From: Macrostomum lignano
Lineage: Eukaryota
Direction of reading: 5' to 3'
Assembly (NCBI GenBank): GCA_002269645.1
Contig: NIVC01001876.1
Coordinates: 119,118 to 183,117, forward strand
Length of the DNA stretch: 64,000 bases
The position numbers were made by a program, and so were the translations under genes. Below, one piece after another: positions 1 through 64,000 of the stretch. The notes under the pieces were generated by a model. It made no database searches. It was not told where the DNA came from and saw only the letters and a program-made list of their open reading frames with translations. Numbering within the stretch: position 1 is the first letter of the stretch; the number at the start of each line of letters is the position of its first letter.

Positions 1-1903
1 TCTACATCTTATTTTCTTACTCAGCAGTGTACTTAAAAGAGAAAGTATAGCATTAAATATCCTTACCTTTCAAATTAATAGCAACAAATTGAAAATGAAT
101 ATACCAAGTGGTGTCCAAAGCTTGTTTTCCAGTAAAAATCAGTTGTTGCACTAAATAGTTACTGAAAAATGTAAATAAAATTATGGAGTAGGTACTTTAT
201 TTTTTTAAACAAAATGTACATTAACAAAACATGGCTCAATAAAAAAGCAAATCTTACCAAAGTATTCCATTTATAAAAAATGAATAAATTGCAAATTGTG
301 TTGAAAATTATAATAAACAATAGGCCTAATTATTATAGATTATGAGATATTACCAAGTAGACTTTTATGAGTAAATAGATTTAATTTTAACAATTATAGA
401 AAATATGATAAAATGAAAAATTAATCAAAATGAAGAGCTAATAAAATAACTAGCTATTTATCTCATTAAATTAGATAGAGCTTTAATAAAATCTAGTATG
501 CAGATATAGACTTGATCACAATTGTCAAGTGCAATTCAGTGGCTAAGTCAGTAGTTTTATGGCTATGACAAAGCTAAAGGCAATAGCAGTTGCCAGGCAG
601 TAACATTGAACTGGCAATATAAGTCGATTTTTATAGAGCTCAATTAATGTTATATTTATTATTTAATTATTAGTATTAGACAATATAAGTTGTAAGAAAT
701 GTGCAACAATACAAGTAATACAAATGTTTAAAAAGGAAAATGCCATGCTGAAACTTCATTGCCATACTAATATTTCCTATATAGACCCATTAAAAGTATT
801 CAACTTCTTGACTTGACTTGAGTAAAATGTCTTGACTGTCAAGTAGTTGAAAAAAATAGTTGATTACTCAACATGTAGAGTATTCTAAGTATTTGTTTGG
901 CTTCTGACTGGTATGTTAGAAATTTCCAGTGTACATGTAACCTTTAGAAGCATAGGAATTATATAATGAAATATAGATAATATTTTTATTATTGCCATGG
1001 CTATCCATAGTCTAGATCATGCTAAGTGCATTAGGCATAACTAGTTTTGTTTGTTAAATTATTTTTTTTATTTTCAGTTTCAAAAGAGAAATTCAATGGG
1101 AAGTGAAGCACAAAGCACTTATTTTGTATAGCTGTGCTCTTTTGTTCTTATTCTGCAAGTTTAGCCTCAAGCATCTTTGCACATACCATATTGCATCATA
1201 CAGCATTGTTAGAACTTAGGCCTAATAAATGCCTCAGCTGGTCTGGACTAACCATGCATAGCAGCAGCTTAGCAACACAAAGTCCCCTTGCTATTATTGC
1301 ACAACTCATGATTTATTCTCTATATTGCCAGTTTGCATAATCGCAATATAAAATCTAGGCTAGAATTTGCAATAAATGACATTTATTACATTGCAACAAT
1401 AAATGACCTTTTTGTTATGTATATATGACCTTTATGGCAGATAATTTGTATAATTATTTAAAAACAAATTTTTCAATATATTTCCATTTAACTTTTTTGT
1501 GTGATTCTATTATTTATAAAAAGCACTATACTAAGTATGAATGCATACTATTTTCTTAGGAGCCATGCATGCCAACTGTGGATACCTAAGCCTTTAATAG
1601 AGATTTTTTAAGATTTCAAGGCTACATGTAGCTTATAAAAAAAATATGAATTGCATTTCTTTGGCTCTCCAACGCGGGGGCATAGATTGCTAGTGGATAC
1701 CTAAGCCCCTAATTTTTGGCATACAAGGCTAATGCACTCCCAATTTTTTGGGCATATAGTATATGATCTAGAATGTGGATAGTCATAGGATGGGACCATA
1801 GTGGCATAGGCATAGGGGGAGGGAGATTGGGAGAAGGCTATTACATAGGAATAATAAGTAATGCTTGAACTATAATTTTTAAATAGGCCTAGGCCTGGCA
1901 CAT

Positions 1904-2484
1904 GACCAAGATGGCCACATACCAAGATAGCCATAGCTCTAAATGTTTAAATAGATAATAATAAGGCTAGGTCTATATATTTTACTTATTTCCATTTGGT
2001 AGTAATTAGGGAAATAGATGTTATAATAGAATTTTATTACATTATAATTATTTCTTTTGGCCTTAGCTTTTATTATAGCCTAACCTAGGGGCTTATAGAT
2101 ATTTATCTACTACATAAGGGCAATAAGGCAATACATTATACATAAGGCACTACATAAAGGAAAGCAAGCTAAATAAACCTTATTGCATATTTATCCCATT
2201 TTTTACATAGCTAGCATTATCACTAAAAATGGTTTCTTGATAAACTGATAGTGATAAGATTTGATAGATGTAATGGTAGAAAATAAATTGGCACAAACAC
2301 TAAAAAAGATTATTAAAGTTTTTGTAATAGGTAAAAGGCCTAATTAGTTTCAAATTTACTATTATATTAGTATTTATGAATATGATTGGTTAAACGTAAT
2401 AATTATTATAAATATAACAATAGCTAATTATGTTGCTAATTAATGATAATGTTGTGGCCATCTTGGTATGTGACCATCTTGGTC
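1904..2484. mobile_element. Old MITE-like element defined by a ~32-bp inverted repeat
   Basis: GACCAAGATGGCCACATACCAAGATAGCCA (1904-1933) is the near reverse complement of TGTGGCCATCTTGGTATGTGACCATCTTGGTC (2453-2484). The interior is AT-rich and non-coding. No TSD was resolved. Confidence 0.5.
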
Positions 2485-3795
2485 TTATACCCTAGGCCCT
2501 ATATCAAAATAAATGGGCCTATATATTTGACCTAGGCTAGATGGCTTGAAAAATTTGTTATCCACATTAGATTTTTTTTAATAGTAATAAGTTGGCTTAG
2601 GCAAGAAGCCTGTTTGGCCAATATATTTCTGTATATTTTAAGATTATTTCAGGAATAGAAGGCAATATTCTAGCATTAGTTATTTACTACAATTACAAAG
2701 TACGAGTTTTTTGCAATATGGTATTTGAAATAATGCGTAAATTTTGTTGACAAAACTTTGGACAACTAACGAGATGAAAGAAAAAGCAGGGAGTTAAAAA
2801 GTATTGCATGAAATTTATGTATGGAGTTAGCGATATTGAGCAAAACAGTTTAGCCTATAGGTTAGGCTATAAAAATAAGTTATACAGTAGATATTAATCA
2901 GGTGATAACAAAATTGTATAAAATATAATATTTGAAAGAGTGTATAGGATTTTTTTGCGGTTTTTATTTTTATGAAAAAATATTGAGTAAAAGGATTGCT
3001 TAAAATATTTGGCAATAATTGTATACATATAAATATACTGTTTGGAGGCCTAAAAAGGACAAAAACTCAGCAACTTTTGATATCTAACGACTTATTATGG
3101 TCTAATGTTCATTAAATAGAATTTTTTTCTATAGAAATAGAGACTTTTCTGCAGAAATGCGCCAAGAACCTGTACCAAGGATGTGAATTGTGATGGTGGG
3201 ACTAAGAAGCGGACTCAGTACTTTGTACTGCTATACCTGTATATAAACATGTTATATGTTTTAGGTAAATAAATTTAACTGAAAATTAGATGAAACACAA
3301 AATAGTACATTTATAAAAGAGTGGTAAAGCCAAGGGAACCCTCTTTATATTTATAACGGTTTTTTTCAGAATTTTCTCATCTTTCTAACTTACTAAATTA
3401 AAAGATCAATTAAAACAGAACAAATTTGTCATTGTCATAAAGTTCCTATCCTTGTTTTGCATTTTAAAATTTAAAAGGTTTATCGGCTAGGACCGCTAGG
3501 TATATTGGGTAGGTTTATCGGCTAGGTTATACAGGGTTACGATCGTTTCGGCGAAATGACTGGTACCCGTCATACATACGCCTACCACTATTTGACTTTG
3601 TTTTAGTTTTAGTCCAGGTCCAGACCAAAAGTCTAATCTAAAATATATGCAAGATAATGGGCAACGAGTGAGTTATTATTAAACAGTTTCACACTGATAT
3701 TTTTTTTACTACGCTCAGCTGTAATAAAAATTGTAGTAGCTCGTAAAGAATTTAATGCCAAACTACACCGTAAGAGTCCGAAATGTTCAATATCT

Positions 3796-4247
3796 GGGGG
3801 GGGGGGGTTTCACAAACTCGAAATTTCACAACGTCGAAAGTAGGCCTACCTTCTTTCACAAGGTCGAAATTTAATAACATCGAAAACTCAAATAGCAGCC
3901 ACTTTCACAAGGTCGAAACTTCACAAGGTCGAAATTTCACAACATCGAAAACTTTAGCAAGAGACTTCATAAGGTCGAAATTTCACAACGTAGAAAACTA
4001 CTGTATGGTTCTTGATAGATAAAATTTTCGACTTTGTGAAATTTCGAGCTTATGAAGTTTCGATCTTGTGAAAGTGGCTGCACTTGAGTTTTTGATGTTA
4101 TGAAATTTCGACCTTGTGAAATTTCGACCTTATGAAATCTCTTGCTAAAGTTTTCGATGTTGTGAAATTTCGACCTTGTGAAGTTTCGACCTTGTGAAAT
4201 AATTTACTTTTCGACGTTGTGAAATTTCGACCTTGTGAAAGCACCCC
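3796..4247. mobile_element. Foldback/MITE element built of TTTCACAAGGTCGAAA subrepeats
   Basis: The left arm (~3796-4010) has many TTTCACAA(G/C)(G/A)TCGAAA units. The right arm (~4020-4247) has the same units reverse-complemented. The termini are G-run/GGGGT and GCACCCC, with TCT on both flanks as a possible 3-bp TSD. Confidence 0.7.
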
Positions 4248-5384
4248 TCTGCATGTAGCGAAAATGAAAAGGGAAGTCATTTTAAACTTATACTTTTTAG
4301 TGGTTATTAGAACAAAAAAAATTGGGAAACTGTCTATAAAAGACAGTAAATAGAAGTTAAGACTTAATTTCTCTTAAAAATTTAAATATTTATAGCTTTT
4401 TTAAAGATACTGTTAGCAGAGCAGAATACGTTTTTAAACACCTTTCCAACAAATCATCATCACCGGGAAGAAACTTATTGGTTGGCTCCACCTTATATTA
4501 TATTATAGCCTAGATTATTCTATTCTGTTTTGATATAAGGAATCATTATGATCAAAAAATTTTGAAAAGGTTCTCCTGAAATTAAGCTTATATTTGATAA
4601 TTGACACCTATGCCTATGGCTATGTGGCTTGATGTTGTCTTGTCTTATGACATATCTGGGCAGTGGGGCGTGGGCTTGGCTGTAGCTTGGCCTTGGCCTA
4701 TATTTAAAAAAAGTAAATTTATATTATTTTTAGTTAGGCCTACAGTAAAGTTACTAGCTAGACTGTTAGGCTAGTTAGCCACAAGCTATGCACAAATTTT
4801 GATTAATAATTGTTACATAATTAAAACCAGGCCTATTAGACTAGAGCCTATTGCTATTTTATTTATTAATGCGACATGTGCAACTTTTTAAAAAACTTGA
4901 AAAAACTTGAGGCCTATAAGGCCTATAATTAGAATACAGGCCTAAGAAAGCTATGGTTTATAGTTTTTATAGTTTATAGTAATTAAAATAGTTTTTTTAA
5001 CTACAGGCCTACATTGTCATTAGGCCTAGGCCTACATCATTTAATATATTATATCTTCCATGCCCCCCCCTTAGGCCTAGCCTAGCCTAACCCAATGCCC
5101 TTGAATTATTCATTAGGCCTAGTAGGCCCTATATATAGGCTTAGCCTTAGGCCTATCTATTTATATTGTAGATTTTTGGTTTATACATATACCTAAAAGC
5201 ATGCATTTCCTTTGCTTTTGCTTTACTTTGCTCTATTTTGCTTTCTTAATTTAATCAATCATCTAGGGCCCATGTTATTATTCTAGGCCTATGGTCGTAA
5301 TATTGTATAGAATACTTTTAGACCCCTAGGCGAAAATTCAATAAAAATGTGTCCGGCGTACACAGAAAACCTATATGGTATGCC

Positions 5385-5500
5385 AGATGGCACACATTTT
5401 TTCTGCTCTCACTGTGCGCCATGTGCGCCAGACAACACACAAAAAAATTTTTTGCTCTCACTGTGCGCCGTGTGTGCCAGAAAATTATTTTATGTGTGCC
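5385..5500. repeat. Short direct repeat (GCTCTCACTGTGCGCC(A/G)TGTG(C/T)GCCAGA, two copies)
   Basis: Two ~30-bp copies at ~5405 and ~5454 in a locally GC/CpG-richer patch. Confidence 0.6.
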
Positions 5501-5835
5501 GCAATTTTGTGTGGAATTTACCACCTTCCTGACTGTGGCCTAGGCCTAACTCCTAAATCCTTAAGAATGTCCTAACTCTTAGCTCCTAGATGGTTGGCTT
5601 TTCTGTCTATTCTGTACTTTTAAATCAAAATGGTAGGGCCTAGCCTAGCCTAGTAGTATACTAATAAAGCTAATAAAGGCCTAAAGCTAGTACTAGTTAC
5701 TAGTAGTAGTCGTATGACTAAAAATTGTAAAAGGCTTTTTTAAATATATAGTAGAAGATCCCTAGGTGAATTTAAGAGATCTCACTAAGGTCCCCATTAG
5801 AATAAATTTTCAAAGTTCATTGATATATACCAAGT

Positions 5836-7741
5836 GGCATTCTTTTGGATGACGATCACCTGAAAAGTGACGATCACCAATGTAAAAGTTCTGGGTAATT
5901 AAAATTGAAAGTAAGAAAGCGAATCAAACAAATTGTCCAGAAATTAAAAAACCCAACATTGGGGCTATCAGTCATGAATCGTGTATTTCGTAGTAACCGC
6001 CACGTGTATTAAATCAATTTCGGATGGAATGATCGACTTCTGAAACTACAGCTTAGCAATTCTAGAAAAAAATTAGTGTCTCAAAGTTTAACATCTAGTG
6101 AACGTAAGTCAGTTTTGGAAGATGATCATTTTAATATGAAGGTAGCCCTGAAATGATCGCGTTCCGAAAGTACAGAGTTTTTATTGTCTTAGGAGCAGTA
6201 ATCATTTCATTCAACAGACAGAAGTTCAAAGTTGAGGCCAAAGAGGTGCTCATCCGAAACCCGTGGAGCACCATCCAAGGGATAGACGTGCTTTAAGTCC
6301 TGGAAGAACTCATGGACGAACTGTTTCATTTCTTTGTTACAGTAAGAGCGGTACATTAGCTCGACTAGGTATGAAGCGAAGTGTAGTGCGCTAGTTCCAC
6401 GCATGTTCTTAAATTTGGCTTTTGCAGTACCCCAAAAGCCCTCAATGCGATTTGTGTGTACGTCTTTCTTCTCGCCATTTCGTTCAATAGTTGTCTTAAA
6501 GTGCTCTTTGTGGCAGACAACCCAGTGACTGTAACCCATGTGTTCCAAGTCAAGGTAAGCAGACCAGCCGTCGCTGAATACAGTCGTTCTGGGGAGAATG
6601 AACTTCTCAATTAAAGGTAGAAGAGTTTCTTTTGACCTGTTTTCAACAGGCCAAATGACAGTACGGCCATCGTGTCTGTCTGTCATGCCGAAAATCCAAA
6701 TTTGTTGGCCCAGTTTCGCACCTCGGTTATATTTCATCTTTCGGCCAAAGAGGGACTCATCTATTTCAACGATGTGTCCGACACCGCCAAGAGAGATCGT
6801 ATCTCGACGTGTCTTGAACCATTCACACATTACGTCTCGAATGAAGTGGCCCCATTGCACGGCTGCCTCCGCTTCAATGCCGTACATGGCGCGCAGTGAA
6901 CTGTGGGTTATAATATGGATGAACCCCCCTCAGTTTCGGAAGGCGATCATTCTTAATGTAATTTGTACATTGTAATGATCGTCAACCAAAAGTACATGGC
7001 TTACCTTTGTGGAGTGTTCAGAAGATAACCAATACAGTACCCAATGATGTCCATTGGATTCAGTTTAGAATTCTCAAAAAAAGTTCCCCTTCTAATGGAG
7101 ACTTTTTTCATATGCTCCAAATGGCAAACCAGCTCCCTTCTTGCACCAGAACACGACGCCGTCTGTCGAATTATGGGCCTTGACAATGTTCATTGACAAT
7201 GCACAAATAGGGCAGGGCATGGTTTCCGGAAGCAGTCCTACTCTTTGAAGAAGGCCAATCCAGTTTTCAGCTATAATAAAGCGCCATGACATGGGACACA
7301 CCAGTTCCTCGATATGCTCCAGTGGCTTCAAATCAACAAACAAGCCAGCACATTCAATTTTCCGTTCTTTGGCAGGTTTTGAGCATGCCATAGTGAGTGC
7401 TACTGAAATATGAGAAAGAAAAGCTGTAGTTTTGGATCACAATCATTTGTATTCAAAAGTATCATTGAAATGATTGCATTCCGAAACTGATTATATACAC
7501 GTCCATGACAGAAATAATGCTATTGATGTTGCTGGTTTTAAATTGGAAAGTTTCTCTGTTTTTCTGTAGTTTCGGATCGCGATCCTTTCTATTCAAAACT
7601 TATATTGAAATGATCGCCTTCCAAAACTAATTATATAGTTGCCATTTTACCATGATTTCTACAGCACAGTATACCATTTTCATAGGTTATTGTCAACCGA
7701 AACTTGTAAGAAACGGAATGATCGTCATCCGAAAGAATGCC
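5836..7741 (-). mobile_element. Merlin-superfamily DNA transposon (eukaryotic IS1595/ISXO2-like), full length
   Basis: The left TIR GGCATTCTTTTGGATGACGATCA (5836-5858) matches the right TIR TGATCGTCATCCGAAAGAATGCC (7719-7741). An identical 8-bp TSD TACCAAGT lies at 5828-5835 and 7742-7749. GG termini and 8-bp TSDs are established Merlin hallmarks. Confidence 0.95.
6207..7391 (-). CDS. Merlin/ISXO2-like DDE transposase, 2 exons (7391-7005, 6900-6207), with a +1 frameshift near 7135
   Basis: The N-terminus has a Zn-ribbon (CPIC...FWC) and KVSIRRGTFFENSKL. The catalytic part has VEIDES, VFSDGWSAY, VCHKEHF and HTNRIEGFWG. A GT-AG intron at 7004-6901 joins ...NTPQ-S-SLRAMYG in frame. ORF 7391-7092 and ORF 7186-7001 are offset by +1. 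Confidence 0.9.
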
Positions 7742-10431
7742 TACCAAGTATCACAAACTTTGTACACCAAGTGCCCTAAGCATGATGACATATTGTATTT
7801 CATTGACATCTTTGCTCATTGAACATTTCTATATCCCATCTAAGAAGCAAATAAATAGGTAGGCCTAAATATCAAAAGTAACTATTATCAAGTTGTTTTA
7901 TCATTTATCATTTATCATTTATCATTTATGTTTATCTAGTTACTAGTTTTAATAAATAGATAATAAGATTAAAATTAACTAAAATTGACTTGCTTTAGCT
8001 GTCTACCCTTTCCTTATCATCTTATAAGTTTTAGGCCCTTATTAATACAGCTAATAAGTAGTTTACTTTTTTGTTTTTCACCTAGCAAAAATTTGCAAAG
8101 AATATAGAATTTTGCATGTCCTCTTACCTTGGCTTGCAGACTAGCTATTATTAAAATTTTCTCAAACTAAAACTACTATGACAAATTGGCAGCTTTTCAA
8201 TTTTATGTAGATAATAAAAGCTTTTGGCAATTTTTTGTGCAGCTAGAAATAAAGAATAGGGAGAAGTTGTTAGGAGTTTGCCATTCAAGATTAAATTGTG
8301 AGAGTGCATATTCTATAGAATGAATTTCATTTCTAGCTCCTAACTCCTAATTAAGATTTTAAGGTCAAATTATAGTCCTAAGTTAATAGGAGTGTCATTG
8401 TTGTCATGTTTTGCCTCTACCCCTTGTCCCTTACTTTTCCATATTCCATATTCTTGTATGCCTGTTTCAACAAACATGGTTTATAATAAAATATCAAAAA
8501 TCATCTTAGGTTTCTACATGTATTATTTTCTATGTAAAAAATTGACTCTATTTGGCTAAATATAATAATGACTAATTTTATAGTCTAACAATACCTTTCT
8601 TATGTAATATTTCTTATGAGTATTAGTTATTATCAAATGAGAGCAAATATTTACAATATAAGTTATCCATTTTTTAGTCTAGTCTTTCAACTAATTAAAT
8701 GTGCTCCCTTTTGCTTCTAACTAAATGGTGCAAGTTTGTAGTCTAATATAGTTTTATTGCTTTAGCTTCCATTTTTACTAGGTAATAATTTAATAGAACT
8801 TGAGCTGTATATTGTCAAATTATGCCTAGAATTACTCCTTAGTATGCATACATTTAAGAGCTAAATATAGCACATAGAAATACTAAAACCTAATAACCCT
8901 AGCCACTAATGCCTTTACCCTGAATATTTTATACTAGACAAGTAGACAGCTTTTAAATTATAGATATCAACAAAAGTCTTAGTTGACTATAATTTATTTA
9001 TAGAGATACTGATTTAATTGATAAATTACAGATTGAAGGAGATGATATTGATAGATAAAAGTTTAATATAGCAGATTTTAATGGATTTTATTTAGTTTTA
9101 TAAAAAAATTATACATTTCTTTCTTTCATAGAGAGTTTGTTTTAATAAATGTCAGTTTCTATAAAAATATTTAATATATATACTAATTTAATGAGATGAT
9201 TTTAATAGATCTATATCTATTTAATTGAAAGTATTTTGATGGATTTCTGTTTCACAAAGAGGGTTTTGATTGTTTTCAGTTTCATTAATAAAAAAAAGTT
9301 TTGATAGTTTTTAGTGTCATTATAAATAAAATGATTTCACAGACTTTAGTTTCACTGAAAAGAAATCTATAGATTGCAGTTCAACCAAAATGAAATTGTT
9401 AGACTGCAGTTTTACCTCAGTTCTAGTGTTCAACATTAATATCAATTTCTATAGATTCTCTAACAGAGGAATGTGACTCATTCTAGTATATTATATAGAT
9501 TGCCCATCAGCATTTCTAGCAAATTTGTCTATGGTATAGTAGTATTCATTTTAGTGTTCTACTATAAGGGGAGTCCATGTGCCATAGCCATAGCCATGAG
9601 CAAAACTACAGCTTATTCCAATTCTCTGTATTCTATAGCCGTAGGGACCCTAATATTACCATATTCCCATAGTTCCCATAGCCATAGTTTTAGCAAAAAG
9701 TCTAGGAAACAAAATATTTTGAATCAAGAAAATAGCCTAGTGCTTAAACAACTGTAAATTAAGGTAGAAAATAAAATAAACATACGATTGACTTTGTAAG
9801 ATTATATTTCATCCTTTTACCTTTTTATAGAGTAACAATACTTAATCACTACTGAAAGTACTAATGCTAAACTTTTTCACATTAGTAAAAGTTAAAGTTT
9901 GCTAGCGTTTTATTGTACTTTAATAAAATAAAATTATAAGGTATAATCTATAAGTTTCCAAGTCTATAATATAGTTTAATGAAGTATCTTTGTTTTACTC
10001 GACATGTTTCTAATATATTTTTTAAATTAATAACTATGGCTATAGGAATCTATGGAATGTGACAACAACTACCATATTTCTGTAGTTGTATCTGTAAGAG
10101 CAGCTATCTACCGTAGGCAAATCCATAGTTGCCATAGGCACCTATTTACCATATTTTACCATAGTTGGCTATTTTACCATAATAAAAGAGGAAGACAGTA
10201 AAAGCAATATAAAAGACCCAACAAGATGTTTTGAGATAGGCTTGTTAATTTTTATTGAATAACATAGGTGTAGTTACTTTTTTGTTGCACCATACATCAA
10301 CTTAGTATTGTAGGAATATAAAACATTTTGTCTTGATTCCAGTAGTGTATTTTTAGCTACTATGGAATATTCATTTTCAACAATTTTTAGCTAAATATTT
10401 TGTTTAATTATATTATGATAGCTATACAAGC

Positions 10432-12304
10432 ATGGACCCAGCTCTGCTTCGGGAACGCAAGAAGTTTGCCAAACAAATGGCAGCTTCTACTGAGAGCGCA
10501 TTGGCTGCTGCTAAGCAAGCAAAAGCAGCGGCTGCTGCTGCTGCAGCTTCTGCTGCCTCCTCTTCGGCTGCTTCTCAAAATCAGCAGCACCGTCATCAGC
10601 CAAGCTTCTTCCATCAGCCGCATCAGCAGCAACAACAGCATCATCATCCGCAAGTGCAAGGCGTCAGGTTCAACGCACTGTCGCGTATTATTCGACACAT
10701 GAAAAGCCGACACATTGAAGGACAAAGACATCCATTAACATTAGAAGAGATACTTGAAGAGACTAAACAGGAGGATCTGCCTCAGGTTGGTTGGCTAAAC
10801 GGCAATATTTTAATTCTCTTAACTTCTTCGCCAGCTACAGAAGGGCTCCTGCTACAGAGAGGGGGCGCCAGCCACAGAGAGGGGGCACCAGCCACAGAGG
10901 GGGCGCCAGCTACAGAGGGGGCACCAGCTACAGAGAGGGCGCCAGCTACAGAGAGGGCGCCAGCTACAGGAGGGGCTCCTACTACAGAGAGGGGGCGCCA
11001 GCTACAAAAAAAGGGCGCCAGCCACAGAGAGGGGGCGCCAGTCACAGAGGGGCGCCAGCTACAGAGAGGGCGACAGCTACAGAGGGGGCGCCAGCTACAG
11101 AGGGGGCACCAGCTACAGAGGGGCGCCAGCTACAGAGGGGGCGCCAGCTACAGAGGGGGCACCAGCTACAGAGGGGGCGCCAGTCACAGAGGGGCGCCAG
11201 CTACAGAGAGGGCGACAGCTACAGAGGGGGCACCAGCTACAGAGGGGGCGCCAGCTACAGAGGGGGCACCAGCTACAGAGGGGGCACCAGCTACAGAGAG
11301 GGCGCCAGCTACAGAGAGGGCGCCAGCTACAGGAGGGGCTCCTACTACAGAGAGGGGGCGCCAGCTACAAAAAAGGGCGCCAGCCACAGAGAGGGGGCGC
11401 CAGTCACAGAGGGGCGCCAGCTACAGAGAGGGCGACAGCTACAGGTCTCTACTACCTACTGAATTAATTACTTGAGCGTTGAGCTTGAAATTAAGTAGCA
11501 TTCAATTTATGCTTGTGATGCTTCTGTGTTGCTAAGCTGAAAGTGAATTTCCCTAGAGTCTTGTTAGCCCTAGAGAGACATTCTATTTGAAGACATTAGG
11601 TATATTGAATACCTGTTTCAAGTAAATAATGGATTTAATTATAACTCAATCCATTCGGCAGTCTGTGAAGATCTGGCTAGGCCAAGAAGCCCTGCCCCAG
11701 AATCCTAAGCTGACTATGCAGCAGGATGGCGCCAGGCGAGCCTATATATTCAAGCCTATTTACGATTTTCGTAGCGGCCGTAATGGTGCCAAAGATCTGC
11801 TTAAACTGCTCAAACAGTTCGACGAGGTAAGTTATTTGGTTATTGAATACTTGGACTGAATGCACTAAACTAAAATGGCCAAAATGATGCTTAACAACAT
11901 GTTAGACTTCTGAACGTCTCTTGAACGAAAGCAAAACTTCTGATTTGGCCTAATATTGAATAGTTGTATTATATTCATTAGTATATGTAAACTGGCAATG
12001 ATGCTTTCACACATGTTAGACTGCCGATATGTGCATTTTATTTGCACAGTAAAATGAAGTGACCGTTATTTACTGAGTCAGTTTTTACTACTGTCGCATG
12101 CATGCGAAACCTTGGGAATCACTCGGCCGTTTCTATTGGCAACACACACATGTAAGTCGCTATTGGCTGAGAGCAGTCACGTGACTACTATTCTGTCCAA
12201 TAGCGACTATAGAAACGGCCGGGTGAATCCCTAGGTTGCGCCCAAGCATGACTACTGGTGTCTTTTATGCCTGTCTGTCTGTCTGTCTGTCTGCTTGTCA
12301 GTCA

Positions 12305-12340
<36 letters not shown>

Positions 12341-13046
12341 GCTTGTCAGTCTATCTGTCTGTCTGTCTGTCTGTCTGTCTGCTTGTCAGTCTATCTGTCT
12401 GTCTGTCTGTCTTTCTGTCTGTTTGTCTGACTCTGTGCTCACTGACTGACTGTCTATCCGTCGGTCTTTTTCGGTCTGTGTGACTGTCTGGCTGACAGAC
12501 TCACCGTTTTTCGCCTATCTGCCTGTCTCTGTCGTGTTTGTCTGTCTGTAACTGCATGTCTTTCTGTCTATGTCGGCATGTCTGTCTAGTTCCCAACAGT
12601 GAATACCCTAAGCGTATATGTTCTACACCGCCAACAATACAGTGCTACGGCAAAGGCGCCGTCTTAAAAGAAGACATTGAAGAGAGCCTTGGCAACGCCG
12701 ATGAAGCCATTAAGATTCTGGGCCATCGGGTTACAGTTCTAACTAGAACTAGCGACAAGAAAGTGAGTTATTTTTATAACGATCCCTCGTTGCAACTGCC
12801 AGTTGATGAAGAATTTAAAAGCTTTGGCGCAGCTGCACGGTGCAGAGCATCGACGAGCAGCAGATGCAGCAGTACCTCAGCGGCCAGGGCATCTCGGCTG
12901 CCGACGCTGAGAAGCCGCTCGGCTTCACGCCGGCGTCGCGATCCGGCCGCCGCGGCGCTCGTGCCGGTAAGAAAGCAAATAAAGCGGTCAAGTTAAAGGA
13001 CAACGAGCACGTCACCCATATGCTGGAGGATTTCGGCGATAAGTGA
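10432..13046 (+). CDS. GTF2E2: General transcription factor IIE subunit beta; exons 10432-10785, 11662-11826, 12643-13046; apparent 1-nt deletion at 12817-12820
   Basis: Motifs [66 protein letters not shown] and [13 protein letters not shown] match TFIIE-beta. The introns are phase-0 GT-AG. One extra A in TTTAAAAGCTTTGG restores FKKLWRS and the conserved C-terminus. Confidence 0.93.
10830..11443. repeat. Minisatellite of ~18-20-bp GGGGCGCCAGCTACAGA units in GTF2E2 intron 1
   Basis: About 30 units. A block of variant units (GGGGCTCCTACTAC...AAAAAAGGG) recurs ~363 bp later as a higher-order duplication. Confidence 0.95.
12105..12240. mobile_element. Small nested-palindrome MITE in GTF2E2 intron 2
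   Basis: Outer inverted repeat CCTTGGGAATCACTCGGCCGTTTCTAT / ATAGAAACGGCCGGGTGAATCCCTAGG. Inner inverted repeat AGTCGCTATTGG / CCAATAGCGACT. Central palindrome AGTCACGTGACT. Confidence 0.7.
12268..12430. repeat. (TCTG)n microsatellite
   Basis: Imperfect TCTG tandem repeats. Confidence 0.95.
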
Positions 13047-13267
13047 AACGATTTCTTCTATTTGTACGAATTGTCTACTTGAAATTGTCTGGCTTTGGTG
13101 AGCAGCTGAATGGTAAACTTGTTTGACTTTCGGTTGGTTCGATGCGGTCTTTATGGCTTAAAGTGTACATTCGTGAAGATTAGAAAGTCAGGGCCGCTGT
13201 CAACGGAATGAACAGAGTGGATGATGTCGCCAAGTGCCTTGCACCAGGTTAAGATCAGGTTTAGTAA

Positions 13268-13490
13268 ATTGTAGTCTAGTGGTTACAGCGTCGGACTCAC
13301 GACTTAAAGGTCGGGGGTTCGATTCTCGACCCACTTGGAAAAATCTGTGTTCATGAGCAAGACACTCAACTCTACACAGCTGTAAAATGGGTGCCATCAT
13401 TAGCTGGGGTAGTTGAGGGTGAGTGTGGCAACCCCAGTCCTTGGACTGAACAGCCGTACGCAGTAAGTAAAAATTGCCTGTAGAATAATA
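13268..13490 (+). mobile_element. tRNA-derived SINE with a CORE-like central domain
   Basis: Pol III A box (TAGTCTAGTGG, ~13272) and B box (GGTTCGATTC, ~13316). These are followed by CTGTGTTCATGAGCAAGACACTCAAC...CTGTAAAATGGG, which resembles the MIR/CORE consensus TGTGACCTTGGGCAAGTCACTTAAC...CTGTAAAATGGG. Confidence 0.75.
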
Positions 13491-13796
13491 GTCTGGACTA
13501 GCTCGGTTCGTGGTGGAGAGTCAGACCCTCGATTGCTTGAGTTTTATGGCATACTTAAGATCCATATAGTGTTGCATTTATCTACTTGTCCTGATCGAAT
13601 TTGTTCATTTACGTGGAGACTAATATGTGTTATGCGTTAGTCATTTAACACTGTGTTCATTGATTGTTCAAAACATTATTCACAATAAATTCATGTATGA
13701 TTAATCCAACTTTGGTACTTTAATTTCAAGCCTGTTTATTTGCATATTTCACTTGAATTTACTGTCTGATTGTATTATTAATAATAAATTGTAATA

Positions 13797-14502
13797 TACC
13801 TTTTTACGTTCTATTTGATGGAACTGCAACCAGTTTGGCCACGGCTCAGCCTGACCATAGACATAGAATTTTCCATAGACAGCCACCGCTGGCGGCAGCC
13901 AATTTGGTGAAAACTGCGAGCTATTTTGCCGGCTTAAAGATAGCAGCTGCTCTGATGGCGAATCGTGGGCCGTACCAAAAGATAAGTCGGCTGGATTGAG
14001 AGCGAATCGTGAGAGCGTACAGGAGTGGCGACGACTGGAGAGAGCTTGGCAGAATGATGGGGATGAAGAAACCGACAGTGAGGAACATCGTGACCACGTA
14101 AGAACGAACTGGTAGAGTTGGCAGATACTGGACTGGCTGCTGCAGCAGGTGCGACACTGCATCAGCACAGGATGCGCATTCTGAAGAGAGAAGTGCAGCA
14201 AGCACTGAACTGCATCACGCCTCTCAAGTGCCTGCGCTGGATCAACCATTCCCAGACGTACTTCAATCGGTGCTTGAATGCTGAGGACATAATGTTCTGA
14301 CTTCGTGCATGTATTGTTAACATTCTTTATCGTTATTGTTATGCTATTGAGCTGCTATCTTCAAGCTGGCAAAATAGCTCGCAGTTTTTACCAAATTGGT
14401 TGCCGCTGGCGGTGGCTGTCTATGGAAAATTGCTGCGGCTGCGTCAGGCTGAGCCGTGGCCAAATTGGTTGCAGTTTTTATCAGATAGAACGTAAAAAGG
14501 TA
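13797..14502 (+). mobile_element. Internally deleted Tc1/mariner (IS630-like) transposon
   Basis: About 160-bp TIRs (TACCTTTTTACGTTCTAT...GATAGCAGCT and its reverse complement) flanked by TA. The interior encodes a decayed HTH N-terminus MANRGPYQKISRLD*ERIVRAYRSGDDWRELGRMMGMKKPTVRNIV, fused to a DDE C-terminal tail VQQALNCITPLKCLRWINHSQTYFNRCLNAEDI. Confidence 0.85.
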
Positions 14503-14852
14503 TAGTAATTATGAATGTTCATTTTGTAATTGATGTTACCGTGTTTAATTTTTTTAATAATTGTTATTAGGTAAAGATTAATTTTTTTGTGTATTTAATG
14601 AAGTGCTTTAAGTCTCCAGTTTCTCATTGAGTAGTTTGGCTTTTGGGACACAAAATAGTGCCCGGAAAAGCGTGCTTTATCTCATATAAAGCGTTATGCA
14701 ACTCTCATAGAATTTAGGGCACTACTAAGGCCAGATCAGGGTCGTAGACAAAAAAGGAAAAAATTAAAGAGCCCAACTAGACTTAGATGTTTAGACTTAA
14801 ATTGCGGACACTGTGAGAGTTGCATCATGCTCTACTCGTATAAGTTTTTATA

Positions 14853-15385
14853 TAGCTTTTTGCGTTCTAGTTTGGACTGCGGGCTTTTAATTTGGACACA
14901 GAGTTGAGCAAAGCCCAGAGAATGCTGGCTAGTCTATGGCACAAACCAGAAGCAACTGACGGGCTTTTAAATTCGACAGCGGGCACAAATTTGGACACAG
15001 AAGACAAGAAGATCAAAGTTAAGAACGACAGTAATCAGTTTTTGAGGGTAAGGTTATGAATCTGTATATGTGACCCAAACATTGAACTTATCCAAACCGT
15101 TAGATACAATTTTCTAAAACTTTAAACTTTAAGACACTTGCATTGTCAGAGCCTGTATGTTTCTTCCTTCTAAAAAACTCGTCGTGTACTTTGTGCTCTG
15201 GCTCAAGAAAAACATGCAAGAGAAAGGGGAAGGAAAAGACTGTCCAAATTTGTGCCCGCTGTCGAATTTAAAAGCCCGTCAGTTGCTTCTGGCTTGTGCC
15301 ATAGACTAGCCAGCATTCTCTGGGCTTTGCTCAACTCTGTGTCCAAATTAAAAGCCCGCAGTCCAAACTAGAATGCAAAAAGCTA
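14853..15385. mobile_element. TA-flanked MITE with ~145-bp near-perfect TIRs
   Basis: 14851-14998 (TATAGCTTTTTGCGTTCTAGTTTGGACTGCGGGC...CACAAATTTGGAC) is the reverse complement of ~15242-15387 with few mismatches. The interior is non-coding. Confidence 0.85.
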
Positions 15386-15580
15386 TAGCATTTGTAGTCT
15401 AGTTGAAAGAGCGCGCATTCTAGTCAGACGCTTGTGAAATTTAAGTACAAAGCAAAAGCAGTCTATGGCCATAGACAAAATTACACATAAGGCAGAAATA
15501 AGGTTGTAAATTAGATGTTATCGATTCTTGCATCATGTGAAAAAGGTTCATTAGAGGGTTTGCATTTAACTTCAAAAATA

Positions 15581-16234
15581 CACCCAGCAACATTTAAGTG
15601 TCCACCCTTGCGCCAAGGGTCCATGGGCAGCACGATCGATGGTTTCGCCAATTGGGTTTGGGCCATAGACAAATGAGCAAAAAGGGCAGTAAAGTGTAAA
15701 GACCGATATCTGGTGTCACCGGGAAAAGCGTTAGAGTAACGAGTGTACAGGGGTTTACTGGAGGCATCTGGACGCAGAGTGACAACGATAGTCCGCTAAA
15801 TGACTGATTGGCGCACTCTGCGTTGGCCGTCCAGATCACCGGATATGAACTCGATTGAGCACGTGTGGAATTTCCTGTAGCGCACGATTCGGTGCAAAAA
15901 TCTCTATCCCCCTAGAACATGGTCCAGCTGCGCACTGCGCTTTCAGTCGCGTGGCAACAGCTTCCACAAGACTTTCTGCGGCGCCTTGTTCGGGAATGCC
16001 TCGATGAGTGAACGGTCTGCTGGACGCTCGTGGTTGCTATCTATACCTGTTACTGACTGTGCTTTAGACACGTACACAGCGTGGAAATGGGCATGGACTT
16101 TTTTCGCTGTTCATTCTTTGTTGCATTATTTTTATGTCTATGGCACAAACATAGTTGAAAACCTTTCAATCCCTAATCGTTCAGCTAGTGTAGCCTTTTG
16201 TGCAGACGTGGACACTTTTCAATGTTGCTGAGTG
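15581..16234 (+). mobile_element. Degenerate Tc1-family transposon remnant
   Basis: Imperfect TIRs CACCCAGCAACATTT--AAGTGTCCAC / GTGGACACTTTTCAATGTTGCTGAGTG, with TA on the left. The interior ~15810-16050 encodes WPSRSPDMNSIEHVW (Tc1 motif WPxxSPDLNPIEHxW) and ...AWQQLPQDFLRRLV...LLDARG. Confidence 0.8.
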
Positions 16235-16696
16235 GAAGTGCTACTTCATGATAAGAGTCGGTCGATGATGTCTTGCTCCCTTTCTGTTCAAGTTTGTTCC
16301 AAATGTGGTGCACAGATGTTCTCTTAACATCCAACATCCTAAAAAATCAGCGACTTTTTAGCGTATAGCTCAATATTTCACTGTAATATTCGTAAGAATT
16401 TGTAATCTATAATCTTAGTGAGACGGTATTTGCTTTTTTATTACAATCTGTTTTCAGCTTGTAGCTATAGATCTACAATTTTATGTTTATACTAGTGTGC
16501 CTCTATAGATAACAGAATTGGCGAGTTTTGCTTAGTGACACAGAAGAAACACAGTGAAATAACAAGCGTATTCATGCACATTTCCTAACGCTATTTTTCG
16601 TTTTAACTTCTTTGCTTCAGCCTTTCATTCCACTCTAGTATCATTGTATTATTAGCGGTTTAAAAAACACAAGAAATCAACAAAACGAACAGCATC

Positions 16697-18791
16697 ATGG
16701 CAAGTCGCTCAGACGCTGCAGATCAGAACTTTGACTACATGTTCAAATTATTGATTATTGGCAATTCGTCGGTTGGCAAGACATCATTTTTATTTCGCTA
16801 TGCGGACGATTCGTTCTCGTCGGCTTTCGTATCGACTGTTGGCATCGATTTCAAAGTCAAGACCGTGTTTAGAGATGATAAACGGGTTAAACTGCAGATC
16901 TGGGTGAGAGCGCTTGTTTGCCATGGCGTGCACCCAGATGCTTGTAAGGGCTGGGTCAGTCCCCAGATTCTCAGTTGCTGGGCCAGCCTCCCAGATCCTC
17001 AGTTGCTGGGCCAGCCTCGCAAATCCCCAGTTGCTAGGCCAGCCTCCCAGATCCTCAGTTGCTGAGCCAGCCTCCCAAAGTGTCAGTTGCTGGACTGCCA
17101 GCCTCCCAGATCCTCAGTTGCTGGACTGCCAGTCTCCCAGATCCTCAGTTGCTGGACTGCCAGCCTCCCAGATCCTCAGTTGCTGGGCCAGCCTCCCAGA
17201 TTCTCAGTTGCTGAGCCAGCCTCCCAAAGTGTCAGTTGCTGGACTGCCAGCCTCCCAGAGTGTCAGTTGTTGGGCCAGCCTTCCTCAGATCCTCAGTCTC
17301 CGAGCCGCCAAAAGCGGGTCCATGAGAATTGCTCGCCGAGCTTTTCCCGCCGAGGTTTCCCCGCAATGCTTTTTCCTGCAGCGCATTTGGCAGCTAGATT
17401 CTGTCTGCAATGCCCCCCCCCCAAAAAAATGCATTTGATATGCAGTTACCATCAAAACGTTTGATCGGGTAAATCTCTTTATCAAGACTTACTAAGCATT
17501 ATGGAGGCAATGCAGACAAAATCTGCCGCGTGGCCAAATGCGCTGCAGGAAAAGAGCATTGCGGGCAAACCTCGGCGGGAAATACGTCTGTGGGCATTTC
17601 TCGTGCTCCCGCCAAAAGCACCACTACATCGAAACATCCCTATTAAACCACTTTCAAGACCACAACATTGCAACTATTTATTAATTAGTAGTCATTATAT
17701 ATATTTCATATAAATTAATCTGCAGGACACGGCAGGCCAGGAACGCTACAGGACCATCACCACGGCCTACTATCGCGGCGCAATGGGATTTATCCTCATG
17801 TATGACGTCACCAACGAGGATTCTTTTAACGCTGTGCAAGACTGGTAAGTTTTTCTCTAATCCATATATGATTATAGCTTTAACATTATCTCGAGAACGG
17901 ACTCGCATTTAATAAGACCGCCTGTGTCTCTTTCTGTCAATCATTTGCTCAGGTGCACCCAGATTAAGACTTACTCGTGGGACAATGCACAAGTGGTACT
18001 CGTTGGCAACAAGTGCGACCTAGATGAGGATCGAGTAGTCAGTGCCGAGCGAGGCCGACAGCTAGCTAATCAACTTGGCAAGCTTCTTTACATTTTTTGT
18101 TAATGTATTTGGTAATTTATTCTGTAGACGAATAATTTTTTTCTATTGCCCTAACAACCAAATTGCAGGCTTGGAATTTTTCGAAACCTCAGCCAAGGAC
18201 AATCTCAATGTTACCGATGTGTTTGAACGCTTAGTTGACATCATCTGCGAGCGGATGTCCGAAGCTACGGATGGCGATGCTACTAGCGGAGGTGGGTAGC
18301 TTAATAGGCCTGCTGTAGGTAGAGATTACACAGACAGACAGACAAACAGACGGATAGATGCTAAGACAGACGGACACGCAGACAGACAAACAGACGGACA
18401 GGCGGACAGACAGACTGGCACTAAGATGGACAGACACTAAGACAAACAGACAGACAGATGCTAAGACGGGAGCACGGGAATTTCTCGCAGGAAGTTTTCC
18501 CGCCGAGTTTTGTCCGCGCGAGGTTTTCCCGCAAGAGGTTTTCCCGCCGAGGTTTTCCCGCTGAGATTTTCCCGCAGCGACGTTTTCCCGCGTGATTTTT
18601 CCCGCCGAGGCTTTCCCGCAGGTTTTTTCCAGTCGGAATTTTAAGTCAAATCCAGTCTACAATGCTGGACTAAATATATAGGCAGATCAATACAACGCAG
18701 ATAAACAAATAGACCGACCTGATTTCAACCTGCAGGCACCAGACTAAAGGAGAGCTCCAACGAGAAGCAATCATCCGGCTGTAGCTGCTAA
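16697..18791 (+). CDS. RAB3: Rab3 small GTPase; exons 16697-16903, 17726-17844, 17953-18077, 18169-18291, 18736-18791
   Basis: [82 protein letters not shown] and a C-terminal CSC prenylation motif. Intron 3 (18078-18168) is GC-AG. Confidence 0.96.
16965..17300. repeat. ~28-32-bp minisatellite (GCCAGCCTCCCAGATCCTCAGTTGCTG) in Rab3 intron 1
   Basis: About 11 tandem units. Confidence 0.92.
17335..17590. mobile_element. Inverted-repeat (MITE-like) element in Rab3 intron 1
   Basis: TTTCCCGCCGAGGTTTCCCCGCAATGCTTTTTCCTGCAGCGCATTTGGC pairs with GCCAAATGCGCTGCAGGAAAAGAGCATTGCGGGCAAACCTCGGCGGGAAA. Related TTTTCCCGC(C/A)GAGG units form a tandem run at 18478-18632. Confidence 0.65.
18330..18632. repeat. 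(CAGA)n tract followed by TTTTCCCGCNGAGG tandem units in Rab3 intron 4
   Basis: Seen directly. Confidence 0.85.
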
Positions 18792-20838
18792 AGACAATCG
18801 ATTTTCGAGCCCTAAGACTGTTGCATGAAGAGTTCTGGCTAATTGTCCACTATGGGTTTTGATGGCTGAACAGTTAAATAGATTGCTTCACAAAAAACTT
18901 GAGTTTTTGATTTAATGTTAATGTAATTACATCGTTGTTTTGTTAAGTGTGCTTTAATAATATCCTAATTATTTGTTAAATTATTGCCTCCAAGAATCTA
19001 ATTTGCACTACTTGTATAAGTAATATAGCACATAGTTTGTTGAGTTTTGTGACTTGTGTTTCTTTTGGGTTTATATTTTTCTCTTTTGTTTGTAATTGTT
19101 TTCAAGAAGTTCTTCAGAAAATTCCTATCGTTCTGTGATAGCTAAGCGAGACACAATTCGTCGAAATTTGTTTGTTTGTTTACTTACTGTATTTAAATTT
19201 TGTCATTCTTTTGTTGCAAGTTTTCAATTTCTGTCATCGATCTTACAATCAGTCGCGGTGCTCAGTTTATAACACTGGATTCGGCTCTCTTGACTATAGT
19301 TTATTTCTCAGTTTACTTTCCGTCTCTGTGACATTATAGTGGTGTTGTACTAGTATTAGATGAATATTAAATTGATTATAATTTTACTACATATCGAGTG
19401 CAAATTAGTACCTTATTCAAACTTGTAATTCCATATAAATTGTTAAGCTTTTTTTACTTATAATCTAAAGTCTTTGTCAATTTCGATTTATCGTTGTTAC
19501 TTTATATTATAGATAAAAAATATTCCATGTCATTTGATTTTGATTATTAATTTACAGCTTGCCACAGTTTTCGTCCATTCTAGCTCTATAAAGTTTCTGT
19601 TTTATTTTTTTATAGAAAAATATTGCTTCGTATGTACTATTTATATAGTCAGTAGTCTTTGTTACTCGTATTATACCTACATTAGTTAATCATTATATTC
19701 AATTGAAAACTAACCATAACCATAATTAGCCTAAAGCTAGACAAACTTTAAATTAACAGACATTAGTTTGTATCTGTTATATGTTGGTCTGTCTAAACTT
19801 TATATTAATTTCTAATACTAATGGGCTTTAATTATATTGCTTGCCCAAGCCTAGTGCTGTTTTGTTTTTTAATGTACTTTTTGTCTGTGACTGTCTAATC
19901 TAATAGTGTAATGTCTAGATCTACGAGTATATAATTGTTAAACAGCAATTTGGTTGGTTAGCCGCCGGTAATTTTGACGCCGATTATAAAAGTTAGATAA
20001 GATAAAATTGGCTTGGCGGGTTTAGAAACATCGATAATATAGCCAGCCCACCCACACGAGACAGCGAGTTAAAAGCCCGGTTAAGCCCAGTCAACCACAA
20101 TTGGCTGGTTCGGCACTGGGTCTGATGAAGGTGGGGCTTAGAAAATTTATAGCCAAGCGCAGTCTAAAGTCTTAAAATGGTATTTACATGAGAGTACTGA
20201 TTATATGTGGTCGTTAAAACAAAATCGGTTGGTTGTTGTTTAAATTCGACCAGATTATATGTCCTCGTGTACTTGAATTACTATATACTTTTATTGTTTA
20301 TCTGTACATTTTGTTAACAAAAAAACGTCCGCAAAATTTGGCTTGTCGTGTTCATTAAAAAGAAATTGACATATTTGCTTTTTTTATTTTCAACGGCTTT
20401 TTAGAATGTGTATTTGTGATTGTATTTAAGGAAAAGCATTGCTGGACAAAATGCGTAATATATTTAATAGTATTTATGATTATATAGACAGGTATACATG
20501 TGTAACGGACTAACTTAAATGTTATTATAATTGACTGTCGTATTTGTTGTTCCATTCATTTTCGGGGCTTGCGATTATCTATAATGTTAGTCTTCGTTCA
20601 ACAGATGTTACATTCACACTACAAATTGGTCTACAATAGTACAAGTCTCTTGAATTAACAAAAGCTGAAAAGTGCTCGAATGTTGATTGTTTAACGGTAT
20701 GCTGTACCACTCTTGATAGGGTGGTAATTAAAGCAACAGGACCAGATATCGTGAATGCAAAATTGCCTGACTTTGGTTGTATGTTTATAAGCTAAATTTT
20801 CCTGTTAATTCAGTTGATTCGCATGCAATTTCCAGTCC

Positions 20839-23800
20839 ATGGAGACTATTACAAGCCCGACTACTACCGAGGCCAGAGAGTACATCCTGCTATACGCTTC
20901 GTGCGAGTATGCTCAATTTCGTTTCGCCGAATTCGTCTCTCTAGCCGGACTATTCGATTGTCGATTTGGCGTAGTTTTCACCGGAATCGATCGCGAACGA
21001 CAATTAATAGCCAATTATAGCCAGCAGCAGCCAATTTGGTCGGATGAACTCTTTAGCGATACGCCAACAAACGCCGGCGTTCACGATTGGACCGGCGTTG
21101 CAGCAGAAGCCTCGATTGGCAACAATAAATTACAATTATGCTCAACTTGGTGGCGATCTCGTTCGGTTGTGTGCATACTGTGCGAAGACGAAACCAAATT
21201 ACGCCAAGTTGTTGAACGAAGCGCATTGATTAAATCGTTACTGCGAGTGTGGCAATCGACTAGCTGCTTGTTGACCATGCTTAATCACGTGACTAATGGA
21301 GAACTGGCGCCTTATCTAGCGGAAGCTTCGTCAGGCTTTGACAATGGCGCCTGGACTAGATGGAGAATGTGCATAGAATTGGTTAACGTATCAGCAGCTA
21401 TGGACTTCAAGGTTGGCATTGTTGATCAGTTTGGCGAGGCTGGCCTAGATATGCCTGGTCAAGTGGATTTGAGAAAGCCGGAATTTGAGCTCTATTATTT
21501 GGAGCATTGGCGCTACGACTTGACAGCCGGAGCTGTCACTGACAAGGTTAGTAGTACCTACAATGAGTTACTTGGAAAGCCGATCGAAACAAATCGCACT
21601 CAGCTCTCGTTCTGTCTCTAAGACGATCAGAAGTTGTTACACCCTATCTAGCATCTAGCAATTGCTCCATCCCACTCTGAGCCACAGAACCGTAGTTACC
21701 TATCAGGAATAGACCTGAAACCAATTTAGATCCGTATTAACTACCCATTGAAAGAATCCCCTTGACAACCTTGAGAGAATGCCCGTGACATACATATAGA
21801 CTCCAGTATAGCAGCGGAAGTACAGTGTAATACACAGCAAATGATTCAATATCAGACGATGTACATATAGAAGTAGATGGGGAGAAGTGGACAATCTACA
21901 TATACTGGTAGATGTAGATAGGGGATAGTCGGCATAGGCAATGTGCATAGAATTAGATATAAAATATAAAAGTAGGCAATGTACATAGAGAAGTATATAT
22001 TAAAATTAGTACCCTTAAGGATAGTGTTTTTACTGCATACTCAGTAGTATATTTGCGCTAAATGTGCTGAAAAATCAACATTAACTGCACAGTAAGTAGC
22101 GACATACTATTGAAAATTGACAACCCATCGCAAAATTTAAAAAATCTAATACTTCACTGCATGCTTCATCCTACCCACCGGTCTGACACCCGCAGACTCC
22201 GGTCAGAGTCTATCTCGCTCCAAAGCTCTGCTCCGGCCAGTCCCGAGCGGCACTGCACAACCTGTCCCTATCTCGCCGGATATTTATCGGCAATACGTCA
22301 ATGAACGTTCAGTTGGCTTTCATCATGTGCAATTTGGCTAGAGTGTCGCCTGGACAGCTAGTTGTTGATCCGTTTGTTGGCTCCGGTAGTATCTTAGTTT
22401 CCGCTGGCTATTTAGGCGCCTACTGTTTAGGCCAAGATGTGGATTATAACATCGTATTCGGATTGGGCAAATCTACTAAAGCCGAAATGCGACGCCAGAA
22501 GCGTACGGAGGACGAACGCTTGTCGGCTAATTTTGCTCAGTACGGTATTTCTAATCGATTTGTTGATTGCTTAGTTGGCGACGCCAGCCAGCACGTTGGT
22601 CTGTGGCGTCATAGCGCTTTATTCGACACTGTCCTGACTGATCCGCCCTACGGTATTCGAGAACGAAGCCGAAAAGTAAAGCGCGATCCGGATGGTGGGC
22701 CGAAAAAGTTGGATGAGAACTATTTCCCGCCGAAAGAGCACTATTCTCTTGGCGATAGCGTATCGGATCTGTTGGGATTCTGCGCGATGAGACTTGTACC
22801 TGGTGGTCGGTAGGTTTTAGTCTTCAACTACTTTAATAATCTTGGGGAACGTCGCTGGTTTACATCGCCATCAGATCAAGGAACACTGTAGTATAAAAGG
22901 ATGTTGTTAAACGAGGAGGGAAGCCGGGGCCACCCGCGGATCAGCCCAGAGAAGGGCTCTGCCGCTATATTTAGGGAGCCATACTACCAGGGGCCGAAGC
23001 CCGAGAGGCCCAAATTGGGACTAGGACTCAAGACCTGGTTAAAAAAGCCTTATTGGATGCTACTAACCCAAGCCCATGGACTAAAAACACCGCCAACCCA
23101 CAGTGGAATCAGGGACGGTGCAAGGACTGATCCACCCAAGCCACCCCCAACGACAAAACCCGAGTAAGCGCGCGAAAAAAAAAATGGAATTTTTTTGGAA
23201 AGCGGTCCGAGAGCGGGAATACCCGAAGTCTACGGAAACGGCTTTAGATTGGAGTGAGTCTCAACAGCTTATTACCAAGGGCGAGTCTCCTATCTGGAGA
23301 CGGAAAGTACAAGTTCCCCCCTATAGGGCTGCAAGCCACAAGGCTTTTTCACTACCCAGCTCTAAGATTTGGAATTTGTAAGTAGCAGTCCGAGAGCGGC
23401 AAAGACCCGAGTCTACGTAAAGGCTTTCATATTGGAAAATAAGCCCAGACCAATAGGTTGGAGACGAGCACAGGGAGCAAAATGACCACCAGGCTCAGCC
23501 GGTTTTCCCCAATTCGGGACGAACATCAACCCCAGGACACCAATCCACTGTCAGTGATGAGAGCCGAGTCACAATAAGCAGGGAGACAACCAGAGGAACT
23601 AGCCGATGGACCAAGGGAGCAGATGGAAACACAGAGGCGAGATCTATCAACTCCTAACAGGATGTAAAACTCAAAGATCGTGTTATTTTTTGGAGGTTAA
23701 TTTTCTGGAAAATACGAGCTATAACCTACGGAAATAGAAAGTTTAATTTTCATATTGTTTTATTTAGTAAGTCTAAAGTTTTTAATACTCACAAGTTGGC

Positions 23801-24653
23801 ATTAGTGTTTCTTCCTTCTTTAACAAGTATATCTCTAATAAAAATTTTGCATGCAGTTTTTTTTTACTTTTAGGCCAATATTGTAGGTATAATTCCATTT
23901 CAATACATATTTAGTAACTTTTTAGGCAGATCTGGAAATTAATATAGCTAGAAAACAATATGAAAATTGAAGTTTCACTATACAACTATATAACACAGCA
24001 CAGCACAGCACAGAGAACCATCATGTTCATGCTACATTAAAAGAATGGTCATCTTCATTGTCCCAGATCAAATGCAATCATTAATTTTGTGATGAAAATT
24101 AGTTCTTCCTATCCCTGTAGAGTGTTCTATTCCAGGAAATAGACCTCTAGAAAATTACACAATCTTTTGAGTAATAACGTCCTGTTATGCTACAGTGGTC
24201 CTTGCATCAGATCGCACAATTCAAACGATTTACGATTGTGAACATTGCTGACGATTAAAATCAATGCACTGTAGACAACCTTGTGTGAGCGTGTGTTTCT
24301 AGATATCGATGGCCGTCAGTGTCGTTAGTAGAATAGTGAATGACTCTGCCTTGAATTATATTCTCAACCGTCTAATATGTAACCATATACATATTTACAG
24401 ATGCGTGTACTGGTTCCCAGTGATCCAATCCGAGTACAAAGGCGCCGACAGTCTACCAGTGCATCCATGTTTGCAGCTAATTGCCTCTGTTGAGCTGCCC
24501 ATGACGCATCGTACAGCTCGAGTGATGGTCTGCGTTCAACGGCTTCCTATGGTCGATACACCTGAACTAGTTGCTATGGCTAGTAATGGCGCTACAATTG
24601 TTAATCACGATCATCACCAGCTAAGATCTAGCCACTATAGCCGTAAAAAGTAG
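20839..24653 (+). CDS. TRMT11: tRNA (guanine(10)-N2)-methyltransferase; exons 20839-21546, 22196-22809, 24401-24653
   Basis: YAQFRFAEFVSLA, VDLRKPE, RRIFIGNTSMNVQLAFIMCN, VVDPFVGSGSIL, LGQDVD, FDTVLTDPPYGIRE, LVPGGR-CVYWFP and PVHPCLQL match the Trm11 family. Splice sites are canonical and in phase. Confidence 0.92.
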
Positions 24654-24917
24654 TCAGAGATGAGCTCTACTACTGATATCAGTATAGTGTCGGCATTTTT
24701 CAACAGTGTGTTTTTTGATCATCTAAACTATGCGCCTATAAATTCAAAACTTGGGGATTATTTTGGTGAAAACTTATGTCTTGTTACTCCTGACTGCTCT
24801 TTTATCTACGCAATGTGCTGCATTTAATGCTTGCTTTAAATTAAAACAAATATACTATGTATGAAATACATCAGCAATTCCTCTTTGTCTCATTATCACT
24901 CCTGAACAATCAGTTTT

Positions 24918-25355
24918 CACAAACTCCAAGCTATACAAACCCCAAGCTACACAAACTCCAAGCTACACAAACCCCAAGCTACACAAACCCCAAGCTACAC
25001 AAACCCCAAGCTATACAAACCCCAAGCTATACAAACCCCAAGCTACACAAACCCCAAGCTATACAAACCCCAAGCTATACAAACCCCAAGCTATACAAAC
25101 CCCAAGCTATACAAACCCCAAGCTATACAAACCCCAAGCTATACAAACCCCAAGCTATACAAACTCCAAGCTACACAAACCCCAAGCTACACAAACCCCA
25201 AGCTATACAAACCCCAAGCTATACAAACCCCAAGCTATACAAACTCCAAGCTACACAAACCCCAAGCTACACAAACCCCAAGCTATACAAACCCCAAGCT
25301 ACACAAACCCCAAGCTATACAAACCCCAAGCTACACAAACCCCAAGCTACACAAA
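24918..25355. repeat. 16-bp minisatellite (AACCCCAAGCTA(T/C)ACA) between TRMT11 and CABLES
   Basis: About 27 tandem units. Confidence 0.95.
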
Positions 25356-25507
25356 CAATCGCCGTGAGCAGTCTAACAGAATCTGAGCATATAAATGATT
25401 AATATTAGGCATTGCCTCTTGTCCAAACTCAGTTGCAGCCACCCCAGACCAGACGGTCGCCTCGCCCTCCGAACTTGCCGCTTAGCAACAACACCGATGC
25501 TTCGGCA

Positions 25508-28500
25508 ATGTCGAATACTGCGTCAGCCACAGACGCCGCCGATTCCCCGTCGAATCCGGCTCGACTATCGTCGAAGCGTTTGCGCGCCGCGGCGCGTCTG
25601 AAAGCGCGCAAACGCGCGGCCGCTTTGAACTTTTTGGCCAGCATCTCGCTTGACGGCGTCTATGGCGAAAATTGCGCCTCGGCCGCTGCAGACGCCGATC
25701 AACTGGACAACGACGACGATGCCAGCAGCGCCTGTTTCGAAGGCGCCTCCACTGCCATCTGCGGCAGCGAGTTCGTTGATGACAACGACGAATTTAGCCG
25801 TTCGGCAGTCTGCAGCGTTGTTAATCAGGATGAAATTGCTGGCAGCGTGAGTGTGCTTTTGCTGATTTGTCTGATAACTGAGTTGGTTTCAAAGTCTGCA
25901 TATACGTGGGCTTCTCAGATCCCCAAACTGACCTTGCAGACCTCCCACATCCTTAAACTGACCTTGATGGCTTTCCAGATCATCGGACTGACCTTGAAGA
26001 CCTCCAGATCATCAAACTGACCTTGCAAACCTCCCAGATCCTTAAACCGACCTTGAAAACTTTCCAGATCATTGAACTGACCTTGAAGACTCACAGATCC
26101 CAAAACTGACATTGCGTACCTCCTAGATCATCGAACTGACCTTTCAAACCTCCCAGATCCTTAAACTGACCTTGAAGACTTTCCAAATCAATAAACTGAC
26201 CTTGAAGACCCACGTGCAGATCTTCAAACTGACCTTTCAAACCTCCCAGATCCTTAAACTGACCTTGAAGACTTCCCAGATCATCGAACTGACCTTGAAG
26301 ACTTCCCAGATCATCGAACTGACCTTGAAGACTTCCCAGATCATCGAACTGACATTGAAGACTTACAAATCCCAACAGATCATCAAACTGACCTTGCAAA
26401 TCTCACTGATCATCAAACTGACCTTGCAGAATTCTCAAATCTCAAACGTACGGACAAATTTTAACAAATTTCATATTTCCTAATTATTTTACTTCTTCGT
26501 GTTTGTGCACTTACTGATACTATACTAATGCAAAAGTCTATTGATTTGTGGACGTCATCAATAAGACCTCAGTTTCTTCTTTCAGCTATTCGTCTAAATT
26601 CTATTTAGCTATACTCGCTGATAAAGAGATCGTGTTTGAAAGCGATCCGCTATCACATGAAATCTGTCTGTCTGCTTGCCTGATAGTAGAGAGGGTGGCT
26701 TTTTCTGTTTTTAAAGGTTCTTCGAGACACCTTGCATTCGTCTCCTTTTGAATGACGTAAATCTGCAAGCTGTTATGTGCTAGTAACTAGGCTAATTTAC
26801 TATATATAACTGTGTTCTCTACGGTTTCACCAGTACGATAAGGCACTGCCAGGAAGGTTCTCGGACAAGTCTTGACCTTTGAATTTAATTAATGCATTTG
26901 CATGTTTTCAGATAAATAAAAATTTTTAAATCTGGGTTTAGTTACTAAAATCCTGTTAATGCTTTATATCACGTCTTTAGTATTGAATCCTTAATTTAAA
27001 CTTTCTCGAAAGTGGCATCTTAAAATGATGTGGAGGTTTCTAGAAAGTAACTTTTTCGAGAATGTGAAGGCTTCCAGGAATTGATGCTTTCGAAGATGTG
27101 GAGATTTCCAGGAAGTGACGTTTTTTATTACTAGAAAGTGACGTTTTCTAAGTATGTGGAGGTTTCCAGGAAGTAACTTTTTCGAGGGTTTGGGGGTTTC
27201 CAGGAAGTAACGTTTTTTGATTACTAGAAAGTGACGTTTTTTAAGTATGTGGAGGTTTCCAGGAAGTGACGTTTTTTAAGTATGTGGAGGTTTCCAGGAA
27301 GTGACGTTTTCGAAGATTTGGAGGTTTCCAGGAAGTGATTTTTTCGAAGATTAGGATGTTTCCAGGAAGTCACGTTTTCGAGGATGTGGAGGTTTCCAGG
27401 AAGTGACGTTTTTTGAGTACTGAAAGTGACTGAGGTCTGAGGATGTGGAGATTTCCAGGAATTTACGTTTTCGTGACATTTTAGAGAAAGTGGGCGTTTC
27501 GATTAGTCGAAATCGTCTTGGAAAAGCAAGTAAAAAAACAGATTTTAAGTAAAATAACAAAATTGATATCAGTGTTTTATAATTCCGTGCTCGCAGATTG
27601 CAAACAGTTTGGAATCATCAGCGACCGCTGCAGCTGTTGCTGGCTCATTGTCGACGAGAAATCCTCAATACCAGCACCACCACCAGCAGCAGCATAGCGG
27701 CGGTCACCATCGGCACAGGCGTCAGTCTGCCGATCAATCGCCGCTGCCGCTGTTTGTCGAGGTGCCCGGTCAGAGTCTGTCGCCTCCCACTGACGCTGGC
27801 GTAGCCATTGCGGTTCGCTATCGAACTCAATCGGAGTTTAGAGCCCAATTAAGCGTCCCATCTGGTTTCGACTACTCTTCTAGTAGCAGACGCTGGAGCC
27901 GGCAGCGGGCCGATCGATCTCGAACAACTTCGTCGTCTAATCACAGTTCGTTGTCTGGACCCGACACTATGATTGGTAGTGGAGCTCAGGGCTCCTCCAT
28001 TTTCGGTCGTCGAGCGGCCTCGTCAACGTCAGATCGTGGCGACGGCGTAGTCGGCGGTGGAGGCGGCGTCGAAGATATCGCAGATTTGGCTGAAATTATT
28101 GGAGGGCCTTTTAGGTAGGCGATGATGAGAATGTGTTACAAAGATATCGTGGATTTATGGAATGACAGAGTACTAGCAATCGTTTGATTTAATAGAGGTA
28201 AAGAGAGACGGAACAACTTAAAAATCACGGAGATTTACAGGTGTGAATGTAGAATGACAGGGGATTTGAAGATTGTCGGAGCAATACTGAGTGTGACAGT
28301 GATATTGATAGTGATGCATTGATAGGGATAATGACACAGGGATATGAAGAATGACACAGGAATAGGGAGAGTGACACAGGGTTAGAGAGAGTGACACAGC
28401 GATAGAGAGAGTGACAGAAGGATATTGAGCGTGACAATAATATTGATAGTGATACGGGGATAGGAAGAGTGACACGAATAGAGAGAGAGAGTGGCACAGG

Positions 28501-31500
28501 GATAGCGATAGCGACAGGAATAGGGAGTGTGACGCAGGGATAAAGAGAGAGAGTGGCACAGGGATAGCGATAGCGACAGGAATAGGGAGTGTGACGCAGG
28601 GATAAAGAGAGAGAGTGGCACAGGGATAGCGATAGCGACAGGAATAGGGAGTGTGACGCAGGGATAAAGAGAGTGAGTGGCACAGGGATAGCGATAGCGA
28701 CAGGAATAGGGAGTGTGACGCAGGGATAGAGAGTGAGTGGCACAGGGATAGCGATAGCGACAGGAATAGGGAGTGTGACGCAGGGATAAAGAGAGAGAGT
28801 GGCACAGGGATAGCGATAGCGACAGGAATAGGGAGTGTGACGCAGGGATAAAGAGAGTGAGTGGCACAGGGATAGCGATAGCGACAGGAATAGGGAGTGT
28901 GACGCAGGGATAAAGAGAGTGACACAGGGATAGCGAGAGTGACACAGGAATATTGAGAGTGACACATTACTATTGAGAGTGACACAGGAATATTGAGAGT
29001 GACACATTACTATTGAGAGTGACACAGGGATATGTAGAGACCCTAATTTATAATTTTGTACCTACCTAAATTGTGCTGCAGCTCTTCGAACGGCCCTCGA
29101 AAGCGAACTAGGACCCGGTCGTTTCGCGGAATTGAAAGCTTCTGTAAGCATAATTAATACTTTATTGGCTTATATCTGCGTTGATTTTATTATTGTGTAC
29201 ATGTATAATGCCAGTGATTTTTTCCCAACATTCTAAGCTCCTGCTAACGTTACCGCCGCCATACAAGCAGGTAATATCAGATCTATGTACCGGTATAGCA
29301 GTTAAATCAAAATTATTAATGATGACACCTGCTGCAATTACTTGTATTTATTGTTAGCATCTGTCAATATTGAAAATCAATAACAATCGTGGTGTTGATG
29401 GCATTTCGATTTTATTATCTAACGCATTAAGTATTTACTTTACTCGGTGTTGCGGTATCATTTTTGCTGTCATTTCGTTGGTTTATGCTGCTCATATCAA
29501 TTGCAATAGCTTGAGTTTTTGTTTAATATGAAACGGTTAAGATGACGCACTCATTAGAACTAATTGTTTCCTCCACGGATGTTTTCTCTGGGCTCTCTAC
29601 TCTTGTATCATCCTCCCCTCTTCTTGCCTTTCCGTCACGGCTTCCCTGCATATCCCGCTCTTCTCTCCACCCCCTGTCTGCCCCTCGGTCCGTTTCTCCT
29701 TTTTCTGCCCTCTCTGTCTGTCTCTGCCTCCGCTCTGCCCCCCTTGTCTGTGTCTCCTCTTTCCGCCCCTTCTCTCCGCCCTCCATCTTCGCTCCTCTCC
29801 CAACCTCCTGTCCCGCCCACTCTCTCTGCCCTTCTGTCTCCCGCTGCTCTTCTCTCCTCCCCCTCTCTCCGCCCCTTATGTCCTCTTCTCCTCTTTCCGC
29901 CCCCTCTCTCCGCCCCTTATGTCCTCTCCTCCTCTTTCCGCCTCTCTCCACCCCTTCGCCCCCCCCCTATGTCCGCTCATCTTCTTCCCACCCCTCTCCG
30001 CCCCCTCTCCGCCCCCTCTCCGCCCCCTCTCCACCCCCTCTCCGCCTCCTCTTTACGCCCCTCTCTCCGCCCCTATGTCCGCTCCTCCTCTTTCCGCCCC
30101 TCTCCCCGCCCCCCTCTCCGCCCCCCTCTCCGCCCCTCTCTCCACCTTCTCTTTTCGCCCCCCTCTCCACCTTCTCTTTTCGCCCCCTCTCCGCCCCCTC
30201 TGTCCGCTCCTCCTCTTTCCACCCCTCCTCTCCGCACCCTGTCAGCTCCTCCTCTTTCCGCCCCTCTCTCCGCCCTTCTGTGTACTGTTGCTCCTCTTTT
30301 CCCGCCCTTTTGTATCCATCCTCTGCCCCCCCTCTACGCCCCCCAATCTTTTCTCAATTCTCTCCGCCCCCCCCTTTTCCGCTCCACTTCCTTTCACTCA
30401 GCTTTTCAAGACGAAACCATGTGAGACGTGATTGTGTGAACTTCACTTTCATTGACTTGTTTCTTGCGCCACTGGTTTCCTATTGGTATGCTAGCGCGGG
30501 CGGTGTATTACAGGCTAAGGAAAATTTCTATATAGTTTTCTGTCTGCCCTATTTTCTTCTCTTTCTTCAACTCGTGGCTCAATGCATTTCCGTCTATAAG
30601 ACAGAGAAATTGCGAATGAATTCCTTAATCGCCTCGGGGTCGGTTCGAAATCGAGGGGAAAGTAGTTTGAGAATGAGGAATCGACACTTTTTATAATCAT
30701 AGCTATAGCCAGCCGGGTGAAAACTCGCTCCCATCCCAGCGTCTGTGCCATATCGCGTGTCTTTTTGAGGTCGATGCCTCATCATAATCTAAAAGCCTGG
30801 TTGATCTTAATCGCGTGCAACTGAGGAAAAATGATAGAAAGAATTCAAAACTTTCAATACGACTTTTATTGGCCATCTACGAGCGTAGTTAACGGTGAAT
30901 ATATTATTTTTTTATAACCTCGTAGTAGGGTGGTAACTTAGTAGCTCAGGGCTACCCTGTTCTTGATGATTAGACAGCCAGGGCCCACGGAATTTCCACG
31001 GCTTTCCCGGCGGGCAAGAGTTCTCCCATGCTAACACATAGGCGCCCGTCCGATACGGGCCCACGGAATTTCCACGGCTTTCCCTGCGACAGTGTCCACT
31101 TCCCACATTTCCCCTACTACTTTAGATAGCTAGGAAGAGCTGCCTGCCAATATGCAGTACAGTTTATCAAAATATATTTAATAAATATGCATATACGATA
31201 AACGCATTTACTATACCTAAGAAGTTTACAATATTATAACTATCTAATTAAATAAACAGTCTGCGAATTACTATTGCTTGTTATAATGAAACGCAAAAAT
31301 TTCAAACTCTAAATCTAGTCGGTCGACAGCGGCATAAGTCCAGTTCAGTCTCGACTTCAACCGACTCAATCACGGAGTTTCCAATATCTCCGCCGAAAGG
31401 TGTTTATCGCTGTCCGCCCACCACTACTGGCCTAGTTGTCAAGAAGGATCGCTTAAGCGAAAGGTATATTGCATCTTGAATAAAACGTTCTATGAATTAT

Positions 31501-32199
31501 TCAATAGCAGAGTTCATGTCCCAGCGCACGCTTCCATTGTGATTGAAGCTGGTATTATAGTGCAGGATGTAGTGTAATACAGTAATACTGCATTGTATTT
31601 AGCTTGCGTTTGCACTGCCAACCGGAAGTGCATGCCAATGAATGAGTTTTAGCATCCTTTCATTGAGTGAACTCTACTCCTGCTTGCCTTGCATCTATTT
31701 ATAAACTTTTTCTGGAAGTTCTAGTTTAGTCAAGTGTTATATAATATAAAAATGTATTTTGCCTCCTCAAACTATTTACAGATGCGTCCTTGTTACTAAC
31801 CGGAAGTCGCCATTCTATGCCTTTTCAATCGTCAAATTTTGTCGCGACTCTTCGGCTAATGCAAGGTATGTTTTTTTAATTAGTTCAATGTTTCTGGACT
31901 GCTGACAGCTTGCCTTGCTAATCTTTTCTCTTAAATACTCTATGCTTCTACATTCTATACTACTGTCCTTCTAGTGACTTTTACTGTTCAGGACTTCCAT
32001 TCTTGCCTGTCTGTCTGTCTGTCTGTCTGTCGGCCTGTTTGTCTGTCTGTCTGTCTTTCTCAATGGCTGTTTGTCTGTCTGTCTGTATGTATGTATAGGC
32101 TGTATATACGAGTATATATAGGCTGTCTTCCTGTTTTAGTGTCTGCCTGCCTGCCTGTCTGTCTGTCTGTCTTTCTCAATGTCAGTTTGTCTGTCTGTG

Positions 32200-32240
<41 letters not shown>

Positions 32241-33004
32241 GCCTGTTTGTCTGTCTGTCTGTCTTTCTTAATGGCTGCTTGTCTGTCTGTTTGTATGTAT
32301 GTATAGGCTGTAAAGGCTGTATGTATATATAGGCTGTCTGCCTGTCTTAGTGTCTGCTTGCCTGCCTGTCTGCCTGCCTGCCTGTCTGCCTGCCTGCCTG
32401 TCTGTCTGCCTGCCTTTCTGCCTGCCTGCCTGTCTGTCTGCCTGCCTTTCTGCCTGCCTGTCTGCCTGTCTGCCTGTCTGTCTGTCTTTCTCAATGTCAG
32501 TTTGTCTGTTTGTCTGTCTATCTGTCTGTCTGTCGGTCTGTCCGTCTGTCTTAGTGTCCGTCTCTCTGTACCGTCTGGTACGGCTCAGTATCAGAATTTC
32601 ATTTATATCATCACTTCGTCTGTCAGTGCATTGGGTTTTTAATTAAGCCAATATTGTCACGATTCTTCGAATACTAAGGTTTGAAATATTTGCTAGAGTC
32701 TAGCTAGATTCTACTCTGTCGCAAGCACACCGGCTATCATTGCAACCTCCCTGCTCCCGAATCGTCTTTCATCCAGCCGAAGCGACCAACCAGAATCCAG
32801 ACTCCGTCATCACTCCAGCGGAAGCGTGTCGCCGACTCATGAGAGCCTGCTGGCCCAATTTGGAGTTTTGCCGCGTTTCGAAGAAAATCAGGTGCGTCAT
32901 TAGGAAACTGCAGCAGCATGAATAAAATATGCACTAGTTAGTTTGTTAGGGTAAGGGTAAGTTAGTTAGTTACTTATTAGTTGATTGGTTAGTTAGTTAG
33001 TTAA

Positions 33005-33043
<39 letters not shown>

Positions 33044-36000
33044 TTTGGTTAGTTAGTTAGTTAGTTAGTTAGTAAGTTAGTTAGTAAGTTAGTTAGTTAG
33101 TTAGGCAGTTAGTTAGTTAGTGAGTTAGTTAGTTAGAGGGAGGCTAAGAGGAAGAGAGGGAGAAGACAGCAGGGAAGAGAACTAGCGCACTGTTTGAATG
33201 TGAAGCTTATAATCCAGCACAGGCATGCAGCAATAATGATTATCGTATTGCCATTCACACCCATGGCCACGGCAGTCCGTGTCCTACGGTCATCTGCTGC
33301 AACCGTCTGCCGTTCGTCGCCGACGAGAGAGCGGCTCTTACAAGCGCTACCTGTCGGTTGATGAGCACGAGTCCTACCCGCCAGCCGCTAACCAGACTGG
33401 CCTATCTATATCTCCAAGTGAGTGCCTATAATAATAGTGATAGAAAATATACGTTAGCTCTGTCTGGGACAACTCGATTGTCTTTTTTGTGACAATTTGA
33501 CTGTCCGTGACAATTTCACTGGCTGTCAGTGACAATCTGATTGTCTATCAGTACTTGACAATTTGACACTGTCATTAACAATTGTTTGGACTGTCTATCA
33601 GTGACAATTCGAATCTGTCAGTGACCATCTGACTAGCTGTCAGTGACAATCTGACTAGCTGTCAGTGACAATCTGACTAGCTGTCAGTGACAATCTGACT
33701 GTCTATTAGTGACAAAGTGACAATGATGTCAGTGACAATCTGACTGTCTATTAGTGACAAAGTGACAATGATGTCAGTGACAATCTGACTGTCTATTAGT
33801 GACAAAGTGACAATGATGTCAGTGACAATCTGACTGTCTATTAGTGACAAAGTGACAATGATGTCAGTGACAATCTGACTGTCTATTAGTGACAAAGTGA
33901 CAATGATGTCAGTGACAATCTGACTGTCTATTAGTGACAAAGTGACAATGATGTCAGTGACAATCTGACTGTCTATTAGTGACAAAGTGACAATGATGTC
34001 AGTGACAATCTGACTGTCTATTAGTGACAAAGTGACAATGATGTCAGTGACAATGATGTCAGTGACAATCTGACTGTCTATTAGTGACAAAGTGACAATG
34101 ATGTCAGTGACAATCTGACTGTCTCTTAGTGACAAAGTGACAATGATGTCAGTGACAATCTGACTGTCTATTAGTGACAAAGTGACAATGATGTCAGTGA
34201 CAATCTGACTGTCTATTAGTGACAAAGTGACAATGATGTCAGTGACAATCGTCCGCACTTTGACGAAAAAACAAGCGAAATCGATTTTTCTGACAGTAAA
34301 TTTACATTTTGTTGGCGCTGCGATAAAAAAGTTTTATGGGTTTTTACCTTAATCCAAAGGCAAAAAGAATGGGTGATTTTCTTAGGACCCTATTGCTTTA
34401 ATATACCAGTTCAGCTCTTTAATAACTAGTGTGCATTCTTCTATTGTGTGTATATCTGCACTTTTCAGTTTTTCTTACCATAAATCACCTGAACGCACCC
34501 TTATTACAGCCCACACCCGCAGACGTCGGACATTAGCTGTTTCTAATAACAGTAAAAGCTTGTTTTTCTTTGATACGACACTATTTCTGCACGATGCCGT
34601 CATCAGCTTTTTCTACTTTATATTTTTTCAAAACTCGACCCATACTCTTTTCCAGCTGTTATTAAACCTTTTCTTCTTAATCTGTGTTATCGATTTTTCA
34701 GTCTACACCTTCAACCCACCCACCTCCCTCCGCGTGTGTTTTATCGATTTTTCAGTCTACACCTTCAACTCACCCACCTCCGTCCGCGTGTGTGTTTTAT
34801 CGATTTTCCAGCCTGTCCCTCAACCCACCCACCTCCCTCCGCGTGTGTGTTTTATCGATTTTCCAGCCTGTCCCTCAACCCACCCACCTCCCTCCGCGTG
34901 TGTGTTTTATCGATTTTCCAGCCTGTCCCTCAACCCACCCACCTCCCTCCGCGTGTGTGTTTTATCGATTTTCCAGCCTGTCCCTCCACCCACCCACCTC
35001 TCTCTGCGTGTGTGTTTTTATCGATTTTCCAGCCTGTCCCTCAACCCACCCACCTCCCTCCGCGTGTCTGTTTTATCGATTTTCCACTTTTCCAGTCTCT
35101 AAACCTATTAAACCTAAAATTCACGGGCATGTGGAATTTTCGGTGGTTCTATAAAATGAATAGTTATCTACCTGATGTATGCACCTTGCGGTACAGTGTC
35201 TATTGTGTTCTTGGGTTTAGAGTGATCTTAATATTTTACCAATTAACTTTTAATAACTGACATGTATAGACAGATATGCGTAATTGTGTTATTTATTATT
35301 ACCAACTAATATAGAGCAGCCATATTTATTTTTGTCTATGTAAAATTATCTAGGTATAGACTAACATTTCCATTTTTAACTTGAACGAGTATCAATTTAT
35401 TCATATTTTTACTCCGTTTTGTCGCGCAGTTAAAGAATCCGCTCCATTGGTTGTCTACCATCCTCACCTGCTGGACAACCCGGATTTGACCTGCGGAAAG
35501 CATATGACTGTGCTCAATTTCACCTCCTACGTGGTAAGTTCAATTCTTTCAATTTTGTCAGTTTTCTTATTTAAAGCATGCCTTTTTCACAATGGCCTGT
35601 CTCTTTAAGACATCCGTGATGGAATACGTTCGACCGTCGGATCTGAAGAAGGATTTAAATCAACAATTTCGCGAGAGATTTCCCCAGATCCAGTTGACTT
35701 TGAGTAAACTGCGCAGCTTGAAAGCCGATCTGCACAGAATTGCTAAAAAGGTAAAGTTTGTGCAACCCTGTTTTAACTTTTTTGGAGCATAGCATCCACC
35801 TTCTTGTCCTCTGTGCCTTCTGTGAGACACTCTTCCTGTATCTATACATGCTGTCAATCAGCCCTTCCTGTCTCTCTATCCATGCTGTGGGACACTCCTT
35901 CCTGTCTCTATCCATGCTGTGGGACACCCCTTCCTGTCTCTATCCATGCTGTGGGACACTCCTTCCTGTCTCTATCCATGCTGTGGGACACTCCTTCCTG

Positions 36001-37116
36001 TCTCTATCCATGCTGTGGGACACTCCTTCCTGTCTCTATCCATGCTGTGGGACACCCCTTCCTGTCTCTATCCATGCTGTGGGACACTCCTTCCTGTCTC
36101 TATCCATGCTGTGGGACACTCCTTCCTGTCTCTATCCATGCTGTGGGACACTCCTTCCTGTCTCTATCCATGCTGTGGGACACCCCTTCCTGTCTCTATC
36201 CTTATGCTTTGAGACACCCCTTCCTGTCTCTATCCATGCTGTGGGACACCCCTTCCTGTCTCTCTATCCATGCTGTGGGACACCCCTTCCTGTCTCTCTA
36301 TCCATGCTGTGGGACACCCCTTCCTGTCTCTATCCATGCTGTGGGACACCCCTTCCTGTCTCTATTCATGCTGTGGGACACCCCTTCCTGTCTCTCTATC
36401 CATGCTGTGAGACACCCCCTCCTGTCTCTATCCATGCTGTGGGACACCCCTTCCTGTCTCTATTCATGCTGTGGGACACCCCTTCCTGTCTCTCTATCCA
36501 TGCTGTGGGACACCCTTCCTGTCTCTATTCATACCGTGAGACACCCCTTCTTGCCTCGTGTGTCTCCCATTCAACGTTTTTCTCCCTATTTTTTCACAAC
36601 GCAGTCGAGCATGGACCTGTGGACTTTGGCCCAATCGTTTGTATTCTTCGAGAAGCTGGCACTGAAAGGCCTCATCAACAAGGCCAATAGGAAGTGCTGC
36701 TGCGCCGCTAGCCTGGTCCTGTCCGCTAAGCTCAACGACGTCAAAGGAGCCGAATTGAACAACTTATTCGACGTAAGGCATCTTCCTACCTTTGCTTTAT
36801 TTATTATTGGATCTCTGGCGCTTCACGCTTCAAGTCACAATGGGCCGCTGTGCACCCTGTGTAAGCGTGTGTATGAGTGCGTACAGTACAGTACAGTATT
36901 AGCTTAGCTTGCATGCTGCTCAGGAGTGACTGCGGGACAATGTCAGCCCCAAACTTGCCGTTTCATCAGGAACTGGAAACTGCGTTTCGTTTGGCTAAAC
37001 GAGAGATTCTGCTGTTTGAACTGCCTATCCTTGTTGGCCTGGAGTTCTCTCTGGTCCTGCCCGACTACGAGATATCGCCCCATCTGCACCGGCTGGAGAC
37101 TGAAACTGTCAGATAG
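25508..37116 (+). CDS. CABLES: CDK5 and ABL1 enzyme substrate (Cables); exons 25508-25846, 27597-28114, 29082-29143, 31319-31463, 31782-31865, ~32708-32891, 33276-33417, (34510-34551?), 35430-35533, 35610-35750, 36605-36772, 36970-37116
   Basis: The N-terminus has [17 protein letters not shown] (Cables RRQAALSFLxNISLDG). The middle has [15 protein letters not shown] and SVSYGHLL. The C-terminal cyclin-like region has [80 protein letters not shown] and [13 protein letters not shown]. Phases are consistent across all junctions. The middle exons are less certain. Confidence 0.9.
25910..26410. repeat. 30-bp minisatellite (CCTCCCAGATCATCAAACTGACCTTGAAGA) in CABLES intron 1
   Basis: About 16 units. 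Confidence 0.92.
27020..27490. repeat. ~33-35-bp minisatellite (ATGTGGAGGTTTCCAGGAAGTGACGTTTTT) in CABLES intron 1
   Basis: About 12 degenerate units. Confidence 0.88.
28290..29030. repeat. 60-62-bp minisatellite (GATAGCGATAGCGACAGGAATAGGGAGTGTGACGCAGGGATAAAGAGAGTGGCACAGG) in CABLES intron 2
   Basis: About 7 near-perfect core units, with degenerate GAGTGACAC flanks. Confidence 0.93.
29620..30390. repeat. C-rich low-complexity tract (CTCTCCGCCCC) in CABLES intron 3
   Basis: Pyrimidine-dominated + strand. The - strand has many G3-G6 runs. Confidence 0.9.
32000..32560. repeat. (TCTG)/(CCTG)n compound microsatellite in CABLES intron 5
   Basis: Seen directly. It includes an internal duplicated block. 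Confidence 0.93.
32960..33136. repeat. (TTAG)n microsatellite
   Basis: Seen directly. Confidence 0.93.
33500..34250. repeat. 45-bp minisatellite (GTGACAATCTGACTGTCTATTAGTGACAAAGTGACAATGATGTCA)
   Basis: About 12 near-identical units plus degenerate 5' units. Confidence 0.95.
34680..35085. repeat. 55-bp minisatellite (TTTTATCGATTTTCCAGCCTGTCCCTCAACCCACCCACCTCCCTCCGCGTGTGTG)
   Basis: About 7 units. Confidence 0.93.
35860..36555. repeat. 32-bp minisatellite (CTTCCTGTCTCTATCCATGCTGTGGGACAC(T/C)C)
   Basis: About 21 units. Confidence 0.95.
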
Positions 37117-37509
37117 GACACTGATAATAGATTCTGCAATAATTTTACAATTATCAACTTAACTTAATCCGTGTCAAGGTTTTATTCTCTCTATATTCCA
37201 ATGATCCCTGACTCAAAAAATGCTCTTGATTTTGTAGTCGTTTTGTAAAATTAATTCATTGCAATCAGGCCGCTACAAGTATTGCTGACAATTTCCGAAG
37301 AGAATAATGTTCCATGTCTGTTCCATGATTCTATATTTTTATTCTACAATCGCATCCCATCTTGCCTAGTTTCCGTGTTTGAATATTAAAATACAAATTT
37401 ATGTATGGCTATCATTCGGTGATTACGTGATAATGTGTTGATTCTAGTGAATTTGATTATTTGTGATTGGATTCTTCTAAATTATTTATTAATCCTTTCT
37501 GATTCAACT

Positions 37510-37890
37510 TTGAGTGACCATGTCATCCCGGTTGCACTTTTACAGAGTGACAATGCTATTTTGGTTGCAGTTTCAATGAGTGACAATCCCATTCCGGTTG
37601 CAGTTTTCAGGAGTGACAATCCCATTCTGGTTGCAGTTTTAATGAGTGACAATGCCATTCTGGTTGCAGTTTTCAGGAGTGACAATCCCATTCCGGTTGC
37701 AGTTTTAAGGAGTGACAATCCCATTCCGGTTGCAGTTTTCAGGAGTGACAATCCCATTCCGGTTGCAGTTTTCAGGAGTGACAATCCCATTCTGCTTGCA
37801 GTTTTAAGGAGTGACAATGCCATTCTGGTTGCAGTTTTAATGAGTGACAATGCCATTCTGGTTGCAGTTTTCAGGAGTGACAATGCCAAT
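37510..37890. repeat. 33-bp minisatellite (GAGTGACAATCCCATTCCGGTTGCAGTTTTCAG)
   Basis: About 11 units downstream of CABLES. Confidence 0.93.
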
Positions 37891-38394
37891 GATTTTAAGG
37901 ATTAACACTGCTGTTCAAGTACTTGAAATGCTTAGAGATTAATAATTAATTAGATAATTTAATTTTCATCTTTCAAGATACGATCGTATGTGGCGTGATT
38001 TCATTTCAACAATTTTTCTTATATCGAGTTTTTTGACCGTCCCATTACAAAGAATAATCAACTGTATTAGTGATTACTTAACCATTTTATTATCCATGGA
38101 TGAAGTAGAAAAGCAATTTCATAATTACTGTGTGACCCACATTTGCTTTTCCTAAGCAGCTTGTCACGTGAACTGTCGGGGAGCCCATTTGCAATTTAGC
38201 CGCCCCCTGTAAAAAGCCTGTTCAAATTACCGGATAGTATAGAATAAGGGTGCACCGATGCTTGAGTGAAAAACACAATTCAACAAAAAATAAGGGTCTT
38301 TTAGGAAAATAAGGGATATACGTAATTACCCACGCCTCCGAAAGCATTTCTGTTTATCATTTACCTGCGTCTTAAAGAAAGAATCACCCTCGAA

Positions 38395-38960
38395 CTTCGA
38401 GGAATCGCCCTTCAAACTTATTGAGGAATCGCCCTCAGACTCTTAGGAATCGCCCTCAGGCTCTGAGGAATCGCCCTTCAAACTTATTGAGGAATCGCCC
38501 TCAGACTCTTAGGAATCGCCCTCAGGCTCTGAGGAATCGCCTTCAAACTTATTGAGGAATCGCCCTCAGACTCTGTGGAATCACCTTCAAACTCTGAGGA
38601 ATCGCCCTCAGACTTTGTGGAATCGCCCTCAATCTCTGAGGAATCGCCCTCAACTCTTAGAAATCGCCCTCACACTCGGAGGAATCGCCCTCAAACTCTG
38701 AGGAATCGCCCTCAGACTTTGTGGAATCGCCCTCAATCTCTGAGGAATCGCCCTCAACTCTTAGAAATCGCCCTCACACTCGGAGGAATCGCCCTCAAAC
38801 TCTGAGGAATCGCCCTCAAACTCCAAGGAATCGCTCTCAAACTCTAAAGAATCGCCCTCAAACTCTGAGGAATCGCCCTCAAACTCCAAGGAATCGCTCT
38901 CAAACTCTGAGGAATCGCCCTCAAACTCTGAGAAATCGCCTTCAACTTATTTCAGGAATC
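38395..38960. repeat. 21-bp minisatellite (GAGGAATCGCCCTCAAACTCT)
   Basis: About 26 units. Confidence 0.93.
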
Positions 38961-40174
38961 GCTGCAAGCTCCTTAGCCCTCAAAGAAATTTTTAATTGTC
39001 GCACTTTAACCCAATAGTTGCTGTTATAATACTTAAGGAATCTTCGAAAAGTTTTTTGATCATTGCTTAATCCGCTCGTAACCTTCGATGAAATTTTTGA
39101 AACTTCTTCCCGAATCAAAAAGAATCTTCCTTAGTCCACTCGATCCAATGTCCCCCGACTAATTTACCGAGAACGGGCCTCTCTCCAAGAGACGCATCCT
39201 TTTCATAGCAGCCCATAGCAGCTAAAATAATGTCATTTCTTGCGTGAATGAGCGCGGATTAATTTAAAGAAGCATGAGACATAGTTGGATTGTAAGAAGT
39301 CTCGCACAAATTGGACTCGGCTCAGTTCTTATGCTGCGGAATTTAGTTGGGTTCTATGCTGCCTGATTTGGTCGTAAACAAAATTTTCTTTACTTTTGTA
39401 CTATTCTGCTTTGCTGTCTTGCGCGTAGCTTAATTTCTATATTCACACAGTAATTCTATCAGCTCTTGTGTACTCAAATGATTCCCATTGATTCCGTATT
39501 TAATAAATATATAGTTGTACAAAATAGGTATTAGTAAGGTATATTAAGAAGAACTTATAAAGTACAAGCCTAAACGTTTTTCTTGAGCGCCCATGAACAC
39601 TTAAAAACATGTTTGAATCAAGGACCACTAAAGCAACGTATATACAGGACGCGACACTCACGTTTCGTGGAAAAAGTTTTGAATAGGAAGTTTTCGTTTT
39701 TTCAGCACAAAAAATGTTATTGCTTTCGATGGGAGGCAGACCCAATGTTCATCTTTTCATATGTTGTGCTTTGTGCCTTTCTTATAGCTCTATTGATATC
39801 CATAAAGCTTTTCGCTCAGAAAATTAGGATTCTATGTTAATTTTTTGTCTACGTACATTACCTGTACCTGAAATCATAAAAATGCATGGCACGGCTCGAA
39901 TCTTGGATTTTATGAATCTATTTTATCATCTCCGTTACACATGTTACACAGTCAGCTAAAAATGACAAAATGGATTCATAAAAAAGTACTCCTTGGTTTG
40001 AATTTTCCACGCCGAAACCATGCAATGCTCAACTTTCCTCAGATCTCAGCCCCAAGTGTTGCAATTCACAGCACGCCTCGGTTTTCGTCTCGGGGGGGGG
40101 GGCGGTTCATATCTCCACTGGGTTAGGCGTTGAGCTGCTTTCTAACGTCTGTTTTATCTGGACAGACCGACTTC

Positions 40175-40200
40175 TGTCTATCTATCTATCTATCTATCTG

Positions 40201-40233
<33 letters not shown>

Positions 40234-40256
40234 GTATCTATCTATCTATCTATCTG

Positions 40257-40311
<55 letters not shown>

Positions 40312-40312
40312 G

Positions 40313-40347
<35 letters not shown>

Positions 40348-40372
40348 GTCTATCTATCTATCTATCTATCTG

Positions 40373-40419
<47 letters not shown>

Positions 40420-40420
40420 G

Positions 40421-40483
<63 letters not shown>

Positions 40484-40500
40484 GTCTATCTATCTATCTG

Positions 40501-40541
<41 letters not shown>

Positions 40542-40552
40542 TTATCTATCTG

Positions 40553-40597
<45 letters not shown>

Positions 40598-40624
40598 GTA
40601 TCTATCTATCTATCTATCTATCTG

Positions 40625-40675
<51 letters not shown>

Positions 40676-40676
40676 G

Positions 40677-40727
<51 letters not shown>

Positions 40728-40728
40728 G

Positions 40729-40811
<83 letters not shown>

Positions 40812-40812
40812 G

Positions 40813-40847
<35 letters not shown>

Positions 40848-40848
40848 G

Positions 40849-40895
<47 letters not shown>

Positions 40896-40896
40896 G

Positions 40897-40931
<35 letters not shown>

Positions 40932-40932
40932 G

Positions 40933-40974
<42 letters not shown>

Positions 40975-40975
40975 C

Positions 40976-41019
<44 letters not shown>

Positions 41020-41020
41020 G

Positions 41021-41063
<43 letters not shown>

Positions 41064-41080
41064 GTCTATCTATCTATCTG

Positions 41081-41147
<67 letters not shown>

Positions 41148-41151
41148 GTCC

Positions 41152-41185
<34 letters not shown>

Positions 41186-41212
41186 GTATCTATCTATCTA
41201 TCTATCTATCTG

Positions 41213-41275
<63 letters not shown>

Positions 41276-41292
41276 GTCTATCTATCTATCTG

Positions 41293-41335
<43 letters not shown>

Positions 41336-41336
41336 G

Positions 41337-41435
<99 letters not shown>

Positions 41436-41436
41436 G

Positions 41437-41467
<31 letters not shown>

Positions 41468-41468
41468 G

Positions 41469-41518
<50 letters not shown>

Positions 41519-41543
41519 CATCTATCTATCTATCTATCTATCC

Positions 41544-41594
<51 letters not shown>

Positions 41595-41656
41595 GATCGA
41601 TCTATCTATCTATCTATCTATTTTATCCATCTATCTATCTATCTATCTATCTATCC

Positions 41657-41711
<55 letters not shown>

Positions 41712-41741
41712 GATCGATCTATCTGACCTATTAATCTATCC

Positions 41742-41809
<68 letters not shown>

Positions 41810-41826
41810 GTCTATCTATCTATCTG

Positions 41827-41877
<51 letters not shown>

Positions 41878-41878
41878 G

Positions 41879-41973
<95 letters not shown>

Positions 41974-41974
41974 G

Positions 41975-42005
<31 letters not shown>

Positions 42006-42006
42006 G

Positions 42007-42056
<50 letters not shown>

Positions 42057-42081
42057 CATCTATCTATCTATCTATCTATCC

Positions 42082-42132
<51 letters not shown>

Positions 42133-42194
42133 GATCGATCTATCTATCTATCTATCTATTTTATCCATCTATCTATCTATCTATCTATCTATCC

Positions 42195-42249
<55 letters not shown>

Positions 42250-42279
42250 GATCGATCTATCTGACCTATTAATCTATCC

Positions 42280-42321
<42 letters not shown>

Positions 42322-42368
42322 TTATCTATCGATCGATCGATCGATCTATCTGACCTAATAATCTATCC

Positions 42369-42416
<48 letters not shown>

Positions 42417-42457
42417 GTCTATCTATCTATCTATCTATCTGACCTAATAATCTATCC

Positions 42458-42505
<48 letters not shown>

Positions 42506-42549
42506 GTCTATCTATCTATCTATCTATCTGACCTAATAATCTATCTATC
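40175..42549. repeat. ~2.4-kb (TATC)n / (GATA)n satellite
   Basis: Continuous TATC with TGTC, TATG, TCCA and TCGA variants. Confidence 0.98.
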
Positions 42550-44213
42550 CTCAAATATCAACAGGCCTGAAGTGGTACTAAACACTGAAGCCTTGAAAAT
42601 ACACTGGTAAAATGCTTTTCGCCTGCCAACTGCATGAGTTTCCCTAAGAACAAACCGCATGCTCCTCCCTAAAGTGCACACAGATTTGCGTTTTTTGCGG
42701 TCTCATACTTCGTATTTAATGATGTAGCTGGAAGTTTTTGACACTTCGATCAGTTGGGCCGACATTAATCACGAGCGCTGCCTCATTTGCATAAGAAAAC
42801 ACAGCTCGACTGTTATATAAGATTCTGCTTTGCACTGAGCACTCAGTGAGCAAAGCTTCTGGTTGCCTTATTTGTTGCAATTTGAGGATAAATTTAGCCT
42901 ACATTTTATATCTCAGTGGACCGATAAACATGCTTTTGAGCTATGGAGAGGCGCCTTGGGGTTAATCTCGGATTTAGGACAATTGTACAAGCTTATAGAT
43001 CTAATCAGAGTATGAAAATACAGGTATTTTATAGCCTTCTTGAATCTCTTAATCTGAATAGGCGGGATCTTATCATATCAGAGAGCATTGTTAGTATAGT
43101 TGTTTACCAGATTCTGCGACGGGATTAGCCAAATTCGATAACAACCCGAATGACCTTCTTTTCTACCTATCTATCTATCTATCTATCTCAAAACTCAGCT
43201 AAAAACTGTTGGTAAGAATTGACTTAAACCCTGCTGTGAATCATTCGTGCAAATTTAATTATATTAAGCATTTATTTTTCTATTTGAATTGTTACAAAAG
43301 TTACAAATTACGCAAATTAATGATAATTAAAAAAACAAAGTCGACAGAAAGCCGAGCCTCAATAGGACTTTTTTACACAAACATGGCTACACATTGCACG
43401 AAGAACTATTAGATAAAATCTATACCTACAAAGGGAACTTGCATGTGTATCGCAGTCTGATAGATCAGTACAAAGCGAGTAATAACAGACGTCACTAACG
43501 TCGATCAGATAGCGTCACGAAACATGGATAAAATAGCATTGAAAACATCAATCACAACCAGGTAGGTACTAAAAGTCCACAATACTGGAATAAATATTGA
43601 TCGAAAACAGACATAATTTCATCGTGTTTACCCAGCTGACCAGAATCCAGGTCAAAACTTTAGGCTGTGCAATTGACACGCAAAATTCAATAGCATCATG
43701 GATTCTTCAATTAGAATCATCGGGATTAATAAATAAGCTAGCTATTATCGGTGACTAGAATCTTGTGTCAGGACAAAGACAATTTAAATAAATAATTGTT
43801 AGTGGGCGAATATAAGTGTAAATAGTGGTACGTTAGTTAAAACACGCAGAAAAGTTAGTAGGGTAGCACATTACGAGCTATACAAGCGCGCCAATACTGT
43901 ACGCAGGCGCACGCACTCATACAGGGCGTACAGCGGCTCCAACTTTCTAAGTCGGTGAGGCATGTACGAGGCATGTAAATGTAAGCCCCAAATGAACGTT
44001 GCCCGCGCACGCAATCGAACCCTTACAGGAGTCGTGGCGCGACCTTTAAAATCATCAAAATTAAAACTTCTTTTTTTGACGCTCCTCTGACTCTAAACTA
44101 AAGTACAAAACTAGCTGTGGTCTTTTGTAAACATGTCGAGATTTTCCGTGGTACATGCGAGTACATATAGTTTCCAGTTTATGGTGTGCCCACAACATAC
44201 TGGCAGTCGCAAT

Positions 44214-47200
44214 TCACTTGGTCTCAGCCGACAGTCGCTGGGCGCTGAATGGATCGTCGCAGTTGAGATTTCTCGACGTCGGCGAGCCACCGCCGTGAGA
44301 TTCCAACGTCTCGTTGAGCTGTTGAGGAAGCGGCCTGTGCGGATGCCGCTGGTGGTAATGGCAGTTGTGGTGTTGCCGGCGCCAGCTGCAAGTTGTTGGC
44401 TCTTTGCTGCTGTCGCTGTTGCTGTTACTTCTACCGGCGCTATTGTTGCTGCCTTGCTGCCTGTTGTTGTGATGGTTGTTGTTGTTGTTGTTGTTGGCAT
44501 TGTTGTTGGCATTGTTGCTGATTGAAGCCTGGGCGTCCTGCTGCTGCTGGTGGTGGTTTCGTGGCATCGAGTGCAGTCGCAGAGCTTCGCCAACGTTGGC
44601 GGCGGCTCCGCCTCGGTAAGCTTCGTCGCGATGTCGCGCTGGCGTCACAAGACGTCGCATTACCGCATTACCGTTCCGCCTCGCCGATGCGCTGGCCGTT
44701 GGACTTCGCCGAATCAATCGAAGCATGACGTTGCTGAAAGCGCGCCGAAATTTAAGCGACATCAAATTGTAAAGAATCGGGTTGGCTATGGAGGAGCCGA
44801 AGAATAGCGGGCCGGAGATGTGAAAAAGGGCCTGCTGGATCTTCGTGATGGCGCAGTCGTGGCAGAACGCCTCCTTGGGGACGGCCTCCGCCAGAATGCG
44901 AGACAGGTGGAACGGTGCATAGCATAGGAAGAAGGCCAGCACAATGCCAACTGCAATGGTGGATGCATGGGGTAATTGTTGTGAAGAAACTGAGAATGGT
45001 CATTTTTTTAATGGAGAATAGTCATTTAGGATCGTGTGATGAATTCATGAACAATCGCGTGAGTTTTCATGTAGAATCGTGTGAGTGTTCAGGTAGGTGA
45101 ATGATCAAGTAGAAACCTGTGAATGGTCAAGTAGAAACCTGTGAATGGTCAGGTAAAATCGTGTGAATGTTCAGGTAAGATCATGTGAATAGTCAGGTAG
45201 AATCTTATAATGCTCGTGTAGCATCGTATGAAAGGTCAGGTAAGATCGTGTGAATGGTCAGGTAGAGTCGTGTGAATGGTCAGGTAGAATCGTGTGAATC
45301 GTCGGGTAGAATCGTGTGAATCGTCGGGTAGAATCGTGTGAATCGTCGGGTAGAATCGTGTGAATCGTCGGGTAGAATCGTGTGAATGGTCGGGTAGAAT
45401 CGTGTTAATGGTCGGGTAGAATCGTGTGAATGGTTGGATAGAATCGTGTGAATGGTCGGGTAGAATCGTGTGAATGGTCAGGTAGAATCATGTGAATGGT
45501 CGGGGAAAATTGTGTGAATGGTCAGGTAGAATCTTGTGAATGGTCGGGTAGAATCTTGTGAATTGTCAAGCAGAATCGTGTGAATGCTCAGGTATAATTT
45601 TTTTGTATGCTCATATGAGATCGTGTGAGTATTCATTTTAGAATCGTGACAAGTTTGTGACCCATTTTGAGCAGTTTCTTCGCACTTTTTTATTCATTTA
45701 TCCGCTCATTTATTATTTTAGTGTTATTAATAATTATTTATTATATTTTTTCAAGCAGAGAATGCATCTGATTTTTAAATCCCTCCTATCTCCAAAAAAT
45801 CCAAGAGCTGATTAATTGGATTTGCGAGCAACGGAATTCAGCTATAACAAAAACCATGGTTACCACGCAACATAACAAAATATCTAAAGGAAGCTCTCAC
45901 AAGCCTAATGAACAAGCATTCAATCTAGGATTGGGACTTTTAACAACAAACTCGCAAGGCAGGTCGAGTGGGCTGTTAAGTGCCCGCCAGCTTCATCAGG
46001 CGCAATTGAGTTTCCACCGAGTCATCCCTTACTTCCTTCCGAGATTAGAAGCTCCCATAATGTACAGCTATGTGCTCAAGGATGCTTCTGCATGGAAACT
46101 GTTTGCCAATAGTTATTGTAAACGACTTTTTTGAATTATGCACTTTTAACGTTCGGGTTTGCTCACAACCGCAAAAAACGCAAATTATAGTGTGTTCTTT
46201 TCCCAAGTTCTCCAAACAACGTATGCATGCAAATGCATTGAACTTGGGCGAGAAAAGACGTATAAAGTGAAACCCACTGACCATGGAATCTCAGCAACCG
46301 CCATTGAGACTTGGAATCTCAGCAACCCACATTGAGACTTGGAATCTCAGCAACCCACATTGAGACTTGGAATCTCAGCAACCGCCATTGAGACTTGGAA
46401 TCTCAGCAACCCACATTGAGACTTGGAATCTCAGCAACCTCCATTGAGACTTGGAATCTCAGCAACCTCCATTGAGACTTGGAATCTCAGCAAACCTCCA
46501 TTGAGACTTGGAATCTCAGCAACCCCCATTGAGACTTGGAATCTCAGCAACCTCCATTAAGACTTGGAATCTCAGCAACCCCCATTGAGACTTGGAATCT
46601 CAGCAACCCACATTGAGACTTGGAATCTCAGCAACCCACCCCCTTTGAGACTTGGAATCTCTGCAACCCACATTGAGACTTGGAATCTCAGCAACCCACC
46701 CCCTTTGAGACTTGGAATCTCAGCAACCTCCATTGAGACTTGGAATCTCAGCAACCCACATTGAGACTTGGAATCTCAGCAACCCACCCCCTTTGAGAAT
46801 TGGAATCTCAGCAACCCCCATTGAGACTTGGAATCTCAGCAACCTCCATTGAGACTTGGAATCTCAGCAACCTCCATTAAGACTTGGAATCTCAGCAACC
46901 CCCATTGAGACTTGGAATCTCAGCAAACCCCATTGAGACTTGGAATCTCAGCAACCTCCATTGAGACTTGGAATCTCAGCAACCTCCATTGAGACTTGGA
47001 ATCTCAGCAACCTCCATTGAGACTTGGAATCTCAGCAAACCCCATTGAGACTTGGAATCTCAGCAACCTCCATTGAGACTTGGAATCTCAGCAACCTCCA
47101 TTGAGACTTGGAATCTCAGCAACCTCCATTGAGACTTGGAATCTCAGCAACCTCCATTGAGACTTGGAATCTCAGCAAACCTCCATTAAGACTTGGAATC

Positions 47201-50200
47201 TCAGCAACCCCCATTGAGACTTGGAATCTCAGCAAACCCCATTGAGACTTGGAATCTCAGCAACCTCCATTGAGACTTGGAATCTCAGCAACCTCCATTG
47301 AGACTTGGAATCTTAGCAAACCCCATTGAGACTTGGAATCTCAGCAACCTCCATTGAGACTTGGAATCTCAGCAAACCCCATTGAGACTTGGAATCTCAG
47401 CAACCCACATTGAGACTTGGAATCTCAGCAACCTCCATTAAGACTTGGAATCTCAGCAACCTCCATTGAGACTTGGAATCTCAGCAAGCCCCATTGAGAC
47501 TTAGAATCTTAGCAACCACCTCTATAACCTTGTCTTCAATCAATGCCAGGTTTTATACTTTCGAATATCCGTGTCTTGTACGGTTATCCGCCCAGATAGT
47601 ACAAGTACTTTCTGGTCTCCCCGGACATTGAAAGAGCTTTCTGATCTCTCCCGGAGATATCTCTAAGCTGCTTTACGTTCTTTGGGGTACTTTCAGTCTC
47701 CCCCCGGGAGTCACTGTTATGTCTTGCGTTGTCCGCAACTGGAGATCGCAAAGCAGAGTCAAATTTGTCTTGCGATCTCCGGCCGGAGACTGCAAACGCA
47801 CGGAGCTTGCAAAGCCCAACAGGGACTGTAAAAAACGCCCCAAAAAGCGCTCACCGAGCAGTTTCAGCAGAGTTTTTCGACCCCGCGCCTTCTGCACCGC
47901 CCGCTGCTCGTCGCTGGTGTGACTGTGCACCGAGCCGGCCGAGCTCTTCCTCGCTGCCGGATTCAACGAACGATGCACCGCAGTGCCAATTCGAACGTAC
48001 ATGGCAGCCATGAGCATCATTGGGCAGACGAACAGCAGCAGAGACGAAGCCAGAAACGAATACGGAATCCGTCGAGTCTTGGTCACCTCGCAGATTCGAG
48101 ACTCGATCAGCACTCGGCCCTGACTGCCGGTGCTTGAGTCGTTTCGAATTAGAACTTCGAATCCCAGCTGGGAGCTCATCACGCCAGACAGGCAGGCCGA
48201 CAGAATCCACGAGGCTGCGATGGCTTTCACGGCACGGCTGAGGCCCAGGCCGCGACGGATCTGGGCGAGATGTTGATGTTAGTAGTTAGTGCTGTTAGTT
48301 GATGTCAGGCGTGGTGAAATCACTGGACTCGATCGGTTCTTGGAAAACTACATTTTCAAAGCATTCGTTACCAGGTAGAAAAGTTATAAAAGATCATACA
48401 CATTCATTTTATATCTGTGCCTGATAAACTCAAGGTCTTTCATTGCTATTTGTTAGGTTTTTTCGAGAAAATACGCTTTTAAAAAGTACGCATTTACGTT
48501 TATTGATTAAAATCGTTAATGAATCTGAATTTATAAACGTTTGCGCGCAGAAATGCTGTTTAATCTCCTGTTAATCCCAAATCCCAAATCAAGACATCCC
48601 TTTCTGACAAGATCCACATAGGCCTCTGCTGGCTTCCCTTACTAAAATTTTTAATTAGTTGGACTGATTTTTATGAAGATATGAGCGTAGAACTCAATGC
48701 ACGCAAAAATTAAGGTGATTAGCATTCTATATTAATTAGGAAATATGGATAGATCAATTTAATTCGGGATTACGATACCGTCTGAGCCAGCTCTCCAGCT
48801 CGCTGTCTGGTTTGAAGTATTTTTTTCAATAGTTTTTCTTGTTTAAATTAGGCCATGAATAAATTCGTGTACTCATGTATATTAAATTTCCTTCAGTAGC
48901 ATTTATGATAATTAAAAATTTCCCATTTTGCTGTTTAACTGTCAGACAGGCAGGTGTTTCATCGTTTAAGTAAAATACCGCTTCCAAGAAGCATCACCTC
49001 CCAGCCCCGCTTCCAAGAAGCATCACCTCCCAGCAGCACCGCTTCCAGGAAGCATCACCTCCCAGCCCCGCTTCCAAGAAGCATCACCTCCCAGCAGCAC
49101 CGCTTCCAGGAAGCATCACCTCCCAACAGCACCGCTTCCAGGAAGCATCACCTCCCAGCAGCACCGCTTCCAGGAAGCATCACCTCCCAGCCCCGCTTCC
49201 AAGAAGCATCACCTCCCAGCAGTACCGCTTCCAAGAAGCATCACCTCCTAGCAGCATCGCTTTCAAGGAGCATCACCTCCCAGCAGCATCGCTTTCAAGG
49301 AGCATCACCTCTCAGCAGCATCGCTTTCAAGGAGCATCACCTCCCAGCAGCACCGCTTTCAGGAAGCATCACCTCCCAGCAGCACCGCTTCCAGTAAGCA
49401 TCACCTCCCAGCAGTACCGCTTCCAGGAAGCATCACCTCCCAGCAGTACCGCTTCCAGGAAGCATCACCTCCCAGCAGCACCGCTTCCAGGAAGCATCAC
49501 CTCCCAGCAGTACCGCTTCCAGGAAGCATCACCTCCCAGCAGTACCGCTTCCAGGAAGCATCACCTCCCAGCAGTACCGCTTCCAGGAAGCATCACCTCC
49601 CAGCAGCACCGCTTCCAGGAAGCATCACCTCCCAGCAGTACCGCTTCCAGGAAGCATCACCTCCCAGCAGTACCGCTTCCAGGAAGCATCACCTCCCAGC
49701 AGTACCGCTTCCAAGAAGCATCACCTCCCAGCAGTACCGCTTCCAAGAAGCATCACCTCCTAGCAGCATCGCTTTCAAGGAGCATCACCTCCCAGCAGCA
49801 TCGCTTTCAAGGAGCATCACCTCTCAGCAGCATCGCTTTCAAGGAGCATCACCTCCCAGCAGCACCGCTTTCAGGAAGCATCACCTCCCAGCAGCACCGC
49901 TTCCAGTAAGCATCACCTCCCAGCAGTACCGCTTCCAAGAAGCATCACCTCCCAGCAGTACCGCTTCCAGGAAGCATCACCTCCCAGCAGCACCGCTTCC
50001 AGGAAGCATCACCTCCCAGCAGTACCGCTTCCAGGAAGCATCACCTCCCAGCAGTACCGCTTCCAAGAAGCATCACCTCCCAGCAGTACCGCTTCCAGGA
50101 AGCATCACCTCCCAGCAGCACCGCTTCCAGGAAGCATCACCTCCCAGCAGTACCGCTTCCAAGAAGCATCACCTCCCAGCAGCACCGCTTCCAGGAAGCA

Positions 50201-50871
50201 TCACCTCCCAGCAGCACCGCTTCCAAGAAGCATCACCTCCCAGCAGTACCGCTTCCAAGAAGCATCACCTCCCAGCAGCACCGCTTCCAAGAAGCATCAC
50301 CTCCCAGCAGTACCGCTTCCAAGAAGCATCACCTCCTAGCAGCATCGCTTTCAAGGAGCATCACCTCCCAGCAACTGCAACCCAAGGAAACATCGGCTCC
50401 CGGTAGTTCCAACCCAATGAAATGTCACAATTTGAGAAGACACACCTGCATCGGGCGGCAGATGGCGCAGTATCTCTCCACAGTCAGAGCAGTGACAGTC
50501 AGGGCCGAACAGTAGGTGCACATCTCGGATAGAAAACCGGACCCAACGCACAGGAGCTGACTGTCAGGAAACGGATATCGTCTCCAGTGTGTGAGCAGAT
50601 CGAAGGGCAGTCGCGACCAAAGCACCACTAAGTCGGACACGCTCAAATTGAACAGATAAAAATTAGTAGCAGTTCGCATGAACTGCGTGCGCGCAATCAC
50701 TACGCAGGTGATTAAATTTCCAACGCAGCCGATAAAGAATATGCAGGCTAAAGCCACGGTTAGAGCAGTTAATTGGCCAACACTGTAAGTGGCAGCTTGG
50801 CCCCACTGATCTTCGATGCACTGTGCATCAGTGGTGTTTAAATCGCATTCCACAACGTGATAGGTTGTCAT
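44214..50871 (-). CDS. Rhodopsin-family neuropeptide GPCR, neuromedin-U/pyrokinin(capa)-receptor-like; exons 50871-50446, 48260-47855, 44950-44214
   Basis: TM1-3 read GNLITCVVIARTQFMRTATNFYLFNLSVSD...SEMCTYCSALTVTALTVERYCAICRP, the PRXamide/NMU-receptor-type signature. TM4-5 read RAVKAIAASW and LLLFVCPMMLMAAMYVRIG. TM6-7 read AFFLCYAPFH and NPILYNLMSLKFRRAF. Splice phases (0, 1) fit. Confidence 0.9.
45070..45630. repeat. 22-bp minisatellite (GGTAGAATCGTGTGAATGGTCG) in GPCR intron 2
   Basis: About 24 units. Confidence 0.93.
46280..47515. repeat. 28-bp minisatellite (CCATTGAGACTTGGAATCTCAGCAACCT) in GPCR intron 2
   Basis: About 43 units. Each unit holds the inverted pair TGAGA...TCTCA. Confidence 0.96.
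48975..50375. repeat. 32-bp minisatellite (GCATCACCTCCCAGCAGTACCGCTTCCAGGAA) in GPCR intron 1
   Basis: About 44 units. Confidence 0.96.
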
Positions 50872-52056
50872 GACGAAGTCTACGCTTTGTTTAATTTTTG
50901 TCAAGAAAAATATTCATACATCTAGAGGCAAAAATTTTTAAGGGCTTTTGTATGAATGCATAGGAGAGAGCCTTCAGCCAACCAGATAGATGCTATACTT
51001 AAATCTGATTTCATTGGATAAAAGTCGACTGGGTCTGTGGATGAAGAACTCAGAAAAACTCAGCCATGCACATTGCACACTTAAACAGCTCTAATAGCAG
51101 CGCCTGATCGCTCTATGCTACTGATTTTGCTATTTATTCTAACTGCAAGTATGTAATGAGTTGTACAATATTAATTTCCGAGTGCAATTAGCAATTAGGC
51201 AATGACTACCATTGCGCACACTGTATTGTAAAGTTAAGACAATACCGCTAGGTAAGTATGGTGGGTCCCAAGAGCCACCTGGAACTTGAAATCCTCCTTT
51301 TCGTAGCGCAAAGCTATTTGAAGTAGGTCTGCACAACCAACTGTTGAAATACGTTAACAACTGCAGACTCTGAAGATCTTGAAGCAGTACATAAGTCCCC
51401 TGGGCTCGATTCTATTAACGTACGCGTGGTCACGCATGGGCCGTCAACGCATGGGCCGTCGGAGAGGGGGTCTGGCGGGCGAGATGTCCCATAAAATTCT
51501 TGGTCTAGTAATGAGATTTAACATCGAGGCTCTGATCCAGAAGCCACGACACCCCATTTTGAGTTCATGCACTAAATTCTGCATGACCTCAGAGGTCTTG
51601 TCGTGTAGCTTATTTACTCTCATTGGGGTCAGAGTGCGGGCACAAGGTAATTCGCTGCTCTAAAGGATGGGCGTTTTTCTTCTATTTTGGCTTATTAGAC
51701 AGCCAAATTGTCAGGAGTTCAGGCTGACAGCAAGGAGCATCAAATTGGTTTTTTCAGAGAAAATTTTAATAGCTATACCTATCTCTTTTTCGCAGTGATG
51801 AATCCATCCAAAAATTACCTTTAAAAAGTGAAATTAATCGCATTTGTGGAGTTTAATCACTGACTAATGCAGTTAGTACATGTCAATAAGCTTCTTTCTC
51901 TAGCGCTACATCAGGAAAGCAGTTCTATCGAACTAAAACTAACTTTTTCATCAGAAACATTAATAAAGAATTGACTGATGAATTAATTAACTGACGTACT
52001 GGATGCCAAATGCTTGACCTTGGACACGAAAATCCGCTAGCTAATCTGTTATTAAC

Positions 52057-52622
52057 AGCAGGAATACGGTCCAATTTTTGTTGCACTCCTTCTCAAACAA
52101 GAATCAAGTCGCCAGCTCTTCGGACCGTCAAGATATTCAACGATTCTGCCATGGAAGATCGGATTTTCCCATACTCAATACATCCCTGTGCGCCAATCAG
52201 CACTGTGCCTTAGTGTGCGGCCTTGCCAAACACGTGTGTCTGCATTAGCCCTGACTTCGTTAGTCACTTGTCTTGACCCACGCGGAGCGTCTAGACCTTC
52301 AACATTTGGCACCAAGGGACCACGGACTGTTGAAGGTCCTCTTGAAGGTCCAGAAGCTCCGCATTTGTCTAAGTAACTGACCAAAGAAGTCAGATATGAT
52401 GCAGACAAATTTAGTTGACGTGCTGATGAAACTTGGAGGCTTGGCAAGGCTGCACTGAGGCGCATTGCTGATTGGCGCACAGGGGTGTACTGAATACACT
52501 AGCTCTTATGGGGAAAATCCGACCTTCTGAAAGATTTGTTGAATATCTCGATAATCCAGAAGGCTGGCGACTTAATTCCTATTTGAGAAGGTGCGCAACA
52601 AAAAGTTCGCCCGTGTTCTTGA
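52057..52622. repeat. Diverged inverted repeat: arms ~52057-52230 and ~52441-52622, with a 210-bp spacer
   Basis: CCCTGTGCGCCAATCAG pairs with CTGATTGGCGCACAGGG. AAGTCGCCAGC pairs with GCTGGCGACTT. CCTTCTCAAA pairs with TTTGAGAAGG. Confidence 0.8.
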
Positions 52623-52984
52623 ATTTCGTGTGCCTGCGTTTCTCTGTTCCGGCGCAGCAAAAAAAATTGTCCAGTTCGAAATTTCTCTCCCCTTTGGTAG
52701 TTTGTAGTTGGTAGTGTTAAACTACAGTCATACCCACAAGTGGTCAACTCTTTTACGCATGCAAACAAATGTCATAAATTAATAAAATGACATAACTATT
52801 TCGGACGTTATAAATAACTGCATGCAACCATAAAAGCTGATATTAAATGGATGATTGATGCTGGTACTTTTAGTTAATTTGTAGACAACGGAGCCAAGCA
52901 ACTTCTACAGTGCACATCGACCTGCAGTCACAAGTGATCAGAACCATGAATTTGGCATGCCCACTCCTGCATACGAATTCTTTT

Positions 52985-53200
52985 ACGCCAGGTACTTTCT
53001 GTGAGTTCCGACGCACTTGTTGTTCCAGGCGGTGGTCAAGATCGTCCTGCTTTACAACGCCGTAGGCGACTCCAGCTGACGAAACAGACGCTTCAGGACG
53101 TGCTGCTGCTGACGCTGCAGGTGCCCTTTCGGTGAGAACTGGCGTGCATTCGGCGTTTTGTCGACGCCGTCACCCTGGATTTGGTCGGCGACGGTCTAAG
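52985..53200 (+). mobile_element. Possible decayed non-LTR retrotransposon fragment (post-RT region)
   Basis: Encodes LLFQAVVKIVLLYNA, which resembles the LFxAxVESVLLYNAExW motif of RTE/L2/CR1-like LINEs. It is otherwise disrupted. Confidence 0.35.
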
Positions 53201-54154
53201 CCTTTTGTCTTTTGTGACCATGTAGAAGCTGGCTGTGTGAACGTACGTCATCAATTAAGGATGTCTGTAATGTGCCGGTAGTAGTACCGGTATGTCCTCT
53301 AGGATACTGATATTCGCAGGAGGGCTCTGGGCAACCTGACGCAACGCCTTCGGCAACAGCGTCTCACACGACCAGCGCTGAGACAATTCTGCCCATTCCA
53401 CTGACTGCTGAGCACATTCAAGCGCGCCAATACTGTACTCAGGCACGGACTCATGCACCCGCTCACACAGGGTGTACAGCGGCCCATTGAATTTATAAAC
53501 GTCAGGCATGTACACACTCTGTGCCTATAGAGTTTGTCTGCCCTGCCTGCAACATTTACTCAGCGGAATTCAATCACCTAGAAGGAACATAATTGACAGC
53601 TGGCTTGACAGCTGGCTTGTAACTATGCTAAGTAACCTTGGCTAATGGGCGCTGCCTGTGGTACATCTCTTCCTATTTTAAGACTGCCGCTTTAGCAAAA
53701 TCCTACTAATGGGGAAATTTATAATTAAAAGGAAACGTTTCTCTTTAAGAGAACGAATTCTGTTTAATTTTCTCTTTGATTGATTGAATTGACAGTCTCT
53801 ACGAGAACGCACTGACCTTGCTAAGTCAGGGATCGAAGCGAGATAATTTGAATTGTCAGTTTCAAAGAGTTTTTTGGTGTAGATTTAAATGATTATAATT
53901 TTTTCCGCATTTATTTTCAGACTTACATATAATTTGAAAATGATACCTGACTAAATTAAATTCCTTACAAACTTACTTTTTATTTCTGAAAAATACAATT
54001 TTCTCCACATACTACTTTCATGTCAAGTGATATGAAGTGAGCTACACAGAAATTTTTAATCCAACATTTTTTTTCAAAAATACCGATTTGTGCGTCATTA
54101 TCAATCATTAAGGTGGATGTCATGAAGACCTAATATAGTACATATCAGTGATGC

Positions 54155-54385
54155 CTAAATAGTGTCAGTGAATTTTTAATAGTGTCAGCGAGTGCTTAAT
54201 AGTGTCAGTGAACGTCTAATAATGCCAGTGAACGCCTCCTAATAGTGTCAGTGAACTGACAGTGAACTGACAGTGTCGCTTAACATTGTTAGTGACATCT
54301 AATAGTGTCAGTGAACGCCTAATAGTGTCAATGAACGTAGTGCTAGTGACGCTTAATATTATTAGCGGTATCTAATAGTGTCAGG
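54155..54385. repeat. Degenerate ~20-bp tandem repeat (AATAGTGTCAGTGAAC)
   Basis: About 10 units. Confidence 0.8.
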
Positions 54386-55189
54386 ATTCGTATTCCCGCT
54401 CTAATCCCCTATCTTCACTACATGCCGTATGTTCATTTGAAAAAAGAAAACTCCGCATGACTATCCAAGTGTTTCCAGTGTGGTTAGCGAATAAACTGAA
54501 TTTTCCAGCGCTAAGGTGGTTCAAAATGTCAGTTTACGCTACGCTAAGCCTGGGGCTTTGCAGGTGCATCTTGCAGGTCAGTGAAACCTCGCAGACTCTA
54601 CATATTAAACCAAATGCTCTTTTCTGTAGAGGAAGCTGTAGGCCATGCTGTAGTCAGTACACAGGCGGGTTTGAATCTCTCAGGTTGGAACGGGGAACAC
54701 TCTTTAATACGCACTGGATTCGTGTCTCCGCTACGGGAACGGGAGTGGATCCATATCCCGAGGCTAACTACTCTCGATAGCTTGCATGTAGCTGTTTCAA
54801 CTCGCTTACCAAGCGTACGTGGCTAGGTTACCCCCCCCCCTCTCTCTCTCTTCCAAAATCAGTTTCTTCCCACGTTCCAGCTCTCTGGGAGCTCCGTCGC
54901 GGTCCCGGAAGAGAGAAGGGAATGGACATAGTATGGGGCAAGAAAAAGTTCAGCCCCTCCCCTCTCGGCTACAAATGAGGAGCTCTCTAGCAATCTGTGA
55001 AAATCCTGTCTTCTCTACTTTTGGTAGAAATTCTATTAGCTTCCAGAGCTATAGGCTGCCTATATATTGATGCGCCAGTTAATAAGGCCTTTGCTTCAAG
55101 CCTTTAGCAATCAGTGGACCGTAAGCTTAGCTAACAATGCTGAAGTCTTGGTTTCTTTTGCTTCTAGTAGCAACCGTAGCTACTTAGTT

Positions 55190-55230
55190 ATCTAGTTATT
55201 TCAGTATCTGTGGCCCCCGACTTTCTAATC

Positions 55231-55320
<90 letters not shown>

Positions 55321-55335
55321 CTCGAAGCCCAGAGG
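55190..55335. repeat. Copy 1 of a direct repeat containing (CT)n, at the 5' edge of the nAChR-like exon
   Basis: ATCTAGTTATTTCAGTATCTGTGGCCCCCGACTTTCTAATCG(TC)n...TGGCTCGAAGCCCAGAGG. It is identical to 57077-57204 except for CT number. Confidence 0.95.
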
Positions 55336-56597
55336 TAGCTGAGTCCGGTAGCTACGAGGATCTCTACCAGGTACTTACTAGACGATACGAGAAGAGCTCG
55401 CGACCTGTTTACCTGGCTAACACTGTACTAAACGTTACATTCAGTGTCAAGCTCAATCGCTTAATGGATCTGGACGAGAAGAATCAAATATTACACATGA
55501 ACGTTGTTGTCATGGAGTCGTGGCGCGACGAACGACTCACTTGGAGTCCGGCAAATTATTCTGGCATAGAAGAGTTCGTACTGCCGGCTGGGGAAATCTG
55601 GTTGCCAGACATCTACGTCTACAACAACGCGGCTGATGGCAACGATGGGTTCATCTTCGACAACAGCAGCCGAGTGACTGTGAGCCACACTGGCCACGTA
55701 GTTTGGAACATTCCGTCGACGATCAAGAGCTCCTGCAGCGTTGACGTACTCTATTTTCCATTCGATCATCAGTTCTGCGATATCGTGTTCGCTTCGTGGA
55801 CCTACGATGCCAGACAGGTTGACCTGCAGATGCCACCAGGCCGTGGCGGCGCGGTTGACAAGTCCATCCTTGAGCAGCACTCCGAACTGCAAGTCTCCGG
55901 CCTGCAGATGCAGAGGTCGGTGCAAACGACCTTGAACAACCTGACATTCCCGATGCTCCGGCTGAGAATTCACATCGAGAGGAAAGCTCTGTACTATTCC
56001 TACACTGTCATTGCTCCAAGCATCATGCTGTGCATCCTGACGCTGTTCAGCTTCTGGCTGCCCTGTCATATTGCCGAGAAGATCGAAATCGGTCTAACCG
56101 TGTTCCTATTTCTCTACTTCCTCGAGCTGCTCATCGCGGAGAACACGCCCGAGTCGAATTCCACTCCAATCATTGGGATATTCCTCACCACGGTGATGAC
56201 TCTGAACTCGCTGTCGCTAATTATGGCCACGATAGTGATGCACGTGCAGAGCAGAGGCGACACCGACCCCTGCCCGACCGTGCCGCTGTGGCTGTGGCGA
56301 ATCAGTCGACGCTTCCTGGGGCCCGTCACCTACACCCAGCTGCGCTGGCAGGAGGCAGCCTTTGCCGAGGGCTTCGACAGAATTGCTGGCCGAGACGCCA
56401 ACGCGGCGGTCACCAGCGACGACGAGGTCGACATGAACAGAATGGAGCGGGCCAAGTGGCTGTACATAGCCGAGGTGATTGACAAATTTTTGTTTGAATT
56501 CTATTTAACCTGCACAGTGCTCAGCATAGTGATTGTGCTGCACGTGCTGCCAGCGTCTCACGCCAGCACCGTCTACGACAATCGGCTGACGGACTGA
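55333..56597 (+). CDS. Nicotinic-acetylcholine-receptor-like Cys-loop ligand-gated ion channel subunit (non-alpha type). The mature protein is in one uninterrupted exon; the signal-peptide exon is unresolved (candidate ~54526-54576)
   Basis: The frame is open upstream of 55464 (YEKSSRPV...LNRLMDLDEKNQIL). It contains WRDERLTW, IWLPDIYVYN, the Cys-loop CSVDVLYFPFDHQFC, SWTY, four TM helices (M2 AEKIEIGLTVFLFL) and EVIDKFL before M4. Loop C has no vicinal CC. Confidence 0.92.
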
Positions 56598-57076
56598 AGA
56601 CGTCATGAGAGTGTCCCGACATCGGCCCCAACCACAGAAACTTAGAATAATTATATGGGCCTCTTAGCACATTTGCGTGTAGACTACTTTCAGTTCAGTA
56701 GCAAGTTAAACGGGAGCATTTTAATGTATTTTAAAGTCAAGGTTCATTTATTGGCTCTTACCCTCCCCCCCCCGCTTAAAGCCTCCAACCGCGCCTTTCC
56801 ACACTCCCCCGCCCCGCCCCAATTTTTATTGCCTTTCTCGGAATTCCAGTCTAAAGCTGCCATGTACGAGCTACATTTCAGTGGACTGGCTAATGTACAT
56901 TATGGCTGAACCAATTAGCAAGTTGTTTACGCCTGTAAGCTTGGGCTTCCTAAACTTATAATAGTCGTTTCGGCTGCCTTTTTTTCTTATAAAATAGCTT
57001 ATGTATTCTTCTTTGCTACTGAACTGAAAGTAGAAAGCTGTTTTGCTAAGTATACGATCAGATACATGAGGGACCC

Positions 57077-57117
57077 ATCTAGTTATTTCAGTATCTGTGG
57101 CCCCCGACTTTCTAATC

Positions 57118-57189
<72 letters not shown>

Positions 57190-57204
57190 CTCGAAGCCCA
57201 GAGG
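57077..57204. repeat. Copy 2 of the direct repeat containing (CT)n, 3' of the nAChR-like gene
   Basis: Identical unique flanks around a shorter (CT)n. Confidence 0.95.
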
Positions 57205-57729
57205 CTCGAAACCGGTAGCCCAATATTAAAAAAAATTAAACACGCCGTGACCTCTCTTCTCTCTCTCTACCTCTCTCTGCCTTGGGGGGCGGGGTTGGCC
57301 CCTCGTGACGTGAACGCTATGGATGACACAATGCACAGGTAGAGAAAGTCCATCTCTCAAATATGTAGTATTTTCACAGATATAATAATATGCTGCGTTC
57401 AATCAATCAATCAAACCCACTTTATGCCTGTTAACATGCTTTACCGTACTAGCTACTCTTAGTAGTTAACCTACGCGTTTTTTATTACGAGTACGTTCCT
57501 TTATACTAAACCATATACTCTGGATGACTCTTCATTTTTCTCCGTCTGATTTTATTGAAAGCGAACCTACCTTGCTATGTTGAATATCAAAATATATTGC
57601 CTGCTTGTAGCAATTGGAACTGCGCGTGTACACGGCGTCTTGCTGAGATTTGCCCGTTTTTTATTTTTTTCATGAAATGAGAATATCGGTGAGGCATGAG
57701 AATATCAGCGAAGTAGCTCGTATGAGCAT

Positions 57730-57945
57730 ATTGATAAAGTATGGAAATATCCATAAAGTACGAGTATGCAAATATCCGTGAAGTATAAGAATATCAATAA
57801 AGTATGAGAATATTCCGTGAAGTATGAGAATATCAATAAAGTATGAAAATAGCCGTCAAGTATGAGAATATCCATGAAGTATAAGAATATCCGTCAAGTA
57901 TGAGAATATCCGTTAAGTATGAGAATATCCGTCAAGTATGAGAAT
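57730..57945. repeat. ~20-bp minisatellite (AAGTATGAGAATATCCGT(C/G)A)
   Basis: About 10 units. Confidence 0.88.
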
Positions 57946-58222
57946 AATTTCCTGAGAACATCTCTAGTTATCATAATTATAACCATCTCATTATTCTTGA
58001 CGCTTATTGACATTAATTTCTGTTCTCATAGGCACAAGTCCTTGCATAGGCATTTAGAATTGATATCATTCATTATAGTACTTACAGTAGCATTAAATGC
58101 TCTAATAATCTTTGCGTAAAAATAACTTTTTTACTATCCCAATCGAAAATAAAAACTGTTGAATTTAAATCTCACTCGTATGCTTTGGCGTGAACAATAT
58201 CGCATTTATGTATATATATTAT

Positions 58223-58257
<35 letters not shown>

Positions 58258-60707
58258 TGCATTAGGCATTTCTTGGGACAAGCGTGTATAAACTGACCCG
58301 TACTATTAGGACCAAAAATGTGTTGGGCCAGGCCCAATAAGTGCGTCCCGACACTTCCAAAAATGAATTCTATTGAAATGAAAAAATATTCATTGGAACC
58401 GTCTTTCGATTCTCCTTTCAAAAATCAATGTCATTTTTTCATATTTTTAATCAAACACAAGGAAACTAATGATTTGCAGTGTCCTAAGAAGTTTAAAAAA
58501 TTATGCGAACTGATGGTCTGATCCAACAGAACAATTGGGTCTCAAATCTGAATTCTCGTTTTATTACAATATTTCTTACAATATCAAGAAAGTCTACTAC
58601 AAGTAACAGATAGAGGTTCTCCACAGGGCTGCCAATCGACACTTGAAAGGATCCTGACATTTGGCATCGTGTTTACTATAAAATATGAAATAATTTAATA
58701 AAGATTTAGAATATTACAATCAAGCATACAAACCTTATAGATTTAGTATATTTAGATTTTTGCATAGAAACAGCTAGCATCTAAATTCATTAGCTTCCAA
58801 TTTCACTTATACACGAAACATAACAAATTAAGGTTACATCCGCTCGTGCCCTGGGCCATTTTAACTGAAATTCTCGTTTTAAATCCGCTGCATTAATCTA
58901 TTTGTCATATGTGAATGGGATTAACGGACTCAAGTTAGTGACTGGAGGCCATTAACGTAAAGTGACACTTTGAGTGAGGTAGTTTTCTGGTGGAAATTCT
59001 CACAGTCTTATGAAGCGCTTTTAGAGCAAAGAAATAAAGGGCAAAGAAAAACTTTGCATTTCCCGAGAAAACCGAGGACGAGTATTAGAGGGAAACGTTT
59101 AATCTCTAAGGCTTTAAATGACTTCTTTATTGGCCTGGGTTTGGGCAGCCATACTATGCAGCAAATTTTTTCCTAGAATTATGATAATTATCGTCTGGTA
59201 TACTGAAAAGTACGGAGATACCAAGAAACTTAAGATGACTGCATGGACTGCTAGCACATGTTTGAGTGTCACTGTCACTGTAAAGTCTAAATCGATGACT
59301 AGTTGGCCCAAAACTAACTACTAGGCCTTCCTGGAAAACAATTCTGCTTATCTTGGATCGTAAAGATAAACCCACGTACAGTGCAGAAGTGTTAGGACAA
59401 GCGTGTACAAGACCCAGGCAATCCCTTACCCAGGCCACGTGTACATTCCTATCGCGGTGGGGGGAAGCAGGGAGGAGAGGCGGGTGCAAGGGAGTCAGGA
59501 TAAAGTTTACACTGAAGTTGAGGCCTACAAGAGGAAGAGCCAATTCTAACGGAAAGGTACATGTAGAAGTTCCCTTTGACAAACGGCGTACTGCATATGT
59601 TCAAAACGAATATAATTCATTTACGAGACCTGCACTACACAGACAAAATGTGCCATGTCACAAGAGTTTCCATGCATGACCTGGCATGAAAAGACTTGGC
59701 TAGGAACCATTACACATATGTAAGTAAAATTTAAAATTATTTTTAAAATTTTATGATTAAATAAAAACTTAACTGGAATTTACATATGTCTTTTCTAAAA
59801 TTCCAGATACGTTGATATCGATAAGCTACCGTTTTCTTCTATAACAAACAGATTTGCCTTCATTGTCCAGTAAGTATTGTCTCGTACTCGTATATGTCGT
59901 ATTTTTGTACGTTGAAAAAAATAATAAGCAGCCTAGTAATACTCTGAGCTCAGTGAAATATAAGAGAGGCGGCACGATCACCTTATTTATCAATTAATTT
60001 ACAACAGCCAGTTGAGCAATCATAAGTAGGCAAAATTTACACTTCTAGGAAGAACAAATTTTACTAAAAGTTTCAATCAAAACATTTGGGAAAGAAATCT
60101 TGCACGACACATCGCCCACAGTACTAGAGACTTGGAGAAATACTATGTGAGTTTGCTGGGCAACTAATGTAATATATTACTGTTATAATTCGATAGTCGA
60201 ATTATTTTTTTTACCCAAAGCAGTGCTATTGCATAACTAAAGAACAGTATAAAAATGACAGCATTCTAGAACGAGAAACAAAGCTTACTGCAAAGGCAAA
60301 CGCCGAAAGAAAAGCAGGGTAGAGTCAGCAGCAAAAAAGAAGCTCATCTAATTGGAAAGATGGGCGGTCAGCAAAGAGATAGGATCTCAGAAAATTGCAA
60401 CTCCTAGTAACTGAAACTCAATTGCAATAAGTGTTTTGTTCTCTAGGGCATTATTAAAACAAGCAAGCCTGCCTGCAGTCAGTTAGTGAGAAAGTAAGTT
60501 GTTGCGGCACTATCGGGAAAGTGAAATTTGTACTCCATCTGACTCACACAAGCAGCAGCGTTGGGACAAACCTCGAGTATTTTAATTGTACAGTAAAATT
60601 TCATTGACAATGAAGCATTTATTAGAAAAGCGACATTTAAATCTGTTTTCAAACAAATCAGACCGATTTCTCAATAAGTTATTTTTCTTTTGTGCGCCCA
60701 CGCACAG

Positions 60708-63700
60708 GTTCATCCGCATTCAAACTCGCCGCTGCATCCGTCATTTGGTTCACTTGCTGCCCACAAGCCGCAGCAGCAGCAGCAGCAGCAGCAGCCGCTA
60801 TCCGTGCAGGCAGTCAGTCTATTTGTGAATTTTCTGGTGGATCTGAAGAAAACCCGTCTGGCACAGGATTAAAGAGAAAGAGACGATCTGTTTTGGGTGA
60901 GTATTATCTGCTGTAGAAGTATTGTACACCAGAGTACTTGTGTTACCTGGTAGAGCACAATTCAAAAGCAATGCAACAATCTCAGTGGCATTGTTGGGAC
61001 ACAAGCTACAAACGCAATGAATAGTAAACACAGCCCAGCCTAGCTCAAGGCTAGTAATTTGTTGGGCATTTATTGGGACATTGCAGCCAGGCCTATTTTT
61101 GAACAGCATTTGTTGGGTCGCACTTATTGGGACAATACTGATTCTAATCGCGACTACTTCTGAGTTCTGACTTTTCAAAACAGACCCAGCATTAGTTGAA
61201 CACGTTCTATTAAAGGGTTCCTTTATAGCGTATTAATGATTACTAAAGCAAGCCTATCTTAATTGATTTCTTTTCCTCGCAGCTTCTGAAGTCAGCAACG
61301 CCAGCGACATGCCTAAGAGACAAGAATGCGCTTTAACGATCAGCAGCGAGCATTCTGATCTCGCCGCTGCATCCGTCATTTGGTTCACTTGCTGCTCACA
61401 AGCCGCAGCAGCAGCAGCAGCAGCAGCAGCCGCTATCCGTGCAGGCAGTCAGTCTATTTGTGAATTTTCTGGTGGATCTGAAGAAAACCCGTCTGGCACA
61501 GGATTAAAGAGAAAGAGACGATCTGTTTTGGGTGAGTATTATCTGCTGTAGAAGTATTGTACACCAGAGTACTTGTGTTACCTGGTAGAGCACAATTCAA
61601 AAGCAATGCAACAATCTCAGTGGCATTGTTGGGACACAAGCTACAAACGCAATGAATAGTAAACACAGCCCAGCCTAGCTCAAGGCTAGTAATTTGTTGG
61701 GCATTTATTGGGACATTGCAGCCAGGCCTATTTTTGAACAGCATTTGTTGGGTCGCACTTATTGGGACAATACTGATTCTAATCGCGACTACTTCTGAGT
61801 TCTGACTTTTCAAAACAGACCCAGCATTAGTTGAACACGTTCTATTAAAGGGTTCCTTTATAGCGTATTAATAATTACTAAAGCAAGCCTATCTTAATTG
61901 ATTTCTTTTCCTCGCAGCTTCTGAAGTCAGCAACGCCAGCGACATGCCTAAGAGACAAGAATGCGCTTTAACGATCAGCAGCGAGCATTCTGATCTCGCC
62001 GCTGCATCCGTCATTTGGTTCACTTGCTGCTCACAAGCCGCAGCAGCAGCAGCAGCAGCAGCAGCCGCTATCCGTGCAGGCAGTCAGTCTATTTGTGAAT
62101 TTTCTGGTGGATCTGAAGAAAACCCGTCTGGCACAGGATTAAAGAGAAAGAGACGATCTGTTTTGGGTGAGTATTATCTGCTGTAGAAGTATTGTACACC
62201 AGAGTACTTGTGTTACCTGGTAGAGCACAATTCAAAAGCAATGCAACAATCTCAGTGGCATTGTTGGGACACAAGCTACAAACGCAATGAATAGTAAACA
62301 CAGCCCAGCCTAGCTCAAGGCTAGTAATTTGTTGGGCATTTATTGGGACATTGCAGCCAGGCCTATTTTTGAACAGCATTTGTTGGGTCGCACTTATTGG
62401 GACAATACTGATTCTAATCGCGACTACTTCTGAGTTCTGACTTTTCAAAACAGACCCAGCATTAGTTGAACACGTTCTATTAAAGGGTTCCTTTATAGCG
62501 TATTAATGATTACTAAAGCAAGCCTATCTTAATTGATTTCTTTTCCTCGCAGCTTCTGAAGTCAGCAACGCCAGCGACATGCCTAAGAGACAAGAATGCG
62601 CTTTAACGATCAGCAGCGAGCATTCTGATCTCGCCGCTGCATCCGTCATTTGGTTCACTTGCTGCTCACAAGCCGCAGCAGCAGCAGCAGCAGCAGCAGC
62701 CGCTATCCGTGCAGGCAGTCAGTCTATTTGTGAATTTTCTGGTGGATCTGAAGAAAACCCGTCTGGCACAGGATTAAAGAGAAAGAGACGATCTGTTTTG
62801 GGTGAGTATTATCTGCTGTAGAAGTATTGTACACCAGAGTACTTGTGTTACCTGGTAGAGCACAATTCAAAAGCAATGCAACAATCTCAGTGGCATTGTT
62901 GGGACACAAGCTACAAACGCAATGAATAGTAAACACAGCCCAGCCTAGCTCAAGGCTAGTAATTTGTTGGGCATTTATTGGGACATTGCAGCCAGGCCTA
63001 TTTTTGAACAGCATTTGTTGGGTCGCACTTACTGGGACAATACTGATTCTAATCGCGACTACTTCTGAGTTCTGACTTTTCAAAACAGACCCAGCATTAG
63101 TTGAACACGTTCTATTAAAGGGTTCCTTTATAGCGTATTAATGATTACTAAAGCAAGCCTATCTTAATTGATTTCTTTTCCTCGCAGCTTCTGAAGTCAG
63201 CAACGCCAGCGACATGCCTAAGAGACAAGAATGCGCTTTAACGATCAGCAGCGAGCATTCTGATCTCGCCGCTGCATCCGTCATTTGGTTCACTTGCTGC
63301 TCACAAGCCGCAGCAGCAGCAGCAGCAGCAGCAGCCGCTATCCGTGCAGGCAGTCAGTCTATTTGTGAATTTTCTGGTGGATCTGAAGAAAACCCGTCTG
63401 GCACAGGATTAAAGAGAAAGAGACGATCTGTTTTGGGTGAGTATTATCTGCTGTAGAAGTATTGTACACCAGAGTACTTGTGTTACCTGGTAGAGCACAA
63501 TTCAAAAGCAATGCAACAATCTCAGTGGCATTGTTGGGACACAAGCTACAAACGCAATGAATAGTAAACACAGCCCAGCCTAGCTCAAGGCTAGTAATTT
63601 GTTGGGCATTTATTGGGACATTGCAGCCAGGCCTATTTTTGAACAGCATTTGTTGGGTCGCACTTACTGGGACAATACTGATTCTAATCGCGACTACTTC

Positions 63701-64000
63701 TGAGTTCTGACTTTTCAAAACAGACCCAGCATTAGTTGAACATGTTCTATTAAAGGGTTCCTTTATAGCGTATTAATGATTACTAAAGCAAGCCTATCTT
63801 AATTGATTTCTTTTCCTCGCAGCTTCTGAAGTCAGCAACGCCAGCGACATGCCTAAGAGACAAGAATGCGCTTTAACGATCAGCAGCGAGCATTCTGATC
63901 TCGCCGCTGCATCCGTCATTTGGTTCACTTGCTGCTCACAAGCCGCAGCAGCAGCAGCAGCAGCAGCAGCCGCTATCCGTGCAGGCAGTCAGTCTATTTG
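60708..64000 (+). CDS. Putative repeated coding exons of an unknown gene: 60708-60896, then 61283-61531, 61918-62166, 62553-62801, 63188-63436, 63823-(truncated)
   Basis: Each exon has a polypyrimidine acceptor (TTTCTTTTCCTCGCAG) and a G|GTGAGT donor. The lengths are 189 and 249 nt, both multiples of 3 and phase 1-1. Only that frame is stop-free. No homology was recognised. Confidence 0.55.
60726..64000. repeat. 635-bp tandem array, more than 5 near-identical copies, running off the window end
   Basis: Identical ORFs recur every 635 bp (61309, 61944, 62579, 63214). Only isolated substitutions were seen between copies. Confidence 0.98.

What the first reader, a model, noticed from the sequence alone, without database searches (positions are those of the whole stretch)
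60708..64000. Frame-preserving intragenic amplification: each 635-bp unit is one chimeric exon plus one intron
Seen: every unit has a consensus acceptor (TTGATTTCTTTTCCTCGCAG) and donor (TTGG|GTGAGT). They bound a 249-nt phase 1-1 exon that is open only in that frame (SEVSNASDMPKRQECALTISSEHSDLAAASVIWFTCCSQ-poly(A)-IRAGSQSICEFSGGSEENPSGTGLKRKRRSVL). The first exon (60708-60896) has its own acceptor and unique 5' bases (GTTCATCCGCATTCAAA), is also phase 1-1, and joins the array sequence at CTCGCCGCTG. The two junction contexts share GCATTC just upstream (GCATTCAAACTC versus GCATTCTGATCTC). Inference: a segment spanning 3' exon A, the intron and 5' exon B was tandemly amplified with breakpoints inside exons. 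This would create new in-frame B/A chimeric exons and a protein of at least 6 repeats whose length varies with copy number. The >99% copy identity implies very recent expansion or active homogenisation.
Basis: partly seen in the sequence, partly recalled or inferred. Interest (0 to 1): 0.78.

Follow-up and report, generated by a model that had tools for sequence, protein, structure and literature searches.

The report
Spliced repeat array inside mobile element
The 635-base repeats are real and are spliced as one exon plus one intron, but they form the expandable core of a roughly 3.5-kb flatworm element scattered over at least five genome sites, and nothing shows that the repeat protein it could encode is kept by selection.

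Summary
From 60725 to the window end there are 5.2 tandem copies of a 635-bp unit that differ at 0-3 bases. Each has an AG acceptor, a GTGAGT donor and a 249-nt phase 1-1 exon.

The window is Macrostomum lignano contig NIVC01001876.1 (Mlig_3_7). A transcript-derived GenBank gene model on this contig uses exactly the predicted junctions, 60896>61283 and 61531>61918.

The array is not an amplification inside one host gene. The whole block is a 2.45-kb left arm (from 58257), a first exon, the array, a terminal exon with stop and AATAAA, and a 0.95-kb right arm. It recurs with identical ends at five or more unrelated sites. It is bounded by imperfect inverted repeats and (GT)n. A 15-nt terminal motif is repeated twice in every "intron". 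Arrays range from 8 to at least 19 exons.

The 83-aa repeat has no relative outside M. lignano, no domain and no confident fold. Its codon usage is not gene-like. Exons vary as much as introns, and one array carries an in-frame stop in about 11 of 16 units.

Best reading: a non-autonomous mobile element with a transcribed, spliced internal macrosatellite. Its coding status is unresolved and probably unconstrained.

The parts
58225..58256 (.). (GT)17 microsatellite plus TTT that abuts the left end of the element. It is either flank or target.
   Evidence: TRF and sequence. Five copies with unrelated upstream DNA all converge here (A2).
58257..58286 (+). Left terminal inverted repeat, GTGCATTAGGCATTTCTTGGGACAAGCGTG. 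It contains the 15-nt motif GCAYTTMTTGGSMCA at 58266-58280.
   Evidence: Homology between copies starts exactly here. It aligns with the reverse complement of the right end at the same offset (score 36 against shuffles of 20.6 +/- 3.3).
58330..58344 (-). Second, inverted copy of the terminal motif, inside the palindrome TTGGGCCAGGCCCAA. With 58266-58280 it forms a subterminal hairpin.
58257..60707 (+). Left arm of the element (2451 nt). It has no ORF with a domain. It is the presumed promoter/outron region.
   Evidence: Shared by the window, L001, L003 and L004 at 97-98.3%. Pfam finds nothing. It is a mosaic between copies.
60708..60896 (+). First exon (189 nt), with AG acceptor at 60706-60707 and no ATG. 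It is the likely spliced-leader trans-splice acceptor (inferred).
   Evidence: UniProt models P0025, P0027 and P0028 start exactly at this base (VHPHSNS...).
60725..64000 (+). Tandem array of the 635-bp unit, 5.16 copies in the window. It continues at least 1.7 kb on the contig.
60897..61282 (+). Intron 1 (386 nt, GTGAGT...CAG). The same intron occurs at 61532-61917, 62167-62552, 62802-63187 and 63437-63822. Each holds two + strand copies of the terminal motif (e.g. 61066-61080 and 61120-61134).
61283..61531 (+). Internal exon (249 nt, phase 1-1), encoding (A)SEVSNASDMPKRQECALTISSEHSDLAAASVIWFTCCSQ-A11-IRAGSQSICEFSGGSEENPSGTGLKRKRRSVL. It contains the first ATG of the spliced RNA (61309).
61918..62166 (+). 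Internal exon, identical in translation.
62553..62801 (+). Internal exon, identical in translation.
63188..63436 (+). Internal exon, identical in translation.
63823..64000 (+). Internal exon, cut by the window end.
61401..61430 (+). (GCA)10 tract inside each exon, which reads as poly-Ala, poly-Gln or poly-Ser depending on frame. It also occurs at 60766, 62036, 62671, 63306 and 63941. It accounts for most of the exon length variation between copies (7-17 Ala).
61340..61347 (+). Alternative acceptor TCAGCAG|C used by several UniProt models. It shifts reading to the poly-Gln frame, which stops at TAA before the donor.
   Evidence: Read from the models against the sequence.

Best explanation
The 635-bp array is the internal macrosatellite of a non-autonomous element specific to Macrostomum lignano. 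The element is bounded by inverted repeats. It is about 3.5 kb plus the array and is dispersed over at least five unrelated genomic sites.

The element is transcribed on the + strand. The RNA probably receives the spliced leader at 60708 (inferred). Each unit's 386-nt segment, which carries two copies of the element's 15-nt terminal motif, is removed as an intron (supported by annotated transcripts). The transcript ends after a terminal exon with a stop codon and AATAAA (seen in complete copies).

Arrays grow, shrink and are homogenised within each copy by unequal exchange between units. This gives 8 to at least 19 exons per copy.

The spliced RNA has a long open frame of 83-aa modules. That frame looks young and unconstrained rather than a conserved protein, and whether it is translated is not known.
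For: Same block, different surroundings:
- Homology between the window (=L011), L001, L003, L004 and L008 begins at the same base, GTGCATTAGG (window 58257).
- Homology ends at the same base, ...CCTCGTGCAC, in L001, L003, L004, L005 and L006/L010.
- The DNA outside these points is unrelated.

Features of the ends:
- The two ends are imperfect inverted repeats.
- The motif GCAYTTMTTGGSMCA occurs only inside the element: at both ends in inverted orientation, and twice per intron. It occurs 0 times in the other 58 kb, and 0.13 are expected by chance.
- No transposase or other domain is found in the arms.

Splicing:
- Model P0030 on this contig needs junctions 60896>61283 and 61531>61918.
- The annotation is RNA-seq based (PMC5730564).
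- The terminal exon, stop and AATAAA are seen in L001 and L003.

Array dynamics:
- Copy number differs per site.
- Variants are array-specific.
- Within-array divergence is 0.16-0.6%, against 0.7-1.0% between arrays.

No sign of constraint on the protein:
- All 29 database relatives are from M. lignano. A scan of 1.84 billion representatives adds nothing.
- There is no Pfam or PDB match.
- AlphaFold2 gives pLDDT 38.
- Codon-usage score is -0.06 bits per codon, against +0.1 to +0.4 for genes in the window.
- Variable columns are 10/206 in exons and 30/390 in introns. Exon changes are 6 non-synonymous or nonsense against 2 synonymous.
- A stop codon has spread through L002.
Against: - No target-site duplication could be read, because both junctions lie in GTTT(GT)n.
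- No autonomous partner and no empty site were found. The tools hold no M. lignano genome to search.
- Spread by microsatellite-mediated segmental duplication is therefore not excluded.
- A 249-nt exon that is both a multiple of three and open would arise by chance only a few percent of the time.
- The frame is intact in most units of four of the five arrays read.
- One diverged exon (UniProt A0A1I8FV09, about 50% identical) keeps the same frame.
- These points leave real room for a coding function. All copies are less than 1% apart, so the tests for selection have little power.
Confidence: 0.55

Rival explanations
1. This is a genuine protein-coding gene whose exon-plus-intron unit was amplified in frame. 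It would make a secreted or processed polyprotein of 83-aa modules, each with four Cys and a hydrophobic/poly-Ala core, separated by RKRR furin-type sites. Length would vary with copy number. The gene happens to be duplicated or carried to several sites.
For: - The exons are phase-symmetric and open, and the junctions are used in annotated transcripts.
- The first ATG of the spliced RNA, apart from the spliced leader's own, opens the repeat frame and stays open to the window end (382+ aa).
- The terminal exon supplies a stop and a poly(A) signal.
- KRKRR lies at each module's end.
- UniProt auto-names several models 'Secreted protein'.
- The diverged exon P0058 keeps the frame.
Against: - The protein is an orphan with no domain and no confident fold, and its codon usage is not coding-like.
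- The exon is not more conserved than the intron, and changes are mostly non-synonymous.
- A stop codon is homogenised through L002, and terminal-exon frameshifts occur in L003 and L004.
- Models read three frames.
- The introns carry the element's terminal motif, so the unit is element sequence and not a captured host gene.
Confidence: 0.27
2. The block was spread by segmental duplication or ectopic recombination at (GT)n microsatellites in a recently polyploid genome, not by transposition. The inverted similarity of the ends is incidental.
For: - Every junction abuts (GT)n.
- No target-site duplication or transposase was found.
- The assembly is known to be highly redundant (PMC5730564).
- The left arm is a mosaic, which shows exchange between copies.
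Against: - Five different left and five different right contexts break at the same base.
- Ends with inverted symmetry share a 15-nt motif that is also reiterated internally and is absent from 58 kb of flank.
- Homeologous duplicates would share long flanks, and these copies do not.
Confidence: 0.13
3. The function lies in the intron. The array would be a host gene for intron-encoded small RNAs, as in the SNORD115/116 units, and the exons would be non-coding carriers.
For: It has the architecture of one short exon plus one intron repeated in tandem. Intron and exon are equally conserved.
Against: - No Rfam family comes near its threshold.
- The intron fold is no better than shuffles on either strand (z -0.67 and -1.33).
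- No C/D or H/ACA box arrangement was seen on reading.
Confidence: 0.03
4. Assembly artefact: a single copy expanded by the assembler.
For: The contig ends inside the array and its last 1 kb is full of 1-nt indels.
Against: Units carry ordered private variants. Three complete arrays with both arms are assembled on other contigs with 8, 10 and 11 exons.
Confidence: 0.02

Closest known systems
Non-autonomous transposons with a central tandem-repeat array. Examples are the oyster Cg_HINE/pearl Helentron derivatives (PMC7492417) and the Drosophila DINE-1 Helentrons (PMC4067079). Tetris and foldback elements are cited from my own knowledge.
   Same: - Dispersed copies with conserved left and right arms.
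- Subterminal inverted repeats with a nearby complementary copy on the left and a palindrome near the right end.
- An associated microsatellite.
- A central array whose copy number differs between insertions.
- No coding capacity for a transposase.
   Different: - The monomer is 635 bp here, against 140-180 bp.
- The arms are kilobases long.
- The microsatellite lies outside the ends, not inside the left arm.
- The monomer is transcribed and spliced as exon plus intron with an open, phase-symmetric frame.
- The superfamily is undetermined: no TC/CTRR ends and no TSD could be read.
Intragenic exon-plus-intron VNTRs in protein-coding genes: the human LPA kringle IV-2 repeat and the NBPF Olduvai exon doublets (own knowledge).
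   Same: The tandem unit contains whole exon(s) plus intron. The exons are phase-symmetric, so copy number changes protein length in frame. The copies are highly homogenised, and copy number varies.
   Different: Those are single-locus host genes encoding recognised folded domains under selection. Here the array sits in a multi-copy element, the module is an orphan with no fold, and one copy has a homogenised stop codon.
Tandem snoRNA host-gene units: SNORD115/116 in SNHG14 (own knowledge).
   Same: One short exon plus one intron, repeated in tandem and spliced in series.
   Different: No intronic small RNA was detectable. The exons here keep an open frame.
Multi-copy peptide precursors with dibasic cleavage sites, such as neuropeptide or antimicrobial polyproteins (own knowledge).
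   Same: Identical modules, each ending in KRKRR.
   Different: There is no demonstrated signal peptide and no conservation beyond the species. The modules are 83 aa with a 26-residue hydrophobic/poly-Ala stretch.

Membership tests
Exon-plus-intron VNTR inside a protein-coding gene (LPA KIV-2 type) | The tandem unit holds complete exon(s) and intron(s) with canonical splice sites. | tested here: met
   AG and GTGAGT are present in every unit.
Exon-plus-intron VNTR inside a protein-coding gene (LPA KIV-2 type) | Successive units are joined in mature RNA. | tested here: met
   This is indirect. GenBank model P0030 on this contig requires 60896>61283 and 61531>61918. No reads were inspected.
Exon-plus-intron VNTR inside a protein-coding gene (LPA KIV-2 type) | Exon length is a multiple of 3, the phases are symmetric and the frame is open. 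| tested here: met
   The exon is 249 nt and phase 1-1 in the window. Other copies are 237-267 nt and mostly multiples of 3.
Exon-plus-intron VNTR inside a protein-coding gene (LPA KIV-2 type) | The encoded repeat is a protein module maintained by selection. | tested here: inconclusive
   It is an orphan with no domain or fold. Exon variability is about equal to intron variability. A stop has spread in L002. But the copies are less than 1% apart, so power is low.
Exon-plus-intron VNTR inside a protein-coding gene (LPA KIV-2 type) | Resides in one host gene at one locus. | tested here: not met
   There are at least five sites with unrelated flanks.
Non-autonomous DNA transposon with internal tandem repeats | Several copies with identical termini in unrelated flanking DNA. 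| tested here: met
Non-autonomous DNA transposon with internal tandem repeats | Terminal or subterminal inverted repeats. | tested here: met
   The inverted repeats are imperfect, about 22/30 at the tips. The local score is 36 against 20.6 +/- 3.3. The shared 15-mer lies in inverted orientation at both ends.
Non-autonomous DNA transposon with internal tandem repeats | Target-site duplication. | tested here: inconclusive
   All junctions read GTTT|element|GTTT(GT)n. The microsatellite context hides any TSD.
Non-autonomous DNA transposon with internal tandem repeats | No transposase of its own. | tested here: met
   No Pfam hit in the arm ORFs or in the repeat.
Non-autonomous DNA transposon with internal tandem repeats | Empty (unoccupied) paralogous or allelic sites, and an autonomous partner with the same ends. 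| not testable with these tools
   There is no searchable M. lignano genome. An attempt via the neighbouring receptor gene found no homeologue in the protein database.
snoRNA/small-RNA host gene array | An intron-encoded structured small RNA. | tested here: not met
   Rfam: nothing near threshold. Fold z-scores are -0.67 and -1.33.
Secreted polyprotein precursor | An N-terminal signal peptide and dibasic sites between modules. | tested here: inconclusive
   KRKRR is present in each module. The first exon has no ATG, and the first AUG gives MPKRQECALTISSEHSD followed by a hydrophobic stretch. No signal-peptide predictor was available.

The most novel reading that the evidence does not exclude
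A mobile element that carries its own spliced-leader trans-spliced, multi-exon gene, in which the exon array expands and contracts independently at each insertion. It would produce a family of length-variable polyproteins: 83-aa Cys-containing modules released at RKRR sites. The element's transposase-binding motifs would be hidden in the introns. In other words, a transposon-borne, rapidly evolving peptide factory whose gene structure and mobility signals are interleaved in one repeat unit.
Probability: 0.15. Interest if true: 0.7.

Novelty: new variant of a known kind. Interest (0 to 1): 0.42.

Why it matters
Tandem arrays inside transposons are a known route by which satellite DNA is born and scattered. 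In-frame exon-plus-intron VNTRs are a known route to length-variable proteins. Here the two coincide. The monomer of a transposon-internal array is itself a spliced exon-intron unit with an open, phase-symmetric frame, and the element's terminal motif sits in the intron.

If the frame is translated, this would be a clear case of a mobile element generating and dispersing a new, copy-number-variable gene. If it is not, it is a caution for annotation. This one element accounts for at least 39 'genes' (Mlig029855.gN) and dozens of UniProt entries read in three frames. Some of these are auto-named Dymeclin, UCH, Rho-GAP or 'Secreted protein'.

It also marks places where the Mlig_3_7 assembly breaks.

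Tried and rejected
- **Small-RNA host gene.** The Rfam scan of 58000-62600 at permissive E-values found nothing. Intron folds on both strands are no better than shuffles. Rejected.
- **Domain, structure and fold searches of the repeat.** Pfam gave only sub-threshold hits driven by poly-Ala. The PDB sequence search gave nothing. AlphaFold2 on a single sequence gave pLDDT 38. These results are uninformative or negative.
- **Remote homology.** The word-indexed search and the full HMMER scan of 1.84 billion representatives found only M. lignano models and one chance hit (P0059). Searching with the diverged exon P0058 found only itself, and its DNA is not on record.
- **Expression data.** Gene ids Mlig029855, Mlig003618 and Mlig020682 were not found in the full text or in the held supplements of three M. 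lignano papers.
- **Empty-site test through a homeologue of the neighbouring Cys-loop receptor gene.** No close M. lignano protein is in the database.
- **Homology of the 17 unique bases and the upstream flank to the unit.** Not significant (score 25 against 20 +/- 2.3). The GCATTC microhomology can therefore be neither confirmed nor excluded as a breakpoint.
- **Bacterial promoter/terminator scan of the left arm.** Not applicable to a flatworm and ignored.
- **The ISXO2/IS1595-type transposase ORF at 6207-6887 as a possible partner.** The terminal motif does not occur near it.
Full report
**What is in the window.** Comparing each base with the base 635 positions on shows no similarity up to 60724 and near identity from 60725 (CTCGCCGCTG) to 64000. 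The five full units differ from unit 2 at 0-3 positions, and neighbouring units share variants. Each unit carries TTGATTTCTTTTCCTCGCAG|CTTCTG and TTTTGG|GTGAGT. These delimit 249-nt exons (61283-61531, 61918-62166, 62553-62801, 63188-63436 and 63823-, cut by the window end) and 386-nt introns. The first exon, 60708-60896, has its own AG acceptor and 17 unique bases. It is 189 nt long and has no ATG. One caveat applies: the minus strand of the unit has a longer open stretch (137 aa), so ORF length by itself proves little.

**Where the window comes from, and whether the splicing is real.** The 83-aa module finds 29 database proteins, all from the flatworm Macrostomum lignano. Looking up where these are encoded returned contigs of assembly Mlig_3_7, GCA_002269645.1. 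Locus L011 (NIVC01001876.1) has the same left flank as the window. It is identical wherever I compared it. The window is therefore about positions 119,118-183,117 of that contig.

GenBank model P0030 is annotated on this contig at window 60860-62033. Translating 60860-60896 + 61283-61531 + 61918-62033 reproduces it, except for four fewer alanines. The Mlig_3_7 annotation was built from RNA-seq (STAR/StringTie), mapped de novo transcripts, and experimentally located trans-splice and poly(A) sites, with ORFs called by TransDecoder (PMC5730564). This is indirect but real evidence that the predicted junctions are used. An intron-retaining model also exists (P0046...RRSVLGEY). I could not inspect reads.

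**The end of the gene.** The contig stops 1.7 kb beyond the window, still inside the array, in poorly polished sequence. Complete copies on other contigs show the end. A last exon has the normal acceptor and 5' part and diverges after ATCCGTGC. In L001 it reads ...AAIRAGSQLIDEFSGRAGYFLSF, then a stop, followed about 70 nt later by AATAAA. In L003 and L004 a 1-nt deletion gives ...AAICAAVS and a stop. The diverged tail still aligns with the normal tail for 45 nt (score 46 against 21 +/- 2 for shuffles). The sequence upstream of 60725 shows no significant similarity to the unit.

But all three exon types share a core of roughly 100-140 nt. Unequal exchange within that shared core explains the array at least as well as breakage at the GCATTC microhomology, and the data cannot separate the two.

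**The array is not inside one host gene.** Pairwise comparison of the window, L001, L003 and L004 shows homology that starts at the same base in all of them, window 58257 (GTGCATTAGGCATTTCTTGGGAC...). It ends at the same base...CTTGGCCAATAAGTGCCTCGTGCAC (L001:12447). Nothing in common lies outside these points.

- Alignments of the junctions show five different left contexts: window=L011, L001, L003, L004 and L008.
- They show five different right contexts: L001, L003, L004, L005 and L006=L010.
- Called genes around the copies are unrelated: a Cys-loop receptor ORF upstream here, a myosin model around L004, a TIR-domain model on the other strand around L003, and a cathepsin-L-like gene near L008.
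- The two ends are imperfect inverted repeats at the same offset (score 36 against 20.6 +/- 3.3).
- Both ends abut GTTT and a (GT)n tract of variable length, which hides any target-site duplication.
- The arms (2451 nt on the left, about 950 nt on the right) have no ORF with a Pfam match.

A 15-nt motif from the termini, GCAYTTMTTGGSMCA, occurs at the left end (+), again inverted at 58330-58344, at the right end (-), and twice in every unit's intron (+). It occurs nowhere else in the window, where 0.13 matches are expected by chance. This ties the repeat unit to the element's own terminal sequences. It argues against a captured host gene.

The architecture is that of non-autonomous transposons with a central tandem array, as described for oyster Helentron derivatives: subterminal inverted repeats with a nearby complementary copy, a 3' palindrome, a microsatellite and a variable central array (PMC7492417). 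I cannot assign a superfamily. Without an empty site, spread by microsatellite-mediated duplication remains possible.

**Array dynamics.**
- Counting donor sites gives 7, 10 and 9 in the three complete copies, which is 8, 11 and 10 exons once the terminal exon is added.
- It gives at least 7 to at least 18 in copies cut by contig ends. Several contigs end inside arrays.
- Arrays carry private, partly homogenised variants. L003 has A/C at unit positions 1 and 15 in 9 of 9 units. L002 has G100A in 11 of 15 aligned units. In L004 the first residue shifts from mostly Ala in early units to Asp in late units, and the (GCA)n tract lengthens along the array.
- Mean substitution divergence is 0.16-0.6% within arrays and 0.7-1.0% between arrays. 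The right arm is about 0.7-1% diverged and the left arm 1.7-3.0%.
- The left arm is a mosaic. L003 groups with L004 in 58755-59997, but L004 groups with the window and L001 in 59998-60707. Copies therefore exchange sequence.

This fits unequal crossing-over and conversion within arrays plus occasional exchange between copies.

**Is the repeat protein real?**

Points in favour:
- The exon is a multiple of three and open, which I estimate would arise by chance in only a few percent of cases.
- The frame is intact in all window units, 5 of 6 units in L001, 8 of 9 in L003 and all 7 read in L004. The two exceptions are 1-2-nt deletions that could be long-read errors.
- Apart from the AUG that ends the 35-nt spliced leader (sequence in PMC8629364), the first AUG of the spliced RNA is at 61309. 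It opens the repeat frame through to the window end.
- One diverged exon, about 50% identical, keeps the frame (UniProt A0A1I8FV09).

Points against:
- There is no relative outside the species, even in a full HMMER scan of 1.84 billion representatives.
- There is no domain, no PDB relative and no confident fold.
- The codon-usage score is -0.06 bits per codon, the same as the poly-Gln frame, whereas genes in the window score +0.1 to +0.4.
- Exons are not clearly more conserved than introns: 10/206 against 30/390 variable columns.
- The exon changes are six non-synonymous or nonsense against two synonymous.
- In L002 a Trp-to-stop change has been spread to most units.
- Published models read the repeat in three frames through alternative sites.

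If the leader is added at 60708, its AUG is in frame with a 55-aa poly-Gln ORF that stops inside exon 1. Three UniProt models begin at exactly that base, which is why I infer trans-splicing there.

All copies are less than 1% apart, so none of these tests is powerful. I put a functional repeat protein at roughly one in four.

**Verdict.** The sequence observation is correct, and the splice prediction is borne out by existing annotation. The 'intragenic amplification creating a repeat protein' reading is only partly supported. What is amplified is the core of a dispersed, probably mobile, non-autonomous element, and the open frame shows no sign of constraint.

Both known kinds apply: transposon-internal tandem arrays and in-frame exon-intron VNTRs. 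Their combination is what is unusual, with the element's terminal motif reiterated in the introns. I found no description of it in the searchable literature on M. lignano.

Interest is moderate. It matters mainly to people working on transposon-satellite links, on de novo genes, and on M. lignano annotation, where this one element accounts for at least 39 partial 'genes'.

Noticed in passing
window 1-64000: The window is extremely rich in minisatellites: 84 TRF rows, with periods of 11-62 bp and often 25-45 copies. It also holds a 2.4-kb (TCTA)n tract at 40173-42549. This fits the reported 15% simple and tandem repeats in this genome.
   Followed up: no
window 55464-56597 (+): A 377-aa ORF with the ligand-binding and transmembrane domains of a Cys-loop (nicotinic-type) receptor lies in a single exon. 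It ends 1.7 kb upstream of the element. No identical or close M. lignano protein is in the database; the best hit is 55% identical.
   Followed up: partly
window 44214-50904 (-): A rhodopsin-type GPCR is split over three ORF blocks (50425-50904, 47673-48230, 44214-44942). Its introns are filled by a 32-bp x44 and a 28-bp x44 minisatellite (48977-50373, 46284-47517).
   Followed up: partly
window 6207-6887 (-): An ORF carries an ISXO2/IS1595-type DDE transposase domain (E 9e-24), which indicates a DNA-transposon remnant or copy. It does not carry the terminal motif of the element studied here.
   Followed up: partly
window 10432-11475 (+): An ORF starting like TFIIE-beta (weak Pfam hit, below the cut-off) runs in frame into an 18-bp x34 minisatellite (10829-11444), giving APATEG-like repeats. 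This is probably an exon followed by a repeat-filled intron rather than a real repeat protein.
   Followed up: no
window 20839-22813 (+): An RMKL/TRM11-like methyltransferase domain lies in the ORF at 22301-22813. The 260-aa ORF at 20839-21621 has no Pfam hit.
   Followed up: no
L001:11651-11829 (right arm of the element): A 38-bp x4.7 minisatellite lies just after the poly(A) signal. Each copy contains ATTGTTGGGACA, the 3' half of the element's terminal motif. The heptamer TTGGGAC occurs 15 times inside the element part of the window and 3 times in the other 58 kb.
   Followed up: partly
UniProt/GenBank models P0014, P0024-P0026, P0028, P0029: Database names such as Dymeclin, UCH domain-containing, BAF250_C, Rho-GAP and DRIM domain-containing are attached to short proteins that consist only of this repeat read in various frames. 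These are likely annotation carry-over from fused or neighbouring models.
   Followed up: no
L011:13880-14841 (contig NIVC01001876.1 end): The last 1 kb or so of the contig shows a 1-nt indel every 100 nt or so, including in splice sites. This is typical of an unpolished long-read contig end. Frameshifts near contig ends (also in L002) should not be read as biology.
   Followed up: partly
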